Assembly: GCA_964654485.1 (NCBI GenBank)
Contig: CAZZJI010000004.1
Span: 1,104 to 65,103, forward strand
From: an uncultured Gammaproteobacteria bacterium
GTDB taxonomy: Bacteria > Pseudomonadota > Gammaproteobacteria > SG8-11
Length of the DNA stretch: 64,000 bases
Direction: 5' to 3'
In this document: piece by piece, positions 1-64,000 of the stretch
How positions within the stretch are numbered: the first letter of the stretch is position 1
Layout: every line of letters starts with the position of its first letter
Position numbers and translations under genes: made by a program
The notes under the pieces: model-generated
Told to the model about the DNA's origin: nothing
Databases searched by the model: none
What the model saw: the letters and a program-made list of their open reading frames with translations, nothing else

Positions 1-2048
1 ACGCCAAATTCCCGGGCTCGCTCTGCATCAATCTCCTCATTAAAACCGGACCACATAATCGCTTTCATATTAGGCTGGCTCTGTTTAACCGCATGCAGCA
101 ACTCAGCCCCATTCATACCCGGCATGGTATAATCTGTAATGATCAAATCAAAGAATCCTACCTTTTCTTTCGCTATCAATAGCGCTTCTTGTACTGAGGA
201 TACCGCTATAACTTCACAACCCCAGGATTCCAAGAATTCCTCGGCAAGCCGCATCAAAGAAACTTCATCATCAATAACCAGTACTTTACCTGTTAAGGAC
301 GCGTAATTTCCTTTCGTCGAAACAGGCTCATCAATAGTATGCTCACCTGCATTGCCCTCATCCCTTGGAAATAACAAGCGGAACGTTGCCCCCTCTCCGG
401 GCCTCGACTCCACCAGTATGTGACCTCCGGCCTCATGCATAATGCCATGCACAGTCGATAAGCCCATCCCCGTGCCTTTGCCCGCGTCCTTGGTGGTAAA
501 AAAATTATCAAACATTCTTTCCATGACTTCAGATTTAATGCCCTGCGCGCCATCAGTTACTGAAAGTTCCAGATATTCGGCGGCGATCAACTCGTGACAT
601 GAGGCACAATACTGTTGCGTATAGCTGCCTTTTGATATACGAATATTAATACAACCATGCCCTTCTAATGCATCCCGGGCATTAACACACAAGTTAATCA
701 CAAGTTGATGCAGATGAACCGGGTCACACAAAATTGCAGGCAGGTTTTCTTCGCAATCCAATACAATATCAACCGTTGCCGGAATCGATGCGCGCAGCAT
801 CTTTATGATTTCTTTGACTTGGGGAGCAACCTCCAGTACGCGGGGCTTGCTAATACTGCCACGGCTATATACCAGCATTTGCGCGATCAGGTCTCGTGCA
901 CGACGACTGGCCAGTAATATTTCGTTTAGATATTCCGACATGCTGTTGTCATCGCCCCTGCAGGCTTCCAAAGACAACTCGGTAAATCCCAATACCGCGG
1001 CAAGAATATTGTTAAAATCGTGCGCAATACCGCCTGTTAACTGCCCGATCGCTTCTATTTTTTGCGCTTGTTGCAACTGTTGGCGTAATTGTTTTGGAAA
1101 AGTGATATCACTGATAGAACCTACCATGCGTAACGGTTTGCCATCGCCCTCATCCCATAAGGCCTGGCCCTTGGCATGAAACCAGCGGTAATCATCATGA
1201 TCCGTGTGCACACGAAGTTCAATATCATAGGGCTTTCTATCTTGCAAATGAGCTTGTAGCGCGACTTGCGCAATATCAACATCATCAAGGTGAATGCGAT
1301 TCTCAAAAAACGAACGGGACTTCTCCGCACCACTCGCCTCGCCGACATCCACACCAAGCAATTCCATGAACTGAGGTGAATAATAAACTTCATCCGTCAC
1401 GGTGTTCCAGTCCCAAATACCATCACTGGAACCTCTGACAGCCAAGTCAAATCGCTCTTCGCTGAGGCGAACCGCCGCTTGCGCCCTGACGCTCTCTTGC
1501 AACTTTAATTCCAACTCTTTATTAAGCGCACTCAAGGCGGCTTCCTTTTTTAATAGTACATTATTTTTTTGTTCAAGGTCCGCGGCTTTTTTTTCCAGTT
1601 TTTGAACCAGGGTCTTGCTATATTTCTCATAAAAATCGTCACCTTCCAATTTAGGTGGTTGCGGATGATGATGTGTCGCAACTCCAGAGTGTATTACATC
1701 AATTATTTCTTCAGCCAATTGTTGATGCTCTAACGGTTTTATCAAAAACCGGTCTGCACCCAGACTGAGAGCCAACGCCCTGTCGTCGGATTCAACATAG
1801 GTGGCAGTGTAAAACACAAACGGGATATGACGTAAATCCGGATCAGTTTTCCATTGTCGACACAACTTGAAACCATCCATAACGGGCATGAGAATGTCGC
1901 TGACGATAAGCTCTGGTTGCTGCTGCTTGGCACAATCCAGCGCTTCCTCTCCGTTTGAGGCGACGGCAACGTCATAACCCTCACTTTCCAACAACACGCT
2001 TAGCATGTATCGATTTTGTTCTATGTCATCGACAACCAAAATACTCAC
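1..2048 (-). CDS. Hybrid sensor histidine kinase with N-terminal receiver, PAS, HisKA, HATPase_c and C-terminal receiver domains. The C-terminus runs off the window start. Probable GTG start near 2048.
   Basis: A continuous minus-strand reading frame from position 1 to a GTG at 2046-2048 translates as VSILVVDDIEQNRYML...DILMPVMDG (receiver), a PAS-like segment, the H-box IAHDFNNILAAV, a HATPase_c segment (...GKGTGMGLSTVHGIMHEAGGHILVESRPGEGATF), then a second receiver GKVLVIDDEV...ITDYTMPGMNG. It is absent from the ORF track because no stop codon lies inside the window. Confidence 0.7.
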   Translation of the reverse strand, partial: MSILVVDDIEQNRYMLSVLLESEGYDVAVASNGEEALDCAKQQQPELIVSDILMPVMDGFKLCRQWKTDPDLRHIPFVFYTATYVESDDRALALSLGADRFLIKPLEHQQLAEEIIDVIHSGVATHHHPQPPKLEGDDFYEKYSKTLVQKLEKKAADLEQKNNVLLKKEAALSALNKELELKLQESVRAQAAVRLSEERFDLAVRGSSDGIWDWNTVTDEVYYSPQFMELLGVDVGEASGAEKSRSFFENRIHLDDVDIAQVALQAHLQDRKPYDIELRVHTDHDDYRWFHAKGQALWDEGDGKPLRMVGSISDITFPKQLRQQLQQAQKIEAIGQLTGGIAHDFNNILAAVLGFTELSLEACRGDDNSMSEYLNEILLASRRARDLIAQMLVYSRGSISKPRVLEVAPQVKEIIKMLRASIPATVDIVLDCEENLPAILCDPVHLHQLVINLCVNARDALEGHGCINIRISKGSYTQQYCASCHELIAAEYLELSVTDGAQGIKSEVMERMFDNFFTTKDAGKGTGMGLSTVHGIMHEAGGHILVESRPGEGATFRLLFPRDEGNAGEHTIDEPVSTKGNYASLTGKVLVIDDEVSLMRLAEEFLESWGCEVIAVSSVQEALLIAKEKVGFFDLIITDYTMPGMNGAELLHAVKQSQPNMKAIMWSGFNEEIDAERAREFG

Positions 2049-2085
2049 ACTATATTCCTTTCATAATTTGTGTATTAAGCAATAC

Positions 2086-2448
2086 CTACCCAGCAATTAA
2101 ATAATCTTCGATTTGATCGACAAATTTTTGTGGATCTATCGGCTTTTCAATATAGCCATCGCAGCCTGAGGCCAGAATTTCATCTCGATCACCTGCCATG
2201 GCTTTTGCCGTTAACGCGATAACCCTGAGCGCAGCATTGTTCTGCTTAATCAATTTTGTGGCATCAAGGCCGTTCATCACCGGCATCTGAATGTCCATTA
2301 ATATCAATTCAAAGGCGTGCTGTCTGGCCGCACCCACCGCTTCTTTCCCATCATGTGCTTCCTTTATTGAATGACCGCGCTGCTCAAGTAAAAAACGAGC
2401 AAGATATAGATTCTGTGCATTATCGTCGGCTATTAAGATAAGGCTCAT
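2086..2448 (-). CDS. Single-domain CheY-like response regulator (receiver only)
   Basis: 120 aa. ILIADDNAQN...LMDIQMPVMNGLDATKLIK...ALTAKAMAGDRDEILASGCDGYIEKPI is the classic receiver-fold signature. It is co-directional with the flanking kinases. Confidence 0.85.
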   Translation of the reverse strand: MSLILIADDNAQNLYLARFLLEQRGHSIKEAHDGKEAVGAARQHAFELILMDIQMPVMNGLDATKLIKQNNAALRVIALTAKAMAGDRDEILASGCDGYIEKPIDPQKFVDQIEDYLIAG

Positions 2449-2466
2449 ACCATGTCACCTTTTCAA

Positions 2467-2503
2467 CTAGTACACCGTCAAGGCTATTTTGACGGTGTAC
2501 TAG
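2467..2503. repeat. Perfect 15-bp inverted repeat (ctagtacaccgtcaa ggctatt ttgacggtgtactag) overlapping the kinase stop codon. It resembles a REP-like palindromic element or a transcript-stabilising hairpin.
   Basis: Read directly. The arms are 2467-2481 and 2489-2503 and the loop is 7 nt. The kinase stop codon (2484-2486) lies in the loop. The left arm plus loop recurs at 14055-14077. Confidence 0.8.
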
Positions 2504-5174
2504 AACTCACTGTGAAACTTGGACGGGTCAACACCTGACCCACCTCATGCAACATATCTTGGCGATTAAATTCTCCTTTGCTAAGCACCTGTCCAACATT
2601 TGTGTATAAATAATCCTTCTCGGCTTCGCTCAGGGCTTTCGCACTAACTACAATAAGTGGAATATCTCTGGTTTGTGTTTTCTCTTTTAAGCGCCGGATA
2701 ATTTCAAAACCACTCATGCCCGGCATCATCAAATCAAGCAAAATAATGCCTGGTTTCTTTTTATCCACCATGCCCAAGGCCAAATCACCACTTGTCGCAT
2801 GGCGCACCTGATAACCCTCAGGTTCCAGCATCGACCTGAGCAGTTCGGCATCTTGGCTATGGTCCTCTACAACGAGCACATCGTTGGCCACATCCAACCT
2901 TATTTCATTTAATGCATCAATTAAACGCCCGGACTCAACCGGCTTTCGTATAAAATCCACCGCACCCAATGACAGTCCAAGATTTCGTTCATCAAGAATC
3001 GATATAATAATAACCGGAATATCGAACGTGGCTGGGTCGCCCTTCAGAGACGCCAGTGTTGCCCAACCGTTTTGCCCAGGCATAAAGATATCCAGCGTAA
3101 TAGCAAACGGCTTGTGTTCCTGCGCCAAAGCCAGAGCTTCTCCTCCACTTTTTGTAAGTATTGTTCTATAACCTTCGTTATGCAGATAACTGCGTAACAA
3201 CTCCAGCGCATCTGGCTGGTCATCCACCACCAGCACTAAACGACCTTCGCTTTCGTCACCAACACCATGACCAACACGTCTGGGTGCAATTATTTTATGT
3301 GTATGGCCAAACGAATCAACCGCAAAGGGTAAACAAATTGTAAATATTGAACCCTGCCCGACTTGACTTTCTACTTTGATCTCACCACCCAGCAATGAAA
3401 GAAATTCCTTACAAATAGCCAGACCCAAACCTGTCCCCTGATGTACACGTGTATCACTACTTTCCACCTGACGAAATGCATCAAATACGCCCTCAAGATG
3501 TTCAGTATCGATACCAACCCCGGTGTCTTTAACAACGAAAATTGCATCTTCGCCCTGCTGCCTGCATGAAAGTGTCACGCAACCCTGCTCGGTAAACTTC
3601 AGCGCATTACTCAATAAATTAACCAACACCTGGCGCAGTTTATTTTTATCGGTATATAACGTGGTCGGCGCTTTTTCTGCCTCTACAATCAATTGCAGCC
3701 CCTTCGCCTGCGCTTGCACTGACATCAGTTCCTCTAGCTCTTCGAGCAAAGACTGGATATCTAATTGCGAATTGTTTATGTCAAGTTTCCCGGCCTCCAC
3801 CTTGGAAAGATCGAGCACTTCATTGATCAATTCCAGCAAGTGTTTAGCGCTGTCGTAGACCATACCCAGTTGTTTCTTTTGTTCCTCATTTACCGGTCCG
3901 ACAACACCATCCTTGATGATGCCGCTAAAACCTATTATAGAATTTAACGGGGTACGTAGTTCATGGCTCATGTTGGCCAGAAATTCAGACTTCGCCTGTG
4001 TGGCAGCAAGTGCAGCATCACGCGCCTGCGCCAATTCTTTTGTGCGTTCCTCGACTAGTTCTTCGAGATTATCACGGTGTTGCTTGAGTTCGATCTCGGC
4101 CAGCTTACGATCCGTAATATCAATAAAAGTCACCACCGCACCCACCAGTTCGTTTGCTTGATAAATAGGATGCGACCAATATTCAACCGCAAAACTCGTA
4201 TTATTCTTGCGCCACAGTATCTTACTTTCGATATGTGTCGTCTCCCCTTGTGTAGCGGACCGATATATATGGCAATCTTCAACCGCGTGATGCACACCAT
4301 CCTTGCGGGTGTGATGGATCAACTGATGCGCATCCTGGCCAAGCAAATCGTTTATATTGTCGTAACCCAACATTTCGAGACAGGACCGATTAGCAAATGT
4401 GCATCTACCTTGCCCATCCATACCATAGATAGCCTCAGCCGTTGAATCCATTAATAGCTGCACCTGATCCTGGCTCGCCTTTAATGCCACAAAGGATTGG
4501 TTGATATTACTTTGCATTTCATTTATAGCGTCTACTACAAAATCAAGCTCGTCCACTTGGTTATCATCATTCGCTTTGCGATCAAGCAATAATTTTTTTT
4601 CATTATTAACGTCAAATGTGCGAGTAAAATTTGCGATGCGGATTAAATGCCGGGTAGTCAATTTGTAGAAAACAAAAAGAATAAACCCGGCCACCAAAAA
4701 AGTCTTAATGCCATTGTTAATCAATATAACCCAAACCTTGTCAATCAGGCGTTGATATACACCCGAAAGGCTAGCGACAATGGTCAAGGTGCCAATTTCG
4801 ATATCCCGACCACGGTGCGTATACACCATCGGATATTTCCGGGAAATAGCGTTGTTAACCTGTCGATCTCCGATGGACACCCATACTTTATCCTGATCCC
4901 TGATTTCCAGAAACTGTATATCACGGCGCTGTGAAATACCATCCAAGTGTGTTTTTAATTCCTTGGCATCAGACACCCAAAGCGTCGCCGTTAGACTTTT
5001 TAAATGAACCGTTTCGGTTTCTTGCAATTGCTGTTCGATCAGACTGATATCGCTGTTATAGTCCCGATACAACTGAATTGTGGTTGTTAATAATGTAATA
5101 CAAGAGCTAAACAGCACCACATAAATAATAAGTTTACGGGCAACACCAGACCTGATTTCCAGACGATTATTCAC
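2484..5174 (-). CDS. Hybrid sensor histidine kinase with a TM/periplasmic sensor, PAS, HisKA, HATPase_c and two C-terminal receiver domains
   Basis: 896 aa. N-terminal TM helices are followed by the PAS-like MDSTAEAIYGMDGQGRCTFAN, the H-box MSHELRTPLNSIIGFSG, and a HATPase_c segment with DTGVGI...GTGLGLAICK. Two receivers follow (LVLVVDDQPD...DIFMPGQNG and VLVVEDHSQD...LDLMMPGMSG). Confidence 0.85.
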   Translation of the reverse strand: MNNRLEIRSGVARKLIIYVVLFSSCITLLTTTIQLYRDYNSDISLIEQQLQETETVHLKSLTATLWVSDAKELKTHLDGISQRRDIQFLEIRDQDKVWVSIGDRQVNNAISRKYPMVYTHRGRDIEIGTLTIVASLSGVYQRLIDKVWVILINNGIKTFLVAGFILFVFYKLTTRHLIRIANFTRTFDVNNEKKLLLDRKANDDNQVDELDFVVDAINEMQSNINQSFVALKASQDQVQLLMDSTAEAIYGMDGQGRCTFANRSCLEMLGYDNINDLLGQDAHQLIHHTRKDGVHHAVEDCHIYRSATQGETTHIESKILWRKNNTSFAVEYWSHPIYQANELVGAVVTFIDITDRKLAEIELKQHRDNLEELVEERTKELAQARDAALAATQAKSEFLANMSHELRTPLNSIIGFSGIIKDGVVGPVNEEQKKQLGMVYDSAKHLLELINEVLDLSKVEAGKLDINNSQLDIQSLLEELEELMSVQAQAKGLQLIVEAEKAPTTLYTDKNKLRQVLVNLLSNALKFTEQGCVTLSCRQQGEDAIFVVKDTGVGIDTEHLEGVFDAFRQVESSDTRVHQGTGLGLAICKEFLSLLGGEIKVESQVGQGSIFTICLPFAVDSFGHTHKIIAPRRVGHGVGDESEGRLVLVVDDQPDALELLRSYLHNEGYRTILTKSGGEALALAQEHKPFAITLDIFMPGQNGWATLASLKGDPATFDIPVIIISILDERNLGLSLGAVDFIRKPVESGRLIDALNEIRLDVANDVLVVEDHSQDAELLRSMLEPEGYQVRHATSGDLALGMVDKKKPGIILLDLMMPGMSGFEIIRRLKEKTQTRDIPLIVVSAKALSEAEKDYLYTNVGQVLSKGEFNRQDMLHEVGQVLTRPSFTVSSSTPSK

Positions 5175-6001
5175 CTACCCGCCCCCCAAATCAATGGCAA
5201 CAATATGCGCTGATAAGCACGTTGGTAGCTTCCATCTGCTTTGAGTGCGCGCAACGCAGCAGCCAATTTTGGCACTAATTGCTGGTGTTTTTTGTGTAGA
5301 TACACATACATGCTACTGCGATCCAGTGGCGGCTCAAGAATTCTTATGTCCTTCATCTGATACTGGTTGATATAATCCAACCCCGCCCATCGCGAATAAA
5401 CGATCACATCCACCCGGTCTTTTTGTAACATGGTAAAAAGCTGATAGACATTTTTGACTTTTGTCAGTTCAACCACGTGAGTAATATTTCGCTCCAGAAT
5501 TTTCCAACCGGTGATAATAGAAACAGAATACGCATTCAAACTTTGCCAATTGCTAATTGGCGATGCAACATGTTTAGTAAACACCACAAATTCAAGATCG
5601 ATGATCGGTTCCGGCACTTGGATCAAATTGGGATAGGTTTTCTGCAGCCCACCGATACGCAGTAAATCGCCATCATCGATACCGGCATTCGCATTAATTA
5701 ATGCGCGTTCAGCCGGTAATTTAACTGATTTTAATTTATACCCGATACGTTCTAAAGCGTCTCCTACAATAACATCGACAAAGCCATTTTGTGCGTCGTT
5801 AGTTAACGGGGTCGTAAGCGCAGTGTTCAACACCAAACTTTCGGTCGCAAAAACTAAACCAGAAAAACTACTGACGCTCAGCAGCCAGCACAACAACAAA
5901 AAACGAAATTTTGTTTTATTGCAGCATCGTATTTTATCGTGGCATTGGCACAGTGATACGCATTCATCGCATATCATTTTCCATATTGGCACTATGTTCA
6001 T
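5171..6001 (-). CDS. Periplasmic solute-binding protein, family 3 (amino-acid/ligand-binding type), probably a sensor-associated binding protein. The start is uncertain: the ORF-track start at 6166 overlaps the upstream kinase gene.
   Basis: The signal-peptide-like FLLLCWLLSVSSFSGLVFA is followed by a two-lobe SBP-like sequence (GFVDVIVGDALERIGYKLK...VDVIVYSRWAGLDY). The likely start is an internal Met near 5977-6001, because the kinase gene ends at 6066. Confidence 0.55.
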   Translation of the reverse strand: MNIVPIWKMICDECVSLCQCHDKIRCCNKTKFRFLLLCWLLSVSSFSGLVFATESLVLNTALTTPLTNDAQNGFVDVIVGDALERIGYKLKSVKLPAERALINANAGIDDGDLLRIGGLQKTYPNLIQVPEPIIDLEFVVFTKHVASPISNWQSLNAYSVSIITGWKILERNITHVVELTKVKNVYQLFTMLQKDRVDVIVYSRWAGLDYINQYQMKDIRILEPPLDRSSMYVYLHKKHQQLVPKLAAALRALKADGSYQRAYQRILLPLIWGAGR

Positions 6002-6065
6002 TCTGATCTCCGCTCTGATCTCAGCTCTGATTTCACTCATTGTGAGCTTGTTTAGCCGTCCTTTT

Positions 6066-7634
6066 TTACACCGTCTGCTTGCTGATTTCGGATTCCACAA
6101 CCGCATTCGGTAAGCAAACTGTAAAAACCGAGCCCCGCCCTGGCTCGCTTTGAGCACTGATTTCACCCCCTAATAATGCAACAAATTCTTTGCAAATAGT
6201 CAGACCCAGACCGGTTCCCTGATGTTGTCGGGCAGCTCCCCTCTGTTCCTGGTAAAACGCATTGAAAACTTCCTCTAATTGACCTCTATTTATACCCACC
6301 CCGGTATCTTTTACTGAAAAATAAACTGCTTTTTTTTGCTGCCAGCACGAAAGAGTCACAGTCCCCCGCTCAGTAAATTTAACGGCATTACCTAGCAGAT
6401 TAACCAATACTTGCTTGATTTTGCTTTGATCAGTAAACAAGACTTGCGGCGCGTTGCTTGCTTCAACACGCAAACTTAAGCCCTTTCTATCTGCTTGTAA
6501 GTACAACATATCCTGTAATTCCGCTAACATGGGTTCCAATAAAAACTGTGACTTACTCGCTACCGACATTCCAGCCTCTATTTTAGACAGGTTCAGCACG
6601 TCATTTATTAACTGCAGCAGGTGTTGAGCACTATCAAACACCATACCAAGTTGTTTCTTTTGTTCTTCATTAACAGGTCCGGCTATACCATCCTTGATTA
6701 GCCCACTGAAACCAATAATGGAATTTAATGGAGTACGTAACTCATGGCTCATTTTCGCCAAAAATACGGATTTGGCAGAAACTGCTTCAAGTGCTTCATC
6801 ACGCGCATTTTTTAACTCATTCAACTCACGCATACGCTCTTCTACAAGCTCCTGCAAATGTTTACGCTTACTAATATCATGAACTATGACCAACACTGTC
6901 GGCCGGCCTTGCCAGAGAGTTTTCGCCGCTGTCAATTCCACCGGAATATTTTTACCAAGCTTGTTTACCAACACCGTCTCATAACGATTTCGTACATTTT
7001 CTCCGGCCATACGCCGTTTAAATTGACTCAGGACAAATTCGTATTGATCCGGATGAATCAAATCCTTTATACCGGTTTGATATATTTCTTCTTCACTGTA
7101 GCCCGTCATATCCAGAATATATTGATTGGCAAACGTACAGCGGCCATCCGCGTCAATGCCGTAGATTGCCTCGGCGGTGGAATCAAGCAACAACCGAACC
7201 TGATCTTCACTTTTGTTCGGCGTGTCTTTTGTTTCCTGGTGTGCCTTAACTAGCGTAAGTAACTGGCGATTAATTTTAGACAAAGAAACATACCGCCAAA
7301 TAAACATAACAACCATGGACAGCAACACAAGTGCGCCCATAGAAATCAATACACGTTCTACCGTCCAAAAAATGGGTTGCCCACCATACCATTGAACAAA
7401 ACCTTTGGTATTGCCTTCATCATCGAGACCGTAGAGAGGGGGAGAATTGGCGGGCACAATTGCAACAACATCAAGGGTGTTTTGACGGGTGTTCTGTTGA
7501 TCATCTGCAATATCAGCTGCAGGTGACAACAACGACATAAACAGCAGCGAAAAAAAAGTGATGCTTATGACAACAAGCAAAAACGCGGTTCTTGAGTCAT
7601 ATCGCCAGGTTGGTAAATCGAGTCCACATTTCAC
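6066..7634 (-). CDS. Membrane sensor histidine kinase (TM, PAS, HisKA, HATPase_c; no receiver). It is a paralog of the kinase at 2484-5174.
   Basis: 522 aa. The PAS-like LDSTAEAIYGIDADGRCTFAN, H-box MSHELRTPLNSIIGFSGLIKDG and G-boxes are near-identical to the 896-aa kinase. Confidence 0.85.
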   Translation of the reverse strand: MKCGLDLPTWRYDSRTAFLLVVISITFFSLLFMSLLSPAADIADDQQNTRQNTLDVVAIVPANSPPLYGLDDEGNTKGFVQWYGGQPIFWTVERVLISMGALVLLSMVVMFIWRYVSLSKINRQLLTLVKAHQETKDTPNKSEDQVRLLLDSTAEAIYGIDADGRCTFANQYILDMTGYSEEEIYQTGIKDLIHPDQYEFVLSQFKRRMAGENVRNRYETVLVNKLGKNIPVELTAAKTLWQGRPTVLVIVHDISKRKHLQELVEERMRELNELKNARDEALEAVSAKSVFLAKMSHELRTPLNSIIGFSGLIKDGIAGPVNEEQKKQLGMVFDSAQHLLQLINDVLNLSKIEAGMSVASKSQFLLEPMLAELQDMLYLQADRKGLSLRVEASNAPQVLFTDQSKIKQVLVNLLGNAVKFTERGTVTLSCWQQKKAVYFSVKDTGVGINRGQLEEVFNAFYQEQRGAARQHQGTGLGLTICKEFVALLGGEISAQSEPGRGSVFTVCLPNAVVESEISKQTV

Positions 7635-7861
7635 AAGCAGCCATTCCCATAACAGATGAAAAAGTTACCCGATATGCAAGCGGCCAAGCACACCACCAAA
7701 AAATGACCATTTATATGTCAGGCACACAACAAGCAGAGTAAGCTTCCAGTTACGCCAACAACAAAGATTATAGACCTATTCCAATACAGAGCAAATTTAC
7801 CGATACATCACTTAAAACCAGTACCAAACGACAAACTTATTCAAACAGGCATATCATCGCG

Positions 7862-9082
7862 CTAACCAGTAATCGAAACACGAGCAAAGCGACGTTTACC
7901 TACCTGATAGACATGCGTACTACCAGACTTTATTGTCAGCTTATTATCAACTATACGCTCACCATCTATTTTTACCGCACCCTGTTTAATCATACGGTTC
8001 GCCTCAGAAGTACTGGATGTTAATGCGGCATCTTTCAGTAAATTAGCGATGAGGTAACGCCCCTCCTTTGGATCAAGCTCTATCTCTGGCATTTCGTCAG
8101 GCATGGCGCCTTTCTGAAACCGGGCGATAAAATTTTCCCGGGCTTTTGTCGCACAAGTTGCGTCATGGAATCGCGTAATAATTTCTTCTGCTAGTAAAAA
8201 TTTGATATCACGTGGATTAGCACCAATGGATACTTCATTTTTGAATCTTTCTATTTCCGGCAAAGGCCGAAAGCTCAGTAATTCAAAGTAACGCCACATT
8301 AGCTCATCTGAGACAGACATGATCTTGCCAAACATCTCATCTGGCGCTTCGTTGATTCCTATGTAGTTATTAAGCGACTTTGACATTTTTTGAACACCGT
8401 CCAGGCCTTCCAAGATCGGCATTGTCAACACAACTTGTGACTTTTGCTTGTAATGTTTTTGCAACTCGCGCCCCACCAACATATTAAACTTCTGGTCAGT
8501 TCCGCCCAGCTCAACGTCGGCCTTCATTTCGACAGAATCGTACCCTTGTATTAATGGGTATAAAAACTCATGAATGGCGATCGGCTGTCCACCTGAATAA
8601 CGCTTGTTGAAGTCATCTCGTTCCAACATACGCGCCACAGTGTGCTTTGCCGCCAGTTGCACCAAATCAGACGCACTCATTTGGCCCATCCAGCTTGAAT
8701 TGAACATCACCTGTGTTTTTTCAGGGTCAAGTATTTTGTAAATCTGCGATTCGTAACTACGTGCATTTTCGACAACATCTTCGCGGGTTAATGCGGGACG
8801 CGTGGTGTTTTTACCTGTCGGGTCGCCAATCATGCCGGTAAAATCACCGATCAGAAAAAGGATCTGGTGCCCCAGGTCCTGGAAATGACGTAATTTGTTA
8901 ATCAGCACAGTATGCCCCAGATGCAAATCCGGCGCGGTAGGATCAAATCCGGCCTTGATTCTAAGGGGATGGCCAGATTCAAGTTTTTTAACCAACTCAT
9001 CTTCAAGCAGTATTTCCTGAGCACCCCTTTTTATGAGGTCCAATGATTCATTTAGCGATGGCATAGACTTTTTCTTATTCAC
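7862..9082 (-). CDS. tyrS: Tyrosine--tRNA ligase
   Basis: 406 aa. It has the HIGH-type motif ([12 protein letters not shown]), the KMSKS motif, and a C-terminal S4-like domain. Confidence 0.93.
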
Positions 9083-9445
9083 AATATCCCTTCGAAATCT
9101 CTTTTGACTATAACTTTTGATTACAAAAAGGCAAGATTAACACACTACTGCGGAATAAAAGGACCAGATACACACCCTCGTTGGCCGCCTAAGTGACTTA
9201 AAACAAAAACAAAATTAGGAAATATAGCGTATTGTGCTACATTTAACATGATTTATATTGTAATGAAAAATCAACTTGTCATCATTTTTGGCCGATATAC
9301 TATAAAGCAGTAAAAATAAGGTTTAGGAAGTATGGGCGGCTGTATTTGCGCGCAATTTCCGCACATAAGGATTGATCAGGCATTTCGAGTTCTTGCATTT
9401 TCGAACTTTATTCGAACTTTTAGGGAGCACGATTAACTAACACGT

Positions 9446-10957
9446 ATGTCAAAATACACACCGATAAATCGCGACTATAAAAACCTTCCCTCCCAGAATA
9501 ACCGTATTGCTTCGCCAATATCGAGTAAATATTGGGCGTTAATAACAACCGGGATGGGCTTGGTCGTCGGCGCCATAACCCTTTTTTCGTTAAATACGCC
9601 TTTAACCACAATTCAAACGCCACAGATAAGCATAACGCCTCACTCAACAACAGAAGAACCCGCGTTAGAGAAGCTCACCGCTTTAGAGCCGACGACCATG
9701 CCGACGACGACATCAACATCTGATTCGGCATTTACTTCGACAATTGCTTCTACATCTGCCAAAACGCCTGTTCCAGCAAAACGAAGAGTGTCATTGGCAT
9801 TGCCCCAATTAAATGAAAGCAAAACCAATATTGATCAACTGACACCCAACAGCGAATACTGGCGAACCGTTAAAGTGCGTAAAGGAGACAATCTCGCCCG
9901 CATTTTTTCGCGTTTAGATCTGGACCCAACGCTTTTACAGCGTATTTTATCTTCGGGCAAAAAAGCGCGGCGTCTAAAACACTTGAAACCAGGACAAAAA
10001 ATAAAATTTCTATTCACCGATTATGAATTTACATCGCTAATTCATGAAATTAGCAAAACGAAACATATACGGATTGATAAAAAAGGCATTGATTTTGTCG
10101 CCACTGACATCAAACGCGTACCGGAATCACATATTACACATGCCACGGGCGAAATAACGTCTTCGCTTTTTCGCTCGGCAAAAAAAGCAGGCTTATCAGA
10201 AAATCTGATCATGGATATGGCTAATATCTTTGGTTGGGATATCGATTTTGCGTTGGACTTACGCAAAGGTGATTCTTTTATCGTAGCTTATGAGGAACTG
10301 TTTCTCGATGGAGAAAAAATCAGCAATGGCAAAATCGTCGCCGCCGAATTTATAAATGACCAAAAAACGTTTCGCGCCGTAAGTTACACAGACCCGGCTA
10401 GAAAAACCGGCTATTACACACCCGAAGGCCGCAATATGCGCAAAGCATTTTTAAGATCACCTGTCGATTTTACCCGCATCAGCTCGCGGTTTGGTAAACG
10501 CCGTCACCCAATACTCAACCGTATGCGTGTACACAAGGGGGTGGATTATGCCGCGCCCAGGGGCACACCCATTAGAACAACGGGCGACGGCAAAATCTTT
10601 TTTAAAGGTAGAAAAGGCGGCTATGGAAAAACAATCATCGTGCAACATGGCAGTGGCAAACAAACCTTGTATGCACATATGTCGGGGTATAAGCGCGGCA
10701 TTAAACGCGGTAAACACGTCAAACAGGGGCAAACTATTGGGTTTGTTGGCAGCACCGGCCGTACAACCGGACCGCATTTGCATTACGAATTTCGAATTAA
10801 CGGTGTACACCGTAATCCATTAAAACTGAAATTTGCCAACGCAAAACCGGTCCCAAAAAAATTTGAAGATGACTTTAATCATAAAACCAGCGGATACATC
10901 GCGTTACTGGATGTGTTGGGCAATCGCAACGTCGCACTAACGTCACATTTAAAGTAG
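9446..10957 (+). CDS. Peptidoglycan DD-metalloendopeptidase of the M23 family, with an N-terminal membrane anchor and an OapA/LysM-like region
   Basis: 503 aa. The C-terminal M23 signature is HKGVDYAAPRGTPI...GYGKTIIVQHG...GSTGRTTGPHLHYE. The position between tyrS and anmK matches known gammaproteobacterial synteny. Confidence 0.85.
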   Translation: MSKYTPINRDYKNLPSQNNRIASPISSKYWALITTGMGLVVGAITLFSLNTPLTTIQTPQISITPHSTTEEPALEKLTALEPTTMPTTTSTSDSAFTSTIASTSAKTPVPAKRRVSLALPQLNESKTNIDQLTPNSEYWRTVKVRKGDNLARIFSRLDLDPTLLQRILSSGKKARRLKHLKPGQKIKFLFTDYEFTSLIHEISKTKHIRIDKKGIDFVATDIKRVPESHITHATGEITSSLFRSAKKAGLSENLIMDMANIFGWDIDFALDLRKGDSFIVAYEELFLDGEKISNGKIVAAEFINDQKTFRAVSYTDPARKTGYYTPEGRNMRKAFLRSPVDFTRISSRFGKRRHPILNRMRVHKGVDYAAPRGTPIRTTGDGKIFFKGRKGGYGKTIIVQHGSGKQTLYAHMSGYKRGIKRGKHVKQGQTIGFVGSTGRTTGPHLHYEFRINGVHRNPLKLKFANAKPVPKKFEDDFNHKTSGYIALLDVLGNRNVALTSHLK

Positions 10958-10964
10958 CAACATC

Positions 10965-12083
10965 ATGTCCAAATATTACTTGGGTCTCATGTCCGGCACC
11001 AGCATCGACGCAATCGATGCCGCTGTAGTCGATTTAGGTCAACGTACTGCGACGATCATTCATACACATTCACACCCCTATGCAAATGAAATCCGTGAAA
11101 AGATATTGGCATTGTGTCAGACCGGGCAAAATGAAATAGAACGAATGGGGCAACTCGATATGCAAGTGGGCCACGCGTTCGCTAATGCGGCCCGCACCTT
11201 GTTATCGAAAGCGAATATAGCCGCAACCGACATTATTGCAATAGGCAGTCACGGACAAACCATCAGGCATTTACCTAATGCAAACAATCCATTCAGTTTA
11301 CAGATTGGCAACCCGTCCACAATCGCATTACAAACCGGCATTACCACTGTTGCTGACTTTCGTAATGCGGACATCGCTGCGGGCGGCCAGGGTGCGCCGC
11401 TGGTACCCGCATTTCATCACCACGTTTTTGGTTCAAGCGGCGTTAATCGGGTCATACTTAACATTGGCGGCATCGCCAACCTAACGATTCTGGACGCAAA
11501 AGAACCACACCAGGTTTCTGGTTTTGATACGGGTCCGGGCAACATTTTAATGGATGCATGGACACAGGAATACTTCAATCTATCGTTCGATGATGATGGT
11601 GAACTCGCGCATCGAGGAACCGTTAATAGCGGCCTGTTAAAAATGTTGCTAACTGATCCCTATTTCACAGAACCTCCACCTAAGAGTACCGGGCGAGAAT
11701 ATTTTAATATGAATTGGCTTACTGATTATCTAGGAAATCTAAATAAACCATTCGAGCCAATTGATATCCTGTCAACACTTAACCAATTGACCGTCTCAAC
11801 AATCATTGCTGATGTAAATAAGTACGCCGCCGATACCACCGAGTTACTTGTCTGTGGCGGCGGCGCAAAAAACAAAACACTAATGAACAAATTGGCGTCC
11901 GAATTGAACAACTGTAATGTAGCAACAACTGAAAAATACGGTCTTGATCCCGATTGGGTCGAAGCAGCAGCATTCGCCTGGCTGGCAAAAATGGCCGTGG
12001 ATGGTAACCCGGGAAATATTCCTGCTGTTACAGGTGCGAAACGCAGTATCGTTTTGGGGGGGATATATAAAGGTAGTGGTTAA
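10965..12083 (+). CDS. anmK: Anhydro-N-acetylmuramic acid kinase
   Basis: 372 aa. The N-terminus YLGLMSGTSIDAIDAA and the overall length are typical of AnmK. The stop of the M23 gene and this start are 8 nt apart. Confidence 0.9.
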   Translation: MSKYYLGLMSGTSIDAIDAAVVDLGQRTATIIHTHSHPYANEIREKILALCQTGQNEIERMGQLDMQVGHAFANAARTLLSKANIAATDIIAIGSHGQTIRHLPNANNPFSLQIGNPSTIALQTGITTVADFRNADIAAGGQGAPLVPAFHHHVFGSSGVNRVILNIGGIANLTILDAKEPHQVSGFDTGPGNILMDAWTQEYFNLSFDDDGELAHRGTVNSGLLKMLLTDPYFTEPPPKSTGREYFNMNWLTDYLGNLNKPFEPIDILSTLNQLTVSTIIADVNKYAADTTELLVCGGGAKNKTLMNKLASELNNCNVATTEKYGLDPDWVEAAAFAWLAKMAVDGNPGNIPAVTGAKRSIVLGGIYKGSG

Positions 12084-12116
12084 AAAATTAGATATCAGTA
12101 ACTTAACTTATGAAGT

Positions 12117-12506
12117 CTAGACAGAAAAAGACGAACCACAACCGCAGGTGGTAGTCGCATTTGGATTTTTAATAATAAATTGTGCACCTTCAAGATCTTC
12201 TTTGTAATCTATTTCAGCACCCATCAGATACTGAAAACTCATCGGGTCTATCAACAAGGTCACACCAACATTCTCAACCAGTGTATCGCCTTCACTGACT
12301 TTTTCATCAAAGGTGAATCCATACTGAAAACCGGAACAGCCGCCACCAGAAATAAATACACGTAACTTAAGATTATCGTTACCTTCCTCAGCGATGAGCT
12401 GTGCTACCTTATTTGCGGCATTATCAGTAAAAACAATGGTGCTTTCCGATTTCACAGTAGAACTAGCGGCAGAATTAACCGTTGGGTCAGTTACAGATTG
12501 GTTCAT
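12117..12506 (-). CDS. erpA: Iron-sulfur cluster insertion protein, ErpA/IscA family
   Basis: 129 aa with conserved cysteines in [12 protein letters not shown] and a C-terminal CGCGSSFSV. Confidence 0.85.
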
Positions 12507-12728
12507 TTCTATTTACCTCATTAAAACTAATCTATCGCGTGCTTGACTCTATTTTAAGCTACAAAGTAACTTGATTAAAGCTCTCTCCTCGATAACTTTC
12601 CTATAGACAACAAAATTATCCTATTCCAAAGCAAAATAGTCAAGAATTGCCACGAATTAATAGCCCGAATAATCGAAAATTAATCTATGTCGGGCCAGCA
12701 AATAACTAAAAGAATGCCGTTTGTTTTT

Positions 12729-13178
12729 TTACTTTTGCGTTGCTTGATCCAGCATTATTGGTATCGCGACGTCTGCGACATTATCGGAACTATTATCAGA
12801 CGTAGCAAACGCTTCTGTGTCAATTTGATGAACCAGATTGCCATTCACCTCCGATCCCATGGCCATTTCTATCAAATTGTAATAAACATTGCCTGTCACC
12901 CGGGCATTCGGTGCCAACTCAACACGCTCCAACGCGTAAACATTGCCAATAACAGTACCATTTAAAATAATGTAAGAGACACGTACATCACCTTCCACCA
13001 CGCCCTGTTCACTCACCGATAACATGGACATATCATCCGAATCAGCAATCACATTCCCTTTGACGACACCATCGATATGTAAACCGCCACTGTAGTTGAC
13101 ATCGCCAACCACTTCAGTATTACTGCCTACCAAAGAATCAATTTTGGTATTTTTACGTTTACCGCTACTTTTAAACAT
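12729..13178 (-). CDS. Bactofilin-family polymer-forming cytoskeletal protein
   Basis: 149 aa of repetitive beta-helical bactofilin-type sequence (GDVNYSGGLHIDGVVKGNVIADS...VEGDVRVSYIILNGTVIGNVYA...VTGNVYYN). Confidence 0.75.
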   Translation of the reverse strand: MFKSSGKRKNTKIDSLVGSNTEVVGDVNYSGGLHIDGVVKGNVIADSDDMSMLSVSEQGVVEGDVRVSYIILNGTVIGNVYALERVELAPNARVTGNVYYNLIEMAMGSEVNGNLVHQIDTEAFATSDNSSDNVADVAIPIMLDQATQK

Positions 13179-13190
13179 ATCAATAACACC

Positions 13191-13934
13191 TCATTTCAAA
13201 ATCGCTGTCCAATCATACGCTTTCTCGATCTTGGTTAATTTTTTACCGACGGGCTTCACTTCCAGAAAAACCCGTGTTGGTAGAAATCCGTCCGGAAAAA
13301 CAACATTTCCGACAATTGTTTGGAAATATTTAAACTTCAAATCCAAATTTAGCTTAGCACCACCTGAAGCTTGCTTAATCGAAATTTTCTGCAATTTCCC
13401 CGCATTGACACCTTCAAACGCCAGTTCGATTTTACCTCTGACAACCCGTTGATTTTTCATAACCTGTGTTAACACAAGTTTAAACTGGTAAACGCCCTCT
13501 CGCGGTGTTTCCTCAATATTAAAACTTTGGATATTTAATCCACCAGCCGACTCACGTGAAGAAACAATTCCTCTATAAAACGCAACTTCCTCTTTTAACT
13601 CAAGTATTTCCTGCTGAAGCTCCTGTAACCGGGTATCAACTTCGGCGTAAGCACCACTTTCTACCTGGCGCGAGCGCTCTAACATTGCGACCTGTTCCTT
13701 TAAATTGTCATTATCGCCTTTCAGTTCATCGCGCCGCTCGGTCAGCTGCGCAATTTCTTTGCCAAGATCGACATTGCTGTAACCCGCCTGAACCAGACCA
13801 AAACTATACAAAATCCAACTAATTCCAAATGCAATCGCACCATAAGCAATAACCAAAAACCATGTTTTTGCCGGTTGATGTTGCTTTATGATGAGTTGTG
13901 TAGATCTCTTCGACATCTGACGTGGTGCGTTCAA
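13191..13934 (-). CDS. Membrane-anchored coiled-coil protein of unknown function (single TM, coiled coil, C-terminal beta domain)
   Basis: 247 aa. It has a hydrophobic TM helix (WFLVIAYGAIAFGISWILYSF) and a heptad-rich segment (LKEQVAMLERSRQ...LQELQQEILELKEEV). Confidence 0.5.
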   Translation of the reverse strand: MNAPRQMSKRSTQLIIKQHQPAKTWFLVIAYGAIAFGISWILYSFGLVQAGYSNVDLGKEIAQLTERRDELKGDNDNLKEQVAMLERSRQVESGAYAEVDTRLQELQQEILELKEEVAFYRGIVSSRESAGGLNIQSFNIEETPREGVYQFKLVLTQVMKNQRVVRGKIELAFEGVNAGKLQKISIKQASGGAKLNLDLKFKYFQTIVGNVVFPDGFLPTRVFLEVKPVGKKLTKIEKAYDWTAILK

Positions 13935-14054
13935 TATTTCACTTCAAAACAAAAAATTTGGAGCAGGGCGATATAATTAATCATCGGCATATGGATACAT
14001 TACTTTAAAAGAGTTTTTCACTTTTTCACAAGACCAGCTAATTACAATACAACC

Positions 14055-14077
14055 TAGTACACCGTCAAGGCTATTTA
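14055..14077. repeat. Half-copy of the 2467-2503 palindromic element (23 nt identical to its left arm plus loop). The right arm is degenerate.
   Basis: ctagtacaccgtcaaggctattt is identical to 2467-2489. It lies immediately downstream of the argC stop. Confidence 0.75.
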
Positions 14078-14087
14078 GGACAACGCT

Positions 14088-15134
14088 TTATGGCAACACG
14101 GGCACATACACCAAGCCGGCTGATTCATCCAGACCAAACATAATGTTGAAATTTTGTACTGCTTGTCCGGCGGCGCCCTTCATCAAATTATCTATAACGG
14201 ACAAAACCACAACAACTTTACTGTTTTGAGGCTGGTGTACCGCCAGTCGACAAACGTTGGCACCACTGACACTGCGTGTCTCCGGATGCGCGCCTTGCGG
14301 CATAACATCGACAAATACCGCATTTTTATAGTAGTTTTCAAACAACGCCTGTAAATCCACCCCCTCTTTGATCAACGGTGCATAGAGTGTCGCGTACATT
14401 CCCCTGATCATGGGCGTTAAATGTGGAACAAAAGTCAGATTAAGCGCCTTTCCTGAAGCCGCGATTAATCCTTGGCGTATCTCTGGCAGGTGACGATGCC
14501 CATCAACCCCATAGGCTTTGAAATTTTCTTGTGTTTCACAAAACAACATATCCACCGTTGCCTTCCGGCCAGCACCGCTGACACCCGACTTAGTATCTGC
14601 GATAAGGTTGGATAAGTCGATAAGATCATGCTCGATCAACGGCATAAAACCAAGCTGCACCGCCGTCGGATAACAACCTGGGTTAGCAATCAGTTTAGCC
14701 GTTTTTATCGCATCACGATTGATTTCGGATAAGCCGTAAACCGCTTCTTCCAATAATTCAGGGCAGGCGTGCGCCATGCCATACCACTTTTCCCACTCAG
14801 TTTTGTCCTTGATCCTGAAATCAGCGGCAAGATCAATGACTTTGACACCAGTTCGCAACAATTGCGGCACCATTTTCATCGCCGTCCCGTTTGGGGTAGC
14901 AAAAAAAACGGCATCACAAGCGCTTAAAACAGCGGGATCGGGTTTACTGTATTGAATATCGAGATGCCCCCGAAGATTCGGAAACAACTCTGCTACAAAT
15001 CTACCTGACTCTGACCTGGACGTCACAATCTCGATCTTCACGTCGGGGTGAGTAACAAGCAATCGAAGTAATTCAACGCCGGTATAACCTGTCGCGCCGA
15101 CTATGCCTACTTTAATCATAAGAATTATTACCAA
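14088..15134 (-). CDS. argC: N-acetyl-gamma-glutamyl-phosphate reductase
   Basis: 348 aa. The NAD-binding N-terminus is [18 protein letters not shown]. The catalytic Cys is in the NPGCYPT context. Confidence 0.9.
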
Positions 15135-15237
15135 TAATTTGTTGCCGGAGAATCTCTGATGTTAAGGATTATTCGGCAATAAATGAAGCAAAAAAACAAA
15201 ACCTTCAAGATCCTAGGCTCTTTCGATTAAAAAATCT

Positions 15238-16104
15238 TTATTGAATGTGAGTAGATTGTTTCTCATTTTGTAACTGCTCATCATTTTGACGTTTTTCATT
15301 GTGAATGAAGGCTTTCATTACATACTTAACAATAGCCTGAATCTGCTCTTCATTTAATACCGATTTCCACGCAGACATCGTCGTACCGGGCAACCCATCC
15401 CGAATGACCTGGGTTAATTGTTCCACAGTGACTGATTTCATGCTGACTGAGGTTAAATCTCTCGGGTGGGCATCTAAAAAACTGCCAATCCAGTTTTTAC
15501 CGGTACCATCTGCGCTATGGCAAAATGCACAATTTTGTTGAAACAATCGTTCGCCTTGTTTTTCCTGCTCGCTTAACGACGCTATTACCGGTGCAATTTC
15601 ATGCACGGAATACGGCGTCGCGCCAGACTTTGCATCCACTTTCCTTGGCGCTTTATGAGAATAATTATTCCGCGGATAAGACAAGGGTCTGGATTCCCAA
15701 ACGGCACCCTCGGACTCGACACGCGCTCTATCATGACACGTCACACAGGCAGACATAAAAAGCCGTTTTCCTTTCTGTTGCAGTGGCGTTAATTCGTCCC
15801 AGGGCCTATCCAATGGCACCTCATTCAGGGCAAAGGGAAACGCGACTGCATATTGTTCATGGTTTTCCCAGCCGTTTTCTATTGTATGGTACGTCGTGTT
15901 GATTTTTTTATCCGTCATAAATTCCTGCCGGACAAAATCCACCACGGCTTCAATTTCCTTCGCATTCAAAATACTGCTGAATCCCTTCATCGCAGTATCA
16001 GATTTACCTTGGCTTACCGCAATAATCATAGCATCGCGCTTAAGCTGATCAGGTGACGTGAGCGTAAAATCACGCGGCGGCGGCGACACAAAGGAACTTG
16101 CCAA
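15238..16104 (-). CDS. Class I c-type cytochrome. The annotated TTG start lies after the first heme motif. The real product is probably diheme and may be fused to the upstream gene by a frameshift (see findings).
   Basis: CVTCH and CAFCH occur inside the annotated ORF. A further in-frame CYFCHG is encoded at 16129-16143, upstream of the TTG at 16102-16104, in an open frame (16104-16323) with no canonical start codon and no signal peptide. Confidence 0.65.
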   Translation of the reverse strand: MASSFVSPPPRDFTLTSPDQLKRDAMIIAVSQGKSDTAMKGFSSILNAKEIEAVVDFVRQEFMTDKKINTTYHTIENGWENHEQYAVAFPFALNEVPLDRPWDELTPLQQKGKRLFMSACVTCHDRARVESEGAVWESRPLSYPRNNYSHKAPRKVDAKSGATPYSVHEIAPVIASLSEQEKQGERLFQQNCAFCHSADGTGKNWIGSFLDAHPRDLTSVSMKSVTVEQLTQVIRDGLPGTTMSAWKSVLNEEQIQAIVKYVMKAFIHNEKRQNDEQLQNEKQSTHIQ

Positions 16105-16268
16105 TGTTTTGGCATTTCCAGAATAGCCATGGCAAAAATAACAGCGAAAATTATAAATTTTACGCCCTAATTCGTGATTTGAAAGCGATTGCGGCTGGCT
16201 TTTTGTTGGGCTTGTTTTTATTTTCTGAACAGTATTAGCAGCGTGAATAATGTGAGTCGTTGTTGTAG

Positions 16269-17723
16269 TTACTTCGTTTGATTGACCACTGGCTCTGTTA
16301 CTTTTTTTTTCTCCTCTTTGTTCTCATTGTTCTCATTGTTCTCAGCAATATTCTCAGCGTTCTTTTCTTCACTTTTTTCTTCAATTTTGGCAACGTTGAC
16401 GCCATCATTCACATTAGTAAGCTCTGAGGTTTTTTCTTTGTCAGCGTCTTTGGACGCATCTTTGGAATCACTCTCGGGTTGAATGAATGTTTTAAATACA
16501 AACTCAGTCACATCGGCAATTTGTTGCTCATTTAACACTTTATCCCAAGCCGGCATCACCGTCCCTATTTTGCCTTTTTGTATAGAATCAAACAAACGCG
16601 GTCGATTAAATATTTGGCGAGAAGCGTCACTGGTAAAATTTCTGGGGCGCGGTATAATAAAATGCGATCGGGGTCCTTTTCCATCACCCTTGGTGCCGTG
16701 GCAGACGTGACAATTAGTCAAAAAGAAACCCTCGCCTTTAGAAAAATCACCCCTCAGACCGTTGGGCATGACAGCATCCATATCCACAGCGGCATGCTGC
16801 TGGTCTGGCGTTACTTCTGGCGCAGCGGACTTGGGTGCCGCCGCCGTTGCAGCCGATTTGCTTAGTTCTTTTTCAGGCGCACTTTGTTGTTTTGCGGCAG
16901 CTTCAGCTACGTTATTAGCAACATTAGTACCACTATTATTCGCACCGCCACTATCAGCGATTTGCATGAACGCAGTGCGGATATAGGATACAACCGCTTC
17001 AATATCTGCAGCGGACAACCTGGACGAAAAGGACACCATGGCTGTGCCTGGGCGACCATTGGTAACTGAATCAATCATGCGTTGATGCGAAAGTTCAACT
17101 CTTGCATGTGGCGCAGTGAAGTCCCGCGGTGGCGGATTCAGACCACTTCGAGCCCAAACGGCAGTGGTACCTCTGTCACCATGGCAAGATGAGCAATTCT
17201 TTTCAAAAATTTCTCTACCTAATTCGTTTCCTTTGGTATCTACTGTTAACGCGTTGCCTGGCGGATTTTTCTCGCTACTGGCACTTTGCTCGCTGACGGC
17301 AGCCATTTCATTACTGGCTACTTCTGGCACTTGTGGAAATTTCATAAAATTGTCTCGTATATAATCTACGATCGATGCTATTTCATCGGTGCTCAACGTG
17401 CGTGTGTGTGCCACCATGGCGGTACCCGGCCGACCATTGACAACAGCATCAATCATGCGCTCGCGAGTTAACTCCTGCACTGCTTGTGCGTTGGTAAAAT
17501 CGCGTGGTGGCGGAATCATGCTTCTTACTACCCGTGTTTTGCCCTTGCCATCTTCACCATGGCAAATAGAACAGTATTTCTGAAAAAGCACCTCTGGCGA
17601 AGCCCCTTTTGCGGTTGCGGATGCAGTATTAGTCTCGCTTTGTGCTGCGAAACTGAAACTGGTGAAAACTAAACCTGAGATAAGCAGCAATAACAAGCAG
17701 ATTAATTTGAATTTGATCTTCAT
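16269..17723 (-). CDS. Triheme c-type cytochrome (three class I cytochrome c domains) with a signal peptide and an acidic low-complexity C-terminal tail
   Basis: 484 aa. The heme motifs are CSICHGEDGKG, CSSCHGDRGTT and CHVCHGTKGDG. Each is followed by a PPPRDFT...NGRPGTAM module. The tail is EEKSEEKNAENIAENNENNENKEEKKK. Confidence 0.8.
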   Translation of the reverse strand: MKIKFKLICLLLLLISGLVFTSFSFAAQSETNTASATAKGASPEVLFQKYCSICHGEDGKGKTRVVRSMIPPPRDFTNAQAVQELTRERMIDAVVNGRPGTAMVAHTRTLSTDEIASIVDYIRDNFMKFPQVPEVASNEMAAVSEQSASSEKNPPGNALTVDTKGNELGREIFEKNCSSCHGDRGTTAVWARSGLNPPPRDFTAPHARVELSHQRMIDSVTNGRPGTAMVSFSSRLSAADIEAVVSYIRTAFMQIADSGGANNSGTNVANNVAEAAAKQQSAPEKELSKSAATAAAPKSAAPEVTPDQQHAAVDMDAVMPNGLRGDFSKGEGFFLTNCHVCHGTKGDGKGPRSHFIIPRPRNFTSDASRQIFNRPRLFDSIQKGKIGTVMPAWDKVLNEQQIADVTEFVFKTFIQPESDSKDASKDADKEKTSELTNVNDGVNVAKIEEKSEEKNAENIAENNENNENKEEKKKVTEPVVNQTK

Positions 17724-18246
17724 AATTGACTAAACCATTGACTAAATTAAATTACATTTCGAAATAGAGTGATATTTTGAAATTAAAAGTTGAAAAATCA
17801 AGCCCTTAATGAACTGAACATAAAAATTCAGAAATTTCCAGGCACGCCGATATATACTATAAGGAAATACACTGAGAACGTGTTTAATACATTAATTACC
17901 TTCACCCGACAAATAGCGTGATTTTATTACACAAAATTATATCTAGATACAGAATTTTTCTGTTACAGTAGTTAAAGAGGGTGAAAATCAACCAAGTGGG
18001 TAAATTCAGCAAAATATAACTTGTATTAAAGAGTAAATTATATAAATCTATTATTTATTATAAGTTTACGCTAATTTAGCCTACCTCGATATGTATTATA
18101 CATATATTTATAAATAGGATTAATTGCTATAGGCACTATTTTTTAGCGTCTTTACGAATATATTTATCTCGTAGAATATTACAAATAGCATATTACAAAG
18201 TATATTAAAGAAGCATATAGCTAAAAACCACACAACTGGTGTTCAG
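17724..18246. promoter_or_regulatory. AT-rich, 523-bp divergent intergenic region between the triheme cytochrome gene (minus strand) and the pentaheme cytochrome gene (plus strand). Probable divergent promoters and operator sites.
   Basis: It is very AT-rich compared with its flanks. The direct repeat atattacaaa occurs twice (near 18175 and 18190), and there are many TATA-like stretches. No ORF of 60 aa or more is present. Confidence 0.4.
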
Positions 18247-19059
18247 ATGAAGGAATATAAGGTCAGTCAGCTGTTTTACACAGCAGTACCTGTGATCACC
18301 CTCCTCCTTATCGGGGGGATCTGGGCATCCACAACATTTGCTGAAACAATCATTGGTGATCCAGTATTAGGCGCCAACGACCCTATTCTCGGCTCCAAGC
18401 ATGATTTTACAGGCCTCAACGAACGTGCCGGGGTCGCTGCAATGGCAGGCGTCGCATTTTCTGATTATGGCTATTCCTGCGTCTATTGCCACATACCACC
18501 TGAAGAAACCGGCGCAAATCCCGCTGATTTTGGCGGTATAACGGACTGGAACCGATTCGAACCCGCGACTGAAAACTACAAACTCTATCGAAGCCAGACG
18601 CTTGATTCGATTACTGGCAAACCCAACCCAATCAGCATGTTATGCTTGTCATGTCACGATGGCACAATGGCGGTCGATATGGTGGTTTTCAAACCCGCCA
18701 CATTTGATAGCGCCGCTGATGAAGCAATGCATATGAAACTCAATAACACTGACAATATAGAAAACTGTGGCAAATGCCATAATGGTCAAATAGCCCACGA
18801 TATTTCAGCTAAAGTAATTGGCACCGATTTAAACAATGACCACCCGATCTCGATGCGTTATGCTGGCCTGGATACAGGGCGCGGCATCCTGGATGTAGAC
18901 TTCAGACCCCCTGATCACGCGGCTGGATTTGATAATGGTGTTAAACTTTATAATGGTAATGTAGAATGCGCCACATGCCACAATGTACACAACCCAACAA
19001 ACGAGTTGCTATTACGAACCGAAGCCGAAACACTGTGCTTTACTTGCCATCTGAAGTGA
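18247..19059 (+). CDS. Pentaheme c-type cytochrome of the doubled-CXXCH type, secreted
   Basis: 270 aa with a signal peptide. The heme motifs are CVYCH, CLSCH, CGKCH, CATCH and CFTCH. It is a paralog of the 20665-21723 gene and shares the HNF...CVYCH.P and TCLSCHDGT signatures. Confidence 0.85.
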   Translation: MKEYKVSQLFYTAVPVITLLLIGGIWASTTFAETIIGDPVLGANDPILGSKHDFTGLNERAGVAAMAGVAFSDYGYSCVYCHIPPEETGANPADFGGITDWNRFEPATENYKLYRSQTLDSITGKPNPISMLCLSCHDGTMAVDMVVFKPATFDSAADEAMHMKLNNTDNIENCGKCHNGQIAHDISAKVIGTDLNNDHPISMRYAGLDTGRGILDVDFRPPDHAAGFDNGVKLYNGNVECATCHNVHNPTNELLLRTEAETLCFTCHLK

Positions 19060-19112
19060 CTTGTAATTCCAACTTGTAATTTCAAATATAAAAAATCAGT
19101 AAGAACCATAAG

Positions 19113-20225
19113 ATGATGAGACGCATTGCACCTGTATTGCCAGTATTTTTTGTAATCATTTTTGTCGCCACATCGCTCTCTGGATGCGGCGGCAGTCGAT
19201 CAGCACGTGAGTTCGTCCCCCCTGTCTATCCTGCTCCACCGGAAAAACCTCGATTTGTTTATGAACGTACTTTTCGTTCAAGCCTTGATGTAAAGGAAAT
19301 AACCGGAATGGATCGTTTTAAACAAGCGGTCACTGGCACAATGAGTTCAGGCCGGGGAATAGCGAAACCGTATGGTATTGCGGTATATCAGGGGCGCGTT
19401 TACGTCACCGACACCGTATCTCGCGCAATACTAATGTTTGACGTCCCGGGTAAGGATTTTAAGGCAATCGGCGTAGAGGGTCCGGGTACAATTACTAAAC
19501 CCATCGGCATTACCGTCTCTAACCAGGGTGAATTATATGTTGCTGACCATACCTCGAAAAGAATCATGGTTTATAACAAAGACGGTGATTTTTTGCGTGC
19601 CATTGGTGGCAGTGAGTATATGCGAAAACCTTCTGGCGTTGCGGTGAGTCCTGATGGCAGTCGACTCTATGTCATTGACACTGGCGGCGTGGATAACCGC
19701 GAAAACCACCGTATGACTATATGGGATGCGCAAACAGGTACCCTTATTAAATCCGTGGGTAGTCGGGGTACCGAGCCTGGGAATTTTAATTTACCACTAC
19801 AAGCCTCGGTCGCACCAGATGGTACCGTCTATGTCGTCGATGGCGGCAATTTTCGGGTACAGGCGTTTACCGCTGATGGTGATTACCTCAAAAGTATTGG
19901 CACAATAGGTCGGCGCGGGGGCCAGTTTTCCCGACCTAAAGGTATCGGAACGGATCCGCAGGGTAATATTTATGTTGTTGATACCGCATTTGGTAACACA
20001 CAAATTTTCAGCCCAGATGGCGAATTTCTCATGTGGGTAGGCAACCGCGGTAACAGCGGGCGACCTGGCGAATATATGTTACCTGCGGGTGTCACCGTTG
20101 ATGAAGACGGCCGAATTTACATGGTCGATCAATTCTTTAAAAAGGTCGATGTCTATCGACCTTACGAACTCAAGGAAAATGAAGGCTGGTTATCCAGTAT
20201 ACGAAAAGAGAAAAAAGAAAAATAA
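19113..20225 (+). CDS. NHL-repeat six-bladed beta-propeller lipoprotein
   Basis: 370 aa. The lipobox is SLSGCGG. Six blades end in YV.D-type strands (YVTDTVSRAILMFD, YVADHTSKRIMVYN, YVIDTGG, YVVDGGNFRVQAF, YVVDTAFGNTQIF, YMVDQFFKKVDVY). Confidence 0.85.
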   Translation: MMRRIAPVLPVFFVIIFVATSLSGCGGSRSAREFVPPVYPAPPEKPRFVYERTFRSSLDVKEITGMDRFKQAVTGTMSSGRGIAKPYGIAVYQGRVYVTDTVSRAILMFDVPGKDFKAIGVEGPGTITKPIGITVSNQGELYVADHTSKRIMVYNKDGDFLRAIGGSEYMRKPSGVAVSPDGSRLYVIDTGGVDNRENHRMTIWDAQTGTLIKSVGSRGTEPGNFNLPLQASVAPDGTVYVVDGGNFRVQAFTADGDYLKSIGTIGRRGGQFSRPKGIGTDPQGNIYVVDTAFGNTQIFSPDGEFLMWVGNRGNSGRPGEYMLPAGVTVDEDGRIYMVDQFFKKVDVYRPYELKENEGWLSSIRKEKKEK

Positions 20226-20400
20226 TAATATCTTTGTATTAAAGTCCACTATTGCGGCCATTTAAAATTCCGCAGCAATTCCGCTAATAAGCTTCAACTG
20301 CCTAATAAATACTCAAAAAATAGTATTAAAAACAACCACCTAGTTACTTAAAAATTTGACACGGACTCAGTAATTGGGTACTTTATTCCAATATGCTTAT

Positions 20401-20530
20401 GTAGTAATTAGATAGAATTAATTACTACATGAACATGAGCAATTGTAAGAAATTTAATTAAGTCTCATTTGCATGGCTAGGAAGCCCGACGTATTACCTT
20501 ATCTAATTACTAACACTAGACTAGATAAGG
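20401..20530. promoter_or_regulatory. Cluster of AT-rich palindromes upstream of the pentaheme cytochrome gene at 20665; candidate operator sites
   Basis: The inverted repeat gtagtaatta (8-nt spacer) taattactac lies at 20401-20428. A second inverted repeat, ccttatcta (16-nt spacer) tagataagg, lies at 20497-20530. TAATTA motifs recur. Confidence 0.4.
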
Positions 20531-20664
20531 GTTAGATCATTAATTAGCAAACACAAGTCAGTAGCTGGTAATGATTTATAAAAAGATACGGATTGCCCCA
20601 TTTGTAAGGCCAGGTTTGTCAAATAAGAGCCACAGTTTTAGCTATTAAGGAAGAAGGGGGTAGT

Positions 20665-21723
20665 GTGAACAAAAGGCTAATATTATGCGTAGTTGCGCTT
20701 ATAACAGTTTTATCTTTGAATACGGCAATTGCCGATAACCATGGTGGTGAAGGGTGGGATCCGCAGTCGCGTGCCTCAGCCCAAGGTTCTATATTTAATA
20801 CTCGGCACAATTTCTCGATGCTTTATAGCTCGGCTGAGTTGGAATTGATGGGGGCGGTATCAATGAATCTTTACCCCGAGGTTTGTGTGTACTGTCACAC
20901 ACCTCACGGGGCTAACTCACAAATCGCTGCACCCATTTGGAACCGCACAATTAACACCAGTCAATACACAGTATTTGACAAGCCCAGGATGATAAACCAA
21001 CCCATTACACAACCGGGTCCAGGTTCATTAACCTGCCTTTCATGCCATGATGGCACGATTTCGACCGACTCCGTTATTAACATGCCTGGCTCGGGGCGCT
21101 ACAATAAAGCGGGTGAGACCGTTTGGGATCCTGCTTTTCTCGATCGTTGGAGTGCAGAATTTGGTGGCATTGGCCCTGCGTTTACCGGACCAACTTCTCA
21201 TAAACGAATGCGGCGCGGTGATACTAGTGCAGAAAGTTGTATGGCTTGCCACAATCCCAATGAAGTGGCAGCAGGTGCTGCCCCAGCGCCTGACTTTACT
21301 GTGTTCGGTATCGAAGAAGATCTACGAGATGATCACCCAATCGGTATCTTGTTTCCTTACCTATTCGGCGAATCCTTAATTCCAGGCACCGACTTTTGGG
21401 TGCCTACTGGCACTTTCACTACTCCGTCTGGAGAGGGAAAAATGGACTTCTTCGACACCGATGGAGACGGCAGGCCAGATACAAACGAAGTTCGCATGTA
21501 TGACACTGGCGACGGACCAGAAGTAGAATGTTCTTCATGTCATGATCCACACGGTATTCCTTCAGCAGGTAAAGGTTCGCGCTTTAACCCCAGTTTTCTT
21601 CGCGTGAACAATCTCAGCCCGGCTGGCAATAATGGCGGACCCGGTGTAGCCGGCATCGCCCCGTCAGTCACGGCTCAAGGGTTAACCGAGAGTGCGCTTT
21701 GTTTAACTTGCCATGATAAATAA
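20665..21723 (+). CDS. Pentaheme c-type cytochrome of the doubled-CXXCH type, secreted
   Basis: 352 aa with a signal peptide. The heme motifs are CVYCHTPHG, CLSCHDGT, CMACH, CSSCH and CLTCH. Confidence 0.85.
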   Translation: MNKRLILCVVALITVLSLNTAIADNHGGEGWDPQSRASAQGSIFNTRHNFSMLYSSAELELMGAVSMNLYPEVCVYCHTPHGANSQIAAPIWNRTINTSQYTVFDKPRMINQPITQPGPGSLTCLSCHDGTISTDSVINMPGSGRYNKAGETVWDPAFLDRWSAEFGGIGPAFTGPTSHKRMRRGDTSAESCMACHNPNEVAAGAAPAPDFTVFGIEEDLRDDHPIGILFPYLFGESLIPGTDFWVPTGTFTTPSGEGKMDFFDTDGDGRPDTNEVRMYDTGDGPEVECSSCHDPHGIPSAGKGSRFNPSFLRVNNLSPAGNNGGPGVAGIAPSVTAQGLTESALCLTCHDK

Positions 21724-21744
21724 GTTTTAATATTTTATGATAAA

Positions 21745-21780
21745 AAAAGGCCTCGCATCGCGGGGCTTTTTTTTACGTTA
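21745..21780 (+). terminator. Rho-independent terminator candidate after the pentaheme cytochrome gene
   Basis: A GC-rich hairpin (ggcctcgcatcgcggggc) is followed by a T8 run, directly after the stop codon at 21723. Confidence 0.55.
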
Positions 21781-21861
21781 ATTTTCTGTCGATTAAACCT
21801 AAATAATAAGGTGCTGAGTCTAAAAGACTTTTTGTACTACTATTTTGGACGAAAGCGTATC

Positions 21862-21960
21862 GCCTACAGGGAAATAGGCGAAGCTTCCGCTCCTGCTCAC
21901 GCCCCTCGCCTACTTCCCTGTAGGGCGGTCAACATGTTCTGAAAAATCCTTTATTTTTGT
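21862..21960. repeat. Composite palindromic element. An 11-bp perfect inverted repeat (cctacagggaa ... ttccctgtagg) encloses nested short hairpins. On the minus strand it is preceded by a Shine-Dalgarno plus ATG mini-ORF that copies the ccmA translation-initiation region.
   Basis: The arms are 21863-21873 and 21914-21924. The 27-mer aacatgttctgaaaaatcctttattt (21931-21957) matches 33980-34004 at the ccmA start with 2 mismatches. It encodes the 12-codon minus-strand ORF MLTALQGSRRGA. Confidence 0.5.
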
Positions 21961-22079
21961 GCGTTAGGCGTCCGCACTGCATGGACGCAGAGCAGTTGCC
22001 GAGTAGGTTCAACTGATTTTAAGGAGGAGAATAAGTTCGGCTGATTGTAGCGGAAGAAATTATCAGCTACACATTCACA

Positions 22080-23471
22080 TCAATCTGCGATTTGAATCGT
22101 GCCGACAAAAAGCACAGTGGGAAAATTACGTTGCAGTTCTTTACTGAAAAAATTCGACATAAATACGCCGGTGCTATACTGAATTTTCGTCCCAGTGTTT
22201 AATTTGGTCTTTGGACCCGCTATCCAGATCAAACCATTTTTGGAGTCCAGAACTTGTATATAGTTGTATGCCGTCGCTTCGATCACTTTTCTAACTGTTC
22301 CTTCATTGGGTAAAATTAATTTCTTGTTTTTACGCTCTTGCAGCTTGGTTTTATAGGTTTGTGCTTGTTGTTTGCTGCCCCAAAAACCAATATCCCCTTC
22401 TTTGTTAAACGTAGCGTACACAACACTGTTTAAATACCCTTCGCGATTGGTGCCACCCAACAGATAAATCCAGTCTTTATAAACCAATGCGCTAAATGTC
22501 GCTCTGGGCCGAATCATTGCGGTGGTGTCACGCCACTCGCCTAACCCACTGTCTGAACCCTTGCTTTTTTCGATACTGTCCAGATATTCAGCCCCTGTCA
22601 ATCCACCCAAAGCATACACATAATCACCATGCGCTGCGGTCGCCAGACCATAACGGCCGGTTTGCAACGAGTTAGTAGTTTGCCATTTCTGCATACCACT
22701 CGAAGCAGCAGCGCCAAGTGACCATTCAACATCGGTAATACCGACGCCCTTAGTTTGATCATGACCACCAATAACATAGGCCTTGTTTTGCCACTTTCTC
22801 ACACCCGTGACATAACGTGGTATGGTCAATTTCTCGTTATCCACTTTCCAGGCACTCAAACTACCGTCGGCATTAAATGTGCTGTATTCCACGCTATCCA
22901 GTAAAGCGCCCCCGAAACCACCAAGCGCATAGAGTGCATCATCGAGAATCATCACTTTGCTACAACGACGTGGTAACGCCATTTTTGATTCTACCACCCA
23001 GGGTCCTAAACTGCCGTCCGCAAGAATCTGCGCGCGTTCCACCGTACTCAAATAATTTTCGCCATTCGGGCCATTACCACCACCCACTACATAGATAAAG
23101 CCATTACGTACCGCCGCATCAATGAATACACGCTCTTCTAACAGATTCGGGCCTTGCTGCCATTCACCAACGGAACCATCTTTATTGATACGCGCATAAA
23201 TCGAATCTCTAAAAATTTCCCGGCCTGCAACACCCCCTAATAGATAAATAACGTCGTTATATACGACTGCCGCACCACCCGCACGCGGCGTCGGCATCGC
23301 CATCGTTTCTTGCCAACCCGGCACCCAAACAGAAGCTGAACTCGAATCAGCACTCATATCAGAGCTAATAGTAGAATCAGAACTCTGTTGTTTGTCGGCT
23401 TGCTTATCGCCGCAAGCAAACAATATCGAGAACATAGAAACAATGATTAATCTTGTTATTAGATTATGCAT
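22080..23471 (-). CDS. Kelch-repeat beta-propeller lipoprotein with an extra C-terminal domain
   Basis: 463 aa. The lipobox is LFACGDK. Kelch-type blades are present (VIYLLGG, FIYVVGGG, ALYALGG, KAYVIGG, YVYALGG, WIYLLGG). A roughly 90-aa C-terminal domain has unknown function. Confidence 0.75.
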   Translation of the reverse strand: MHNLITRLIIVSMFSILFACGDKQADKQQSSDSTISSDMSADSSSASVWVPGWQETMAMPTPRAGGAAVVYNDVIYLLGGVAGREIFRDSIYARINKDGSVGEWQQGPNLLEERVFIDAAVRNGFIYVVGGGNGPNGENYLSTVERAQILADGSLGPWVVESKMALPRRCSKVMILDDALYALGGFGGALLDSVEYSTFNADGSLSAWKVDNEKLTIPRYVTGVRKWQNKAYVIGGHDQTKGVGITDVEWSLGAAASSGMQKWQTTNSLQTGRYGLATAAHGDYVYALGGLTGAEYLDSIEKSKGSDSGLGEWRDTTAMIRPRATFSALVYKDWIYLLGGTNREGYLNSVVYATFNKEGDIGFWGSKQQAQTYKTKLQERKNKKLILPNEGTVRKVIEATAYNYIQVLDSKNGLIWIAGPKTKLNTGTKIQYSTGVFMSNFFSKELQRNFPTVLFVGTIQIAD

Positions 23472-23598
23472 AATTGAATTAAATATTAGAGAATAGAAGC
23501 ATTGAGTTTAATCGTGAAGGCACAAAGTACACAAAGAAATATTTTAAACCTTTGCGTACTTTGTGGTGAATAATATTACCTAAGTCCGACTGGCTGAC

Positions 23599-24891
23599 TT
23601 AGAGCTTATAATTAGATATCCGTGCTACACCACCAAAGCTACCCACCCACAGAGTGCCATCAGACGCCTTTGTTAGGGAAAAGACATTATCTGCAAACAA
23701 ACCATCAGTTTTCGTCATGATAGAAAAACCGTTACCATCAGCATTGGGTCTGGCTAAACCTTTATTTGTACCAATCCAAAGGCGGCGATCTTTCTCATCT
23801 AACTGAAGTGTAAAAATATGATTTCCCGGCAATCCGTCTTTTACAGTATAATTTTTCCAGTTGGTACCATCGAAGCGCGATAGTCCACCCCCCCAGGTAC
23901 CACACCAGACGATACCATCGTCATCAACAACTATTGAAACGATATAGTTCGGATTGAAACCAACCTCAATATCACTGCCCGCTTCCGCCGCCTGTGCCGC
24001 ATGATGTTGTGATACCTTTGAAGGATCATTTCTATAAGGAATATCGGCTTGCACTAATTCGTATTTTGCACCAAGACCATCTTTATGCTGCCAATTGCTC
24101 CACTTACCCTCTTTTAGTCTGGCAAGCCCGCCTTCGGTGGCAAACCACATTTCTCCGTTTTTACCAGCCTCTACGCCGTAAACCCAATCATTGGGTAATC
24201 CACCACCGGTATTTTCAGTTGTATAGTTCGACCACTTGGATGGATCATCTAAATCACCTCCCTTAACGAAGTTAGCACCAGACCAAGTCGCTATCCAGAC
24301 ATCGCCATTTCCATCTCTAAGCACATCGTAAACAAACTGATCTGCCAGTCCATCAGGAATATTATAATTTTTCCATTTTTTAGTCGTCAGATCAAAAGTA
24401 GACATGCCGCCACCATAGGTACCCACCATAATGCGATTGTCCAGCTTACTTACATGAAATACGCCGTTTGACAGCAAGCTTTTATTCTTAACATCATATA
24501 ATTCGTACTGATCAGATTTCAGATCATACTGAATAATACCGCCTGAAGTGCCTACCCACACTTTGTCACCATCCGCAAGCATACCTTTAACATTGCGGTT
24601 ACCGACACGAAAATGCGCGAAACCAACACCTTTCTCATTAGCCCGGGCCATCGTTGACTCGGTCCCCCCAGTAGGGTGATTGGGCGGCAAATTCTCTGTC
24701 GGGTTCTGTCCCGAGAGGCCAGGCAAGCTTGTACGACCCGGAGTAGATGGACTTGACCCACTCGCGCTGTTTGAACTACTTGTAACAACGGGCTGTTGCC
24801 CGCCTTGTTTCACGCCTAAAGAAAATGCGCCCGCGACAACTACACCAACGACGATAATTAAAATTGCCAATCCTTTAAAATCAAGCTTCAC
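23599..24891 (-). CDS. Beta-propeller protein with two-component-regulator-propeller (Reg_prop)-type repeats, a TM anchor and a Ser/Pro-rich linker
   Basis: 430 aa. It has recurrent W.GT.GG and KDGL repeats (WVGTSGGIIQY, WIATWSGANF, WFATEGGLARL, WCGTWGGGLSRF, WIGTNKGLAR, WVGSFGGVARI). Confidence 0.7.
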   Translation of the reverse strand: MKLDFKGLAILIIVVGVVVAGAFSLGVKQGGQQPVVTSSSNSASGSSPSTPGRTSLPGLSGQNPTENLPPNHPTGGTESTMARANEKGVGFAHFRVGNRNVKGMLADGDKVWVGTSGGIIQYDLKSDQYELYDVKNKSLLSNGVFHVSKLDNRIMVGTYGGGMSTFDLTTKKWKNYNIPDGLADQFVYDVLRDGNGDVWIATWSGANFVKGGDLDDPSKWSNYTTENTGGGLPNDWVYGVEAGKNGEMWFATEGGLARLKEGKWSNWQHKDGLGAKYELVQADIPYRNDPSKVSQHHAAQAAEAGSDIEVGFNPNYIVSIVVDDDGIVWCGTWGGGLSRFDGTNWKNYTVKDGLPGNHIFTLQLDEKDRRLWIGTNKGLARPNADGNGFSIMTKTDGLFADNVFSLTKASDGTLWVGSFGGVARISNYKL

Positions 24892-24955
24892 TTCAAAACC
24901 TCCGGAGTTAATCAGTGCTAAAAAATCACACCTTACCTTAAATTGTTAACCTTTT

Positions 24956-26122
24956 TTATTTCCCCAATAAAACAACACCTGCTCGTCCACCAACCCAGAC
25001 ACCACCGTCGGACGATAATGCAATAGTATAAATATTGTTATCAAGCAGCCCGTCTTTCATTGTAAACGTATACCAGTTTTTCCCATCATAGCGAGACAGC
25101 CCATTGTTAGTGCCAAACCAGATACTGCCGTCTTTTTTATCTATCGCTAGCGCAAAAACAATATCGCCGGCCAAACCTTGCTCTTGCGTATAATTAGTCC
25201 ACTTTTTGCCGTCAAAGTGACTTGCACCACCGCCCCAGGTCCCCGCCCAAACAGTATCATCTGCGGCGACTTCGAGCGTAAATATATAATTTGGATTATA
25301 GGTCGTTCGCCCTTCTAACATGACACTTAAATCGTGACGCGATCGTGTGCCCAGGCCTGTGTTTTCACTTACTGACAACCCCCCTTTGTTTGCTGCACCT
25401 AGTCCATCCTCATGTGTCCAAGTCAGCCAATTGCTACCATCAAACATGTTCACACCGCCTTCGGTGCCAATCCAAACCTGATCTTTAGAATCCACTGCCA
25501 AACCATAAACCCATTCATTAACCAACTCAGTTAAATAGGTATTAAATTCCTCTGTTTTTACATCATAGGTATTTAACCCGTACCAGGTGCCAATCCAGAT
25601 CGTGCCGTTTGCCTGTTCAGCAAAGGCATACACCCAATAATCGGCCAAACCATGCATCGGGAAATAAGTTTTCCAATTACCATCTTTTAAATATGAGACA
25701 CCACCGCCATTTGTGCCGAACCACTTGCCACCGTGACTGTCCGCCATAATGCCAAAGATATATTCGTTCGCAAAACCAGTATCACGCGTGTAAGTATTGA
25801 GCATATTTCGTGATGCGATATCAACTTGTAACGCACCGACCGTTGTGCCAATCCAAATTTCGTTCTTCGATTCATCGATAGCCAAGGACCGTACAAAGAC
25901 AGTCTCACCCACATCAAATGTTTCCAACACTTTATAACCACTGGCGTTCGCCGCTTTTTCAGGGACTTTTTCAGGGAAGAGCGAAGGAGAAAGCGCAGAA
26001 GACGGTGGCGTCGCAGTGGGTTGTGGTTTCGACGATGATGTTTCGTCTTGTTCCCGATCATCGCCACAGGCATTCAAACCAACCATCGCGCTCAGTATTA
26101 AAAATATTAATGCATTTTTCAT
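24956..26122 (-). CDS. Reg_prop-type beta-propeller lipoprotein; paralog of the 23599-24891 gene
   Basis: 388 aa. The lipobox is LNACGDD. The repeats are WIGTTVGALQV, WFGTNGGGVSYL, WIGTWYGLNTY, WIGTEGGVNMF, WAGTWGGGASHF, WFGTNNGLSRY and WVGGRAGV. Confidence 0.7.
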   Translation of the reverse strand: MKNALIFLILSAMVGLNACGDDREQDETSSSKPQPTATPPSSALSPSLFPEKVPEKAANASGYKVLETFDVGETVFVRSLAIDESKNEIWIGTTVGALQVDIASRNMLNTYTRDTGFANEYIFGIMADSHGGKWFGTNGGGVSYLKDGNWKTYFPMHGLADYWVYAFAEQANGTIWIGTWYGLNTYDVKTEEFNTYLTELVNEWVYGLAVDSKDQVWIGTEGGVNMFDGSNWLTWTHEDGLGAANKGGLSVSENTGLGTRSRHDLSVMLEGRTTYNPNYIFTLEVAADDTVWAGTWGGGASHFDGKKWTNYTQEQGLAGDIVFALAIDKKDGSIWFGTNNGLSRYDGKNWYTFTMKDGLLDNNIYTIALSSDGGVWVGGRAGVVLLGK

Positions 26123-26146
26123 TTGTTTATTCTTTTAATTAATTAA

Positions 26147-26485
26147 CTAAAATATATTTCTTATGTAGGTGATAACATCCATAATTTGTTCATCTTTAAG
26201 AATGCCGTTATATCCTGGCATAATCCCTTTTCCGTTTTTTATGATCACCAGTAATTGTTGATCAGTTGCCATGAGGCCTTCTCTTTTTTTGAAATTTGGC
26301 GCATTTAACATAGGAGTACTACCACTGCTTTCATGACAATCAAAGCAATATTTATAATATATCGGCCTACCATCAAATGGGTTACCCGCAACAGCCTTTC
26401 CCGAGACCAACAGCCCGGTAGTCAACAATGTGGCTGTGAAAAAAACCAGTATGGTAAAATTTTGATTCAACGCTTTTAACTTCAT
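26147..26485 (-). CDS. Small monoheme class I c-type cytochrome, secreted
   Basis: 112 aa with a signal peptide and a single CFDCHESSG heme motif. It is the last gene downstream of ccmI. Confidence 0.8.
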   Translation of the reverse strand: MKLKALNQNFTILVFFTATLLTTGLLVSGKAVAGNPFDGRPIYYKYCFDCHESSGSTPMLNAPNFKKREGLMATDQQLLVIIKNGKGIMPGYNGILKDEQIMDVITYIRNIF

Positions 26486-26564
26486 TTTAATCAGCCTTGA
26501 TTGTCGTTATATTTATTCTTTTATTAAGTATTTTTGTTAAGAGTTAAAATTATTATTTGAATAC

Positions 26565-27875
26565 CTATGGTCTAACTGAGTTTATCAACAATGGTATTTC
26601 GGTAGTGCCAACAGAAATGACCGGGCTTTTGCCCTCAAAGTCTCCACTTTGTGGTGTCGCATTGCCGCTCTTAGAAATCCTGGCACCGACTATAACATCT
26701 TTAAATTTCGACAGTTTAAATGCTGGATTCATTGATGACGAATCATCCAATACAAAAGTAATCGGCAAATCTTTTACTTGTTTCTTCAATATAGCTAGCG
26801 GCATACGCGGACCAGTCGCTGCTCTGGCGAAGATGAAAACTGTATCGGTCGGCGCGGCGCTGCTCGCAAAAACAGGTGCAATTGTCACTACACCACTGAC
26901 GCTGCTGGCTCCCGCCGCCGCGCCCGGTGCCGTAGGAAGTGCCGTAGAAAGTACAGCAGACGATTTTTCAGAGGGCGTCGCGGCAGAACCACCAGATGCA
27001 GTTGGTGATGGAACGGACATACCGCGCAACACCATCAATTCTTTTACTTCCCCAATATTACGCTGAATCTGTTGAGCGCTATCTGACTCGGGCGGAAAAA
27101 GAGATACTAATTTTTCCCAGTAGGCAAGCGCCGCTGGAAAATCTTCTGCTTGATATGCGCCTGTTCCCGCTAACCAGAGTGATTTTTGGTGAAACGGTTG
27201 TAATGTGAGTGCTTTCTTGACCAGCTCATAGGGTCGGCCTGCCATCTGCCGATTATTCGCAACTGCAAGTGTGTCAGCAAAATCAGCCAGTAAATCCGGG
27301 TTGTTTTCACCAGATAATTTTATCGCTTCACCATATGCTTTACTGGCTTCAAGATGACGTTTTTGAAAATAATAAGTACGCCCTAACATAATCCATCCTT
27401 CTACATCGCTTGGATTTGATGCCAAACGCTGCTGCAGCCCTAGGATCACATCGTCGATAGACCCTTCGTGACCTTCAGAACTTGCTACTACTGAGGGGTC
27501 ATTAGGTGAAATCGCGGCCAGCCCCCCGCCTATCTCGTTGTAAATAAGTACTGCTGCCAATGGAATACCTAAACCAATTACGATGGCTGTGGTACTGCCT
27601 TTGGAAACTTGTTGTGAATGCGGGTCATCCGGTTCTTTTACATCTTCCAATAAACTTCGATCAAGTTCTTTGCGAGCACTATCGAACTGTTCATCGGTTA
27701 GTACACCATTTTTTAAATCTTCATCCAACTCGGCTATTTTATCTTTATGAATAGCAATATTAATCTTGTCGCGCTTTACATCTTCCTGCCTTTTACCCGC
27801 GTACAATAAGGGGGGCAATAAAAATAATAATCCTGCAACTAACAATAATACAGCGACAATCCAAAATACTGTCAT
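26565..27875 (-). CDS. ccmI: Cytochrome c-type biogenesis protein CcmI (TM anchor, TPR repeats, long Ala/Ser-rich C-terminal extension)
   Basis: 436 aa. It is the last gene of the ccm operon. The N-terminal TM helix, KRDKINIAIHKDKIAELDEDL and the TPR-like region are typical of CcmI/CycH. Confidence 0.75.
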   Translation of the reverse strand: MTVFWIVAVLLLVAGLLFLLPPLLYAGKRQEDVKRDKINIAIHKDKIAELDEDLKNGVLTDEQFDSARKELDRSLLEDVKEPDDPHSQQVSKGSTTAIVIGLGIPLAAVLIYNEIGGGLAAISPNDPSVVASSEGHEGSIDDVILGLQQRLASNPSDVEGWIMLGRTYYFQKRHLEASKAYGEAIKLSGENNPDLLADFADTLAVANNRQMAGRPYELVKKALTLQPFHQKSLWLAGTGAYQAEDFPAALAYWEKLVSLFPPESDSAQQIQRNIGEVKELMVLRGMSVPSPTASGGSAATPSEKSSAVLSTALPTAPGAAAGASSVSGVVTIAPVFASSAAPTDTVFIFARAATGPRMPLAILKKQVKDLPITFVLDDSSSMNPAFKLSKFKDVIVGARISKSGNATPQSGDFEGKSPVISVGTTEIPLLINSVRP

Positions 27876-28414
27876 GACTTATCCTTTTCTCCAGCACCTT
27901 TTTCTTCAGCGCGCAATAATTCGTTCACTTGCTTGCTTTCGTCATCTGATAGCGTAGGTGAGCTAACAACTTGTTTACTGCGCCGTTTTAAATTTATAAA
28001 AAGTAGTGTGCCACCAATCACAAGAAACAGTGCAGGTCCAAACCAAAGTAACATGGTGGTTGCTTTAATAGGCGGTCGATAACGCACAAAATCACCATAT
28101 CGTTCCACCATATAATCAATAACTTGAACTTCTGTTTTACCAGACGAGAGCATCTCCCGTACCTGATTCTTCAGGTCAACGGCTAACGCAGCGTCGGAAT
28201 CGGCTATCGTCTGATTTTGACAAACCAAACAACGTAATTCAGCGGAAACGGTGTTTACCTTTTCTTCCAATACCGGATCCTTAGCCATTGGCGTGGCTTC
28301 CTTGGCTAATACCGGATTGCTTACCATTATTTCAAGCAAAATAGTCCCAATCAAGACCCCAAGCAAAACTTGTGCGGTTAGGAAAAATTCAACATTTTTG
28401 ATTAGATGTTTCAT
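27872..28414 (-). CDS. ccmH: Cytochrome c-type biogenesis protein CcmH
   Basis: 180 aa. It has the LRCLVCQNQ redox motif and a C-terminal TM helix. The start and stop overlap those of ccmG and ccmI. Confidence 0.85.
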   Translation of the reverse strand: MKHLIKNVEFFLTAQVLLGVLIGTILLEIMVSNPVLAKEATPMAKDPVLEEKVNTVSAELRCLVCQNQTIADSDAALAVDLKNQVREMLSSGKTEVQVIDYMVERYGDFVRYRPPIKATTMLLWFGPALFLVIGGTLLFINLKRRSKQVVSSPTLSDDESKQVNELLRAEEKGAGEKDKS

Positions 28415-28947
28415 CCTTTTTCCAACTCCTTAAGCAATGGCATCACATCTTCTACTAATGATTGTCTAGTCACAGGTCCAATCACTTTGTGCCGAATAAT
28501 GCCTTGTTTATCTATCACAAACGTTTCAGGGACGCCGTATACACCATAATCAATGCCGACTCTACCATCATAATCCACAACACTTAATTTATAAGGATTA
28601 CCATGTTGCTGCAACCATTGCTTCGCGTCTTTGGGCACATCCTTGTAATTCAAGCCATACAAAGGCACATCTCCGCGACGCGCAAATTCCATCAACAATG
28701 GGTGTTCAGCAAGGCACGCTACACACCATGAAGCCCAAACATTTAATAACCATACCTTGCCACGCATTTCCTCTGGTGAAAATGACAACTGAAAATCATG
28801 TAGCTGAGAAAGCTTAAACGCCGGCGCCGCTTTATTAATAAACGGAGACGGCACTTCTCTGGGCTTAAGACTTAAACCCTTCCACAAAAATCCAACCATC
28901 ACAGCAAAAATAATGAGTGGCAGTAAAAACTTAATATAACGTGCCAT
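28411..28947 (-). CDS. ccmG: Thiol:disulfide interchange protein CcmG/DsbE
   Basis: 178 aa. It has a thioredoxin fold with the WCVAC active site and an N-terminal TM anchor. Confidence 0.85.
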   Translation of the reverse strand: MARYIKFLLPLIIFAVMVGFLWKGLSLKPREVPSPFINKAAPAFKLSQLHDFQLSFSPEEMRGKVWLLNVWASWCVACLAEHPLLMEFARRGDVPLYGLNYKDVPKDAKQWLQQHGNPYKLSVVDYDGRVGIDYGVYGVPETFVIDKQGIIRHKVIGPVTRQSLVEDVMPLLKELEKG

Positions 28948-29031
28948 TAAAATACTCCGTTCATCTACCTACCCGTATTAATGCAAACAATGAACCAGGC
29001 AAATAGGGTAAAAATATCGCAAATTAGTGTA

Positions 29032-31056
29032 TTATTCAGTCGCGCCCAAACCCTTTGGATCAGCTTTAGGGCCAGCCAGCACTTCACTTTCTTTCTTCAC
29101 TTCCGGTTGTCCAACCTTACGCCGTGCCAAACGATAGCGACGATCTGAAATTGCAAGAAAACCACCTAAAGTCATAAAAACGGCTCCACCCCAAATCCAG
29201 CCTACAAAGGGCTTATAATATACACGCACACTCCAGGCACCGCCCGCAAGTGGTTCACCCAGGGAGACATAAAGATCCCTGAATAAACCGCTATCGATAC
29301 CCGCTTCGGTCATCGGCATGCGTTGTACGGTATACAATCGTTTTTCAGGCTTGAGTATAGTTTCGAACTCACCGTTTTTTGTTACATAAATTAGTCCCTG
29401 GCTGGCGGTATAATTAGGGCCTTGTATATCCTGCGCGCCATCAAAACGAAAAACATACGGACCGATACCAATGGTGTCACCTATTTCCATTCTAACATCC
29501 TGTTCGGATTCATAATTAACAACACAGGTGATACCAATAATCGTCACCGCAACGCCAAAGTGTGCGAGATTGTGGCCATAATAGCTTCTTGGCAACTTTT
29601 TCAATTTGTGCAACACACTGCCCTTATAGGCGGACACCGATACGCGTTGGTAAATATTGGCAATCACACTAAAAATAATCCAATAAGCCATTAGCAAGCC
29701 CAGGCTGACCAAAGCGGACCATTCACCCGCCAAAAATGGAACAACCAAAGCACTTATCACTGAAGCAATAAAAGGAATGCGCATTTGCTTAAGCAAATCT
29801 GCTGTGTTGGTCTGCTTCCAGCGAGCAACGGGACCTATTCCCATCATAGCAACCAGCACGACGACCAAAGGCACAAATACCGCATTAAAATACGGAGGAC
29901 CCACCGAAATTTTCCCCATACCCAGAGCATCGAGCAATAATGGATAGGTTGTCCCTAATAAAACCGACCCGCAGGCAACCACCAACACAACGTTAGCAAT
30001 AAGCAACATGGTTTCCCTGGAAACTAACTTGAACTCACCGCCTAACCCAACTTTAGGTGCGCGCCAGGCAAACAAAGCGAGTGAAGTGCCAATCGTCACT
30101 AACAAAAAGATAAGAATAAATAAACCACGTTCAGGATCAGTTGCAAACGCGTGCACTGACGTCAACACACCCGACCTCACCAAAAACGTACCTAACAAAC
30201 TAAGTGAAAACGTAAAAATAGCTAACAACACCGTCCAGTTTTTAAAGGTACCGCGTTTTTCTGTTACCGCCAGTGAGTGAATTAACGCAGTCCCCATTAT
30301 CCATGGCATAAATGACGCATTTTCTACCGGATCCCAGAACCACCAACCACCCCAACCTAATTCGTAATAAGCCCACCAGCTTCCTAATGCGATGCCGAGG
30401 GTCAAAAATGCCCAGGCAATGGTTGTCCAGGGACGCGACCAACGAGCCCACGCAGCATCAAAACGTCCACTTAATAACGCCGCGATCGCAAATGCAAACG
30501 CAACTGAAAAACCAACATACCCCATATACAACATCGGCGGATGAATTATTAATCCGAAATCCTGGAGCAAGGGGTTTAAATCTCGCCCGTCTACTGCAGC
30601 CGGTAATAATCTGTCAAAAGGATTGGAAGTAAAAATCATAAAGGACAAAAAGCCTACTGAAATCAGGCTCATTACACCCAGCACTCTGGCGACCATATCC
30701 AACGGTAGATTTTTGCTGAAAATGGATACCGCGTACGCCCAGCCCGCTAACATCAGCATCCACAATAACAATGAGCCTTCATGACCACCCCAGATAGCTG
30801 CGATTTTATACTGTATCGGCATGGCAGAATTTGAATTGGTCGCGACATAAGTCACAGAAAAATCATCATTTAAAAACGCATAAGCCAGGCAGGCGAATGC
30901 CACCGCAACAAACATAAATTGAGCCTGGGCACCAGGGCGAGACATCGCCATCCAGGAATAATCACCTCTGGCAGCACCCGCAATGGATAACACGCCTTGT
31001 ACCAACGCAATGCATAGCGCTATAATTAATGCAAAATGACCGATCTCTGGTATCAT
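29032..31056 (-). CDS. ccmF: Cytochrome c heme lyase subunit CcmF
   Basis: 674 aa polytopic membrane protein. It has the WGGWWFWDPVEN tryptophan-rich motif. Confidence 0.9.
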   Translation of the reverse strand: MIPEIGHFALIIALCIALVQGVLSIAGAARGDYSWMAMSRPGAQAQFMFVAVAFACLAYAFLNDDFSVTYVATNSNSAMPIQYKIAAIWGGHEGSLLLWMLMLAGWAYAVSIFSKNLPLDMVARVLGVMSLISVGFLSFMIFTSNPFDRLLPAAVDGRDLNPLLQDFGLIIHPPMLYMGYVGFSVAFAFAIAALLSGRFDAAWARWSRPWTTIAWAFLTLGIALGSWWAYYELGWGGWWFWDPVENASFMPWIMGTALIHSLAVTEKRGTFKNWTVLLAIFTFSLSLLGTFLVRSGVLTSVHAFATDPERGLFILIFLLVTIGTSLALFAWRAPKVGLGGEFKLVSRETMLLIANVVLVVACGSVLLGTTYPLLLDALGMGKISVGPPYFNAVFVPLVVVLVAMMGIGPVARWKQTNTADLLKQMRIPFIASVISALVVPFLAGEWSALVSLGLLMAYWIIFSVIANIYQRVSVSAYKGSVLHKLKKLPRSYYGHNLAHFGVAVTIIGITCVVNYESEQDVRMEIGDTIGIGPYVFRFDGAQDIQGPNYTASQGLIYVTKNGEFETILKPEKRLYTVQRMPMTEAGIDSGLFRDLYVSLGEPLAGGAWSVRVYYKPFVGWIWGGAVFMTLGGFLAISDRRYRLARRKVGQPEVKKESEVLAGPKADPKGLGATE

Positions 31057-31157
31057 AATCCCTCTCTTGAATCCCTATTCTTTCTGCAGTTGCTAACTTA
31101 TGTTTTTGATTTGAATATGTTTCCTAACGACCTTGCTAACATAAGGTTTGGCTAAAA

Positions 31158-31619
31158 CTATTCTGCCAGGTTTGTAGTATTCATTTTTGCTTTTGCTTTT
31201 TCCGCTTTGTCCAGCGCATCCTGAACCTCGGGTGGCATATAAGTCTCATCGTGCTTGGCGAGCACTTCTTTGGCATAAAAGCTGCCACTATCGTCAAGTT
31301 TGCCTTGTGCAACAACCCCCTGACCTTCCTGAAATAAATCCGGTAAAATACCTTTATAAGTAACGTCAATGGTCTGTAATTTGTCAGTCACTTTAAAATG
31401 CACGGTCAAACCATCATCTTCTCGTTGCAAACTACCTTCTTCCACCATGCCGCCTACTCGAATGGTTTTACCACGCGGCGCTTCATTAGACTTAACTTCT
31501 GTAGGACTGTAAAAAAATGAAACATTGCTATTCAATGCATTCAACACCAATCCAGCAGCAACAGCCAATCCGGATACACCAATCACTACAAACATTAAAC
31601 GCTTATTTCTTGCCTTCAT
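31158..31619 (-). CDS. ccmE: Heme chaperone CcmE
   Basis: 153 aa. It has an N-terminal TM anchor, an OB fold, and a C-terminal LAKHDETYMPPEV carrying the heme-binding His. Confidence 0.9.
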   Translation of the reverse strand: MKARNKRLMFVVIGVSGLAVAAGLVLNALNSNVSFFYSPTEVKSNEAPRGKTIRVGGMVEEGSLQREDDGLTVHFKVTDKLQTIDVTYKGILPDLFQEGQGVVAQGKLDDSGSFYAKEVLAKHDETYMPPEVQDALDKAEKAKAKMNTTNLAE

Positions 31620-31644
31620 ATTCGATAATCCTGTTTCTCTAATA

Positions 31645-31833
31645 TTACTCTGTAGTCTGGTTGCGTTTGTTAGCTCGAATCAAGCGAAACAAACGTTGCA
31701 CTAATGTGCGTCGGCGTCGACTCAGCAAAATCAATTCACCAACCATAAAGGCGGCCGTAACGCCATATGACCACCAAACGAAACTGGCGTAGCCACCCAT
31801 GTGTATAAACTCGGACCAACTGGACCAGTTCAT
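31645..31833 (-). CDS. ccmD: Heme exporter protein CcmD
   Basis: 62 aa single-TM protein located between ccmC and ccmE. Confidence 0.75.
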   Translation of the reverse strand: MNWSSWSEFIHMGGYASFVWWSYGVTAAFMVGELILLSRRRRTLVQRLFRLIRANKRNQTTE

Positions 31834-32627
31834 GCACTGCCCCCTTCTCTCTGGACAGATTTCTGTTGCTCTGTCTTGTCTTGTACAGGACCATCCAGTA
31901 AATCAGCGACCCAAGATGCATTTTTTTCGCGCTCAAGAATTTCACAACGAACGCGCATCAGCGCCACCACGATTGCATACGCCCAGAACGCAAACACCAT
32001 AATCATCATCGTCCATAACATCGTCGGGTCGATTTTCGATTCTTGACCCGGCGCAACCGAGAAAGGTTGATGCAAAGTATTCCACCATTTCACCGAAAAA
32101 TAGATGATAGGCACGTTAACCGCACCCACAATGGCTAACAATGCGCTGGCTTTTGATGCACGTCGTGGATCATCAATCGCCGAGCGTAATGCAATAAACC
32201 CCATATAAAGAAAAAGCATCACCAGGTAGGTAGTTAGTCTTGCATCCCATACCCAATAAGTACCCCATGTAGGTTGGCCCCACAACGCACCCGTCCATAA
32301 TCCAACAAAAGTAAACATCGCACCAGTGGGTGCCAGTGCACCTGCCATCATCTCTGCGAGCTTTACATTCCAGATAAGTCCAACTGCGGCCCAGCCCGCC
32401 ATCACCATATAAATCAACATCGACATCCACACCGCAGGCACGTGGATATAGATAATGCGATAACTGTCACCCATTCGGTAATCGGGAGGCGTGACCAATA
32501 ATCCTAAATACAAACCAATCGCCGTGAGAACAACAGCAATACCCATACACCAAGGTATAATTTTACCGGCAGCCGGATAAAATGTTTTTGGTGATGAGAA
32601 ATACAACCAGAATCGTGATGTGGCCAT
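31830..32627 (-). CDS. ccmC: Heme exporter protein CcmC
   Basis: 265 aa. It has the WGTYWVWDARL WWD motif. Confidence 0.9.
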   Translation of the reverse strand: MATSRFWLYFSSPKTFYPAAGKIIPWCMGIAVVLTAIGLYLGLLVTPPDYRMGDSYRIIYIHVPAVWMSMLIYMVMAGWAAVGLIWNVKLAEMMAGALAPTGAMFTFVGLWTGALWGQPTWGTYWVWDARLTTYLVMLFLYMGFIALRSAIDDPRRASKASALLAIVGAVNVPIIYFSVKWWNTLHQPFSVAPGQESKIDPTMLWTMMIMVFAFWAYAIVVALMRVRCEILEREKNASWVADLLDGPVQDKTEQQKSVQREGGSA

Positions 32628-32659
32628 AAACTAATACTTCTCTATTATTCCGCGCTGAT

Positions 32660-33367
32660 CTATTCAACGCTAATTCTTAAAGCAACACTGGTTGCTAACG
32701 GTGCAAACACAATAGATGCCACTAAAAACGCACCCAGTAACGATAAATGCCCATCGATACTGATGCCCGCGCTATACGCCTCCACCGCACCGGCACCAAA
32801 TATCAGCACTGGTATAAACAACGGCAACACTAACAGCGACAACAATATACCACCTCCGCGCACACCCAATGTAAGTGCCGCGCCGATGGACCCAATTAAA
32901 CTTAAAACAGGTGTACCTAACAACAAGGTAATCACCAATATCTGTATCGTATCTGCACTTAACCCCAACTGCATACCTAACAGGGGTGAGAGCAATGCGA
33001 GTGGCACACCGGTCAACAGCCAATGTGCAAATAATTTTGCTAGTACCAAAACAGACAATGGGTATGGCGCGATCACCATCTGTTCCAATGTGCCATCTTC
33101 AAAATCACTGGCGAACAACGTGCTTAATGACAACATTGAGGCCAATAGCGCGGCAACCCAGATAACACCTGGCGCCATCGTGCGCAACAGTTCCATTTCC
33201 GGACCTACACCCAATGGAAACAGTGTGACGGCAATTATAAAGAAAAACAGCGTCGTAAACACATCCGTACGCCGTCGCATCGCCAGAGTCAGGTCACGTA
33301 CCACCATAAAGCGGAAGGCAGCAATTAACCCCATTTCACCTGTGGATTCTGCCACTGCGTCGCTCAC
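32660..33367 (-). CDS. ccmB: Heme exporter permease CcmB
   Basis: 235 aa polytopic membrane protein, downstream of ccmA with overlapping start and stop. Confidence 0.85.
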   Translation of the reverse strand: MSDAVAESTGEMGLIAAFRFMVVRDLTLAMRRRTDVFTTLFFFIIAVTLFPLGVGPEMELLRTMAPGVIWVAALLASMLSLSTLFASDFEDGTLEQMVIAPYPLSVLVLAKLFAHWLLTGVPLALLSPLLGMQLGLSADTIQILVITLLLGTPVLSLIGSIGAALTLGVRGGGILLSLLVLPLFIPVLIFGAGAVEAYSAGISIDGHLSLLGAFLVASIVFAPLATSVALRISVE

Positions 33368-33984
33368 GAATCCAGATTAATTTGTCGAGCTTGTTTGCCC
33401 GTTGTCAGAGCAACATCCTGGTGTGTAGTTAATATCACCATCCCACCATTTTCGAGATGTGTTCTTATTAATCCTTGCAATAATTCCACAGCCGCAACAT
33501 CCAAGGCGCTAAAAGGCTCGTCCAGAATCCATAATTTTGTCTCGCTGACCAGTAACCTGGCCAAAGCAACACGGCGCTTTTGTCCTTGCGATAAAAATCG
33601 GGTGGGTAAATCCTCTCGACCCATTAGCCCCATTTTTTCCAGGGACTCAAGTGCTCGCGCTTCAGATAATTCGATGCCCGCGAGCTTACTGGAAATCCTC
33701 AAATTTTCAATGCCGGTTAGCTCATCCTTGATCGCATTTAGATGGCCAAAATAGCTAAGTTCCTGATAATACTCCTCACGCAACTCACTTATATTTTCGT
33801 TTTCCCAAAAAACTTCACCCTCAGTGGGCATAAATAAACCACATAAAATCCTCAATAAACTGGTTTTTCCACTGCCATTGGATCCGCGCAAATAAACAAG
33901 TTCCCCGGCGCTAACAGAAAAGCCTAAATTTCTAAATAAAACATGGTCTCCTCGAGTACATTCGAGATTCCGGGCCTCTAACAT
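33364..33984 (-). CDS. ccmA: Heme exporter ATP-binding protein CcmA
   Basis: 206 aa. The Walker A motif is GSNGSGKTSLL, the ABC signature is LSQGQKRRVALARLL, and the Walker B motif is ILDEP. Confidence 0.9.
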   Translation of the reverse strand: MLEARNLECTRGDHVLFRNLGFSVSAGELVYLRGSNGSGKTSLLRILCGLFMPTEGEVFWENENISELREEYYQELSYFGHLNAIKDELTGIENLRISSKLAGIELSEARALESLEKMGLMGREDLPTRFLSQGQKRRVALARLLVSETKLWILDEPFSALDVAAVELLQGLIRTHLENGGMVILTTHQDVALTTGKQARQINLDS

Positions 33985-34265
33985 GTTGTGAAAAATCCTT
34001 AATTCTTATCTCACAAATACAACTTATCATTATCACCAACACCCAAATATCTAATTTTATTGAGGTTAATGGGCGTATCGCGGCCAAGTTTATCACATCC
34101 GATGTGCAGGCCATAGGACATCAAAATAGCAAAATAATGAAGCCCGTTACCAATAACCTAATAAAATAACGGTTAAGCGCCGCGCAACTCTTGCTCACGA
34201 CGAACTATCCACTAAATACTACTCCCTATTTGCTTAATGGCACATGAACGGGGTTCGCAATATTT

Positions 34266-34790
34266 TTATTGTTTGTATAACTGGTTAATTTTTACGACTA
34301 ATTCAGGACTATCCCATTCTCGCCATCCCCAGATAATTTCCTGAATGATGCCGTCTGAACCCACCAGATAAGTTGCGGGATAAACGCGAACACCAAGCAC
34401 ATCATTTGCAATAATTGAGTCGATATCCAAAAAATTTGGGTAGCTGACCTTTTGCTCAATTAAAAACTCACGCACCAGATGTTCATCGTAATCCACCGAT
34501 ATACCAATAACATCAAATTTTTCATCATCCAGTTTGGATTTTAGGCGCTGCAAGCTGGGCAATTCATGCCGACATGGGCCACACCAAGTCGCCCAAATAT
34601 TGATAACCCGTGCTTTTCCCGAAGATGAATCAAGTGAAACATCGTTACCTTCAAGATCTTTCACAACAATATCCGGAAAAGATTGGCCCGAAGCAACAAC
34701 GTTTAACGGTGCCAAGGTTTTATCTTCACAAGCGGGCAATACCGATACCACCAGGATAATGATAAAAAAATAGTTCAAAGAAGATTGCAT
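34266..34790 (-). CDS. TlpA/ResA-like thiol-disulfide oxidoreductase lipoprotein (System II-associated thioredoxin). The start is probably an internal Met; the ORF-track start overlaps the upstream gene.
   Basis: It has a thioredoxin fold with WATWCGPCRHELP and the lipobox-like VLPACEDK. Confidence 0.75.
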   Translation of the reverse strand: MQSSLNYFFIIILVVSVLPACEDKTLAPLNVVASGQSFPDIVVKDLEGNDVSLDSSSGKARVINIWATWCGPCRHELPSLQRLKSKLDDEKFDVIGISVDYDEHLVREFLIEQKVSYPNFLDIDSIIANDVLGVRVYPATYLVGSDGIIQEIIWGWREWDSPELVVKINQLYKQ

Positions 34791-34804
34791 CAAGCACGTC
34801 TGAA

Positions 34805-35443
34805 TTAATTCGATTCGCTCTTTAATGTCCCATCTGGCTGCTCTTTTACACCCTCTATACGCCCTAACCTGGCTTCCCATTCCCATAATGCCGAACGTGC
34901 TTTTGGTAAAAACGGATCATCAGGAGTTGATAAATGAATATAAGATCGCATCGCACCCAATGCGGCTTCATAATCTTTCAACCCTTCCAGTGACAAGGCC
35001 AGACCCCAGTACGCATTAGTTTGATCTACCTTGAGTTCAGTGGCTTTATTAAAAGCATTACCTGCACTTTCATATTGTTCCAGACCTAACAACGCAAACC
35101 CCATATTGACATAAGCTTCCGGTAACTTTGGGGCTAACGCAATCACCTGGTCTAATGCGGTAACGGCATATTCATATTGCTTCGCATGCAGTAGCGCAAT
35201 CGCTTGATCAAAGCGAACTTGTAATTCATGCAATCGTCTATCGCCCGCTTGATTTGCAGGCGACGCATTCTTATTTAACAAAGCAGGTTGTGTAGCAGGA
35301 ACCAAATCAGAATTATTGATTAAAAATGAAACCAAACCGATAATGATAAGCACCACCGCAACAGACAGCGTGGACACAATATTTTCAGAATTGTTTGCTA
35401 AATCAATGCGTTCACTCCCCGTCTCAATTGACTCGCTGTTCAT
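34805..35443 (-). CDS. TPR-repeat protein with an N-terminal TM anchor. The probable start is the Met whose ATG overlaps the ccsA stop (ATGA).
   Basis: TPR-like helices are present (YEYAVTALDQVIALAPKLPEAYVNMGFALLGLEQYESAGNAFNKATEL...AYWGLALSLEGLKDYEAAL). Confidence 0.65.
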   Translation of the reverse strand: MNSESIETGSERIDLANNSENIVSTLSVAVVLIIIGLVSFLINNSDLVPATQPALLNKNASPANQAGDRRLHELQVRFDQAIALLHAKQYEYAVTALDQVIALAPKLPEAYVNMGFALLGLEQYESAGNAFNKATELKVDQTNAYWGLALSLEGLKDYEAALGAMRSYIHLSTPDDPFLPKARSALWEWEARLGRIEGVKEQPDGTLKSESN

Positions 35444-36330
35444 ACCATTCCCTTGTGCGCAGAAGCGCTCAAATACGGTACGCCAAAATAGGTTGTAAAC
35501 GCCAAAATAAAAATGCCGATGATCATCGCACCACTCAGCCAGGCAGGAATTCGGTAAGTCAATCGCAAATGCAAGCCCAGCGCTAGCGCAAGCCAGGTAA
35601 GAAATGCCGATGTCTCCAACGGATCCCAGGACCAATAACGACCCCAGGCATCCTGCGCCCAAACCGCACCCGCGATCAACATCAAACTATCAAATACCAG
35701 CGCCAACATCATAAAACGCCAAGCAATCTTATCCAGAATTTCGTTTGCCGGCATACGTTCGAAATAAACCACAGTGCGTTTAAACTGTCGCAATATCATT
35801 ACACCGGAAAGCCCGACACCGAGTAACAGCAACGCTAGATACACCTTGCCCAGCAACACATGCGCCCATTTCCATTGATTGTAATATGTCGCTGGAAAAT
35901 GGCTCGCTTTTGGTTCAAGCAACAGCACCCAAGTTCCCAGTATCCATAAAATTGGCAGCGCAATGACTGCGCTGGCGCGCAGCCCCGGCAAACGCCAATA
36001 AGCAAGGGTAAAAATCACTCCCAAACTTAATAATTGACTCATGAGTAATTCAAATAAACTAATCCACGGGCCATGGCCAATACGCACCCACCGCATTGCG
36101 ATTGCAATCGTCAAAAATATTAATGCGCTAACTAAAAGAGCAAGTATCAACCTCTCATGTTGATTACCGCTCGTATTACTATTACCTGCTTCATTGATAC
36201 CCCCGATATTATTCATACCAATTTGGTGACGAGGCACCACACCCCAAATAGCAACAAACGTCGCCAACGCATACGCGGCCAACCCAGACCACAACCAGGG
36301 CAATTCTGCAACTATATCAGTGGAATTCAA
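35440..36330 (-). CDS. ccsA: System II cytochrome c biogenesis protein CcsA/ResC-like
   Basis: 296 aa polytopic membrane protein. It has the tryptophan-rich WAQDAWGRYWSWDPLET WWD domain and conserved His residues. Confidence 0.8.
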   Translation of the reverse strand: MNSTDIVAELPWLWSGLAAYALATFVAIWGVVPRHQIGMNNIGGINEAGNSNTSGNQHERLILALLVSALIFLTIAIAMRWVRIGHGPWISLFELLMSQLLSLGVIFTLAYWRLPGLRASAVIALPILWILGTWVLLLEPKASHFPATYYNQWKWAHVLLGKVYLALLLLGVGLSGVMILRQFKRTVVYFERMPANEILDKIAWRFMMLALVFDSLMLIAGAVWAQDAWGRYWSWDPLETSAFLTWLALALGLHLRLTYRIPAWLSGAMIIGIFILAFTTYFGVPYLSASAHKGMV

Positions 36331-37361
36331 ACAACATCTCCTTGCATCTTAGCCGCTGTAGATTTTTCTTTGGATTCTTCTTTGGAATGTTTAACACCGT
36401 CAGGCCATGGCCTGGACGCCATTTTTTCCCAGTAATGCCAACTAAGCCCAAATACACTAATTAAAGAAACAATAAACAACAATTGGATAGTCGGATTATA
36501 AAAAACTTTATAGCCCATCCAGGTGAGCAACTTGTCATATCGCAACTGACCACCGACGATCGGAATTGTATCACCTGGTTGCAACTCAATTCGCTGCTTA
36601 TTTTGTGAGACAACCAAAACACCCGATGAGTTCCTGCCATCCAGACGCCAAGCTTCATCCGCCGTCATACCGGTTTGTAATTGCAGCCAAAACTTTATTT
36701 CCTGATTATTTGGCGTTGTCCAGGTATTACCTTGTTTGTAATCAAATAACGGGTAAGAAGGCATATTAACCGTCCCCGTAACGGGTGACCCTTGTTCGGG
36801 AATCCAGGTTAGCAGCACGGAAAACCCCTTGTTAAATGTAGTGTAAAACCGAAACCCCTCGATGATCAGCGGCCGATCATCTCCAACAACTTTTTTTACC
36901 AGATTCCCCTGTTCATCAGGTATAAACACCTGACTAAAGGTCAACCCCCTGAGCATCCCTGCTCCATAATCCACAGTAAAGGGGCCTTGAATAAAATGCA
37001 CCTTCTCTAATGAGCCAGAGAACAGGGGACCCTTGAATTCTTCGGTTAGCTGACTCGGATCAAACGGTTGGGATTCCACTATTTCTATATGTGCATCCAG
37101 ATAAATCAAACGTCCTATTGCGGCAAGTACTACTATACCCAATAAGGCCAGATGAAAAGTCAGCAGGCCGGGCTGGGAATTAATGCGTGAATTAGAAAAA
37201 ATGGCTGCCAGCAGATTAATGGCTAACAAAGCCAGCGGAATTACAACCACCCAAACCACCGCACCCGGCTGATTGTCATAGGACAACGCAGCTCCAATGC
37301 CTAACAAAACAAAGCCTACCAAAGTAACTTTTAATGAGGCTATGGCCCTTATTATCTTCAT
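36327..37361 (-). CDS. ccsB: System II cytochrome c biogenesis protein ResB/CcsB-like (short form)
   Basis: 344 aa. It has an N-terminal TM helix, a periplasmic domain and a C-terminal TM helix. It is translationally coupled to ccsA by a 4-nt overlap. Confidence 0.65.
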   Translation of the reverse strand: MKIIRAIASLKVTLVGFVLLGIGAALSYDNQPGAVVWVVVIPLALLAINLLAAIFSNSRINSQPGLLTFHLALLGIVVLAAIGRLIYLDAHIEIVESQPFDPSQLTEEFKGPLFSGSLEKVHFIQGPFTVDYGAGMLRGLTFSQVFIPDEQGNLVKKVVGDDRPLIIEGFRFYTTFNKGFSVLLTWIPEQGSPVTGTVNMPSYPLFDYKQGNTWTTPNNQEIKFWLQLQTGMTADEAWRLDGRNSSGVLVVSQNKQRIELQPGDTIPIVGGQLRYDKLLTWMGYKVFYNPTIQLLFIVSLISVFGLSWHYWEKMASRPWPDGVKHSKEESKEKSTAAKMQGDVV

Positions 37362-37708
37362 GCTATCTTCATATTAATATTAGCTTCAAGTAAGCTTCAT
37401 CTTAACAAGTATTTATAGGCACCAGCCCAAACTGCATCCTTGTAATAAACTACTAATAAACTATAACCTAAATCCCGAATTCAGGTTATAGTGAAAACAG
37501 TCTAGCAAAAATTCGTCTTTTTTTCAGCTATATCAAGGCACTAAATACGATCTAAGCGGGAATCAACCGAAAATCATGCGGAAATCTAACGAAAACCAGG
37601 GGAAATTCAATTATTGTTACTTTCGCCGTAAATTACGTTACAAATCTGCCATTGTGCAATCTATAAGCTGAAAAAAAGAACGTCATAAGATATTTAGTAC
37701 CGCATAAT

Positions 37709-38983
37709 TTGCTATTAAATATGAACAAAAATATTTCGCCACATACCTATGTCCTGTCTACGTTATTTGTTGTTGCGGCAACATTGCTTTTTTTTGAATA
37801 TTATGGTTTCAAAGAACAGTATTTTTATATTCCTGTTTTCTCACTCGCAATAATTTATGCTGCCCTCAATTTTATACGTCAACGAAGAGGACTGAGTGCA
37901 TTCTCTACGGATAAAAAAATCAATTTAGCAACGCTAGTTAAAAAATCAATCGCTCGTTATATTGTGTGGCTGACAATCATCTATCTTGCCTACACATTTT
38001 TCAGGCTAGCACCATTTTATGGTTTACCCCCTTACTCTGCGAGCACAGTCAGAGCTAACACAGTATTTTTTGAATATTTTTTAAATATTTACCTCATTGC
38101 TGGATTGCCCTATTTTATTTTAACAAACAAATTCAAAGCATCACGCGTAGAAGACTATTACGATCCCGCAATACGTATCATACACATGTTAAAGCAGGTT
38201 TTTTTACGCACGTTACGGGGTGATAATGTAAACTCAATATTTAGAGTATTTAGAAAAAAATACAATAGAAAAGTGTTGCTAAGCTTTTTGATGCGCACCT
38301 ACTTCGTCCCCATCATGGTCGTTCAGGTTTATAGTTACACGGTATACTCAGTGAATTTTCTGAATAACCCAGTTAACAACTACCAACTATTGTCCATATT
38401 GTTCGGAATTACCGGGATACTGTGGCTTGCCGATACGATAAATGCCAGTCTTAGTTATTGCATAGAATCGAGATGGATGGAAAACCGCACCCGCTCCATC
38501 GATCTGACGCTGGGCGGCTGGTTTGTTTGTTTGATCTGTTACACCCCGCTCAATGAGATCCCTTCTTATTTTTTCTTTTTTGCGCCGACAGTGGTTACAA
38601 ACAATGAAAGCCAGCTAATTATCGAAAATATTAATTTCTTATATACCATAAAAATAATTGAAATACTATTACTGGCCACTCACATTTACATAGACATTTC
38701 CCTTGGACCCTCTGTTGCCAATATAACGCTTAAAAAACTGCAAACAAAGGGTTTTTATGGGTTAATACGTCACCCGGGCACTACATTCAAATTGCTTTTC
38801 TGGCTTATACAATCTGTTTTTTATAAACGCTTCTGGAGCCTAAAAATTATTTTTGGTTATTTTATGTGGGCAACAATATACGTGTTGCGTGCACTCACCG
38901 AAGAACGCCACCTTAGCCAACATGAAGAATATATCGAATACAAAAAGAAAGTAAAATACCGGTTTTTCCCAAAATTATTCTAG
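37709..38983 (+). CDS. Polytopic membrane protein with a C-terminal isoprenylcysteine-carboxyl/phospholipid methyltransferase (ICMT/PEMT-like) domain
   Basis: 424 aa. The C-terminal LIRHPGTTFKLL...TEERHLSQHEEYIEYKKKV matches the RHP...EE..L family signature. It is strongly AT-rich compared with its neighbours. Confidence 0.55.
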   Translation: MLLNMNKNISPHTYVLSTLFVVAATLLFFEYYGFKEQYFYIPVFSLAIIYAALNFIRQRRGLSAFSTDKKINLATLVKKSIARYIVWLTIIYLAYTFFRLAPFYGLPPYSASTVRANTVFFEYFLNIYLIAGLPYFILTNKFKASRVEDYYDPAIRIIHMLKQVFLRTLRGDNVNSIFRVFRKKYNRKVLLSFLMRTYFVPIMVVQVYSYTVYSVNFLNNPVNNYQLLSILFGITGILWLADTINASLSYCIESRWMENRTRSIDLTLGGWFVCLICYTPLNEIPSYFFFFAPTVVTNNESQLIIENINFLYTIKIIEILLLATHIYIDISLGPSVANITLKKLQTKGFYGLIRHPGTTFKLLFWLIQSVFYKRFWSLKIIFGYFMWATIYVLRALTEERHLSQHEEYIEYKKKVKYRFFPKLF

Positions 38984-39000
38984 CGATCTGATGTATTAAG

Positions 39001-39762
39001 TTAAAACGCTTTACGCTTAATGATATACACCATCATTTCCTTTTTATAAACTAGCGACGTTTGCATCTTCATTTCCATTATCTGCAAGCCGTTTTTTTCT
39101 ACCATTTCCTGTATTCTGGGAAAATTAAATAAAAACCCTGATGCATAAATTATTCTGCCATTATGTTTCAAATACTTAGATATTTGCCTAAAAAACCGTT
39201 CATGAACTTCCCACAAAGGATCATCGCTATTGTCCAGGTGTTCAGGATAGTTAATATTATTAATGATGACATCAAATTTTTCGCCGGACTTAACAGGTTC
39301 AAACAAATCACCTAAACGCACATCAATTTTATTCTCCAAACCGAATCGCTTTATATTAATATTTGCGCTTTTAATAGCATCCTCACCAATATCCGTCGCC
39401 ACGATCCAACTTGCTTTATTAGCAGCAAAAATCGCCTGAATACCCGAACCTGTACCAATATCCAGCACCGCTTCACCTTCATTTATCACACTGTTTTCAA
39501 GCAAGAACATACTCTGAATAGAAGGCCGTACAGCCTTACCATAGACATGAAATGTCTTTTGATTCGCGGACACAATAAACGGCTGATCAACTTTGCCTGG
39601 CCGTTGCGAATAATACAGCGTCATTTCGCCCGGATAATCAATGCGGACAAAATTCTTGCCAGGGTCTTTTTGATGTGTGCAAGCTAATAAAAAACCCAGT
39701 GCCATAGCTAAAAATAAATACTTAATTCCCTGTAGCCGTAACACAAGCGATAATCCATTCAT
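39001..39762 (-). CDS. Secreted or lipoprotein class I SAM-dependent methyltransferase (small-domain MTase)
   Basis: 253 aa. It has a signal and lipobox (LLACTHQ), motif I VLDIGTGSGIQAI, and a motif IV-like VIINNINYPE. Confidence 0.6.
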   Translation of the reverse strand: MNGLSLVLRLQGIKYLFLAMALGFLLACTHQKDPGKNFVRIDYPGEMTLYYSQRPGKVDQPFIVSANQKTFHVYGKAVRPSIQSMFLLENSVINEGEAVLDIGTGSGIQAIFAANKASWIVATDIGEDAIKSANINIKRFGLENKIDVRLGDLFEPVKSGEKFDVIINNINYPEHLDNSDDPLWEVHERFFRQISKYLKHNGRIIYASGFLFNFPRIQEMVEKNGLQIMEMKMQTSLVYKKEMMVYIIKRKAF

Positions 39763-39819
39763 ATGTAATCAATCCTTTCCAGTCAATTCTGTTATTATTT
39801 AAACTGCGACAATAGATTA

Positions 39820-40818
39820 TTGTACCTCCATTTATACTGGTTGTCGCAAAACACGGTTTTCGTAGATTGGGATGAGGCGCGAAATCCAAGCTACAAATTA
39901 GAGAATAAGACTATTACCGAACCCATCTCTGAATATAGCTCTCACATCCTCGGCGGCATAGCTGCACTTGGGTCCGCATTGCTATGGGCAATCTCGGCTA
40001 TTCTATTTAAAAAAATCGGCAATAACATGCAACCCATTGCCATGAATTTTACCAAGGGAATCGTTGCGATACTCTGTCTTACGGTTCTTATAATACCCAG
40101 TGATCTTTTGTCGCTAGATAAAACCAGCCTGATGATGCTTGCAATAAGTGGCATTATTGGTATAAGCCTGGGTGATACATTTTATTTCGCAACCCTGGTG
40201 CGTATGGGTCCACGAATTACTCTGCTAATCGGCACATTGATACCCGTTTGCGTAGCCATTATTTCAGTTTTATTTTTACATGAAAAAATAACCTCTATCG
40301 CATGGATTGGCATCACGCTGACCATTGCAGGTGTCGCCACTGTCCTGTGGGAACAATCACCGCACACCGAGGCGCCTAAACACATTGGTCGCGGTGTAAT
40401 ATTCGCGCTGATTTTCATCTTGGCAAATGCGCTTGGCATCATTCTTACAAAATTGGGCGTTGCAAATATTCCCACCCTGGAAGCAACGTTAATACGCGAA
40501 TCAGCGGCAGTGATGGGACTCGCTGTCTGGGGAGCAATGTCGCATTCGTTACTGAAATGGGTCAAGCCACTTAAAAATTTGCAGCTATTAGGCTGGCTTA
40601 CATTCGCCGCAATTATTGGCACATTTTTGGGCACCTGGTTATCCGTTATCGCTCTAAAATACACCTACACTTCTGTCGCCGCAACACTTAACTCCACCAG
40701 CCCTATTTTTATTCTGCCTTTAATCGCTTTTTTCCTCAAAGAACATGTTTCTCTAAAAGCGACCGCAGGTGCATTGATGGCAGTTGGCGGTATAGCCCTA
40801 TATTTTTTCACGCTTTAA
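39820..40818 (+). CDS. DMT/EamA-family transporter. The N-terminal roughly 40 aa of the ORF are probably not translated.
   Basis: It has ten predicted TM helices and two EamA-like halves. Confidence 0.7.
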   Translation: MYLHLYWLSQNTVFVDWDEARNPSYKLENKTITEPISEYSSHILGGIAALGSALLWAISAILFKKIGNNMQPIAMNFTKGIVAILCLTVLIIPSDLLSLDKTSLMMLAISGIIGISLGDTFYFATLVRMGPRITLLIGTLIPVCVAIISVLFLHEKITSIAWIGITLTIAGVATVLWEQSPHTEAPKHIGRGVIFALIFILANALGIILTKLGVANIPTLEATLIRESAAVMGLAVWGAMSHSLLKWVKPLKNLQLLGWLTFAAIIGTFLGTWLSVIALKYTYTSVAATLNSTSPIFILPLIAFFLKEHVSLKATAGALMAVGGIALYFFTL

Positions 40819-40992
40819 CCTTTAAGCTGCCACCAAAGAATATAAGGCACATGATTTAGATCATGTTTATTTTTTTATCAACAGTTTTTTATGAGCATTT
40901 TTTTATTAGCATAGTATAATAGTCCACGCTCTGCACAAGGCTTAGTAATAAAGTCGCAGTCAGTTTTTGTGATGGTTTGAGTGTAATTAAAG

Positions 40993-41038
40993 ATGGGGGG
41001 TAATAAAAATGGGTGTAATAAAGATGGGTGTAATAAAA
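40993..41038 (+). repeat. 15-bp tandem repeat, 3 copies (atggg(g)gtaataaa(a/g)), overlapping the solute-binding-protein start. Each unit carries an ATG.
   Basis: Read directly. Unit 1 has an extra G, which puts it in a different frame (the 78-aa ORF 40993-41229). Units 2 and 3 give the N-terminus MGVIKMGVIK. Confidence 0.8.
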
Positions 41039-42094
41039 AGGGGAGTGGTAAAATTAAATGCAGTAAAACTGTGCTCGCATTTGCTTCATTCTTTTTTATT
41101 CTTGTTGTTCGGGATTTTCATCCCGTTAAACAGCGCATTTGCAAAAGAGCTGTTCGAAGTCTCGGTGGGTATATCACCTGTTATGAGTTCGTCGGCAATG
41201 TTTATTGCCAAAGAACGCGGTTATTTTGAAGAACAAGGAATCAAAGTAATTATCAACCCGTTTAAAGCCTCTGGCGCTAAAATGGTTCCTTTTCTGGCTA
41301 CCGGGCAACTAATGGTAGGCGGCGGAAATATCAGTGCTGGCATGTATAACGCGATTGCCAATGATATTCCAATAAAAATTGTGTCGGACAAAGGCACAGT
41401 AACGCCAGGTCATGGATATCTTGCGCTTATTGTTCGAGCCGATCACATCAAAAGCAGACGATACAGCGGGTTTGCTGATTTGAAAGGTATGACTATGGCC
41501 GTCACCGCAAAGGGTGTATCTCAGGAAATTGTCACAGAACGATTTTTGAAGAAAGCAGGGCTAACCCTCAAAGATATAAAATTGGTAACGCTCGCCTATT
41601 CTGATATCAACATAGCATTGGCAAACAAATCCATTGATGCCTCTATCCAGATTGAACCCTTTGTCGCAGCTGCTGTTGAAAACAATATCGCTATTCGGGT
41701 TGCCGGAAACGACCTGGTTTATCCGAACCAACAAAGCGCAGCGATTATGTATTCACCTGTGTTTATTGAAAAACACCCTGAACAAGCTAAAGCCTTCATG
41801 GTAGCTTATGTCAAGGGTCTACGCGATTACAACGATGCATTTGAAAAAAACATAGGAAAAGATACCGTCATCTCTATGCTGGCAAAAAGCACTCGAATAA
41901 AAAACCGCAAAATATATGAAAAAGTGGTACCTGTTGGCCTGGATCCGAATGGAAAAGTGAATATAGAAAGCCTTAGAAATGATGCACGCTGGTACTTTGA
42001 ACATGGTTATGTTAAAAAATTACCGGATATTGATTCCATTGTCGATCTAAGTTTTGCAGAATATGCGGTAAAGAAACTGGGCAGCTATAAATAA
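41009..42094 (+). CDS. ABC transporter periplasmic substrate-binding protein, NMT1/SsuA/TauA-like (nitrate/sulfonate/bicarbonate family)
   Basis: 361 aa with a signal peptide. The family assignment rests on the overall SsuA-like pattern and its position ahead of a matching ATPase and permease. Confidence 0.7.
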   Translation: MGVIKMGVIKRGVVKLNAVKLCSHLLHSFLFLLFGIFIPLNSAFAKELFEVSVGISPVMSSSAMFIAKERGYFEEQGIKVIINPFKASGAKMVPFLATGQLMVGGGNISAGMYNAIANDIPIKIVSDKGTVTPGHGYLALIVRADHIKSRRYSGFADLKGMTMAVTAKGVSQEIVTERFLKKAGLTLKDIKLVTLAYSDINIALANKSIDASIQIEPFVAAAVENNIAIRVAGNDLVYPNQQSAAIMYSPVFIEKHPEQAKAFMVAYVKGLRDYNDAFEKNIGKDTVISMLAKSTRIKNRKIYEKVVPVGLDPNGKVNIESLRNDARWYFEHGYVKKLPDIDSIVDLSFAEYAVKKLGSYK

Positions 42095-42170
42095 AACACG
42101 CGAAATCAAAAACAAGCCCCCCAATTTGCTAATATTTTGTACGTGAATCTCACAGGAAATTCAATATCAC

Positions 42171-42999
42171 AACTAACGCTATTATTGTTGCAGAAAATTT
42201 AAGCAAAGAATTCTGCAACAACGACAATAAAATAACCGCGTTCCAGGGTTTAAACTTTCAGGTTAATTCTGGTGAATTTCTTTGTTTGCTTGGTCCCAGT
42301 GGTTGCGGTAAATCCACCATTTTGAACACCATCTGCGGACTGGAATCTCCCACGACCGGAGATTTAATCATTGACGATGGTGGTAGCAATACAAAAACAA
42401 AAATAAGTATGGTGTTCCAGGAACACGGGCTATTCCCCTGGATGTCTTTAAAGGACAACATTGCATTTCCGTTAAAAAATGACACCTCTTTCGGGGATAA
42501 CTCTTTCCGTAAAAAAAGTTTCCGTAAAAAAAGTATCGAGCAACTTAGCATACAATTTTTAGAAAAAGTCGGCTTATTGAAATTCGCTAACTTTTTTCCG
42601 CACCAGGTTTCAGGCGGCATGCGGCAACGTATCAGTATCGCAAGAAGCTTTGCTGTTAATCCTGATATTTTATTGATGGACGAACCGTTTGTTTTTCTGG
42701 ATTATCAAAACAGACTGCTATTGCAAGAGTTATTATTGACACTTTGGCAAGACTCGAACAAGACCGTTCTATTTGTTACCCACAATATCAATGAAGCGGT
42801 ATCCCTGTCGGACCGTATTCTAGTAATGACCGCCCACCCCGGTTCAATGAAAGCAAATATAAAAATCAAATTATCTCGCCCCAGAGATATGTTTGAAATC
42901 AGAAAATCGACTGCATTCAGCAATTATGTAAATGACATTACTGATCTGATCAAGCATGAAATAATCGCATCACAGCAACAAACACAAATTGATATTTAA
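42171..42999 (+). CDS. ABC transporter ATP-binding protein (NitT/TauT family). The start is uncertain: the ORF-track TTG at 42286 sits directly on the Walker A motif. The homologous N-terminal strand is encoded upstream with no canonical start codon.
   Basis: The Walker A motif LLGPSGCGKST is at the ORF start. Upstream, the in-frame NAIIVAENLSKEFCNNDNKITAFQGLNFQVNSGEF is ABC-like. The signature is LSGGMRQR and the Walker B motif is LLMDEP. There is an in-frame 15-bp tandem duplication (SFRKKSFRKK). Confidence 0.7.
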
Positions 43000-43009
43000 A
43001 TGAGCAACA

Positions 43010-43753
43010 ATGAAAAGCAACGCAATTAAACTTATGTCCCCTGCTTTACTATTTCTCATTTGGGAAATATGCAGTCAAACCGGTTTAATAGATGTGCGTT
43101 TTTTCCCTCCCCCCAGCTCTATATTTTACCATTTAATTTTTATCAGCCCCGACGAGGGCATTATCACTGATATTTTTGCGACACTTAATCGTATCACTTG
43201 GGGCTATTTGTTTGGCTCTTTAGCGGGTATCGCATTAGGTGTCAGCATGGGGCTGTCCAAAACCACCAGAGCCTTCCTATACCCGCTAGTGGCAATGCTG
43301 TACCCCATTCCAAAAATCGCAATACTGCCCCTCATTATGCTAATTTTTGGCATTGGTGAAATGTCAAAAATTGTCGTAGTATTCATTGGTAGTTTTTTTT
43401 TAGTGCTATTGAATACACTTTATGGTGTAAGCAACTTGCAAAAAATCTATCATGATGTCTCATATGTGTACCGTATAAAAAAAACCAATTTTATTTTTCA
43501 CGTAGTGCTACCCGGTGCGCTGCCTGCGATTTTCACAGGATTAAAGCTGGCTATTGGCTATAGCCTTGTTATCGTCGTTGCAGCAGAATTTTCCGGTGCT
43601 GATGCTGGAATAGGTTATCTGATATGGCAATCCTGGGAAACATTTTCTATAAAAGCAATGTATGCAGGAATATTTGTGATAGGCACATTAGGGTTTATAT
43701 TTGCTCATACCTTAGAATATATCGAACGAAAACTTATTCCCTGGAAACAATAA
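43010..43753 (+). CDS. ABC transporter permease (SsuC/TauC-like)
   Basis: 247 aa with six TM helices. It has an EAA-like loop region. Confidence 0.75.
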   Translation: MKSNAIKLMSPALLFLIWEICSQTGLIDVRFFPPPSSIFYHLIFISPDEGIITDIFATLNRITWGYLFGSLAGIALGVSMGLSKTTRAFLYPLVAMLYPIPKIAILPLIMLIFGIGEMSKIVVVFIGSFFLVLLNTLYGVSNLQKIYHDVSYVYRIKKTNFIFHVVLPGALPAIFTGLKLAIGYSLVIVVAAEFSGADAGIGYLIWQSWETFSIKAMYAGIFVIGTLGFIFAHTLEYIERKLIPWKQ

Positions 43754-43835
43754 TAGATGTAAGTCATCTACTTTAACCTGAGGTATAATGCAGGACGCCC
43801 AACAATCAAACAGAATATAACATTTAAAAAAACAA

Positions 43836-44951
43836 ATGGTTAGAACAGGAACGAGTACTACTAAACAACAAATGATTATAAAACACGCATCACACCGCCT
43901 TTTTTTGTCGCAAATATTACTCATATTATTGTTAATAGTCGGGTTCTTTTTGAGCTTCGGCAGCGTAATTGCCGAAGATGCCGCCGCTACCAATGATAAA
44001 AAGACACTCGTAGATACCCACCATAAGCGCTCTCGACAATGCTTCGAATGCCATTTGGATGTTGAAAGTCCGGCGTTCAAAACAATCTTGAAAAATAATT
44101 GTATTGAATGCCATAAATCCGGCTGGGTGAAGGGAAAGCTGGAGCAATTAGCTAAAGAACCCGACATGTCCAATTCGTTAGCCACTGAAAAAGCCAGTGG
44201 ACAGGGTCCTGGTATGAACGTGCCGATGTACTATGAAAATAGCAAACTTGGCGATAAACTCAACGAATTAATATTGATTCCTGCGGGTGATTTTATTCGC
44301 GGGACAAATAATAGGCTACCCGATGAAGGGCCTCAGCATGTCGTGAATGTGAAGGCATTTTATATCGACAAATACGAAGTAACCAATCTTCAATACAAAA
44401 AATTTCTGGATTCAACGGGACATATACCACCTAGTTTATTTATCCAAGGAATGCCCCCAAAAGGCAAAGTAGACCACCCAGTCGTTTATGTTTCCTGGTT
44501 TGATGCTAAAAAATATTGTGGCTGGGCTGGCAAGCGCTTACCTGATGATAAGGAGTGGGAAAAAGCCGCACGTGGTACCGATGGGCGCAGTTACCCCTGG
44601 GGTGACGAATTCAGTATTGAACGTGTCAACTCACCTGTTAGATGGTCAAATTTGAATCTGATCGGTGATACAACGCCCGCAGGGGCCTTTGATGGCGGGG
44701 TAAGTCCATACGGGCTACACGACACGTCAGGTAACGTATGGGAATGGACCTCTTCCCGCTATGAAGCCTATCCTGGCAATAAGCGAAAATCTGAAAATTA
44801 CGGTGGTAATTATCGCACACTTAAAGGCGGTTCATGGTGGGATTGTTCTTTTTATCAATGTGGTATCTCCGCACCACTGTATAATCGCAGCTTCTTTCAT
44901 CCAAAAACAAAAAATAACAGTTTTGGTTTTCGTTGTGCAAAAGATGGATAA
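43836..44951 (+). CDS. Fusion of an N-terminal diheme c-type cytochrome module with a formylglycine-generating-enzyme (FGE-sulfatase/SUMF1/PvdO/NirV-like) domain
   Basis: 371 aa with a signal/TM segment. The heme motifs are CFECH and CIECH. The FGE domain follows (IPAGDFIRG...YEVTNLQY...GNVWEWTSS...GGSW... and C-terminal FGFRCA). Confidence 0.8.
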   Translation: MVRTGTSTTKQQMIIKHASHRLFLSQILLILLLIVGFFLSFGSVIAEDAAATNDKKTLVDTHHKRSRQCFECHLDVESPAFKTILKNNCIECHKSGWVKGKLEQLAKEPDMSNSLATEKASGQGPGMNVPMYYENSKLGDKLNELILIPAGDFIRGTNNRLPDEGPQHVVNVKAFYIDKYEVTNLQYKKFLDSTGHIPPSLFIQGMPPKGKVDHPVVYVSWFDAKKYCGWAGKRLPDDKEWEKAARGTDGRSYPWGDEFSIERVNSPVRWSNLNLIGDTTPAGAFDGGVSPYGLHDTSGNVWEWTSSRYEAYPGNKRKSENYGGNYRTLKGGSWWDCSFYQCGISAPLYNRSFFHPKTKNNSFGFRCAKDG

Positions 44952-45006
44952 CATTGTTTCATAACACCAAATTACAAAAATCAAACCCCAAACACCAAGG
45001 GAAATT

Positions 45007-45891
45007 ATGAGAAAACAATTTTTTGAGCCTATTTTTCCTATTTTTCTTAGTGCGTGTTTAACCCTTGCCGCATGCAGCAAGGATGATGGCTCGCAACAAA
45101 AAAATTCCTCGCCTACGGCGTCACAACTTACGTTACAAACAAAACAAACTGCGCCAACGATAACCGGCATGGTCTACATCCCAGCAGGGGAATTTGTAAT
45201 GGGCAGTAATGATGTTGATGCAAGTGGTAAATCCGAAGAATTCGGGTTTAACGAACCCTGGTATTTGAACGAACATCCACAACACACGGTTTTTCTGGAT
45301 GCATTTTATATTGATAAAAATGAAGTCACCAATGGGAATTATAAATCTTTTCTGCTGTTAACTGGTCAATACAATACAGAGCAAATAAACGATATCCTGA
45401 AAAAATTTAACCTGGCAGAAAGCAAAGAACCTTTGAGGAACGTCAATTGGCACGATGCTAGCAGCTTCTGCAAAATAATAGGAAAGCGATTGCCTACTGA
45501 GGCAGAGTGGGAAAAAGCAGCACGTGGACCTGATGGACTGGAATTTCCCTGGGGCAATGAATGGAAGCCTGACTACCTAAATGCCGGCGGTGAAGAAATT
45601 GATGTGATGCCAGTAGGGTCATATGAAAAAGGCAAATCTCCTTACGGCGTATACGATATGGCAGGCAACCTAATGGAATGGGTTGAAGACTGGTACCAAG
45701 CATACCCTGGCGCGGATTATAAAAGCCCGCGCTATGGCAAACAACGAAAAGTGGCTCGTGGCGGTAGTTGGGGTGGCATCGGCCATTACGTGATACCTCA
45801 TTATTTCCGTACGGCGTATCGATATAATTATCCTGCGGACAAGGCTTTTAATGATATCGGGTTTCGTTGTGCAAAGGATGTATCTAAATAA
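45007..45891 (+). CDS. FGE-sulfatase (SUMF1-like) domain lipoprotein
   Basis: 294 aa. The lipobox is LAACSKD. The FGE signature is MVYIPAGEFVMGS...NEVTNGNY...GNLMEWVED...RGGSW...IGFRCA. Confidence 0.8.
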   Translation: MRKQFFEPIFPIFLSACLTLAACSKDDGSQQKNSSPTASQLTLQTKQTAPTITGMVYIPAGEFVMGSNDVDASGKSEEFGFNEPWYLNEHPQHTVFLDAFYIDKNEVTNGNYKSFLLLTGQYNTEQINDILKKFNLAESKEPLRNVNWHDASSFCKIIGKRLPTEAEWEKAARGPDGLEFPWGNEWKPDYLNAGGEEIDVMPVGSYEKGKSPYGVYDMAGNLMEWVEDWYQAYPGADYKSPRYGKQRKVARGGSWGGIGHYVIPHYFRTAYRYNYPADKAFNDIGFRCAKDVSK

Positions 45892-45897
45892 ATTCGT

Positions 45898-46728
45898 ATG
45901 CCCCTATTAGCTTTTTTTTTCTACTTTTTATTCAGTGCCTCTGCCCTGGCAAAAGAAAACAATACCACTATAGAAATTAATTATTTCACAGACAAATTGA
46001 CTGATGGCACTGATGGCCCTGAAATGGTTTGGATACCCGCGGGTAATTTTACGATGGGCGACATACAAGGCGTTGGATTGGATGATGAAGTGCCGCCTCA
46101 TAAAATAAATATTAAAAAACGTTTTGCTCTTGGAAAATACCCGATCACATTTTTAGAATATGATTTGTTTTGTGAAAAAACAAACCGTACTAAAGCATAT
46201 GATCATGGCTGGGGAAGAGGCAAGCGGCCTGTTATTCATATTAACTGGTTAGATGCGATAGCCTATACTGAGTGGTTAAGCCAGCAAACAGGAAAAAAGT
46301 ATCGCTTACCAACGGAAGCGGAATGGGAATATGCAGCCCGGGCTGGATCGAAAACGAACTACTGGTGGGGAAACAAAATGCTGCCAGGCATGGCATATTG
46401 TTTTAAATGCGGTGACACAATAGAAAAAAACCAAACAATTACTGTAGGCCGCTTTCCAGCTAACTCATTTGGACTATATGATGTCGTCGGCAACGTTTGG
46501 GAATGGACGGCGTCAAAATGGACTCAAACGTATTTTGGAGAAGAATTAAAACAAATTAACAACAATGAAGTTGTAATTGCTGCTAACCATCTAGAAGCAG
46601 CACAACTCGCCATGCGCGGGGGCGCCTGGAACCTCCAGGAAAAATTTAACCGTTCTTCATCTCGGTATTATGGCGCACCGAAGGCGCGTAACATGAACTT
46701 AGGTTTTAGAATTGCCCGATCGGAATAA
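45898..46728 (+). CDS. FGE-sulfatase (SUMF1-like) domain protein, secreted
   Basis: 276 aa with a signal peptide. The signature is MVWIPAGNFTMGD...GNVWEWTAS...RGGAW...LGFRIA. Confidence 0.8.
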   Translation: MPLLAFFFYFLFSASALAKENNTTIEINYFTDKLTDGTDGPEMVWIPAGNFTMGDIQGVGLDDEVPPHKINIKKRFALGKYPITFLEYDLFCEKTNRTKAYDHGWGRGKRPVIHINWLDAIAYTEWLSQQTGKKYRLPTEAEWEYAARAGSKTNYWWGNKMLPGMAYCFKCGDTIEKNQTITVGRFPANSFGLYDVVGNVWEWTASKWTQTYFGEELKQINNNEVVIAANHLEAAQLAMRGGAWNLQEKFNRSSSRYYGAPKARNMNLGFRIARSE

Positions 46729-46770
46729 AATTACTCGGCGTAGAAAACAAACCCTACGAAGACAGTAAAT

Positions 46771-47700
46771 TTATTTTGTTCTTGCCACACGAAACCCGAC
46801 TGTACTCCACGCTTCGTGCGGCAGTATTACGCCTCTATTTGCAGATCGCATATCTACAATAAAATTATACCAGGAACCACCGCGGATAACCCTTACGCCT
46901 TCATCAAGCCCTTTATTTGAACTAACCAGCTCACTACCGTCATAGAACCCCACATAGTCTGACGCGACCCACTCCCAAACATTTCCGCTAACATCATATA
47001 ACCCGAATGGGTTCGCTAAATAGCTGCCCACAGGCACGGTCTCAACTGTACGCCAATGCGCAAAAAAAAACCGACACCTGGCTTGTTGGCAATCGCCGCT
47101 GTTACCGTTACCCCACCAGTAGCTCGTTTCAGTGCCACCACGAGCGGCATACTCCCATTCCGCTTCCGTTGGCAAACGGTATTGCTTTTCTGTTTGCTGA
47201 CTTAACCAATTGATATATGCAATTGCATCACCCCAGGACACACAAACAACCGGGTGATTATCCTTCTGCCGAAAAAGAGGATTATACCATGCGGCTTCTT
47301 TTTGCTCATGCCACACGACTTTGCGTGCAATGCAACCATCGTTCAACTCGGCTCTTGTTCGATAACCGGTTTTTTCCACAAACAATCGAAATTCTGCCAC
47401 CGTCGTTTCATATTTCGCTAACGCAAAGGGCTGTGACATTTTCACCGAGCGAATAGGCTCTTCATCGCCATCTGTCTGGTCGCTACTAATGTTCCCCATA
47501 CGAAAAATACCTGATGGTATCCACACCATTTCAGGCCCCTGCAGCCCTATATTTAACTTATCTCTAAATACAGAACCGGTATCCGCATCCCAAACAATTT
47601 TTACTGTCGTGCAGGCCGTATTTAACGAGAAAAAGACACATAATTGGAGAATTAAATAACATTTATTGAATAAATTTCCAAGCGTGAATATCTTCTCCAT
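46771..47700 (-). CDS. FGE-sulfatase (SUMF1-like) domain protein, secreted. It is the last gene of the long minus-strand array.
   Basis: 309 aa. The signature is MVWIPSGIFRMGN...GNVWEWVAS...RGGSW...VGFRVA. Confidence 0.8.
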   Translation of the reverse strand: MEKIFTLGNLFNKCYLILQLCVFFSLNTACTTVKIVWDADTGSVFRDKLNIGLQGPEMVWIPSGIFRMGNISSDQTDGDEEPIRSVKMSQPFALAKYETTVAEFRLFVEKTGYRTRAELNDGCIARKVVWHEQKEAAWYNPLFRQKDNHPVVCVSWGDAIAYINWLSQQTEKQYRLPTEAEWEYAARGGTETSYWWGNGNSGDCQQARCRFFFAHWRTVETVPVGSYLANPFGLYDVSGNVWEWVASDYVGFYDGSELVSSNKGLDEGVRVIRGGSWYNFIVDMRSANRGVILPHEAWSTVGFRVARTK

Positions 47701-47763
47701 ACTGGACTACCTTGTCATCACATTCAATTCGCAAAAACGACAAAGGATTATAAAAATGCCAAA

Positions 47764-49173
47764 TCAGGACGCATGAGCCAACTCAGGAAACGGCAAATAC
47801 TTTTTATTAAAAAACTGCATTGCCACTTCATCCGCAAAAAATCGACCACGTGGTGTCAAGAAAACTTTTTCATCATCTTCACCCAGCAAGCCCAATTTTT
47901 TCAGGCGAGCAATTGTGTCGCCAAAAAACGCTTCCACGGTCTCGCCTGTAGCCCGGTTAAATGATTGTTTATGTACAAAACTGTTTTTCAACGGCAAAAT
48001 AAATCGTCTGCGTATCTCATCATCGTGCGTTCTGACCATCCCGCGATTAACAGATACCTTACCCTCATCCACAAGCTGATAATAATTTTCTAAGTTATCA
48101 TCACCCACATTGAGCGAAAACACACCGCGCAGGTTCGACCAGGAAGAAACACCGACTCCTATTACATCGGAAAGATGGCAACATGAATCGCGCAAATAAT
48201 GCGATATATCTTTTTCCTTTTTGGCAAAAATTCGCGTTTGCCGCTCGTCAAATCCATTATCTCTTGAAATAATCAGGCCTAACATTTTCATAACATAGAT
48301 ATCATCAACTTGCGGAAATGTATTCGCTTTTTTATTATAAACTTTTAATATATTCCCCGGCCTGTCACCATGCGGTTTAATACGCAATCGATATAATTGA
48401 TAACCCTCAATATCCAAAGTAACAGCTTCTTGCATTGTCTCAACCCACTGCAGCAAATTTTGCTCAGGGTAACCATAGATAAGATCAATGAATATATTGT
48501 CGATACCCGCTTTACGAATCTGCTCTATGGCCTTCAACGTATCCGCATGAGTGTGAACGCGCCCCATGCGCGCCAATATTGAGTCATCAAATGATTGCAC
48601 ACCCATACTCAATCTATTTACACCGTAATCCTTCATTATTTTTAATTTTTCCAGACCATCTTCACCCAGTATTGTTGTTGGCTCCGGCTCCAGAGAAAAC
48701 TGGGTACAATTGGTTAAATCAAAATGAGTGGTAAATGCTTTTAAAAATCTCTCCATTTGTTTAGCAGATAAATAGGAGGGTGTACCACCGCCTATCAGTA
48801 CTGCATCCACCGGAATTTGCTCCATACCCAATTTTGAGCGGTATAAACCCATCTCTTTCTCCAAGTGGTCAAGATAATTATCCACTTCCTCCGGGCGACT
48901 TTTGGTTTTTGTAATCCAGTGGCAAAAAGTACAACGTGACGGACAAAACGGTATATGCACATAGGCAATCATAGGATTAGCGGGGCGTTCATTTATCTCG
49001 GCAAGAATTGGTTTTTCATCCATTTGCGGATACATTGTCAACGGCGGATAGCCGATAACAGGAAAAAATTTCCCGTCTGTAGGCAGAATGCCAGATGTTT
49101 TTACCTTATCAAGGCCCAGTTCACCCAATTCCATCTTAGCTTTTTCAATCCAGTTTTGTACATCCATAATCAA
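47764..49173 (-). CDS. Radical SAM enzyme of the HemN-like family (oxygen-independent coproporphyrinogen oxidase/HemW/ChuW-like)
   Basis: 469 aa. It has the CPSRCTFC radical SAM cysteine triad inside YVHIPFCPSRCTFCHW, the GGGTPS motif, and a HemN-like C-terminal domain. It lies 20 nt downstream of the double-propeller gene. Confidence 0.75.
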   Translation of the reverse strand: MIMDVQNWIEKAKMELGELGLDKVKTSGILPTDGKFFPVIGYPPLTMYPQMDEKPILAEINERPANPMIAYVHIPFCPSRCTFCHWITKTKSRPEEVDNYLDHLEKEMGLYRSKLGMEQIPVDAVLIGGGTPSYLSAKQMERFLKAFTTHFDLTNCTQFSLEPEPTTILGEDGLEKLKIMKDYGVNRLSMGVQSFDDSILARMGRVHTHADTLKAIEQIRKAGIDNIFIDLIYGYPEQNLLQWVETMQEAVTLDIEGYQLYRLRIKPHGDRPGNILKVYNKKANTFPQVDDIYVMKMLGLIISRDNGFDERQTRIFAKKEKDISHYLRDSCCHLSDVIGVGVSSWSNLRGVFSLNVGDDNLENYYQLVDEGKVSVNRGMVRTHDDEIRRRFILPLKNSFVHKQSFNRATGETVEAFFGDTIARLKKLGLLGEDDEKVFLTPRGRFFADEVAMQFFNKKYLPFPELAHAS

Positions 49174-49192
49174 CCTTTCAACTTAACGCTTA

Positions 49193-51310
49193 TTATTGCT
49201 TAATTTCGGACGTCATCACCAATGCGACTGGTTTCGGCCCGGTATTTATTTCACCCACACGCTGCAAGTCACCATTTACTTTATTTAATCTAAAAATCAT
49301 AATGTTTCTTGAACCTTCATTTATGACATAGACATAATCCCCTGCAGGGCCAATAACAATATCGACCGGATCTTTACCCACAATCACTTTTTTAGAATTC
49401 TTTTTTATCAACCCAGTGGTAGTATCTACCTGATAAATAGAGACAGAACCAGATCCTTTATTTACCACGTAAATAAAGGATCCATCATGCGTTAGAGCGA
49501 TAGACACCGGTTCTTTTTCTGTCATCGTCGACCCTTCCAAGCTACGTAAACCTCCAGACTGAACATGTATTTCATAAGCCGTCAGTGTATTTGATTCTGC
49601 AGAAACAACATATGCGTACCGTCCATTGGGGTCAATCGCCATCGCATTAGCTCCATTTTTTATTTCGACAGGTGAACCAAACTCACTTGCAATCACCAAA
49701 GGTCCATCGTCATAATAATTAAAAAATGAAATATCGTTTGTTAGCGCATTTATAATATACGAATTACGCGCAGACGGATGTAATAATAACTTACTAGGTT
49801 GGCGTTCTAGTTTATATGGGGACGCGTAATACAGCCCGGTTTGTTTTAGCTCCGTTAAAGAACCGTTAGTCGCATCTATTTCAAAAACAGACATCGTGTT
49901 CGATTTAGAATTTAATGTGTAGACATATCTCCCATTGTAATCAACTGCAATTGAGTGGGGCTGTTCGCCAGTTCGATATGGCGAACCAGCAATTTCCTTT
50001 AATTTGCCGTCACGTCGGTTAATCATAAAAGCGGAGATGGTGTTTGATTTTAAATTGGCTACATATAAAAATCGATTTAGTGGATCCAGAGCAAGGGATT
50101 CCGGTGCCAAACCAGTTTTTGCTTTGGCAATTGACTTAAGCGCCCCTGTTTTATTATTAACTTTATATACACTAACCGAATCTGAATCAAAATCGGCCAG
50201 GTAAGCAAAACGTGAGGAAAATTCTACTGGCTTATCACCCATAACAAATGCAATTGACCGGGGACCAGAACGTGCCATTGTGGTCTCACCGATAGACAAT
50301 ACACCCGTTTGCTGGTTCACGGAATAAACCGTGACATGATTACTATCATAATTTGTAACAAAGGCAAAATTCCCGCCCGACTCTACTTCTACTTGAACAT
50401 TCAGACTTCCTACATTGACAAACGGTGAACCGGGGATAGGCATTAACTCACCCGTGAGCATATCGATGGAGAAACCATATGTGCCGCCAAACCAGTTTGC
50501 AACATAGAGAAATTTCCCATTCGGATGAATGGTTAAACCAAAGGGGAATACCCCCTCGCCCAATGGCAAAATATGTTTTTCCAGCAAAGCGCCACTGTCA
50601 TTGTTTATTTCAAATACGATAATTTCCCTACTATTCCAACTGCTCACAAAGGCATACTTACCCGCAGAATGTACTTTTATATACTGCGGTGCGTCTCCTG
50701 CGATAAAGGGTGAACCAGGTATATTGCTCAGTTCACCCGTTGTGCTATTCACGCGATACCCAGACACAGTGTCATCGTTGATATTCGTCATATACACGAA
50801 TCGGTCAGAGGGATGAACCGCAACAGAACGCGGTAAATACCCGCCGGGATAAGGTGACCCCTTAACTAAACTTAATGCACCGGTCTGAGAATCAATTTCC
50901 ATTACAGCAACAGCGTTGGAATTTCTACCCGCGATATATAAATATTCCCCATCTTTGTCTAATGCTGACCAAAAAGGAGAAACCACTTGCGGATCAAAAG
51001 GCGAACCCGGGAGTTCTATCAATCTCCCGGTTGAATGATTAACGCTAAACGCAGAAACTTTCATTCCAGTCTGCTCAGTAACGTAAACAAAACGACCACT
51101 AGGGTGGGCAACAACAGATGAAGGAAATCTGCCGGTGTCCACATGACCATTGTGACGTAACCGACCGGTAACACTGTCTACTGTGTACATCGAAACAGTA
51201 CTGTCATAGGCGTTTACGACATAAGCAAATTTAGGCACCACTGCATTAGCGAGCTGATATTCAAACAACACCGACAGCAAAACAATACTAGATAAACTTG
51301 ATAATCGCAT
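49193..51310 (-). CDS. Secreted tandem (double) 7-bladed beta-propeller of the lactonase / YVTN-like family
   Basis: 705 aa with a signal peptide. It has about 14 repeats of the .Y(V/I).N..S..VSV(F/Y)..(D/N)..TG.L type (YVVNAYDSTVSMYTVDSVTGRL, LYIAGRNSNAVAVMEIDSQTGAL, LYVANLKSNTISAFMINRRDGKL and others). Confidence 0.7.
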   Translation of the reverse strand: MRLSSLSSIVLLSVLFEYQLANAVVPKFAYVVNAYDSTVSMYTVDSVTGRLRHNGHVDTGRFPSSVVAHPSGRFVYVTEQTGMKVSAFSVNHSTGRLIELPGSPFDPQVVSPFWSALDKDGEYLYIAGRNSNAVAVMEIDSQTGALSLVKGSPYPGGYLPRSVAVHPSDRFVYMTNINDDTVSGYRVNSTTGELSNIPGSPFIAGDAPQYIKVHSAGKYAFVSSWNSREIIVFEINNDSGALLEKHILPLGEGVFPFGLTIHPNGKFLYVANWFGGTYGFSIDMLTGELMPIPGSPFVNVGSLNVQVEVESGGNFAFVTNYDSNHVTVYSVNQQTGVLSIGETTMARSGPRSIAFVMGDKPVEFSSRFAYLADFDSDSVSVYKVNNKTGALKSIAKAKTGLAPESLALDPLNRFLYVANLKSNTISAFMINRRDGKLKEIAGSPYRTGEQPHSIAVDYNGRYVYTLNSKSNTMSVFEIDATNGSLTELKQTGLYYASPYKLERQPSKLLLHPSARNSYIINALTNDISFFNYYDDGPLVIASEFGSPVEIKNGANAMAIDPNGRYAYVVSAESNTLTAYEIHVQSGGLRSLEGSTMTEKEPVSIALTHDGSFIYVVNKGSGSVSIYQVDTTTGLIKKNSKKVIVGKDPVDIVIGPAGDYVYVINEGSRNIMIFRLNKVNGDLQRVGEINTGPKPVALVMTSEIKQ

Positions 51311-51466
51311 TATCCGGTTAAACCACCGTATAGTTGTTGAAACACGTACGCACGTAAATCAGTTGCGACACTAACTCGGGTAAGTAGCAGAAAACAGATC
51401 TTGGTTTAGAAAGAAGGAACAAAAAGAGTACCTAAAAACTAATTAAATACTAAAAACAATAAATGT

Positions 51467-54265
51467 TTACGGCACATTAGTACACGCCTCACTACTCATC
51501 GCCATCCAAAACACACCCGTAGCCCCGTTACCTGGCGCTCCGACTGAACCACAATTGGCTACCGTCCAGTTACCACTGAGTGCAAAACTAGTGACCTTTA
51601 ATACAGCTCTATTATAATAGGGACCATTAAAATACCCTGCTCTACCATCACCTGCGGGACCATTTCGAACCTGGACGCCCGATCTGTTAAATCCACCTTC
51701 AAATCCAACGTCATTTAGATTGACAAGAAAAGCCTTGTTTTTCCAACCATGCGGGACTGCAATATGACATAAATTACAGCGAAAGTTTGACACAGCATTC
51801 GCATGAAAAGTATGTAAATTCTGCGTATTCGGCATACACATCATTCCACCGCCACCACCGCTCATACGACCGCCGCCCATGCCGCCGCCGCCCATGCCAC
51901 CGCCGCCCATCATACACATACCACCACCACCACCCAGTGAAAACCCACTATTTTGAGGAAAAGCCGGTGACGGATTGCCGTATTGATTATATCGATGGCA
52001 TTTAAAACATAAATGCGTTGGCTGGCCGATACCGGTTCCGGTTGTGCGTCCACCACTCCACGGACCTTTTAACAGAAAATCATTCTCTGAACCATGCGGT
52101 CCCCAGACACGTCCATCATCACCTGCACCACCACCGCCGGTATTGCCCGTTGGAACTGATGTGCCGTTGTTGGTATCAGAACCATGGCAATCCGTGCAAT
52201 ACATGGTTTGCACACCCACAGCCAGATTAAACGGTGAGGTCCAATTGAGTTGGTTTGCATCACGAATCGCAGGTGTTCTGCCGGTGGACCTAACAACCGG
52301 ATGCCAACTACGATGATTGTTTATAGCAAATGCAGCGCCAGCGCCACTGTTAGGGGCGGTGCCTTCACCCTGATGTTCGACAGGAGAATTATATTCGCTC
52401 GCCTGATTGGTGTACTGCGTCATTTCGTTAGTACCAGATGGGGTACCACCGACAAATGAACCCAACATCGGCGGTGTATTGCCATACGCATAATTTGAGT
52501 GACACTTAAAACAAACCTGGTACTCGCGTGTTACGTAAGGGCTGGAGGTACCATCGTCACCGGGTGGCGCATCAATCGGTGGGCTGCCTCTTTTAATCGC
52601 GAAAGTAATCTGCGCATTAGGAACAGCATTAAAATTGGGGCCTGCGTAAATGGGTTCGACGCCCCATATACCCCTTAAAACACCGGAAGCGACATTAGTA
52701 TGCATTCTAACACCTCCAACAACTGCAAGGTCCGCGTCATTATGCGGGTGTGTGCCCGCTGGACCGGGATTAGCTGGGTCAGCGTTAAATAAACGATTTT
52801 TGATCACGCGGTGCGGATTATGGCAATCGGTACATTCGGCATGTCGATTAGCCAAACGCGTTTGGCTCTCGATAAAATCTTTACCGGCCTGCGGGATGCC
52901 GGGTGCATCACCTATATTGTGAACCTCTTCTGGACTATTCACCCCGAGAGACTGGTCGTCGGTGGTAATCGGCATGCGTGTTGCCAATGTAGTAAAGTCA
53001 GTTTTAATATCCGGCACTTCTGTACCAAGACCTTGGGCGGTTAATGTATTACCATCTGATGAGTGACAGGCGTAACAAGTTTGTTCAATCGCAGGTCGGC
53101 CACCCTGTTTAACCAGGTAACCACCAACAGAAACAGTAGGTCCATCTGTGCCTTCGCGCGTCAGACGTCGTGCACCCTGTACAGTGTGAGTATCATGGCA
53201 TGCAAGACAAGCCGATTCCCATGTTCGTGTACCCAATGGGAATTCTCGTACATTGGCCGCCGCATCCGTGTATATCTCATCAGCGACATCAGGATTAGCA
53301 TGTGCAGAATCAACCCAACCTGCTTTGAGGTGACAGGCAATACAGATAATATCGGCGTTAGTTCCGACGGGTGTACCTGGATTAAACCCAACATCCGCAG
53401 GTCGAGTCGATTGCAATCGGCTCAAACGTAAAAACTTAATATTCTGCTCTAATGTATCATCTCGAATATGCGGATCATGGCAGGTATTACATTGAACCTG
53501 CCCTTGCCCACCAGAATCATCCTGTAGAGGAACGATAGGCGCTGGTTGCCCACGAACCCGGGTACCAAGATGTGACTCTACTGCCGGGTCACGCATTTCA
53601 CCGTCTGCTGCCGCGAGCGCACTATCATACGTCATCGAAATGGGGTGATCATTTGTCAAATCAGTGCCAAGAAAACGAGTAAAACCAGAAAGCCGCCCAC
53701 TGGGGCCTTCAGCGATGGCACCACCCGCAATGGTGCCCGTCATCGCTATATCCTCTGTGGTACCGATTCGATCAGTAAAACGACCTTCAAATACATTGAC
53801 CGCGCCCACAGCCATTGTGCCATCATGGCACGACAGACACAGTTTCGAGATACCTGTCGGTTGTTGTAATGGCTGGCCCGGGCCAATCGCCGAATCCAGC
53901 GATCCTGAACTATAGGTAGGATACTGCGCACCAGATAATTCGCGGTTCCACAATGGACCCTCACTTACCGTGCCACCATGCGGGGCATGGCAAAAAACAC
54001 AAATTTGATTTTCTGTTACTGCCGAGACAACTCGACTTGCCCCCCCAGGCAGTTTTGGAGCAAAATCCGCAGAAAAATTATGTTTGGTATTGGAAATGTC
54101 AGAGATTCGCGCTGCGTGCGCATCAATTGAAAAAGTGGGTACGATACAAATAGCCGCCGTATAGACTAAAATCGCAGTTAATAAAACCGGGAAATATCCA
54201 TTGAAATAAGCATTTAGCTTGGCGCCGCCATAGGAAGAACGACTAAAAATCTTGCACACCCTCAT
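51467..54265 (-). CDS. Giant 11-heme c-type cytochrome (doubled-CXXCH family N-terminus) with a Met/Gly-rich insert
   Basis: 932 aa with an N-terminal TM/signal segment and 11 CXXCH motifs (CVFCH, CLSCH, CNTCH, CIACH, CLACH, CYACH, CTDCH x2, CFKCH x2, CNLCH). The N-terminus shares the HNF...C.FCH.PH / LCLSCHDGT module with the pentaheme paralogs. The insert is GGGGGMCMMGGGGMGGGGMGGGRMSGGGGGMMCM. Confidence 0.85.
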   Translation of the reverse strand: MRVCKIFSRSSYGGAKLNAYFNGYFPVLLTAILVYTAAICIVPTFSIDAHAARISDISNTKHNFSADFAPKLPGGASRVVSAVTENQICVFCHAPHGGTVSEGPLWNRELSGAQYPTYSSGSLDSAIGPGQPLQQPTGISKLCLSCHDGTMAVGAVNVFEGRFTDRIGTTEDIAMTGTIAGGAIAEGPSGRLSGFTRFLGTDLTNDHPISMTYDSALAAADGEMRDPAVESHLGTRVRGQPAPIVPLQDDSGGQGQVQCNTCHDPHIRDDTLEQNIKFLRLSRLQSTRPADVGFNPGTPVGTNADIICIACHLKAGWVDSAHANPDVADEIYTDAAANVREFPLGTRTWESACLACHDTHTVQGARRLTREGTDGPTVSVGGYLVKQGGRPAIEQTCYACHSSDGNTLTAQGLGTEVPDIKTDFTTLATRMPITTDDQSLGVNSPEEVHNIGDAPGIPQAGKDFIESQTRLANRHAECTDCHNPHRVIKNRLFNADPANPGPAGTHPHNDADLAVVGGVRMHTNVASGVLRGIWGVEPIYAGPNFNAVPNAQITFAIKRGSPPIDAPPGDDGTSSPYVTREYQVCFKCHSNYAYGNTPPMLGSFVGGTPSGTNEMTQYTNQASEYNSPVEHQGEGTAPNSGAGAAFAINNHRSWHPVVRSTGRTPAIRDANQLNWTSPFNLAVGVQTMYCTDCHGSDTNNGTSVPTGNTGGGGAGDDGRVWGPHGSENDFLLKGPWSGGRTTGTGIGQPTHLCFKCHRYNQYGNPSPAFPQNSGFSLGGGGGMCMMGGGGMGGGGMGGGRMSGGGGGMMCMPNTQNLHTFHANAVSNFRCNLCHIAVPHGWKNKAFLVNLNDVGFEGGFNRSGVQVRNGPAGDGRAGYFNGPYYNRAVLKVTSFALSGNWTVANCGSVGAPGNGATGVFWMAMSSEACTNVP
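51836..51934. repeat. Imperfect 15-bp tandem repeat (catgccgccgccgcc-type units) that encodes the Met/Gly-rich insert of the 11-heme cytochrome
   Basis: Read directly on the plus strand: ...catacgaccgccgcccatgccgccgccgcccatgccaccgccgcccatcat... Confidence 0.75.
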
Positions 54266-54446
54266 TGCACCCTCTGACTATTTTTTTCGTGTTCGGCCTT
54301 AAATTGAGTAATTACTCATCTCATGAGCTACTCCAACCAAATAAATGCTTATTAATTTTTATAATTATTATTTAAGCTTATTATTATAAATTGATAGTTT
54401 TCTGTTATTTTTATGAGGCTTATCAAGCCTGATTAATTCTGTTTTT

Positions 54447-54505
54447 AGAAACCCATCATTTGAAACCTACTTTACTTTAGAAACCTATCATTTGAAACCT
54501 ACTTA
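54447..54505. promoter_or_regulatory. Two 27-nt direct repeats (agaaacc(c/t)atcatttgaaacctactt) with 32-bp spacing upstream of the 11-heme cytochrome gene; candidate regulator binding sites
   Basis: Copies lie at 54447-54473 and 54479-54505 with 1 mismatch. The tactttag tails are also repeated. They sit 180-260 bp upstream of the start at 54265, in an AT-rich intergenic region. Confidence 0.45.
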
Positions 54506-54556
54506 ACTCACTTTACTTTAGAAACTTAGCACTAGAATGCAATAAATAACCAGGCG

Positions 54557-55654
54557 TCATCCTGGATTATTCAAATATTGTAAAACCACAATACGTCCGT
54601 TGAACATATCTGCAACATAAATACGGTCTTGGGAATCAGACCACACACCTGCTGGCAGGTAAAATTGGCCTATACCCGAACCTGTTCCACCAACCGGAAG
54701 CAGAAATTCTCCCGAATTATTATATACTAGCAAATAATCATAGTAGGATTCTACAACGTAAATAAGGCCTTGATCATCGACCGAAATTCCCTTTGGTCGC
54801 AGCAAATCCCCTATATTTAAGCTACGTTTACCAAATTTACTAACAAAATCCCCGTCCTTATCAAAAATTTGGATCCGCGCATTCATAGAATCAGTCACAT
54901 ACAGTTGCCCCTTATAATAACTGATAAAAGTAGGGAAATTAAACTCACCGGAGCGAACGCCGCGCTGCCCGATGACACTGAGCAGTTCACCGGAATCATC
55001 AAATATCTTTATATTGTGGGCGTGGGTATCTGAGACATAGATACGACCAAATCGCGCGTCTCGAGCCAGACCCGTCGGCCGTTTAAGAAGCCCTCTACCG
55101 AATTGTCCTAACGGTATTCCGTTGCTATCCAACCTAACGACGACGCCTAGTTCAGCATCCGCAACATAAACCTCACCGTCTTTGCCTGGTACGATGCCGA
55201 TTGGCGCAAGAAAATTGCTGCCATCTTCTGAATCAGCCTTTTCCCAGATATTCAACTCGCCCAGTTTATCATCAAATACAAATACGGCCTGCCGACTAAT
55301 GTCTGTTACATAAATACGTTTGCGCTTTTCATCAACAAAACCAGTTTGCGGCCGTTGTAAAACAACTTTTTGAGACGGCTGTGAATCTATGCCAACAAAC
55401 CACTTTACAAACCGCATAAAGACACCGTCCTCTTCGGGCTTTTTATAAAAATTATTTTCCCCGGTCAACTGCCCTATATATTTATAGCGCGGCATTTCCG
55501 GTTCGGACGGCCATACCTTGGAATCATCAACTCGATAACGTAATTCACCCCGTGTATCCGCACAACTGGAGAGAAAAACTGTAAAAACAAGAAAAATGAG
55601 TAGCGAGGAAATTCGTTTATTTAACATTATTCTTGTCACAAATAGTTTATACAA
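54557..55654 (-). CDS. NHL-repeat six-bladed beta-propeller lipoprotein
   Basis: 365 aa. The lipobox is LSSCADT. The blades are IYVTDISRQAVFVFD, VYVADAELGVVVRLD, IYVSDTHAHNIKIFD, LYVTDSMNARIQIFD, IYVVESYYDYLLVYN and IYVADMFNGRIVVLQ. Confidence 0.85.
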   Translation of the reverse strand: MYKLFVTRIMLNKRISSLLIFLVFTVFLSSCADTRGELRYRVDDSKVWPSEPEMPRYKYIGQLTGENNFYKKPEEDGVFMRFVKWFVGIDSQPSQKVVLQRPQTGFVDEKRKRIYVTDISRQAVFVFDDKLGELNIWEKADSEDGSNFLAPIGIVPGKDGEVYVADAELGVVVRLDSNGIPLGQFGRGLLKRPTGLARDARFGRIYVSDTHAHNIKIFDDSGELLSVIGQRGVRSGEFNFPTFISYYKGQLYVTDSMNARIQIFDKDGDFVSKFGKRSLNIGDLLRPKGISVDDQGLIYVVESYYDYLLVYNNSGEFLLPVGGTGSGIGQFYLPAGVWSDSQDRIYVADMFNGRIVVLQYLNNPG

Positions 55655-55705
55655 AGCGTTTTTGTAAAAGTTGTAATATCAAATCCATAACAAGATAAAC
55701 GAGCG

Positions 55706-56824
55706 TTACTGAACTTTAAAAAGATTCTGATCTAATCCGTCTTCCGGAACCACATCGAAAACCTGCACCCGTCTATTTAAGCTATCAGCAACATATAATT
55801 GCTGCTCTTTTGACATCCACATATCAGTAATCGATCGAAAACGACCTGGCGCTGAACCGCTACCCCCTAGCGTCGCGATGAGTCTGATATCATCATAAAC
55901 TCTGATTGTGTTATCGGATTTATCGCTAACATAGACACGCTGTTCCTTATCCAATGCAATCGCGGTTGGCCAGATCAAATCGCCTTCACCCAGACTAAAT
56001 CTGAATCGTCCGGCTGCGCCAGGATCCAATCCCAATTCTTGCACGGGTAACTCAAGACGGTCAGCTATAAAAATACTATTACTTCTTCCTTTCGCTATTG
56101 CAGTAATCGCACGAAATTTTCCTGGTCCCGTTCCACGTGATCCAACGGCACTTAATGGAATACCTAATTTGCTAAATATCACTACGTGACTGAAACTACC
56201 ATCGGCCACATACACTTGACCCGTTAAATCATCAACCATAACATCGATTGGCCGCGATAAATTTACCAGATCACTGTACTGGCGAATTAAATTGCCCAAT
56301 TCATCAAAATACAAAACACGCTTGCCAACTGGGTCCGTTATATAAAAACTCAAATCGGATTCAACGTAAATACTCGTCGGCTCACCTTTAAGCTGCTGGC
56401 CAGCGACACCGAGAACTTCTATCGTTTCGTCAACAGTATTATATCGATAAATAGAAGAGTCACCGCCATCAACGATGTAAAGAAAATTACCGTAACCACC
56501 AACCGCGACGGGTTTTATAAATTTAACTTGCTGACCATCACCACCAACAATAATGCGAGTAAATTCGCCAACCGCACCGTCCAGCTTTAACTTACCACCG
56601 CGTATAATACCTGATGGTCTCAAGACTTCCGGCTCATCACTGCGTTTAAAACGAAGATTTGGCGACGTAGCTGCTGCTGCGGATCCGTCCTCAGATGACT
56701 GTTCACCATCTGTAACTGCTTTTTTAAATTCCGCTAAAGTACAACCAGTAGTTGCCCCAATGAACAAAAAAATTAAACTGGCAATAACGATCAGCAACGG
56801 CGTCAACGTACGTCCAGTTAACAT
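55706..56824 (-). CDS. NHL-repeat beta-propeller lipoprotein. The probable start is the Met at about 56824; the ORF-track start at 56893 overlaps the upstream gene.
   Basis: The lipobox is LFIGATTGC. The blades are LYIVDGGDSSIYRYN, FYITDPVGKRVLYFD, VYVADGSFSHVVIFS, IFIADRLELPVQ, VYVSDKSDNTIRVYD and LYVADSLNRRVQVFD. Confidence 0.8.
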   Translation of the reverse strand: MLTGRTLTPLLIVIASLIFLFIGATTGCTLAEFKKAVTDGEQSSEDGSAAAATSPNLRFKRSDEPEVLRPSGIIRGGKLKLDGAVGEFTRIIVGGDGQQVKFIKPVAVGGYGNFLYIVDGGDSSIYRYNTVDETIEVLGVAGQQLKGEPTSIYVESDLSFYITDPVGKRVLYFDELGNLIRQYSDLVNLSRPIDVMVDDLTGQVYVADGSFSHVVIFSKLGIPLSAVGSRGTGPGKFRAITAIAKGRSNSIFIADRLELPVQELGLDPGAAGRFRFSLGEGDLIWPTAIALDKEQRVYVSDKSDNTIRVYDDIRLIATLGGSGSAPGRFRSITDMWMSKEQQLYVADSLNRRVQVFDVVPEDGLDQNLFKVQ

Positions 56825-56829
56825 TATCC

Positions 56830-56870
56830 TGGTTAGCGAAGACCTACGCCTGATTAGCGAAGACCTACGC
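56830..56870. repeat. 20-bp tandem duplication (ttagcgaagacctacgc x2) covering the stop codon of the triheme cytochrome gene and the 5' UTR of the NHL gene
   Basis: Read directly as ggttagcgaagacctacgcctgattagcgaagacctacgctttcg. The second copy contains the TAA stop of the 56854-57495 gene. Confidence 0.8.
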
Positions 56871-57495
56871 TTTCGCGCGGAACACTGTGACATCGATTAC
56901 ACTCCAATGGAGGAAAGGCGACTTTGCCATGGCACACACCACAATATTCACCTTCAATTATTGCCGCCATAGTGACAAAATTACCGCCACGTTGCGGTAA
57001 AAATATTCCAGGATGGCAGTTTTTGCATGTGAGCCATTTAGTATGCGGTAAATGAGGAAATCGAACATAAGGCATAGACGCGGTATTTCGAAAAATAACA
57101 TCAAAATCCACTGAATGCATTTTCTCTTCACCAGTGATGCCGGTGCGCGGTGAAATCAGGCCTTTGTTCAGTGTTTCTACCCAATTTATGACACCACGTT
57201 TATCACGCGGGAAATTAGCCATCGCTTCAGCTGGCGGTTGCAAGATCTTAACTGCATCATTTGTTGGATCATGCACACCATCTTCAGCGATCGAAACGAC
57301 ATCCCCATGTAATTGAAAATGACCCGTGCCTTCTTCGCCAATGGCCGGGCCAAATACAAACATACACACTGTAAAAAACAATGTTGATATATACCTATAT
57401 ACAACCATACCCTTTCTCGCGCCCATTAATTCGACTTCATTCACCCATCGTGTTGTATAAAATCTTTTTGCCCTTTTACTATATATGCCATACAC
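56854..57495 (-). CDS. Small triheme c-type cytochrome, secreted (paralog family A)
   Basis: 213 aa with a signal peptide. The heme motifs are CKNCHPGIFLPQR, CGVCHGKVAFP and CNRCHS. The HTKWLTC..CHP..F.PQR..N..TMAAI..GE.CGVCHGKV.FP...C..CHS pattern is shared with the genes at 59613 and 60321. Confidence 0.85.
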   Translation of the reverse strand: MYGIYSKRAKRFYTTRWVNEVELMGARKGMVVYRYISTLFFTVCMFVFGPAIGEEGTGHFQLHGDVVSIAEDGVHDPTNDAVKILQPPAEAMANFPRDKRGVINWVETLNKGLISPRTGITGEEKMHSVDFDVIFRNTASMPYVRFPHLPHTKWLTCKNCHPGIFLPQRGGNFVTMAAIIEGEYCGVCHGKVAFPPLECNRCHSVPRESVGLR

Positions 57496-57621
57496 CTTAT
57501 ATTATATACCTTTTTCTAATTATCAGCATCCAATCAACGCTTATGTCGAAAAAACGCAAAAAATCCAGTTTTGCCATGGAAAGATTTTTTAGATCCCGCC
57601 CTTGACTTTCCCCGATAGGAA

Positions 57622-59190
57622 CTACTGACTTACCCCTGCTATGCGCAATGCACGCCTGACTTGGGTTGTAGCCGACAACATCATCGCAATAGCTGTTGGA
57701 AAATCACCTTGCTTTGCTTTTTTAATTGCATCATCGCGCTGACTTCTTCCTTTCACAACGAATCCATCCATAAGTTTCACGGCACCCGGCGCTGGTTTTT
57801 TCCTGGCAATGGCGACAGGTACTAATTCTTCATAACCGGCAAATCGCTTTAATTCATATTGATATTCTTCTTCTGCCGTTTCAAAATTCAGATCATATAC
57901 AATTGTTTGGGAATCAAGCATAACATTGATCGCACTAGTCACGATATTTTCTGCTTTTTCTAACAAAGGAATCGCCTTTAAGTATTTACGTGTATCAGCA
58001 AATGTCTTCGCTTCTTGTAGCAAAGATGTGACTTCTTTTTTGTCGTAATCAACCACTGCCTGTTTGCCACGTGTTTTAACCGTTTGATCCTTGCTTATCT
58101 TATGCGATTGCTCAAAGTTCTTTACAGAATCAAGCAATTCCATATACCGGGCATTTCTTTCCTCTAAGACCTCTTCGCTTGGCACTAACCTGGATGACGT
58201 ACCAATCAAGCGTAATACATCATCTGCAAAAGCCAACGCTTTCTCATTATCACCGGAAGAAAGGTGCTTGCGCGCTTTACCCATTTTTTCCCTAGCCGAA
58301 TTCAACATATTTTTTGCTTCTTTATTATTACTTGCATCTACGCGCTTGGTACCTTTAGACACAAGCATCATGTCAGCAAACGTCATTTTCTGCTTAAGCT
58401 TTGCGATAGAAACTTTCGCTTTTGTTGCTTTCGAGGACTTACCTGCACTTGCTGTAGAAATCTTAACACTCGCAATTAATTTATTGATTTTCGCTTCAGA
58501 TGCATCCTTGTTGACGACAAATATCTTGCCCCCCATTGCGCTGTGGTTTTGACATTGATAATAAATGACATCCGGCATCTTATTGTCAGGCGTTATTTCT
58601 ATTATACCTTTGTAGGTAAACTGCCCCTTAATCCCATCTATAACCACACCGCCACCCCAGCCTACTGGACTCGTGGAAAAATAAACGTCATGCAATACAT
58701 CAGTTCGGACATCAAATTGATAGCGTTCACCACGTCGCATGGCGATTGTTTTTCCTTGCACATCATCCAATGAAAAACCTAATATATGCCCTTTGCCAAA
58801 TGAAGGATGTGATTCATTTTTTTCCGCCACGGTGACTATATAATAATTCGGATCCAATTTTTTGGACGACACATCAGGTTTTTTTGCTTCCGCTGGCTTA
58901 TCAACGGGCGCGGGTTGAATCTCTGAAGTGACATCGGCGGGCATTTCTGTTACTTCGGGAATAGTCGTAATCGGCAACGGCTGCACCATTACAATGGGTT
59001 CATCCGGGGAAACATCATCTTCCTTCGCTTTTGCCTGTTGTTCTTTTTCTTTAGCTGAGGGTTCAACCGGAGCTTCAATGATAGTTGCTGACTGCTCGGC
59101 GGGCATCTGTTCGTTTTTATCGAGCGAGCCGCACGCGGGCACAAAAAGAAAGACTATGAAAAAAAGGGTAAATTTAATGTTCGAGTTCAT
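57622..59190 (-). CDS. Lipoprotein with an amicyanin/plastocyanin-like cupredoxin domain (predicted type 1 copper site) plus a long C-terminal helical domain of unknown function
   Basis: 522 aa. The lipobox is FVPACGS. A Pro/Glu-rich linker follows. The cupredoxin signature is GKGHILGF...YYQCQNHSAMGGKIFVV, with Cys-x2-His-x2-Met spacing as in amicyanin. Confidence 0.55.
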   Translation of the reverse strand: MNSNIKFTLFFIVFLFVPACGSLDKNEQMPAEQSATIIEAPVEPSAKEKEQQAKAKEDDVSPDEPIVMVQPLPITTIPEVTEMPADVTSEIQPAPVDKPAEAKKPDVSSKKLDPNYYIVTVAEKNESHPSFGKGHILGFSLDDVQGKTIAMRRGERYQFDVRTDVLHDVYFSTSPVGWGGGVVIDGIKGQFTYKGIIEITPDNKMPDVIYYQCQNHSAMGGKIFVVNKDASEAKINKLIASVKISTASAGKSSKATKAKVSIAKLKQKMTFADMMLVSKGTKRVDASNNKEAKNMLNSAREKMGKARKHLSSGDNEKALAFADDVLRLIGTSSRLVPSEEVLEERNARYMELLDSVKNFEQSHKISKDQTVKTRGKQAVVDYDKKEVTSLLQEAKTFADTRKYLKAIPLLEKAENIVTSAINVMLDSQTIVYDLNFETAEEEYQYELKRFAGYEELVPVAIARKKPAPGAVKLMDGFVVKGRSQRDDAIKKAKQGDFPTAIAMMLSATTQVRRALRIAGVSQ

Positions 59191-59513
59191 GGCTAATCAC
59201 CTGAGAAAATTGATCTAACGCGGGTTCATGATTGGCTTAAGCGTAGGACCATCCTGAACCTGACTACCTTATCCAGACCATATAAATATCCAGACCCATA
59301 TAAATATAATTCAGTGCATTCTCTATCTCTCCTGTTCGCACTGCCAACTTATCTTGTTATCGGCAAAAAATCGAATTGATTGATTGATACTTTCCTCTAA
59401 TAATGCATTAAAAATTGCTCTGTTGTTGCTCTATGTAAAAGTGCAACCGTCAAAACAAACCAATACTTTTAAAATGGAATTTATCAACCAAAAACTATTT
59501 ACCTCAGTTAATT

Positions 59514-59555
59514 AAGCTTAAAAATACAAACGGTGCAGGTTAAATCACCTGCACC
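59514..59555 (-). terminator. Rho-independent terminator downstream of the triheme cytochrome gene at 59613-60305
   Basis: On the minus strand a perfect 9-bp stem (GGTGCAGGT gattta ACCTGCACC) is followed by gtttgtatttttaag. Confidence 0.7.
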
Positions 59556-59612
59556 GCTGAGTTTTCTGCACTTCTTTCATCTGATAAAAGTACAGCTAGG
59601 TAAAGGTACCAA

Positions 59613-60305
59613 TTACCTCCAGGGGTTTTTAACACTCGCCTGACTCAAAGGTGGTTTCCAATTTTTTGGTTTGGGTTTGGAATGGCATTTTTTGCACGAC
59701 TTAGTGGTAACCGGAAAAGACACTTTACCGTGACACACGCCGCATTTTTCACCCAAAAGTATTGCAGACATCGTTATCTGGTTCGCATTTCTTTGTGGAA
59801 TGAAAATCTTTGGGTGGCAATTGGAACAATGCAACCATTGTGTATGCGGTTTGTGTGGAAAAACCACATCCGGCATGGATGCTTTTACTTCACGCACAAT
59901 GTCTAAATCCATAATAAGTGGCTCAACGGTAGGATCTATACGATCATAGCGAGGCTTCAAATAGCCCTTGTCGAGTGATTGCACCCAATCGACGTAATTA
60001 CCAAATGGCGTCGTTGGTAAGCCTTTGTAAGATATTTTCGGCGGTTGCAGCACATGCGTACCTTCATTAGCCGGATCATGAATACCGTCCTCCGCTGGCG
60101 GTGCATTTTTTTCCTTATCCTTTTTAAGCAGGCGATTAAAAACATTCGCCTTGGTCACATTGCCGCTTTGACCTTGAACGGGCTTTAATTTCATCGTTTT
60201 CTTTGTTGCACCGACTTCAGCCGCGTAAACATTCGCCATAGCAAATGTTAAACCAAACGCACAAACGGTACAGGCAGCCGCTAACAACCTATTGATTTTA
60301 TTCAT
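59613..60305 (-). CDS. Small triheme c-type cytochrome, secreted (paralog family A)
   Basis: 230 aa with a signal peptide. The heme motifs are CSNCHPKIFIPQR, CGVCHGKVSFP and CKKCHS. Confidence 0.85.
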   Translation of the reverse strand: MNKINRLLAAACTVCAFGLTFAMANVYAAEVGATKKTMKLKPVQGQSGNVTKANVFNRLLKKDKEKNAPPAEDGIHDPANEGTHVLQPPKISYKGLPTTPFGNYVDWVQSLDKGYLKPRYDRIDPTVEPLIMDLDIVREVKASMPDVVFPHKPHTQWLHCSNCHPKIFIPQRNANQITMSAILLGEKCGVCHGKVSFPVTTKSCKKCHSKPKPKNWKPPLSQASVKNPWR

Positions 60306-60320
60306 TTTTATTTCATCCCC

Positions 60321-60764
60321 TTATTGCGCGCTCTTTACACCACCTGGCAGCGCTTTATACTGTGGCGCGACTAAACGTTGAATCGTACTCCCGTGGATCT
60401 GTGTCGGTGTTCCAGGAATGCCCGAGTGACACATTCCACAGTTTTCCACGGACCAGGCAATTTCACCGTTATGACAGGCGCCGCAAAATTGGCCGTCAAT
60501 AATTTTAGCCATCGTGATCTTGTTTCCACCTGCTTTAAATTTAAACCCGAGATCGGCATGGCATACTTTGCAGCGAAATCTAATACGATGATACCAATGC
60601 GGAAATACGGCGGGTCGCATACCTGCGGCATCAGCATAATTATTTATTACTACATCCGCGTACTCTGCCTGTGCAGATTGTGGGATCATTATGACGCTAA
60701 GACTGCTTATTAAAGCAAATAAAATTGCCTTCCATTTCACGAGATATTCCAAAAGTGATCTCAT
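60321..60764 (-). CDS. Small triheme c-type cytochrome, secreted (shorter member of paralog family A)
   Basis: 147 aa with a signal peptide. The heme motifs are CKVCHADLGF, CGACHNGEIAW and CGMCHSG. Confidence 0.85.
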   Translation of the reverse strand: MRSLLEYLVKWKAILFALISSLSVIMIPQSAQAEYADVVINNYADAAGMRPAVFPHWYHRIRFRCKVCHADLGFKFKAGGNKITMAKIIDGQFCGACHNGEIAWSVENCGMCHSGIPGTPTQIHGSTIQRLVAPQYKALPGGVKSAQ

Positions 60765-60875
60765 ATCAACCTAACTCCCCTATTATTTATTAGAATTTAA
60801 CCAAATACTATAATTTTTCTTTACCATATTACAAGGGTAAAGCGCATTTTCTAATACCTGTGATCTTACACGACT

Positions 60876-62765
60876 CTAGAAGCTTCGTGTAGCCGAAAAG
60901 TTAACACCAAGCGTCCTTTCTCCTTCAGGAGCTTCAGTTATTCGGATATTAAGCTTGGTTGATAATAAACCAATTGCGTAGGAAAATGAATTTACCCAGG
61001 TTAGATTCCCTCTTTGTGAATCTCCATCTGCTAACAACCTTTCTTGTCTTAATGTCGAGGCATAAGTTAACGCAAATACACCAAATAACCGACTATGGCG
61101 GTAGGCAAACCGGATAGAAGCAGATTCTTCTGTATCTGAGGCCCCAGGTTCGATCGTCAAGGGATTGTCAGTTTTAGAAGCTTGATAATTAAAATTTCCG
61201 GATGCTGAACTAAGACGATTTATCCCCTGATTTCGGGCTAGTGAGAGTGAAGCTAATTGAAATACTACCCCGTCCTCTTCGAGTGTCCGTGAGTCAGAAA
61301 CAGCAACGTTGAAAATTGTGTTGCCACCCCAACCCAGGTGATTCACGCTGGTATTAAAACTTATAGAATGTGCTTTAGTCAGCTCGTCTGTTTCTGTATC
61401 CTCCGTGGATAAAGTCGAATCATTGTCATCTGGAAAACGTTTTGAAACGGCTAAATTTTCTGAAAAACCAAAATTTAAATTTCCACTGTCGAATAGCCAG
61501 GATCTGCTCGCGGCATGACCAATTGACACACTGGCGCTTTGACTACTGGTTTTCGTGTCCTCTACGGGGGGGACTGCAGCCGGATTGCCGTCCAGTTTAC
61601 TATTTGCATTACTGACACTACCGCTCAAGTTCCAGTTATAAAAAAAATCAAAAATGGTCGTCGGGGAGGAAAAAAAACCGATTGTTCCAATTTCGGAGGA
61701 ATTAAGTGACTGCCTACCTTCAGATTCACTTGAATTAGCATTAATCGTTAAATTACCACGTATTTGGCGAGAAAATATATACGACATCGTTAAACCGATG
61801 CCTACCGCACTAGTCTCGACACTGTCCCGAACGCTATTGTCGGTCGTCGTTTTGGAAAAACGCGCACCACCTGACACGGAATAGGGTTTATGCTCAGGTC
61901 GCCAAGAGGCGCTTGTGGACACCTGATTAACCGACGACTCACTACCAGAACCGCCCACCGATTCCGATTTAGACGTGGAATGGCTGAATAATGAAGTAAT
62001 CCCCATTTCTGCACTTGGTAAATACCCGTGCGTCGCGGTTAACGATAAGCTTGTGGAATTATTACCAACATCCTGTTGTTCTGTATCAATATAACTACTA
62101 TCAATACTATAACGCTGTTTAGCCCAGGATCGATTAACGCGTAACCCGGCAATGCTGGATAGAAAATTGCTAAACAATGACTCGAAATCAGATCGATTAT
62201 AGAAAAAATTGATATGCGTACGATCATATGTTGTATACGCCTGTGATATCCCTATGCGTCTGGTCTTGGTTATCAGCGTCGTGGATAACAAACCTTCCTC
62301 TGCATTTGATATACTTTCTGACTCATTTCGACTAAGCGCATAGGTTAATCGAAAAGGAAAGCGACTTAGTGGGAAAACCGCAAACGCCAGATTAACAGTA
62401 TTGGATGTAAAATTACTCTCAGGCGCGTTACTACTGGTGCTCTCACTTGTTGCCAGCCCGAAACCCAACCCTGCTGACATAGTGGCAAACCACGGTCGCC
62501 AAATAGCGCTGTTACCAGCGACATTAACCCTGATCAAATTAACTTCTGATTCCCGATTATTGGTTTTATTAAAACTGTATGTATAACCTATACTTCCGCT
62601 TAAATTTAAACCGTAGGGATCATAAAATTCAGCTCGAGCGGACGTTTGCCCAATCAAGAGCAAGGACAGCCCCAAAAAGCACAATTGAAAAAATTTCGAA
62701 TTCCTCAGTACGGGCTTGTTTACTATCACTACTCCAAACACTCCCCAAAGCGGTTGCCAATACAC
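60876..62765 (-). CDS. Large putative outer-membrane beta-barrel protein (porin-like), secreted
   Basis: 629 aa with a signal peptide (FLGLSLLLIGQTSARA). It has an amphipathic alternating pattern, is rich in Ser, Thr, Asn and Gly, and has the C-terminal aromatic residue (…ATRSF) typical of OMP beta-barrels. Confidence 0.55.
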   Translation of the reverse strand: MYWQPLWGVFGVVIVNKPVLRNSKFFQLCFLGLSLLLIGQTSARAEFYDPYGLNLSGSIGYTYSFNKTNNRESEVNLIRVNVAGNSAIWRPWFATMSAGLGFGLATSESTSSNAPESNFTSNTVNLAFAVFPLSRFPFRLTYALSRNESESISNAEEGLLSTTLITKTRRIGISQAYTTYDRTHINFFYNRSDFESLFSNFLSSIAGLRVNRSWAKQRYSIDSSYIDTEQQDVGNNSTSLSLTATHGYLPSAEMGITSLFSHSTSKSESVGGSGSESSVNQVSTSASWRPEHKPYSVSGGARFSKTTTDNSVRDSVETSAVGIGLTMSYIFSRQIRGNLTINANSSESEGRQSLNSSEIGTIGFFSSPTTIFDFFYNWNLSGSVSNANSKLDGNPAAVPPVEDTKTSSQSASVSIGHAASRSWLFDSGNLNFGFSENLAVSKRFPDDNDSTLSTEDTETDELTKAHSISFNTSVNHLGWGGNTIFNVAVSDSRTLEEDGVVFQLASLSLARNQGINRLSSASGNFNYQASKTDNPLTIEPGASDTEESASIRFAYRHSRLFGVFALTYASTLRQERLLADGDSQRGNLTWVNSFSYAIGLLSTKLNIRITEAPEGERTLGVNFSATRSF

Positions 62766-63186
62766 AAAGTCCTTTTAAAAAAGCAAAATTAAAACTGTGC
62801 CTTGCCGCTTACATTCATTTTATCTTTGGGTCTTTTGAACAGCCAACTTTCTTATATAGATAATAAATACAGTTACTCTAAATAATACGTCGCCAGAACA
62901 AAGTATACGTAACCCGGAACACCCTCAAAAACAAACCCGGGAATGATCAAGAATCTGTCCCAGGAAACTTAATATTGGCTTATTAGTTAATATTTATATA
63001 CTAATTCCACACCAACTAATCGTAAGAAAAAACATCAAATAAGTAAAAAAATCTTCGCATACAAATGATTACAATACATATGATTATTATATTAAATTAC
63101 ATAATATAGCAACGCACAACAACATGCTCGATAAATAAACAGTTCGGCGAATAAATGAGTGCGATATTAAAAAGTCGTCACTTAGG

Positions 63187-64000
63187 CTACTTCTGCACAA
63201 CCTTATATACTGACTTATCCACATCTATTTTTGTCTCAGATCTGAGTTTTTTTATCAAATCCACCCAGGCTTTTTGCCCACGCTCGCGCTTAACAAGGCC
63301 TATTACGGTATCTTTAACCCGCTCATAGCTGTTGATCGTGATTGCTATACGTTCATCAAGCCTGAAAATAGCCACGCCCTGCAGGATAACAACAGGCTCT
63401 GAGACATCTCCAGGATCCATAATATCGATAATTTCTTGTGCTGGCTTAGCGAGCATACCCTTATGTATGTAACCCATATCTCCGCCTTGTGGAGCCGAAT
63501 CATCACCGGAGTGAATTCGCGCCATTTCAGCAAAGTCGGCACCATTTCTTAATTGCGCCACCAATTCATTGGCTTGTTCCGTCGTATCTCGCCATACCTG
63601 ACTGCCTGACGAAGGATCTACTTTTAATAAAATTGTGAAAACGCGCAATTGCTCTGGAATCGTAAATTTATCAGGATTATTTTCAAAGTGAGCCTGAAGA
63701 TCTTTTTCTTGCGGAGGACCGACTTCCTTAACCTTTTTCTCCAGTAGCTTAATCAAGCTATCATGTTCATATTCTTCCCGAATGCCAGGTAAAAGTAGAT
63801 CTCTGTTCTGCTCCCAATTTTTGTCGTTTTCTTTTTTTCTTTTCGCTTCAAATCTCTCAATCTTATTATCAACCACCTCTTTATCTGGTTTAATACCCTG
63901 TCGTTTCGCTTCCCGAACCAATAAAACCCGGTTGATATATTCTTGTCCTACCTGTTCACGAAATTGTTCCATTTCTTTGTCAGGCACTTTTGCGTGAAAA
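63187..64000 (-). CDS. SurA/PpiD-like periplasmic chaperone with a parvulin-type PPIase domain. The N-terminus runs off the window end.
   Basis: The parvulin signature is GGDMGYIHKGMLAKPAQEIIDIMDPGDVSEPVVILQGVAIFRLDER. The frame stays open past the GTG at 63985-63987 to position 64000. Confidence 0.65.
   Translation of the reverse strand, partial: FHAKVPDKEMEQFREQVGQEYINRVLLVREAKRQGIKPDKEVVDNKIERFEAKRKKENDKNWEQNRDLLLPGIREEYEHDSLIKLLEKKVKEVGPPQEKDLQAHFENNPDKFTIPEQLRVFTILLKVDPSSGSQVWRDTTEQANELVAQLRNGADFAEMARIHSGDDSAPQGGDMGYIHKGMLAKPAQEIIDIMDPGDVSEPVVILQGVAIFRLDERIAITINSYERVKDTVIGLVKRERGQKAWVDLIKKLRSETKIDVDKSVYKVVQK

Follow-up and report, generated by a model that had tools for sequence, protein, structure and literature searches.

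What do four neighbouring genes of the formylglycine-generating enzyme (FGE) family do in a stretch of DNA with no recognisable sulfatase? The stretch, called the window below, is 64,000 nucleotides long and comes from an uncultured gammaproteobacterium. In a Pfam profile search of its ORFs, four genes lying side by side (P1–P4) match PF03781 (FGE-sulfatase) at 179–207 bits against a cut-off of 23.3 bits. Read by eye from the sequence, with no dedicated predictor, each protein has a hydrophobic signal, an anchor or a lipobox-like N-terminus. The genes and their main features are as follows.

41009..43753, plus strand: SsuA-like substrate-binding protein, ABC ATPase and permease (NMT1, ABC_tran, BPD_transp_1); context, upstream of P1
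43836-44951, plus strand: P1, 371 aa, FGE-fold domain at residues 143-369; PF03781 196.6 bits, E 7.5e-58
44040..44114, plus strand: haem-binding motifs of P1, CFECH (C69-H73) and CIECH (C89-H93); residues invariant in alignment A1
44832..44876, plus strand: catalytic-loop signature of P1, GGSWWDCSFYQCGISAP, which holds Cys337/Cys342; conserved in homologues
45007-45891, plus strand: P2, 294-aa FGE-fold lipoprotein with lipobox LAAC; PF03781 178.7 bits, E 2.2e-52
45898-46728, plus strand: P3, 276-aa secreted FGE-fold protein of a generic PvdO-like type; PF03781 181.1 bits, E 3.9e-53
46771-47700, minus strand: P4, 309-aa FGE-fold probable lipoprotein; PF03781 207.4 bits, E 3.8e-61
47764-49173, minus strand: HemN/HemW-like radical SAM protein (Pfam Radical_SAM and HemN_C); context, outside the conserved module

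An earlier sequence-only reading of the window had described four clustered, secreted FGE-like paralogs, one of them fused to a dihaem module, an adjacent HemN-like radical SAM gene and no sulfatase. These descriptions are confirmed, and its interpretation is partly supported. The two haem motifs of P1 precede the FGE domain, and the HemN-like gene, which shares the strand of P4, ends 63 bp before P4 begins. No window ORF of at least 150 aa matches PF00884, and a six-frame translation of the window contains no instance of the PROSITE sulfatase signature PS00523. The signature is also absent from 1021 neighbouring ORFs of 62 related loci.

The P1–P2 pair

The 62 related loci span 887 kb and come from Gammaproteobacteria, Gallionellaceae, Nitrosomonadales, Chromatiales and Thiotrichaceae. 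In these loci, a P1-like gene is followed directly by a P2-like gene in 57 of 58 cases, with an intergenic distance of 2–55 bp, and tandem P1-P2-P1-P2 copies are present in five loci. No other gene family recurs beside the pair in more than 11 of 63 loci, and the count of recurrent neighbours yields no conserved candidate substrate gene. The conserved unit is the two-gene P1–P2 module, not the four-gene cluster; P2 is the obligate downstream partner of P1, and the module is widespread. A description of it was not found in the literature searched. The earlier view of the four paralogs as one functional set does not hold, since the catalytic cysteines are missing from three paralogs and the conserved unit is the pair. 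In Ca. Tenderia, where the pair adjoins mutY and yggX, P1 and P2 have similar transcript levels (logCPM 8.0 and 7.5).

P2 has an FGE fold without the catalytic cysteines. When P2 is aligned to S. coelicolor FGE, Gly and Pro stand at the two Cys positions, and chain positions 88–143 of that enzyme (55 residues) lie opposite 17 residues of P2. A loop Cys is missing from all 50 members of the P2 family that were compared; in 41 of them Met, Ser or Ala replaces the O2-pocket Trp, and the pocket Ser is mostly lost. Encoded beside a Cys-bearing paralog, P2 resembles pFGE (SUMF2), and the loop has the same length in P1, P2 and pFGE. However, pFGE keeps the substrate-groove segment that P2 lacks, and P2 differs further in being a lipoprotein with a G-H-Y motif (49 of the 50 members).

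Haem module, catalytic loop and missing substrate groove of P1

As judged from its sequence, P1 is a periplasmic or membrane-anchored protein in which a hydrophobic N-terminal helix and two c-type haem motifs precede an FGE-fold domain. The AlphaFold model (mean pLDDT 73.7) has a helix at residues 11–41, and a Foldseek search with the model returns the FGE fold. Exactly two CxxCH motifs are present in 120 of 120 P1 homologues (52–100% identity), and residues C69, C72, H73, C89, C92 and H93 are invariant (alignment A1). The haem domain matches no curated Pfam cytochrome family above threshold; the match of the haem region to Cytochrom_c3_2 is weak (E 0.0026) and below cut-off. A His-His pair at residues 61–62 is mostly conserved in the homologue alignments and may supply the distal haem ligands.

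The catalytic loop contains a CxxxxC motif (Cys337/Cys342) that is kept in 119 of the 120 homologues. Alignment A1 shows no variation at G331, G332, S333, W334, D336, C337, S338, Y340, C342, G343, S345 and P347. The motif and the two CxxCH motifs occur together in 119/120 homologues. Among the best 150 representatives of a 50%-identity cluster library, 11 carry the loop signature: seven with two CxxCH motifs, one with one, and three, short proteins of 231–300 aa, with none. The Cys loop of the P1 type thus appears to be coupled to haem motifs. The proposal that the haems give the FGE domain a built-in electron route is plausible in light of this co-occurrence; electron transfer itself is something we infer.

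The Cys pair is located in the loop that carries C336/C341 in human FGE, but its register differs among three alignments. In the model, residues 335–353 have pLDDT below 50, thus the geometry at the candidate Cu site is of low confidence. With that reservation on register, the comparison with human FGE suggested by the sequence-only reading places a cysteine pair in the catalytic loop of P1 and none in that of P2, P3 or P4. The CxxxxC of a periplasmic protein could be simply a structural disulfide. However, C228 and C367 of P1 align with human C218 and C365 (P1 has Ala at the position of human C235) and already account for the conserved structural disulfide, so that the loop pair is left without a structural partner. 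The C228/C367-type cysteines are both present in P1 and P2 and both missing from P3 and P4.

These observations bear on an alternative that we regard as unlikely. In it, the FGE folds would be binding modules without enzymatic activity, like those of PorK/GldK, GldJ and the Tsi3 immunity proteins; the Cys pair would form a structural disulfide, and the haems would take part in ordinary electron transfer or sensing in the periplasm. In its favour, catalytic residues are missing from three of the four paralogs, the superfamily is huge, with 154,338 matching cluster representatives, most of it non-FGE, and non-catalytic roles have been documented for FGE folds (bioRxiv 10.1101/2021.05.21.445229), PorK structures being among our matches. 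The strict invariance of the Cys pair, Asp336, Ser333 and Trp302 argues against this alternative, as do the coupling of the Cys loop to the haem motifs and the structural disulfide already supplied by the other two cysteines of P1.

Residues Ser333 and Trp302 of P1, invariant in 51 sequences, are the equivalents of tcFGE Ser266 and Trp228, which form the O2 pocket (PMC6676471). This conservation argues against a role in copper handling, since a chaperone would have no need of an O2 pocket. According to that quite unlikely alternative, which follows the earlier NirV-style idea, P1–P2 is a bis-cysteine Cu(I) chaperone or redox-gated store, e.g., for cbb3 oxidase or other cuproenzymes, with the haems setting its oxidation state. 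Cu(I) coordination in FGE resembles that of copper-trafficking proteins. Tight binding is also in favour: FGE binds Cu(I) through two cysteines with a KD of about 1e-17 M (PMC5324649). The loss of the peptide groove from P1 (see below) and the lack of a conserved substrate gene nearby point the same way. The gene neighbourhood does not. No nirK-like or multicopper-oxidase ORF is present in the window or among the recurrent neighbours of the related loci, where no copper enzyme, CopA, Sco, PCuAC or cupredoxin gene recurs beside the pair either. NirV, an uncharacterised FGE-family protein associated with a periplasmic redox or copper system, is encoded beside nirK; compared by gene context alone, P1–P2 differs from it in having no adjacent nirK or cupredoxin gene.

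P1 shares with FGE (SUMF1; human, S. coelicolor and T. curvata) the fold, about 30% identity over the domain, the O2-pocket Ser and Trp, the C218–C365-type disulfide and, in the catalytic loop, a CxxxxC whose register varies among the alignments. In contrast to FGE, it has a loop two residues longer, an added dihaem N-terminal module, a partner gene and no sulfatase nearby, and it lacks the groove that grips the CxPxR motif. Human FGE residues 149–201 (53 aa) lie opposite just 12 residues of P1. The CxPxR groove of tcFGE is lined by Trp84, Phe86, Met99, Ala101, Trp108/109, Arg276 and Ser290 (PMC6676471). The segment missing from P1 carries the equivalents of Trp84, Phe86, Met99, Ala101 and Trp108/109, and in the P1 family Arg276 is replaced by Ile and Ser290 by Thr or Lys. 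The loss of the gripping segment of FGE and pFGE indicates that the target of P1 is not a classical sulfatase. Together with the lack of the sulfatase signature from the window and the 887 kb of related loci, it bears out the earlier suggestion that these proteins are not ordinary sulfatase activators, and the P1–P2 module probably does not act on sulfatases.

It is accordingly improbable that P1 is a genuine periplasmic formylglycine-generating enzyme for Cys-type sulfatases or alkaline-phosphatase-superfamily enzymes encoded elsewhere, with the haems replacing the thiol reductant and P2 in the place of pFGE/SUMF2. The conserved Cys pair, Ser333 and Trp302 would fit such an enzyme, and the best solved-structure matches to P1 are pFGE and FGE (E 1e-28 to 1e-41). 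SUMF1 and SUMF2 are themselves a Cys-bearing and a Cys-less paralog, which P1 and P2 resemble. Against this stand the absent groove segment, which is missing from P2 as well as from P1, the replaced Arg276 and Ser290 equivalents, and the absent sulfatase signature.

A putative haem-fed thiol oxidase

The explanation that we tentatively prefer, at somewhat less than an even chance, is that P1–P2 consists of a periplasmic, haem-fed, FGE-like copper/O2 thiol oxidase and a catalytically dead partner that together act on a non-sulfatase target, P3 and P4 being additions of a lineage. P1 would be exported to the periplasm and carry two c-type haems, probably bis-His and low-potential, ahead of an FGE-fold domain that appears to retain the FGE catalytic core, i.e., a free CxxxxC pair and the O2-pocket Ser and Trp. 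In FGE, the CxxxxC pair holds Cu(I). By analogy, the cysteine pair of P1 would bind Cu(I), the substrate thiol would join the Cu(I) site, and O2 would then be activated as in FGE. In vitro, FGE receives the two extra electrons from a thiol reductant; in P1 the periplasmic cytochrome pool would deliver them by way of the fused haems. P2, a lipoprotein that has no Cys pair and usually lacks both pocket residues, is probably the non-catalytic subunit of a complex with P1, in which it may bind the substrate or serve as a scaffold.

The host groups are mostly aerobic or microaerophilic chemolithotrophs, which fits an O2-dependent enzyme. Copper enzymes that carry a tethered c-type cytochrome domain, cytochrome-fused copper nitrite reductase being one, offer a works-like analogy only: their catalytic copper receives electrons from a haem domain of the same polypeptide, but their fold and chemistry are unrelated to those of P1.

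A more specific form of this thiol oxidase reading is possible but doubtful. P1–P2 would then be an unrecognised cytochrome-c-driven copper-thiolate oxidase that evolved from FGE in iron- and sulfur-oxidising chemolithoautotrophs and installs formylglycine or another Cys-derived modification on non-sulfatase periplasmic targets recognised by P2. If true, P1–P2 would show how an FGE-type centre gets its electrons in vivo.

Neighbouring genes, P3 and P4

The HemN-like protein has only Radical_SAM and HemN_C among its Pfam matches, with no SPASM or twitch domain, and is therefore rejected as an anaerobic sulfatase-maturing enzyme; the link to anaerobic formylglycine chemistry once drawn from it falls away. 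It stays under the cut-off of each of its nearest NCBIfam models (STM4012 family, 210 of 380 bits; HemW, 191.6 of 205.4 bits; further, HutW and HemN). Upstream of P1, the SsuA-like protein scores 110.7 bits with SsuA_fam (cut-off 163.5 bits), and a transporter permease lies beside P1 in only 4/62 loci, all from close relatives of the window.

P4, the HemN-like gene, a double propeller gene and a multihaem cytochrome gene are contiguous on one strand in the window and in one related locus (L009); another locus (L015) has the same P4–propeller–cytochrome run without the HemN-like gene. Near P1 in the 62 loci, a HemN-like gene is found once, a propeller gene twice and a cytochrome with at least three haems four times. 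All but two of these co-localisations are in close relatives of the window, where the synteny is explained by shared ancestry. These counts support neither the functional tie to HemN and to the cytochrome machine that the sequence-only reading proposed nor a co-occurrence of the FGE–cytochrome fusion with multihaem cytochromes (4/62). It is thus highly improbable that the HemN-like enzyme and the four paralogs serve to mature or modify the neighbouring multihaem (Uet-like) cytochrome machine. The contiguous run, the ResB/CcsA-like cytochrome maturation genes that adjoin P1 in three loci (L010–L012) and the extracellular electron uptake described for several host groups (Tenderia, Gallionellaceae) would fit, but the co-localisations are rare, the Ca. 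Tenderia pair is remote from the uet cluster and its expression is not regulated by electrode potential, and neither an FGE nor a radical SAM gene is listed for the uet cluster as published.

P3 and P4 are best read as FGE-fold proteins of a generic, cysteine-less kind that one marine gammaproteobacterial lineage has gained beside the module. Their nearest named NCBIfam model is PvdO (NF051459), a dihydropyoverdine dehydrogenase that is likewise a periplasmic, Cys-less FGE fold. The scores of P3 (135 bits) and P4 (162 bits) are far below the cut-off of 500 bits and the window contains no pyoverdine genes, and a PvdO identity is therefore rejected. The sulfoxide synthases EgtB, OvoA and SenA are rejected as well: the best EgtB score is 106 bits (cut-off 360) and the best SenA score 104 bits (cut-off 420), these models align with the C-terminal half only, and none of the FGE-like ORFs of the window has a DinB_2 match.

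The gene order P2–P3 is confined to close relatives of the window (L008, L009, L013 and L015), and P4-like genes are present in one to three copies beside the propeller gene in L009 and L015. P4 is the last gene of a minus-strand run of Uet-like genes, the propeller gene and the HemN-like gene, with which it would be transcribed. More distant relatives of P4 (38–50% identity) have no homologues of the window cytochrome or propeller genes near them, and are mostly C-terminal domains of larger proteins (350–1300 aa).

FGE-fold genes of the window and the catalytic loop of P1

The window carries four adjacent genes with the fold of the formylglycine-generating enzyme (FGE, SUMF1), designated P1–P4, all scoring far above the PF03781 (FGE-sulfatase) cut-off of 23.3 bits. 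A HemN-like radical SAM gene lies beside P4.

43836-44951, + strand: P1, 371 aa, PF03781 196.6 bits
45007-45891, + strand: P2, 294 aa, PF03781 178.7 bits
45898-46728, + strand: P3, 276 aa, PF03781 181.1 bits
46771-47700, - strand: P4, 309 aa, PF03781 207.4 bits
47764-49173, - strand: HemN-like gene, Radical_SAM and HemN_C domains, ending 63 bp ahead of the P4 start

P1 bears two haem motifs, CFECH (residues 69-73) and CIECH (residues 89-93), with a hydrophobic helix N-terminal of both. By eye, the N-terminus of P2 contains a lipobox (LAAC), that of P3 is a Sec-type signal ending in ALA, and that of P4 is lipoprotein-like. P4, the HemN-like gene, a 705-aa double-propeller gene and a set of Uet-like genes all lie on the minus strand with intergenic gaps of 19-156 bp, and P1–P3, on the other strand, are convergent with P4. 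In sequence scans around the cluster, promoter matches are fewer than in shuffled sequence, and terminator matches are within the shuffled-sequence level. A Pfam scan of all window ORFs of at least 150 aa (64 kb) finds no sulfatase, and the PROSITE sulfatase signature PS00523 has zero matches in the six-frame translation of the window. The Pfam and PS00523 results and the coordinates bear out what the sequence-only reading described: four clustered FGE genes, one of them dihaem, a HemN-like neighbour and no sulfatase in the window. Identical copies of P1 are present in GCA_006243085.1 (contig VAPK010360875, 28.7 kb) and in the Logan assemblies of SRR6439370 and SRR6439371; so high a contig number hints that the former is a large assembly of metagenome-like or host-associated type.

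The four paralogs are not equivalent. The same reading left it to alignment whether they retain the two copper-binding cysteines of FGE; P1 has a Cys pair (CxxxxC) in the catalytic loop, and P2, P3 and P4 have none. Gly and Pro of P2 occupy the two catalytic Cys positions of S. coelicolor FGE, and the catalytic loops of P3 and P4 align with zero Cys. Three of the four paralogs here (P2, P3 and P4) cannot be FGEs, so that a count of "FGE paralogs" exaggerates catalytic capacity. PvdO is the nearest named model for P3 (135 bits) and P4 (162 bits), and both are rejected as PvdO, the cut-off being 500 bits. That the FGE folds here are non-enzymatic binding modules would suit these three genes better than it suits the loop of P1, and we consider it unlikely.

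When P1 is aligned with human FGE ("kggswwdCsfyqCgis" / "kggsym-ChrsyCyr"; human residue number equals PDB 1y1e chain index + 72, as checked from alignments), C337 and C342 fall on C336 and C341. A 51-member family profile places them on C341 and C346, and MAFFT places both one position ahead of C336 and C341; the register of the pair relative to human FGE is not certain. The AlphaFold model of P1, built from 51 sequences, settles neither the register nor the distance from haem to active site, because the catalytic loop (335-353) has a pLDDT below 50. Foldseek on this model confirms the FGE fold, with FGE not separable from ToxD, CalU17 and EgtB. Residues C228 and C367 of P1 occupy the positions of human C218 and C365; P2 likewise has Cys at both, P3 and P4 at neither, and the position of human C235 is Ala in P1. 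Human FGE has the disulfides 218-365 and 235-346. Therefore, the remaining two invariant Cys of P1 would be free for metal binding or redox cycling. As aligned, the pair is placed in the catalytic loop, at catalytic spacing and apparently without a structural partner.

FGE, a mononuclear Cu(I) oxidase of an unusual kind, has no settled electron donor in vivo. In the T. curvata enzyme (tcFGE), Cys269 and Cys274 ligate copper, Ser266 and Trp228 form the O2 pocket, and Trp84, Phe86, Met99, Ala101, Trp108/109, Tyr273, Arg276 and Ser290 contact the substrate (PMC6676471). The P1 counterparts of the pocket residues, Ser333 and Trp302, show no variation across the family alignment. A copper chaperone made of P1 and P2 would account for a free Cys pair and less readily for these two residues; we hold it about as unlikely as binding modules.

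The substrate side differs. Only 12 residues of P1 lie opposite human FGE 149-201 (53 aa). Used as a query, human residues 141-238 match human FGE exactly, align nearly gap-free with T. curvata chain positions 73-168, S. coelicolor FGE and the Cys-less paralog pFGE, align partially with CalU17 and hardly at all with EgtB, indicating that Phe156/158 and Trp179/180 (tcFGE Trp84/Phe86 and Trp108/109) lie within the segment missing from P1. In addition, the position of tcFGE Arg276 is Ile in P1 and that of Ser290 is Thr or Lys. P1 appears to keep the catalytic core of FGE, whereas the groove for the CxPxR-peptide substrate is gone. The loss of the groove and these substitutions indicate that P1 is not a canonical sulfatase-directed FGE, although its chemistry may be FGE-like. 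A true periplasmic FGE acting on distant sulfatases would explain the retained core and not the lost groove, and is about as unlikely as a chaperone.

Conservation of P1 and its pairing with P2

A protein search returns more than 100 full-length P1 homologues (52-76% identity, 314-451 aa), among them Tel_00080 of Ca. Tenderia electrophaga. Exactly two CxxCH are present in all 120 homologues listed, 119 of which retain the loop GGSWWDCS[F]Y.CG[I]SAP. In a cluster library of 1.84 billion representatives, 154,338 match the P1 FGE domain (E <= 0.001); very large proteins that carry multiple FGE domains dominate, and the search yields no informative nearest non-fused relative. The loop DC..Y.CG[IL]S[AS]P occurs in 11 of the best 150 representatives, of which seven carry the CxxCH motif twice and one carries it once, while the other three are short (231-300 aa) and lack it. 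Therefore, the Cys loop and the haem module travel together. The haem module has no Pfam match above cut-off (Cytochrom_c3_2 is sub-threshold at E 0.0026), which may be why source annotations call the family, if they name it at all, a generic FGE-family or hypothetical protein. The searched literature contains no paper on FGE-cytochrome fusions and none on the P1-P2 genes in Tenderia or Gallionellaceae.

With one genome taken per species, a locus scan gives 63 P1 loci, all in metagenome-assembled genomes (MAGs), from uncultured Gammaproteobacteria, Gallionella/Gallionellaceae, Nitrosomonadales, Burkholderiales, Chromatiales/Chromatiaceae and Thiotrichaceae. Several MAGs hold two or three dispersed P1 copies. 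Clustering of 1021 ORFs from the 63 loci and five context look-ups identifies the FGE family (137 genes in 63 loci) as the sole widely shared one, no non-FGE family being present in more than 11 loci. The recurrent neighbours (YjbQ-like, DEAD-box helicase, ankyrin lipoprotein, isocitrate dehydrogenase, AspRS and SlyD-like, by eye) look like housekeeping genes. One further recurrent "family" is discarded as an artefact, its members being ORFs antisense to the P2 gene.

In the gene maps, the gene after P1 (two haems and the Cys pair) is P2-like, lies on the strand of P1 and has neither feature (51 pairs in 46 loci), and five loci (L005, L006, L016, L018 and L019) have tandem P1-P2-P1-P2 copies, the pair being duplicated as a unit. 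After a tblastn re-check that removes ORF-calling artefacts, a P2-like gene follows 57 of the 58 P1-like genes whose downstream sequence extends to 900 bp or more, the lone exception being a P1-P1-P2 arrangement. The Tenderia genes are separated by 2 bp and are both transcribed (logCPM 8.0 and 7.5), and their expression shows no response to electrode potential. Among 50 sequences of the P2 family, none has a loop Cys, the pocket Trp is Met, Ser or Ala in 41, and the pocket Ser is retained in eight. The G-H-Y motif is present in 49, and the disulfide Cys are present in 50 (human C218 position) and 49 (C365 position).

P3 and P4 are distributed differently. The complete P1-P2-P3-P4 order occurs only in two related loci, L008 (88% identity to P1) and L009, and in part in L013 and L015. 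A metagenome scan with P4 recovers nothing closer than relatives at 38-50% identity. Outside these loci, most relatives of P3 and P4 form the C-terminal domain of a 350-1300 aa protein, and the scan finds no homologue of the window cytochrome or propeller genes near them. The four-gene cluster is a lineage-specific accretion, and the P1-P2 module, rather than the cluster, is the part worth experimental follow-up. The P1-P2 duplications, a triplication of P4 (L009, 6755-9679) and the dispersed P1 copies indicate repeated expansion of these FGE-fold genes.

Neighbours of P1 and the proposed role of the P1-P2 module

The sulfatase signature is absent from every ORF of 62 related loci (887 kb). 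In these loci, the HemN-like gene occurs once, the 705-aa double propeller twice, a cytochrome with at least three haems four times, an ABC permease four times and ResB/CcsA-like genes two to three times. Loci with any such neighbour are close relatives of the window, except L029 and L063, both of which have an ORF with 3-4 haems. The sequence-only reading assigned the FGE paralogs to the neighbouring cytochrome machine; they do adjoin cytochromes in the window, but a link between the fusion and cytochromes in other genomes is not supported, such a cytochrome being near P1 in just 4 of 62 loci, and this cytochrome-maturation model, the least supported of the rivals, is very improbable. Its hint that the HemN-like gene recalls anaerobic formylglycine formation is likewise rejected: the protein combines Radical_SAM with HemN_C and comes closest to the models STM4012 (210 of the 380 bits required) and HemW (191.6 of 205.4 bits), so that an enzyme of the anaerobic sulfatase-maturing (anSME) type is out.

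We tentatively favour, short of even confidence, a conserved periplasmic P1-P2 module in which an FGE-derived copper/O2 thiol oxidase domain in P1 would be fed by its fused haems, P2 would be a catalytically dead partner, and the target would not be a sulfatase. The analysis establishes the domain architecture, its conservation, the pairing of P1 with P2, the missing groove and the lack of sulfatases in the neighbourhood. That P1 binds copper, that electrons pass from its haems to this copper, that P1 and P2 form a complex, and the chemistry itself we infer. A natural FGE-dihaem fusion would point to one answer on the physiological electron donor of FGE, and would offer self-contained FGE chemistry for mechanistic study and aldehyde-tag biotechnology. 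With the groove for sulfatase peptides lost and a catalytically dead partner obligate, a new periplasmic substrate class for FGE-type chemistry would be implied.

Surroundings of the cluster in the window

Genes on the minus strand at 51467-63987 are similar to the Uet cluster for extracellular electron uptake, which is described for Tenderiales and some Gallionella.

63187-63987, - strand: Uet-like PPIase
within 51467-63987, - strand: Uet-like 629-aa and 522-aa proteins, no Pfam/NCBIfam match, possibly porin and lipoprotein
within 51467-63987, - strand: two trihaem c7-type cytochromes and two NHL propellers
within 51467-63987, - strand: 932-aa cytochrome with 11 CxxCH

The set matches the uetB-J description for Tenderiales; neither the cupredoxin (UetF) nor the tetrahaem UetA is identified in this cluster. 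In Tenderia, ccsA, ccsB and a TPR gene directly follow uetJ, whereas about 14 kb intervenes here, comprising the propeller gene, the HemN-like gene, P4 to P1, an ABC transporter, EamA, a methyltransferase and one unknown gene. The 705-aa protein (49193-51310, - strand), between the undecahaem cytochrome and the HemN-like gene, has two seven-bladed lactonase-type propellers, with weak matches, far under cut-offs, to the hydrazine-synthase beta and L-NosZ propeller models. Its homologues adjoin P4 copies and a cytochrome in L009 and L015.

At 26565-37361 (- strand), genes for two systems of cytochrome c maturation are adjacent: System I, complete with CcmA, B, C, E, F, a thioredoxin-like protein and CcmH/I, and a System II pair (ResB-like/CcsA-like) with TPR and redoxin genes. 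The System II pair directly adjoins P1 in the close relatives L010-L012. Upstream of P1, in an ABC ATPase gene (42095-42999, + strand) with a tandem SFRKK SFRKK duplication, the ORF as listed (TTG 42286) opens right at Walker A. About 60 codons upstream are open in frame and encode a normal-looking ATPase N-terminus without ATG, GTG or TTG, which suggests a non-canonical start or a decayed gene.

At 18247-21723 (+ strand), two pentahaem cytochromes (270 and 352 aa, five CxxCH each) flank a 370-aa NHL six-bladed propeller. Between the cytochrome genes and the Ccm operon, at 22080-26122 (- strand), are a 463-aa Kelch-repeat protein and two 388-430 aa "two-component regulator propeller" repeat proteins. 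With Kelch, regulator-type, NHL and lactonase propellers together, the beta-propeller density of the window is unusual.

Follow-up and report, generated by a model that had tools for sequence, protein, structure and literature searches.

UetJ, the cytochrome encoded in the window (the whole 64,000-nt stretch of DNA analysed here), carries a Gly/Met tract between its tenth and eleventh haem motifs. Comparison with homologues confirms that this tract is real and recurrent, and no description of it was found in the literature. Among the aligned relatives it shows the character of a lineage-specific, low-complexity loop that selection has kept uncharged and made of Gly and Met, while its length and register drift. 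We propose that this selected loop, grown on an old Cys element, may act as a thioether/thiol site for a soft metal, Cu(I) first, and we give this reading a probability of roughly one in three (0.35). The features discussed are collected in Table 1.

Table 1. Features of uetJ, its Gly/Met loop and the surrounding uet cluster in the window
Feature	Position	Strand	Basis
uetJ orthologue, 932-aa undecahaem c-type cytochrome hosting the tract	51467..54265	(-)	11 CXXCH, Pfam, identity, synteny
Cys905 and Cys928, conserved C-terminal pair	51482..51553	(-)	C905 invariant, C928 at least 90% conserved
Whole loop, haem motif 10 (CFKCH, aa 753) to motif 11 (CNLCH, aa 830-834)	51764..52009	(-)	alignments
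N816-L-H818-T-F-H821, invariant motif, predicted helix 817-824	51803..51820	(-)	A2 and AlphaFold
Insert MCMMGGGGMGGGGMGGGRMSGGGGGMMCM, aa 783-811	51833..51919	(-)	translation
Cys810 (Cys2), older, non-haem, 5 residues before N816	51836..51838	(-)	alignment
Four imperfect 15-bp units	51851..51910	(-)	TRF period 15, 4.0 copies, 82% matches, score 85
Cys784 (Cys1), later-acquired, non-haem	51914..51916	(-)	alignment, NJ tree
(GGT)5 run (GGGGG, aa 778-782), perfect trinucleotide microsatellite directly before the insert	51920..51934	(-)	TRF period 3, 5 copies, 100%
S773-G774-F775, conserved anchor opening the variable part of the loop	51941..51949	(-)	conservation in A1, A2
Rest of uet cluster, upstream of uetJ	54557..63987	(-)	Pfam and synteny in 60+ loci
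Two NHL propellers	55706-56893, 54557-55654	(-)	Pfam, synteny
Trihaem c7, second	56854-57495	(-)	Pfam, synteny
522-aa UetF-like lipoprotein with C-x2-H-x2-M	57622-59190	(-)	conserved motif, synteny
Trihaem c7	59613-60305	(-)	Pfam, synteny
629-aa protein at UetC beta-barrel position	60876-62765	(-)	position in gene order
PPIase	63187-63987	(-)	Pfam, synteny

The host protein contains 11 CXXCH motifs (at aa 89, 143, 259, 308, 353, 397, 478, 585, 690, 753 and 830) and matches Paired_CXXCH_1 and Cytochrome_C7 in Pfam. Over aa 49-932 it is 49-50% identical (tblastn) to two loci, L041 and L051, of Candidatus Tenderia sp. MAGs. All but one of its 120 closest homologues also have 11 CXXCH motifs, the remaining one having 10, and UetJ relatives are carried by at least 577 species-level genomes. 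The UetJ of Ca. Tenderia electrophaga and the Tenderiales (uetABCDEFGHIJ) has the same 11 motifs, a length of ~900 aa and the same gene order (bioRxiv 10.1101/2022.05.06.490989). By motif, identity and synteny, the 932-aa protein is the orthologue of UetJ, the undecahaem cytochrome that Tenderiales-like Gammaproteobacteria encode in their uet cluster for electron uptake. In 60+ loci the genes follow one order, PPIase, barrel, trihaem c7, UetF, trihaem c7, NHL, NHL, UetJ, which is also that given for the Tenderiales (bioRxiv 10.1101/2022.05.06.490989); the protein at the UetC position in the window had no Pfam match. In contrast to the Tenderia cluster, there is no third trihaem gene between UetD and UetF in the window, which downstream carries propeller, HemN-like and FGE genes where Tenderia has ccsAB. 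The HemN-like radical SAM gene was found in loci L001 and L003 only, though contigs often stop early.

The loop between haem motifs 10 and 11 is hypervariable in the family, ranging from 31 to 117 aa. S773 and G774 are invariant in an alignment of 37 sequences (A1) and at least 90% conserved in a second alignment of 120 sequences (A2), and N816, H818 and H821 are unchanged across the 120. H818 and H821, which with N816 form an N-x-H-x-x-H motif, are presumed to be distal ligands of the last haems, and Cys905-Cys928 is presumably a structural disulfide. An AlphaFold model built with A1 (mean pLDDT 44.7) was discarded, and the model built with A2 (mean pLDDT 74.2, pTM 0.78) was kept and used for its per-residue confidence only. 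In this model pLDDT is ~44-50 for aa 781-810, with values below 50 at 786-789, 791-794 and 798-808, and 76-89 in the flanks; the prediction is that of a Gly/Met loop which is intrinsically disordered between confident flanks. A Foldseek search of the PDB matched only the N-terminal domain of UetJ, which is OmcE-like, and returned no match for the C-terminal region.

The original prediction described a Met/Gly tract flanked by non-haem cysteines, lying between haem motifs 10 and 11 and encoded by an imperfect 15-bp tandem array, and this anatomy was confirmed in every part. The range assigned to it, 51836-51934, spans the Gly5 run and the insert but misses the insert's last Met codon. Units 1 and 2 of the array read ATG GGC GGC GGT GGC and ATG GGC GGC GGC GGC, and units 3 and 4 read ATG GGC GGC GGT CGT and ATG AGC GGT GGT GGC; R800 (CGT) and S802 (AGC) are each a single base change from a Gly codon. 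The unit pattern ATGGGYGGYGGYGGY, allowing up to two mismatches, has 8 matches in the window against 1.38 expected, a number reached in 0 of 100 shuffles, and 7 of the 8 lie inside uetJ, with six at 51848-51937. No exact direct repeat in the tract exceeds 14 nt (at an offset of 15), and the longest perfect run is (GGT)5. G+C content is 66% in the tract, 50% in the uetJ gene and 43% in the window. Methionines, of which the window tract has ~8, are mostly spaced M-x4-M, with MxM and MM contributed by the MCMM and MMCM ends; relatives show MGGM. His and Asp are absent from the window tract.

Length variation by slippage had also been predicted, and it was found, although at a slow pace. Indels of GG, GGM or GGGGM, all in frame, separate proteins that are 89-99% identical, and where sister clusters (90% identity) are compared, the sole indel falls in the tract (MGG--M / MGG---G / MGGGGM), or the tract differs by GG or one GGGGM unit. 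On the other hand, tract length is unchanged in cluster c2 (97.5% identical) and among the three contigs carrying this protein. Judged from these comparisons, change in tract length is slow in-frame drift and not a hypermutable switch. A phase-variable switch was rejected because 3- and 15-nt units preserve the reading frame and the array has decayed (four units at 82%).

The two cysteines differ in age. The aligned Cys1 column contains Cys in 73% of relatives with two Cys and in 0% of those with one or none, and as few as 4 changes on the NJ tree account for the two-Cys state, both the tree and the parsimony counts being approximate. Position 810 is Cys in 99% of relatives with one Cys and 94% of those with two, and is at least 90% conserved in A2; furthermore, the count of non-haem Cys is odd in 66 of 68 one-Cys relatives. 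These distributions mark Cys810 as the ancestral residue and, by the parity of the counts, as a predicted unpaired thiol in one-Cys relatives. CC, CxxC and CxxxC recur at the Cys784/Cys810 spot in distant family representatives, and overall the two cysteines are separated by 0-48 residues.

Gly/Met tracts in this loop were found in 73 of 196 relatives, which speaks against an artefact. They occupy four sub-positions (before SGF; from SGF to Cys1; between the Cys; after Cys2), each with 4-22 state changes on the NJ tree by approximate parsimony counts. Inter-Cys length has a mode of 3 (49 of 108) and a tail of 12-48. Short inter-Cys segments of 1-5 residues are already ~85% G+M (CGMMC, CMGMC, CGGGC, CMGC, CMC). 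In the 34 long segments, which are bounded by Cys and hence were not selected by composition, 93% of the 588 residues are G or M (G 390, M 155, A 32, others 11). Residues one transition away from a Gly codon (D, S) or from ATG (I, V, T) hardly occur in these segments, and neither does L; Asp is found once in the 588 residues, and Ala is tolerated. Gly codons within tracts are a mix of GGC/GGT/GGA in 8 of 8 loci examined, indicating that synonymous decay has occurred without loss of Gly or Met. Taken together, the alignments indicate that an older Cys-x(1-3)-Cys element, whose inner residues evidently comprised little but Gly and Met even then, gave rise to the tract through slippage or in-frame duplication of ATG-(GGY)n units.

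The composition is not universal. Relatives P0009, P0019, P0024 and P0007 have G/W or G/F tracts with a Met-free CxxC, and P0021, P0038 and P0097 have poly-Gly with Phe or an extra Cys. Unlike the window protein, Tenderia-type UetJ has a short single-Cys loop, SGFSRSSGGGSCLAVPDYNLH, with no Gly/Met tract. The tract is also missing from distant UetJ, being present in 2-3 of ~80 family representatives at 50% identity, and it must therefore be dispensable for core function.

In the reading we favour, the loop would surround a thiol/dithiol site, which lies in sequence next to the terminal haems, with a flexible "brush" of thioethers offering multivalent binding. The likeliest ligand would be a soft metal, with Cu(I) as the first candidate. 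The ion would be caught dynamically by several Met sites, each of low affinity, and then handed to the two cysteines near haems 10/11, where it could donate or accept an electron or remain as a cofactor. Such a loop would be analogous to the Met-rich insert that, in CueO-type cuprous oxidases, covers the copper through which electrons enter, with no membership of a copper family implied. In Met-rich copper proteins Cu(I) is held by about three Met with modest affinity that multivalency amplifies; peptide sites made of three Met have a log K of 5-6 for Cu(I), and binding by Met-rich domains is statistical (PMC11840665). Given soft sulfur ligands in the tract and a C-x2-H-x2-M copper motif in UetF, Cu(I) binding by the tract is plausible by analogy.

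The case for copper in particular was also weighed. The original prediction likened the tract to known Cu(I) motifs; its many Met are indeed there, but the likeness is one of analogy, as the tract is devoid of His and Asp and its dominant spacing is M-x4-M and not MxxM. Searches of UetJ with Pfam and NCBIfam at E up to 1 found cytochrome domains only and no copper-protein domain, and a PDB sequence search with the tract alone gave no match. A cupredoxin and a copper-dependent FGE family nearby had been cited as further support, which proved weak. The UetF motif YYxC(R/Q)NHxxMGG, which is conserved in 44 loci and includes the copper motif, is kept in uet clusters both with and without the tract, and FGE paralogues also adjoin one-Cys, tract-free uetJ genes (L015, L019, L020). 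A cupredoxin identity for the UetF-like protein was tried, and it gave no Pfam match even at E up to 10, leaving the C-x2-H-x2-M motif as its support. Modification of the loop by the HemN-like and FGE products encoded nearby was considered too; the target motif of FGE, CxPxR, is absent from the UetJ loop. No copper-homeostasis gene was found among the annotated ORFs of the window. The W/F tracts and Met-free CxxC of some relatives also count against a metal; together with the poly-Gly variants, they point to a generic flexible-plus-hydrophobic property. It is rather unlikely that UetJ of this clade has gone further and gained a thiolate/thioether copper site at the terminal haems, in which Cys784/Cys810, fed by the loop, would be a haem-copper entry or exit point for electrons.

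Assembly error is common in GC-rich low-complexity DNA, and long CX15CH motifs occur in MccA-type cytochromes, so a mis-assembled or mis-translated stretch or a non-canonical CXnCH haem motif was considered. Either is vanishingly improbable. Three contigs of NCBI and Logan assemblies encode the identical 932-aa protein, which excludes an assembly artefact; homologous tracts are present in dozens of independent MAGs; and the reading frame is intact through 932 aa. Furthermore, the residue after Cys2 in 108 sequences is M 53, G 37, L 8, S 7, F 2 or A 1 and never H, so that CXnCH haem attachment was rejected. Alternatively, the tract might be a tolerated expansion without a function of its own, in a surface loop that permits it and that has a G/M seed as well as GC-rich codons. 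Replication slippage would repeatedly lengthen and shorten such a tract, its purity resulting from repeat homogenisation and not from selection. Most of the family does without the tract, its length of 12-48 residues appears unconstrained, gains and losses are many, the composition of the seed already accounts for G and M, and R800 and S802 are "impurities" in the window tract. We nevertheless consider such an expansion unlikely, because the mixed Gly codons show homogenisation to be too slow to purge point mutations, and D, S, V, R, I and T neighbours are nearly absent, yet Ala, a transversion neighbour, is tolerated. Likewise, G/M tracts lie at four separate places, including the pre-SGF segment, which has no G/M seed in short forms, and the MCMM...MMCM architecture persists among proteins just 59-75% identical.

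A metal-independent lid or tether is possible, though we would not call it probable. A Cys disulfide, perhaps redox-switchable, would staple the base of the flexible Gly-rich loop, and its sparse Met (elsewhere Trp or Phe) stickers would touch a partner through weak hydrophobic contacts. That partner might be UetA, a second UetJ molecule, the double propeller found in synteny or a solid surface; physically the loop would resemble the GroEL Gly-Met tails, and the Cys pair the MtrC-type CX8C disulfide. An inter-Cys spacing as variable as that observed is easier to reconcile with a staple than with a defined chelate, some tracts carry W/F, the tract is predicted to be disordered, and Cys2 is followed by a hydrophobic residue in relatives with one Cys (C[LIV]) and by M/F/G in those with two. 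The conserved C905/C928 pair implies a disulfide-forming compartment, the OmcE-like N-terminal domain makes self-association conceivable, and a 705-aa propeller is syntenic in the two-Cys clade only. GroEL Gly-Met tails are themselves conserved, with a debated role (PMC11978752, PMC12571646). However, Ile, Leu and Val, which are good stickers one mutation from ATG, are almost unused, so hydrophobicity alone hardly explains the composition, and Cys810 was ancestrally unpaired, so that its original role was not a disulfide. The specificity for Met would also suit a sacrificial shield, in which surface Met/Cys near autoxidisable haems scavenge H2O2, HOCl or radicals, thereby guarding the haem wire in an organism that is microaerophilic and takes up electrons. 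Trp, which is also oxidisable, substitutes in some lineages; a periplasmic methionine-rich peptide with methionine sulfoxide reductase offers a precedent (PMC4436054); and Tenderiales-type organisms respire O2 via cbb3 oxidases (bioRxiv 10.1101/2022.05.06.490989). Such a shield is nonetheless improbable, since Phe variants are not oxidisable in that way, the window tract offers few Met, no msrP/msrQ-like gene was found among the annotated neighbours, and a surface-exposed protein would be beyond the reach of periplasmic repair.

The soft-metal loop that we favour has partial counterparts in known systems. The Met-rich domain of CueO, the CopA/PcoA repeats and the "Mets" of Ctr1 are, like the tract, extracytoplasmic, flexible, length-variable and rich in Met thioethers, and the CueO insert adjoins the electron-entry site of a redox chain. 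In contrast, the UetJ tract is 60-70% Gly, lacks His and Asp, has Cys on both sides and is part of a haem protein, not of a multicopper oxidase, with no homology to any of these. MtrC, OmcA and UndA have a conserved CX8C pair of fixed spacing in a beta-barrel domain, proposed to be a redox switch. There too an extra conserved Cys pair is found in a cell-surface multihaem cytochrome, whereas the UetJ pair is variably spaced, lies between two haem motifs and includes an older Cys that was once unpaired. The copper of MccA, an octahaem sulfite reductase, is reportedly held by two cysteine thiolates near haem, which would make Cys-ligated copper next to haem c chemically feasible; MccA differs in fold and family, has a catalytic five-coordinate haem and has no Met- or Gly-rich loop. 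MccA is listed as a multihaem cytochrome with copper in a passage of PMC9250108 that cites Hermann et al. (2015). The GroEL tail, (GGM)4M, is like the tract composed of Gly and Met only, disordered and strict in its preference for Met over other hydrophobics (PMC11978752, PMC12571646). GroEL tails are cytoplasmic, have a free C-terminus and act on unfolded clients, whereas the UetJ tract is an internal Cys-closed loop of a secreted cytochrome, and the two are not homologous. In agreement with the original prediction, a search of the literature on multihaem cytochromes and methionine-rich tracts or on UetJ found no description of a Met tract in a multihaem cytochrome. The few UetJ papers found do not mention the Gly/Met loop, and the words methionine, glycine, disulfide and copper are absent from the Tenderiales uet preprint (bioRxiv 10.1101/2022.05.06.490989).

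UetJ, a putative cell-surface cytochrome, is the proposed outermost part of a widespread, biochemically uncharacterised electron-uptake pathway. The loop is selected, rich in sulfur and disordered, and it has grown at a conserved thiol next to the last haems; this makes it a concrete and mutable candidate for the electron-donor contact or a ligand site of UetJ. The tract is also a clean natural example of low-complexity sequence under compositional, not positional, selection. If it does not bind Cu(I), it would be the second case, after the GroEL tails, of a Gly+Met-only sequence that is specifically maintained, and would help to define what this composition does physically. If it does bind Cu(I), the principle of the Met-rich domain would extend from multicopper oxidases to haem wires, and copper chemistry would be tied to extracellular electron transfer. 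Should the copper site be real, the cell could oxidise Cu(I) or the surfaces of copper/iron-sulfide minerals, and the bound copper could serve as a contact redox centre for extracellular electron uptake.

The original prediction placed a Met/Gly insert between the 10th and 11th CXXCH motifs of an 11-haem cytochrome, with an extra cysteine on each side, and the open reading frame and its motif positions confirm this arrangement. CXXCH motifs lie at residues 89, 143, 259, 308, 353, 397, 478, 585, 690, 753 and 830, and the non-haem residues Cys784 and Cys810 enclose the tract between haem motifs 10 and 11. Pfam recognizes only multihaem-cytochrome domains in the protein. Upstream of its gene lie a PpiC-type PPIase, a 629-aa protein with no Pfam match, a trihaem c7-type cytochrome, a 522-aa lipoprotein, a second trihaem c7 and two NHL propellers. 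The same gene order characterizes the uet (undecahaem electron transfer) cluster of Candidatus Tenderia electrophaga and related orders, in which UetJ is a predicted extracellular undecahaem 'haem wire' (bioRxiv 10.1101/2022.05.06.490989); some Gallionella are also reported to have it. Among species-representative genomes, a scan found relatives in at least 577, mostly of uncultured Gammaproteobacteria (Chromatiales, Ectothiorhodospiraceae, Thiohalomonadales and Candidatus Tenderia) with some Alphaproteobacteria, and cluster synteny is kept in more than 60 loci compared. We conclude that the window protein is a UetJ orthologue. One 54% identical homologue, P0032, carries the NCBI label 'Kaarinaea lacus', a Nostocales cyanobacterium; every other relative is proteobacterial, and the P0032 contig probably stems from a gammaproteobacterium present in that assembly through co-culture or contamination.

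Features of the window discussed in the text
Feature	Position	Strand	Details
Second cytochrome cluster	18247-21723	+	pentahaem / NHL propeller / pentahaem; resembles the Tenderiales 'secondary c-type cytochrome cluster'
ORF run	26565-33984	-	candidate Ccm cytochrome-maturation system by appearance
Weak ResB-like match	36327-37361
Four paralogous FGE-sulfatase-domain proteins	43836-47700	both	the one at 43836-44951 has two CXXCH motifs
HemN-like radical SAM	47764-49173	-	adjoins uet cluster
705-aa protein	49193-51310	-	two lactonase-type 7-bladed propellers; directly downstream of uetJ
uetJ	51467..54265	-	932 aa, eleven CXXCH motifs
Tract peptide	51833..51919	-	MCMMGGGGMGGGGMGGGRMSGGGGGMMCM, aa 783-811
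Repeat unit 1			ATG GGC GGC GGT GGC
Repeat unit 2			ATG GGC GGC GGC GGC
Repeat unit 3			ATG GGC GGC GGT CGT
Repeat unit 4			ATG AGC GGT GGT GGC, then GGT GGA
(GGT)5 run	51920..51934	-	encodes GGGGG, directly before insert
OmcE-like part of UetJ	53456-54118	-	N-terminal, aa ~50-270
522-aa lipoprotein	57622-59190	-	at UetF position; carries YYQCQNHSAMGG

In its N-terminal part, UetJ shares homology with OmcE, the cytochrome-nanowire subunit of Geobacter sulfurreducens, with a profile match to 7tfs_A (E=1.7e-28) and a Foldseek match of the AlphaFold model to 7tfs (E=4.6e-6, TM 0.64 on target). A second filament-like match for this part is 9yuq ('putative multiheme cytochrome c', 16 chains). These matches are relevant to the idea, raised speculatively in the preprint, that Uet cytochromes could polymerise.

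The DNA encoding the tract is the imperfect 15-bp tandem array that had been described: Tandem Repeats Finder reports a period of 15 bp, 4.0 copies and 82% matches at 51851..51910, and the window contains 8 matches to the repeat-unit pattern where 1.38 are expected, with 0 of 100 shuffles reaching 8. The longest exact repeat in the array is 14 nt. The identical full protein is recorded on three contigs (NCBI and Logan assemblies), which rules out an assembly artefact. The R800 and S802 codons within the array (51860-51868, minus strand) are each a single-base derivative of a Gly codon, and they encode the sole Arg and the sole Ser among the 588 residues of long inter-Cys tracts sampled; they could have arisen by recent point mutation or indicate that this lineage is under relaxed constraint. 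On the opposite strand, the repeat reads in reverse complement as a 72-aa His/Arg/Pro-rich ORF (51787-52005, plus strand; …HRHHRSYDRRPCRRRPCHRRP…), which should not be called as a gene.

The stretch from haem motif 10 to haem motif 11 was extracted from 190 unique sequences (closest database homologues and genome loci), and about 80 representatives at 50% identity formed a second sample. The loop has a conserved frame, CFKCH-x-Y-x-QY ... SGF ... [variable] ... N-x-H-x-x-H ... FRCNLCH, in which S773 and G774 are highly conserved and N816, H818 and H821 are invariant. In alphaproteobacterial and distant forms the loop is short and Cys-free (SGFGGSKDENLH); a single non-haem Cys is found in Tenderia-type and many other gammaproteobacterial forms (e.g. 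GCLPFKLTNLH), and the forms with two Cys fall into a clade that is nearly monophyletic (4 state changes on the NJ tree). The single Cys of one-Cys forms, always 5-6 residues ahead of the N-x-H motif, aligns with Cys810, a column occupied by Cys in 99% of the one-Cys and 94% of the two-Cys sequences. Furthermore, 66 of 68 one-Cys proteins have an odd count of non-haem Cys. Together these results indicate that Cys810 is the older residue, formerly an unpaired thiol, and that Cys784 was added later. Two Cys, either vicinal (CC) or spaced as C-x(2-5)-C, have arisen independently at this spot in distant representatives, and a Cys site here is thus a recurrent family theme with varied spacings. At the loop position corresponding to window 51836-51940, the vicinal pair comes straight after SGF, as in SGFCCDGRGNLH, in P0139, P0141, P0151, P0166, P0183, P0191, P0230, P0271 and locus L073, and other distant members have SGFSCxxxC.

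Within the two-Cys clade, the most common inter-Cys distance is 3 residues (49 of 108), followed by 6 (15), 2 (14) and 1 (8), with a long tail from 12 to 48. The survey of these segments excludes a cryptic haem motif at the Cys pair, since the second Cys is never followed by His. The short forms are already about 85% Gly and Met (CGMMC, CMGMC, CGGGC, CMGC, CMC), and each of three of the four Cys-flanking positions is Met in at least half of the sequences, the fourth, before Cys1, being Met in 30%, so that the long tracts amplify a pre-existing G/M seed. Amplification also reaches beyond the inter-Cys position: by lineage, G/M tracts occur before SGF, from SGF to Cys1, between the Cys residues and after Cys2, with 6, 4, 8 and 22 parsimony changes, respectively (NJ tree, approximate). 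At least one such tract is present in 73 of 196 sequences.

Members of 90%-identity clusters differ by few indels or none outside the tract. Length variants of cluster c3 read MGG--M / MGG---G / MGGGGM, two proteins 98.7% identical differ by GG inside a (GGT)6 run, and one further member has an additional GGGGM unit; no length change was seen in a cluster at 97.5% identity. The predicted length variation by slippage thus holds on an evolutionary time scale, but not as a contingency switch, since the repeats are short, imperfect and always in frame and point to slow length drift.

Composition was assessed in 34 long inter-Cys segments (588 residues), which are delimited by two Cys and so defined independently of composition. 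The counts were G 390, M 155, A 32, N 3 and V 2, with R, S, P, F, T and D one each. Transitions convert GGY codons to Asp or Ser and ATG to Ile, Val or Thr, and these transition neighbours hardly occur; the one replacement tolerated is Ala, which is reached by transversion. Synonymous point mutations do accumulate in the tracts, as their Gly codons are a mixture of GGC, GGT and GGA in 8 of 8 loci examined. Additionally, the MCMM...MMCM architecture is kept among proteins only 59-75% identical. Taken together, the scarcity of transition neighbours, the synonymous codon mixture and this persistent architecture argue for purifying selection for uncharged Gly and Met composition, with Met specifically favoured over Ile, Leu and Val. 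Counter-examples are G/W or G/F tracts with a Met-free CxxC in four lineages (P0009, P0019, P0024 and P0007) and poly-Gly with Phe or extra Cys (P0021, P0038 and P0097).

An AlphaFold model from 37 sequences was too poor and was discarded. The AlphaFold2 model used (120 homologues, mean pLDDT 74, pTM 0.78) has pLDDT below 50 at about residues 786-808 and 76-89 in the flanks, which fits a predicted disordered loop emerging from an ordered scaffold. N816-H821 fall within a short predicted helix (817-824) immediately ahead of haem motif 11. Overall, our results show a Gly/Met loop, disordered by prediction and under selection for its composition, that grew on an old Cys site and adjoins the presumed distal-His motif of the last haems.

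The cupredoxin and FGE context of the array had been offered as support for copper binding. The 522-aa UetF-like lipoprotein has no Pfam match and no PDB sequence match; its motif YYxC(R/Q)NHxxMGG, kept in 44 related loci, contains C-x2-H-x2-M, the ligand spacing of small blue copper proteins, and suggests a type-1 copper site. Tract-bearing and tract-free uet clusters alike have this motif. The related loci L002, L015, L019 and L020 likewise have FGE paralogues after uetJ, and in the last three uetJ is one-Cys and tract-free. Thus neither the motif nor the FGE genes point specifically to copper binding by the loop. Of the neighbours, only the 705-aa double propeller follows the two-Cys clade, with 16 two-Cys loci and zero one-Cys or no-Cys loci having it; it may be a clade-specific partner of UetJ or may reflect shared ancestry only.

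The site in the window protein would offer soft sulfur ligands, two thiols/thiolates and about eight thioethers, in an extracytoplasmic setting. The best-known role of a soft-sulfur cluster is Cu(I) (or Ag(I)) binding, and in CueO a Met-rich insert sits over the copper centre of electron entry. For Cu(I), three-Met sites have a log K of 5-6, and binding by Met-rich domains is considered statistical and dynamic (PMC11840665). MccA shows that copper can be carried by a multihaem cytochrome (PMC9250108). Going by the UetF motif, the uet cluster itself probably uses copper. On the sulfur-ligand chemistry, the three-Met precedent, CueO, MccA and the UetF motif, we rank first a loop that would capture a soft metal, Cu(I), and pass it to the two Cys beside the terminal haems; with a probability of about one in three, this is the single most likely mechanism.

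Almost as likely is a flexible lid or tether independent of metal, in which Met/Trp/Phe stickers would act alongside a disulfide staple; its physics would resemble that of the Gly-Met tails of GroEL (PMC11978752, PMC12571646). That the tract is a neutral, tolerated low-complexity expansion is unlikely, as the composition argument weakens it. A sacrificial antioxidant role has precedent (PMC4436054), but little speaks specifically for it here, and we consider it improbable.

The host protein and the uet cluster were already known, from genomics and expression data only. The words methionine, glycine, disulfide and copper are all absent from the Tenderiales preprint (bioRxiv 10.1101/2022.05.06.490989), and no description of the UetJ loop was found in the other papers searched. 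The statement that no Met tract was known between haem sites of a multihaem cytochrome likewise agrees with the literature searched, which yielded no description of one. What is new for a Met-rich or Gly-Met low-complexity segment is its host, a haem wire, and its Cys bracket is unusual. Its function is one that we infer, and the loop is limited to a sub-clade. The loop is real, selected and open to experiment, and probably marks the working end of an electron-uptake cytochrome.

Follow-up and report, generated by a model that had tools for sequence, protein, structure and literature searches.

A UetF protein with a predicted blue-copper domain and a conserved helical domain in an undecahaem electron transfer cluster of a gammaproteobacterial lineage

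Within the 64,000 nucleotides of DNA analysed here (the window) we identified a gene for a putative lipoprotein of 522 aa as a new example of UetF, a named and biochemically uncharacterised protein of the uet cluster. The assignment was made by position, gene order and domains. We consider it probable that the protein acts as a tethered blue-copper relay carrying an additional helical domain, and we infer its copper binding, its redox role, its membrane location, its partners and the direction of electron flow. The open reading frame fills the coordinates given in Table 1 exactly from ATG to stop codon, an identical protein was present in the database (P0001) and a protein search returned more than 179 full-length homologs. 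A structured RNA search of the 422 bp of intergenic DNA preceding the gene gave no Rfam match. The protein consists, in this order, of a putative lipobox with Cys20, a disordered linker, a cupredoxin domain and a helical domain (Table 1), and both folded domains were modelled by AlphaFold2 with a pLDDT of about 90. The segment between them falls below a pLDDT of 50 at residues 244-257.

Table 1. Features of the UetF protein and of the surrounding uet cluster, in window coordinates
Feature	Coordinates	Strand	Basis
uetF-like gene for a putative lipoprotein, stop codon included	57622..59190	-	ORF, recorded identical protein, >179 homologs
Putative signal peptide up to lipobox Cys20 (FVPAC/GS)	59131..59190	-	Cys20 conservation, lipobox pattern
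Disordered Pro/Glu/Lys/Ala-rich tether, residues 21-112	58855..59130	-	pLDDT and composition
Cupredoxin domain, residues 113-230	58501..58854	-	Model, Foldseek, hhalign, PF25489 matches
β1-β2 loop with His128 (HP motif) and variable His135 (GKGH)	58786..58809	-	
His167 codon (LHDVYF), proposed N-terminal Cu ligand	58690..58692	-	Invariance, aligns with amicyanin His53
Ligand loop Cys213-x2-His216-x2-Met219	58534..58554	-	Invariance, amicyanin register
Lys/Ser/Ala-rich interdomain segment, residues 231-260	58411..58500	-	pLDDT and composition
Ten-helix C-terminal domain, residues 261-522	57625..58410	-	Model, conservation
PpiC/SurA-type peptidyl-prolyl isomerase, uetB position	63187..63987	-	Pfam Rotamase
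629-aa protein, uetC position, putative outer-membrane barrel	60876..62765	-	Position
Trihaem c7-type cytochrome, uetD position	60321..60764	-	PF14522, TIGR04257, three CXXCH
Trihaem c7-type cytochrome, uetE position	59613..60305	-	PF14522, TIGR04257, three CXXCH
Trihaem c7-type cytochrome, uetG position	56854..57495	-	PF14522, TIGR04257, three CXXCH
NHL-repeat β-propeller, uetH position	55706..56893	-	Pfam NHL, conserved position
NHL-repeat β-propeller lipoprotein, uetI position	54557..55654	-	Pfam NHL 8.8e-25, conserved position
932-aa undecahaem cytochrome, uetJ position	51467..54265	-	Exactly 11 CXXCH

On the minus strand the window encodes a peptidyl-prolyl isomerase, a protein of about 600 aa without family, two c7-type cytochromes, the target protein, a third c7-type cytochrome, two NHL-repeat proteins and an 11-haem cytochrome. 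This corresponds gene for gene to the published order uetB-C-D-E-F-G-H-I-J, with the uetA position falling beyond the window end, and, as the gene at this position already bears the published label 'Cupredoxin UetF', the window gene adds a further representative to a protein type that had been named before. The uetABCDEFGHIJ cluster (undecahaem electron transfer) was described for Candidatus Tenderia, where it includes this cupredoxin as well as an 11-haem cytochrome and was proposed to take up electrons from solid or extracellular donors through a porin-cytochrome system (bioRxiv 10.1101/2022.05.06.490989). The order was also kept around homologs of 39-45% identity in four other contigs (L002-L005), in full in L003-L005 and without an isomerase gene directly upstream of the barrel-position gene in L002. 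An isomerase occupied the equivalent position in L003-L005 and L078; the N-terminus of the one in the window may be truncated near the window end. For the 629-aa product at the uetC position there was no Pfam or NCBIfam match, and equally family-less proteins of 577-647 aa were found at this position in L002-L005 and L078. The uetC product of the published cluster is an outer-membrane barrel by prediction (bioRxiv 10.1101/2022.05.06.490989).

The cytochromes around the gene, which a sequence-only reading of this DNA had described as triheme proteins, are indeed of the c7 type with three CXXCH motifs each, and the uetF-like gene lies between the second and the third of them. The gene at the uetG position probably starts internally and would then encode about 184 aa, as called in L001. 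In all related loci that were scanned, the cytochrome equivalent to UetJ likewise carried 11 CXXCH motifs. Further along the window we found ccsBA, a TPR gene and ccmABCEF, as in Candidatus Tenderia. A double β-propeller protein of about 700 aa is encoded after uetJ in the window and in L002-L005, a gene that is not in the published uet gene list.

The UetF of Candidatus Tenderia (Tel_16525, ALP54627.1) is likewise encoded after the second trihaem c7 gene and before the third, with the same flanking order, and in both cases ccsAB, ccm genes and a TPR gene are found nearby. In 2017 it was annotated as a protein with a TPR domain, in 2022 as a cupredoxin (PMC5371394; bioRxiv 10.1101/2022.05.06.490989), and these two labels fit the two domains found here: it has a TPR-like helical part, and its predicted cupredoxin, like that of the 522-aa window protein, is part of a chain 'much larger' than that of classical cupredoxins. 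Tel_16525 is apparently cotranscribed with the trihaem genes, whose expression ranks with the highest in Candidatus Tenderia, and peptides of Tel_16525 were detected (PMC5371394; bioRxiv 10.1101/2022.05.06.490989). The proposal of a mixed haem/copper electron chain made in the sequence-only reading is reasonable and had already been published for the uet cluster. The copper ligands, lipobox, linker and domain modularity of UetF were not analysed in either of these two papers. The window differs from Candidatus Tenderia in belonging to a gammaproteobacterial MAG lineage of about 43% GC, and no entry named Tenderia was present in the genome scan or in the protein searches, including one seeded from the distant HDFY clade. 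PCC3 of iron oxidisers was considered as the identity of the cluster and was rejected in favour of Uet on published descriptions. Kaarinaea lacus, being a cyanobacterium, was likewise rejected as a cultured host, and its entries are therefore probably contaminant contigs.

Cys20 is nearly invariant in the alignment of homologs (A1) and the lipobox pattern was matched in 103 of 121 close homologs. The lipobox that had been read from the sequence was recovered as a lipobox-like FVPAC, although the window protein's own box, V-P-A-C, is unusual in having Pro at position -2; an 86% identical protein (P0002) has the canonical VSAC. This conservation indicates that the protein is most likely lipid-anchored via Cys20. 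The residue at +2 is G, S, A or T among homologs and never Asp, and the anchor is therefore probably located in the outer membrane. The linker that follows, described earlier as rich in Pro and Glu, is confirmed as such in composition (13 Pro, 12 Glu, 10 Lys and 10 Ala in residues 21-112, net charge -9) and appears disordered in the model, with pLDDT values below 50 across residues 16-110. Among homologs its median length is 106 aa (10th-90th percentile 79-134). The two folded domains would accordingly be expected to hang from the lipid anchor on a flexible acidic tether of about 90 residues.

The cupredoxin fold that had been proposed from the sequence was found in the predicted structure. 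The model of the domain comprises eight β-strands with a pLDDT of about 90 over residues 111-240, and the 50 best PDB matches in Foldseek were almost all cupredoxins or the cupredoxin domains of multicopper oxidases. Rusticyanin was the top match (E = 2.1e-3, probability 1.0), its lead over other cupredoxins being marginal (E = 2e-3 vs 1e-2). Plastocyanin and amicyanin were also among the best matches; probabilities for cupredoxins ranged from 0.98 to 1.0, and TM-scores normalised to the target were 0.44-0.53 for the three proteins. Profile searches agreed in part. An hhalign comparison of the cupredoxin profile with amicyanin gave E = 1.5e-4 at a probability of only 52%, and a PDB profile search with the domain retrieved pseudoazurin weakly (E = 0.009), but curated cupredoxin models remained silent: neither Copper-bind nor Cupredoxin_1 nor any similar Pfam or NCBIfam model matched the full protein, and the isolated domain matched no curated cupredoxin model even at E up to 10. 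A PDB sequence search with the full 522 aa returned noise only, and the hhalign alignment with plastocyanin was spurious (probability 0.9%).

The only curated model that recognised the domain was PF25489 ('At5g54830-like domain'), a name derived from a plant protein of the cytochrome b561/DOMON type. All 18 cupredoxin domain sequences tested matched it (best E = 1.7e-6). Among relatives of the window protein, P0287 exceeded the gathering threshold of 27 bits with 28.0 bits, and P0354 reached 34.7 bits over profile positions 10-125 of 126. The window domain stayed below this threshold with 18.1 bits in isolation and 13.9 bits within the full protein, and its match is confined to the last third of the profile, at the C-terminal end.

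The segment YYQCQNHSAMGGKIFVV of the window protein contains Cys213, His216 and Met219 in the arrangement Cys-x2-His-x2-Met, and Cys213 is the sole cysteine besides that of the lipobox. This motif and an H-D-x-Y motif located 46-48 residues before the Cys were present in all 121 close homologs. In a motif search among the best 150 of 842 representatives of the helical-domain family (clustered at 50% identity), both motifs were found in 56 of 56 cupredoxin-bearing proteins, and no cupredoxin-like variant without the ligand set was detected. Such strict invariance over deep divergence indicates selection on a functional metal site rather than a decaying accessory. From His167 to Cys213 the spacing is fixed at 46 residues, which suggests a single gain of the module. 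The hhalign register places His167, Cys213, His216 and Met219 onto His53, Cys92, His95 and Met98 of amicyanin, whose sequence was checked against 1aac_A. Of the ligand set proposed in the sequence-only reading, the Cys-x2-His-x2-Met part with its amicyanin spacing was upheld, but His135 of the GKGH motif turned out to be the wrong His. Among close homologs 108 of 115 have His at this position, but among distant representatives only 29 of 55 do, the remainder showing Ser, Asp, Asn, Ala, Gly, Lys or Thr, and His167 is the residue that aligns with His53 of amicyanin. From shared fold and ligand register, the four residues are predicted to cluster around one site, where the domain would bind one type 1 (blue) copper. 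A fifth His, His128, was conserved in 54 of 55 distant representatives and could belong to a different or additional metal site.

Such a second site, formed by the invariant His128 and the often conserved His135 on the β1-β2 loop, would also suit a protein that handles copper without carrying electrons, either in tolerance or in delivery, possibly to haem-copper oxidases. CopI, a periplasmic cupredoxin-like copper-tolerance protein with extra His/Met sites, would be the model for this. A wider copper-handling function had been suggested before, from a Met-rich cytochrome insert and FGE genes; the insert lies in the undecahaem cytochrome, and FGE-type genes are nearby. This suggestion was not supported, since across loci both features proved to be lineage-specific. 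The Gly/Met-rich insert was found in 6 of 11 cupredoxin-bearing clusters, exclusively those of the window's own sub-clade, and in none of seven clusters without cupredoxin; the cupredoxin-bearing clusters of the HDFY clade lacked it, and it therefore follows lineage and not cupredoxin. FGE genes adjoined the cluster in only two of five distinct cupredoxin-bearing neighbourhoods (the window and L002). Moreover, the cupredoxin domain itself lacks any tract rich in Met or His, about half of the distant members have another residue in place of His135, and the gene is embedded between cytochrome genes with which it is apparently cotranscribed in Candidatus Tenderia. We therefore regard copper handling in place of electron transfer as very unlikely.

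Under the preferred reading of a blue-copper relay, the cupredoxin with its ligand loop of amicyanin length would be a one-electron carrier of relatively high potential. It would be placed between the periplasmic trihaem cytochromes UetD/E/G and downstream acceptors such as oxidases or a bc1/ACIII branch. Amicyanin of Paracoccus denitrificans (1AAC) resembles the UetF domain in its fold (Foldseek probability 0.98-0.99) and in its His...Cys-x2-His-x2-Met ligands, all four of which are in register, although sequence similarity is marginal with about 24% identity over 66 columns. It is however a soluble single-domain protein of 105 aa which serves methylamine dehydrogenase, whereas UetF has a 12-residue insertion after the His strand that includes an invariant GWGG, an extended β1-β2 loop with the invariant HP motif, and a fused tether and helical domain.

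In function UetF might rather resemble rusticyanin of Acidithiobacillus ferrooxidans (1RCY), a blue-copper relay among c-type cytochromes in the electron-uptake chain of iron oxidation. The likeness seen here between the two is one of fold. Rusticyanin is a soluble protein of an acidophile; its ligand loop reads Cys-x4-His-x4-Met, and it is extended at the N-terminus. The architecture would be closest to Laz, the lipid-modified azurin of Neisseria, a tethered electron carrier of the envelope in which a lipobox is followed by a flexible Ala/Glu/Pro-rich linker and a cupredoxin. Laz differs in its azurin-type domain, its shorter linker of about 40 aa and the lack of a C-terminal helical domain, and it serves nitrite reductase and peroxidase instead of a porin-cytochrome system.

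Rusticyanin as best structural match, the lipobox with its long tether and the proposed action of uet on extracellular donors could also be taken to place UetF on the cell surface, like the lipoprotein cytochromes of the MtrC type. Electrons from Fe(II), minerals or electrodes would in that case enter directly at its copper centre, upstream of the haem chain. However, the lead of rusticyanin in Foldseek is marginal, the same tether is found in helical-only relatives from non-EET contexts, and we found no sign of surface export. The flanking trihaem cytochromes are moreover predicted to be periplasmic (bioRxiv 10.1101/2022.05.06.490989). A surface location thus appears highly improbable to us.

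The C-terminal domain was the best-conserved part of the UetF-like protein in our alignments, and its family comprised 842 representatives at 50% identity. As had been noted from the sequence, it is an all-helical region of about 260-290 aa without a curated family above threshold, and we found no structural relative in the PDB. A dedicated model (pLDDT 88) gave no fold match in Foldseek against the PDB (best E = 0.15), and a PDB profile search returned weak matches to MIT, TPR and designed-helix proteins at about 1e-3. The labels HEPN, TPR, FliS and YfdX, taken from sources and Pfam, were all sub-threshold or inconsistent and were rejected. Against the profile of the YfdX proteins (PF10938), which are helical and periplasmic, a few relatives were borderline (25.3-27.0 bits against a cutoff of 26.6), with P0273 matching positions 7-145 of 149, and the window domain remained below the gathering threshold (13.3 bits vs 26.6). 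The likeness is limited to the first half of the helical domain, and the C-terminal half with the TIVYDLNFE loop falls outside the match. The YfdX structure in the PDB (6uxt) reached only E = 3 against the helical-domain profile and was not recovered by Foldseek. The conserved loop reads TIVYDLNFE...EEYxYExxR...YEELxPxA. Within the proposed relay, the helical domain might dock UetF to other Uet components via this invariant, exposed loop (TIVYDLNFE, EEYxYE).

Among the best 150 of the 842 representatives the helical domain sits C-terminally in every one, and the cupredoxin is present in 56 and absent from 94. The uet clusters of Gallionella and Noviherbaspirillum encode a helical-only protein at the UetF position, with which the helical domain of the window protein aligns end to end. 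The cupredoxin is hence an optional inserted module: betaproteobacterial uet clusters lack it, and for uet clusters as a whole it is dispensable. As these betaproteobacterial clusters, if functional, work without it, it cannot be an obligatory link of the chain. The constancy of the helical domain and the optional nature of the cupredoxin are two points that go beyond the uet literature consulted.

The same observations, together with the weak TPR, MIT and YfdX-type profile matches, would also fit a UetF that is mainly a scaffold or adaptor. The TPR/MIT-like helical domain would then organise the trihaem cytochromes, NHL propellers and porin into a bridge, with the cupredoxin as an accessory; this might, for example, be a side branch or a redox sensor with a minor part in the main electron path. 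Such a role is compatible with the relay and does not exclude it. The four copper ligands are nevertheless strictly invariant wherever the cupredoxin is present, which argues for selection on a functional metal site, and members of the helical family are also encoded away from uet clusters (in L046 next to che, GGDEF and AcrB genes). This latter occurrence weakens the idea of a dedicated Uet docking module as well. Overall we consider a mainly scaffolding function unlikely.

Few pathways have been put forward by which microbes might take up electrons from electrodes and minerals; the Uet system is one of them and is of relevance for biocathodes, iron oxidation and steel ennoblement. To our knowledge no Uet component has yet been studied biochemically, and the experimental record of the family consists of transcripts and peptides. 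With the likely ligands (H167, C213, H216, M219), domain borders and tether defined, UetF becomes directly testable, and a soluble cupredoxin construct of 118 residues can now be defined. As a tentative extension, the protein might represent a modular design in which one lineage of a tethered ten-helix family inserted a cupredoxin between tether and helical domain and thereby obtained a leashed one-electron shuttle. If so, this shuttle would sweep through the periplasm, between inner-membrane oxidases and a porin-cytochrome conduit in the outer membrane. The real core function of 'UetF' would reside in the helical domain, and the copper module would be an improvement specific to one lineage, by which the potential of the uptake chain is tuned. 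UetF would then be an instance of a widespread, previously unrecognised design of envelope proteins. The finding that the helical domain, and not the cupredoxin, is the conserved part changes which part of UetF counts as essential to the pathway, and may also explain why UetF is missing from the Uet components listed for Gallionella.

The uetF-like gene of the window encodes a protein of 522 residues whose only cysteines are Cys20, which closes a hydrophobic signal sequence, and Cys213, within YYQCQNHSAM. Pro, Glu, Lys and Ala abound in residues 21-112 (net charge -9), and each of the small genes flanking uetF encodes one c7-type cytochrome with three CXXCH motifs per protein. The anatomy described in the sequence-only reading, i.e. 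open reading frame, quoted peptides and flanking trihaem cytochromes, was thus recovered in full. Where close homologs show a lipobox, the residue at position +2 of its Cys was G, S, A or T; Asp did not occur there. Since in E. coli this residue sorts lipoproteins to their membrane destination, the pattern suggests an anchor in the outer membrane.

The protein found no match among cupredoxin models in Pfam or NCBIfam, so the earlier proposal of a cupredoxin had rested on its motif. The sole curated model to detect this domain was PF25489, for which the target scored below threshold and some relatives above it. An AlphaFold2 model, built on a 29-sequence homolog alignment, showed disorder at residues 16-110, an eight-strand β-domain at about 111-230 (pLDDT around 90) and a ten-helix domain from about residue 260 to the C-terminus. 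Foldseek against PDB returned cupredoxins as almost all of the 50 best matches of the predicted β-domain, with rusticyanin on top (E = 2e-3, probability 1.0) ahead of multicopper-oxidase domains, plastocyanin and amicyanin.

C213, H216 and M219 were invariant in the 29-sequence alignment, and C-x2-H-x2-M was kept in 121/121 close homologs and in all 56 cupredoxin-bearing representatives at 50% identity. H167 (HDVYF) was equally invariant, with HDVY in 121/121 close homologs and H-D-x-Y in all 56 representatives; in both sets the spacing from this His to the Cys was 46, rarely 47 or 48, residues. A profile of the isolated domain aligned with amicyanin (sequence identical to 1aac_A; hhalign, E = 1.5e-4) in a register placing H167 on His53, C213 on Cys92, H216 on His95 and M219 on Met98. 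The sequence-only reading had taken the His of GKGH, H135, as a ligand, but this position is Ser in two of the 29 aligned sequences and His in 108/115 close homologs and 29/55 representatives. Its Cys-x2-His-x2-Met therefore holds, whereas H135 gives way to H167. From these alignments the four residues appear to form a canonical type 1 ligand set whose loop has the length seen in amicyanin, and the shared fold and register suggest that these predicted ligands would cluster in space. With the ligand set so corrected, the computational evidence supports the cupredoxin assignment well. A fifth near-universally conserved His, His128 in an HP motif of the β1-β2 loop, was invariant in the 29 sequences (HP in 121/121 close homologs; His in 54/55 distant representatives), and a conserved GWG-containing 12-residue insertion relative to amicyanin (residues 173-184, STSPVGWGGGVV) follows the ligand-His strand. 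A classical type 1 site accounts for neither feature.

Read on the minus strand, a PPIase gene comes first and a gene for an approximately 630-aa protein without family second; two trihaem c7 genes precede uetF and a third follows it, after which come two NHL propellers and a 932-aa cytochrome in which exactly 11 CXXCH motifs were counted. This order is kept on four other long contigs with homologs at 39-45% identity. It matches gene for gene the uetABCDEFGHIJ cluster published for Candidatus Tenderia electrophaga and Tenderiales, where the gene between the second and third trihaem is listed as 'Cupredoxin UetF' (bioRxiv 10.1101/2022.05.06.490989). The proposed orthology to the Ca. Tenderia protein (ALP54627.1) is argued from the gene's position and from the make-up of the cluster and of the domains. 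The latter protein, Tel_16525, was named a tetratricopeptide-repeat protein in an earlier metatranscriptome paper, where its peptides were detected and it appeared cotranscribed with the three trihaems, whose own expression on the cathode is among the highest (PMC5371394). These two labels, TPR and cupredoxin, correspond to the two folded domains of our protein. The earlier reading, in which a blue-copper protein takes part in a multihaem chain, has thus already been published for uet, and the target is a further member of the named, experimentally untouched UetF kind with a predicted copper site. Farther on, the window also contains ccmABCEF and ccsB/ccsA together with genes for a TPR protein and a thioredoxin-like protein, so that both cytochrome c maturation systems are near the cluster; this parallels Ca. 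Tenderia, where uet is described as adjoined by a type I maturation system, ccsAB and a TPR gene (bioRxiv 10.1101/2022.05.06.490989).

Coordinates of features in the window (and, where indicated, in homologous loci)
Feature	Position	Strand
uetF-like gene	57622-59190	minus
His128 codon	58807-58809	
Terminator-like hairpin	59529-59558	minus
Promoter-like site	59318-59347	
Third trihaem ORF, from GTG start	56854-57495	minus
Gly/Met-rich undecahaem insert (residues 772-811)	51833-51952	minus
705-aa double-propeller gene	49193-51310	minus
HemN-like radical SAM gene	47764-49173	
FGE-sulfatase-domain paralogs (four)	43836-44951, 45007-45891, 45898-46728, 46771-47700	
Both cytochrome c maturation systems	29032-37361	minus
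ResB/CcsA, TPR and thioredoxin-like genes	34266-37361	minus
CcmA, B, C, E, F	29032-33984	minus
Lipobox-linker-helical gene, locus L046	9722-10858	
Tandem helical-only copies, locus L065	9860-10807, 10782-11750	

A search with the helical domain alone against 1.84 billion representative proteins (E up to 1e-3) yielded 842 representatives. Among the best 150 listed the domain was always C-terminal; 56 carried a cupredoxin (plus three N-terminally truncated fragments; median 518 aa) and the other 94 did not (median 307 aa). At the UetF position a Gallionella uet cluster encodes a 314-aa helical-only protein and that of Noviherbaspirillum two tandem helical-only copies, which align end to end with the helical domain of the window and share its loop motif T-I-V-Y-D-x-x-F...E-E-Y-x-Y-E-x-x-R. 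By this comparison the constant element of UetF is the helical domain and not the cupredoxin, a point that is new relative to the two Ca. Tenderia papers cited above. A Gallionellaceae pangenome study had UetF among its BLAST queries and not among the Uet components detected, which a helical-only UetF in Gallionella may explain. In some Gammaproteobacteria lipobox, linker and helical domain occur without cupredoxin. One such gene, in a Thiohalomonadales MAG (L046), has CheA-like, CheB, GGDEF, TPR, DUF1178 and HlyD/AcrB genes as neighbours in place of a uet cluster, so the helical-domain family also occurs beyond electron-transfer loci. A dedicated model of the domain (pLDDT 88) had no structural relative in PDB by Foldseek (best E = 0.15), and profile matches were weak and of MIT, TPR or YfdX type. 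Noviherbaspirillum sp. ST 5-3, whose chromosome (L065) carries the diverged tandem UetF-like copies in a uet-like cluster, is a cultured betaproteobacterium with a completely sequenced genome and could be a tractable system for study of this domain.

We propose a lipid-anchored, flexibly tethered protein that would carry one type 1 copper in its cupredoxin and relay single electrons between the periplasmic trihaem cytochromes encoded around it and downstream acceptors, and whose helical domain would dock it to other components; fully extended, the 90-residue linker could span the periplasm. Rusticyanin, a blue-copper relay among cytochromes of an electron-uptake chain, offers a possible functional analogy, and Neisseria Laz, with lipobox, Ala/Glu/Pro linker and cupredoxin, an architectural one. 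Since some uet clusters lack the cupredoxin, it is not an obligatory link in the chain. A reading of the protein as scaffold first, which partly overlaps with the electron relay, is a serious rival. The interest of the protein lies in a copper site that is now testable and in a modular helical-domain family.

The neighbouring genes had also been taken to point to copper handling. The undecahaem carries a Gly/Met-rich low-complexity insert between haems 10 and 11 (GGGGGMCMMGGGGMGGGGMGGGRMSGGGGGMMCM), conserved in L002, L004, L009, L020 and other loci of the window's sub-clade. It occurred in 6/11 cupredoxin-bearing clusters, all of this sub-clade, and in 0/7 cupredoxin-less ones, and was absent from the scanned undecahaems of Betaproteobacteria and of the HDFY clade, a distant cupredoxin-bearing clade; it is thus a lineage trait. 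Of the five cupredoxin-bearing neighbourhoods read, FGE-type genes stand at the cluster edge only in the window, where a HemN-like gene also adjoins, and in L002 (two genes), with none in L003-L005. As the insert follows lineage and the FGE genes adjoin only two of these five clusters, the copper-handling reading finds no support here and is left as an unlikely alternative.

The unusually long 422-bp gap between uetE and uetF holds, about 55 bp past the uetE stop, a strong terminator-like hairpin with a T-rich tail (12-bp stem, 7 G-C pairs), followed by a promoter-like site (TTGGCA-18-GAGAAT), and had no match in Rfam. This arrangement could be an intra-operon attenuator setting the trihaem:UetF expression ratio. 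For the third trihaem, the GTG start gives 213 aa, but a 184-aa gene was called on the identical contig; a true start near 57408 is therefore probable, which would leave about 213 bp rather than 126 bp between uetF and uetG. Directly after the undecahaem gene, in a position shared with L002-L005, lies a gene for a 705-aa protein with two lactonase-type seven-bladed β-propellers; unlike the window, the published Ca. Tenderia gene list lacks it, so the protein may be an accessory, so far overlooked, in this branch of uet clusters. Finally, three differing UetF homologs of gammaproteobacterial type (P0069, P0083, P0090; WP_455205288.1) bear the NCBI label 'Kaarinaea lacus', a Nostocales cyanobacterium, and sit on short contigs of 4-10 kb, which are therefore likely contaminants in that assembly.
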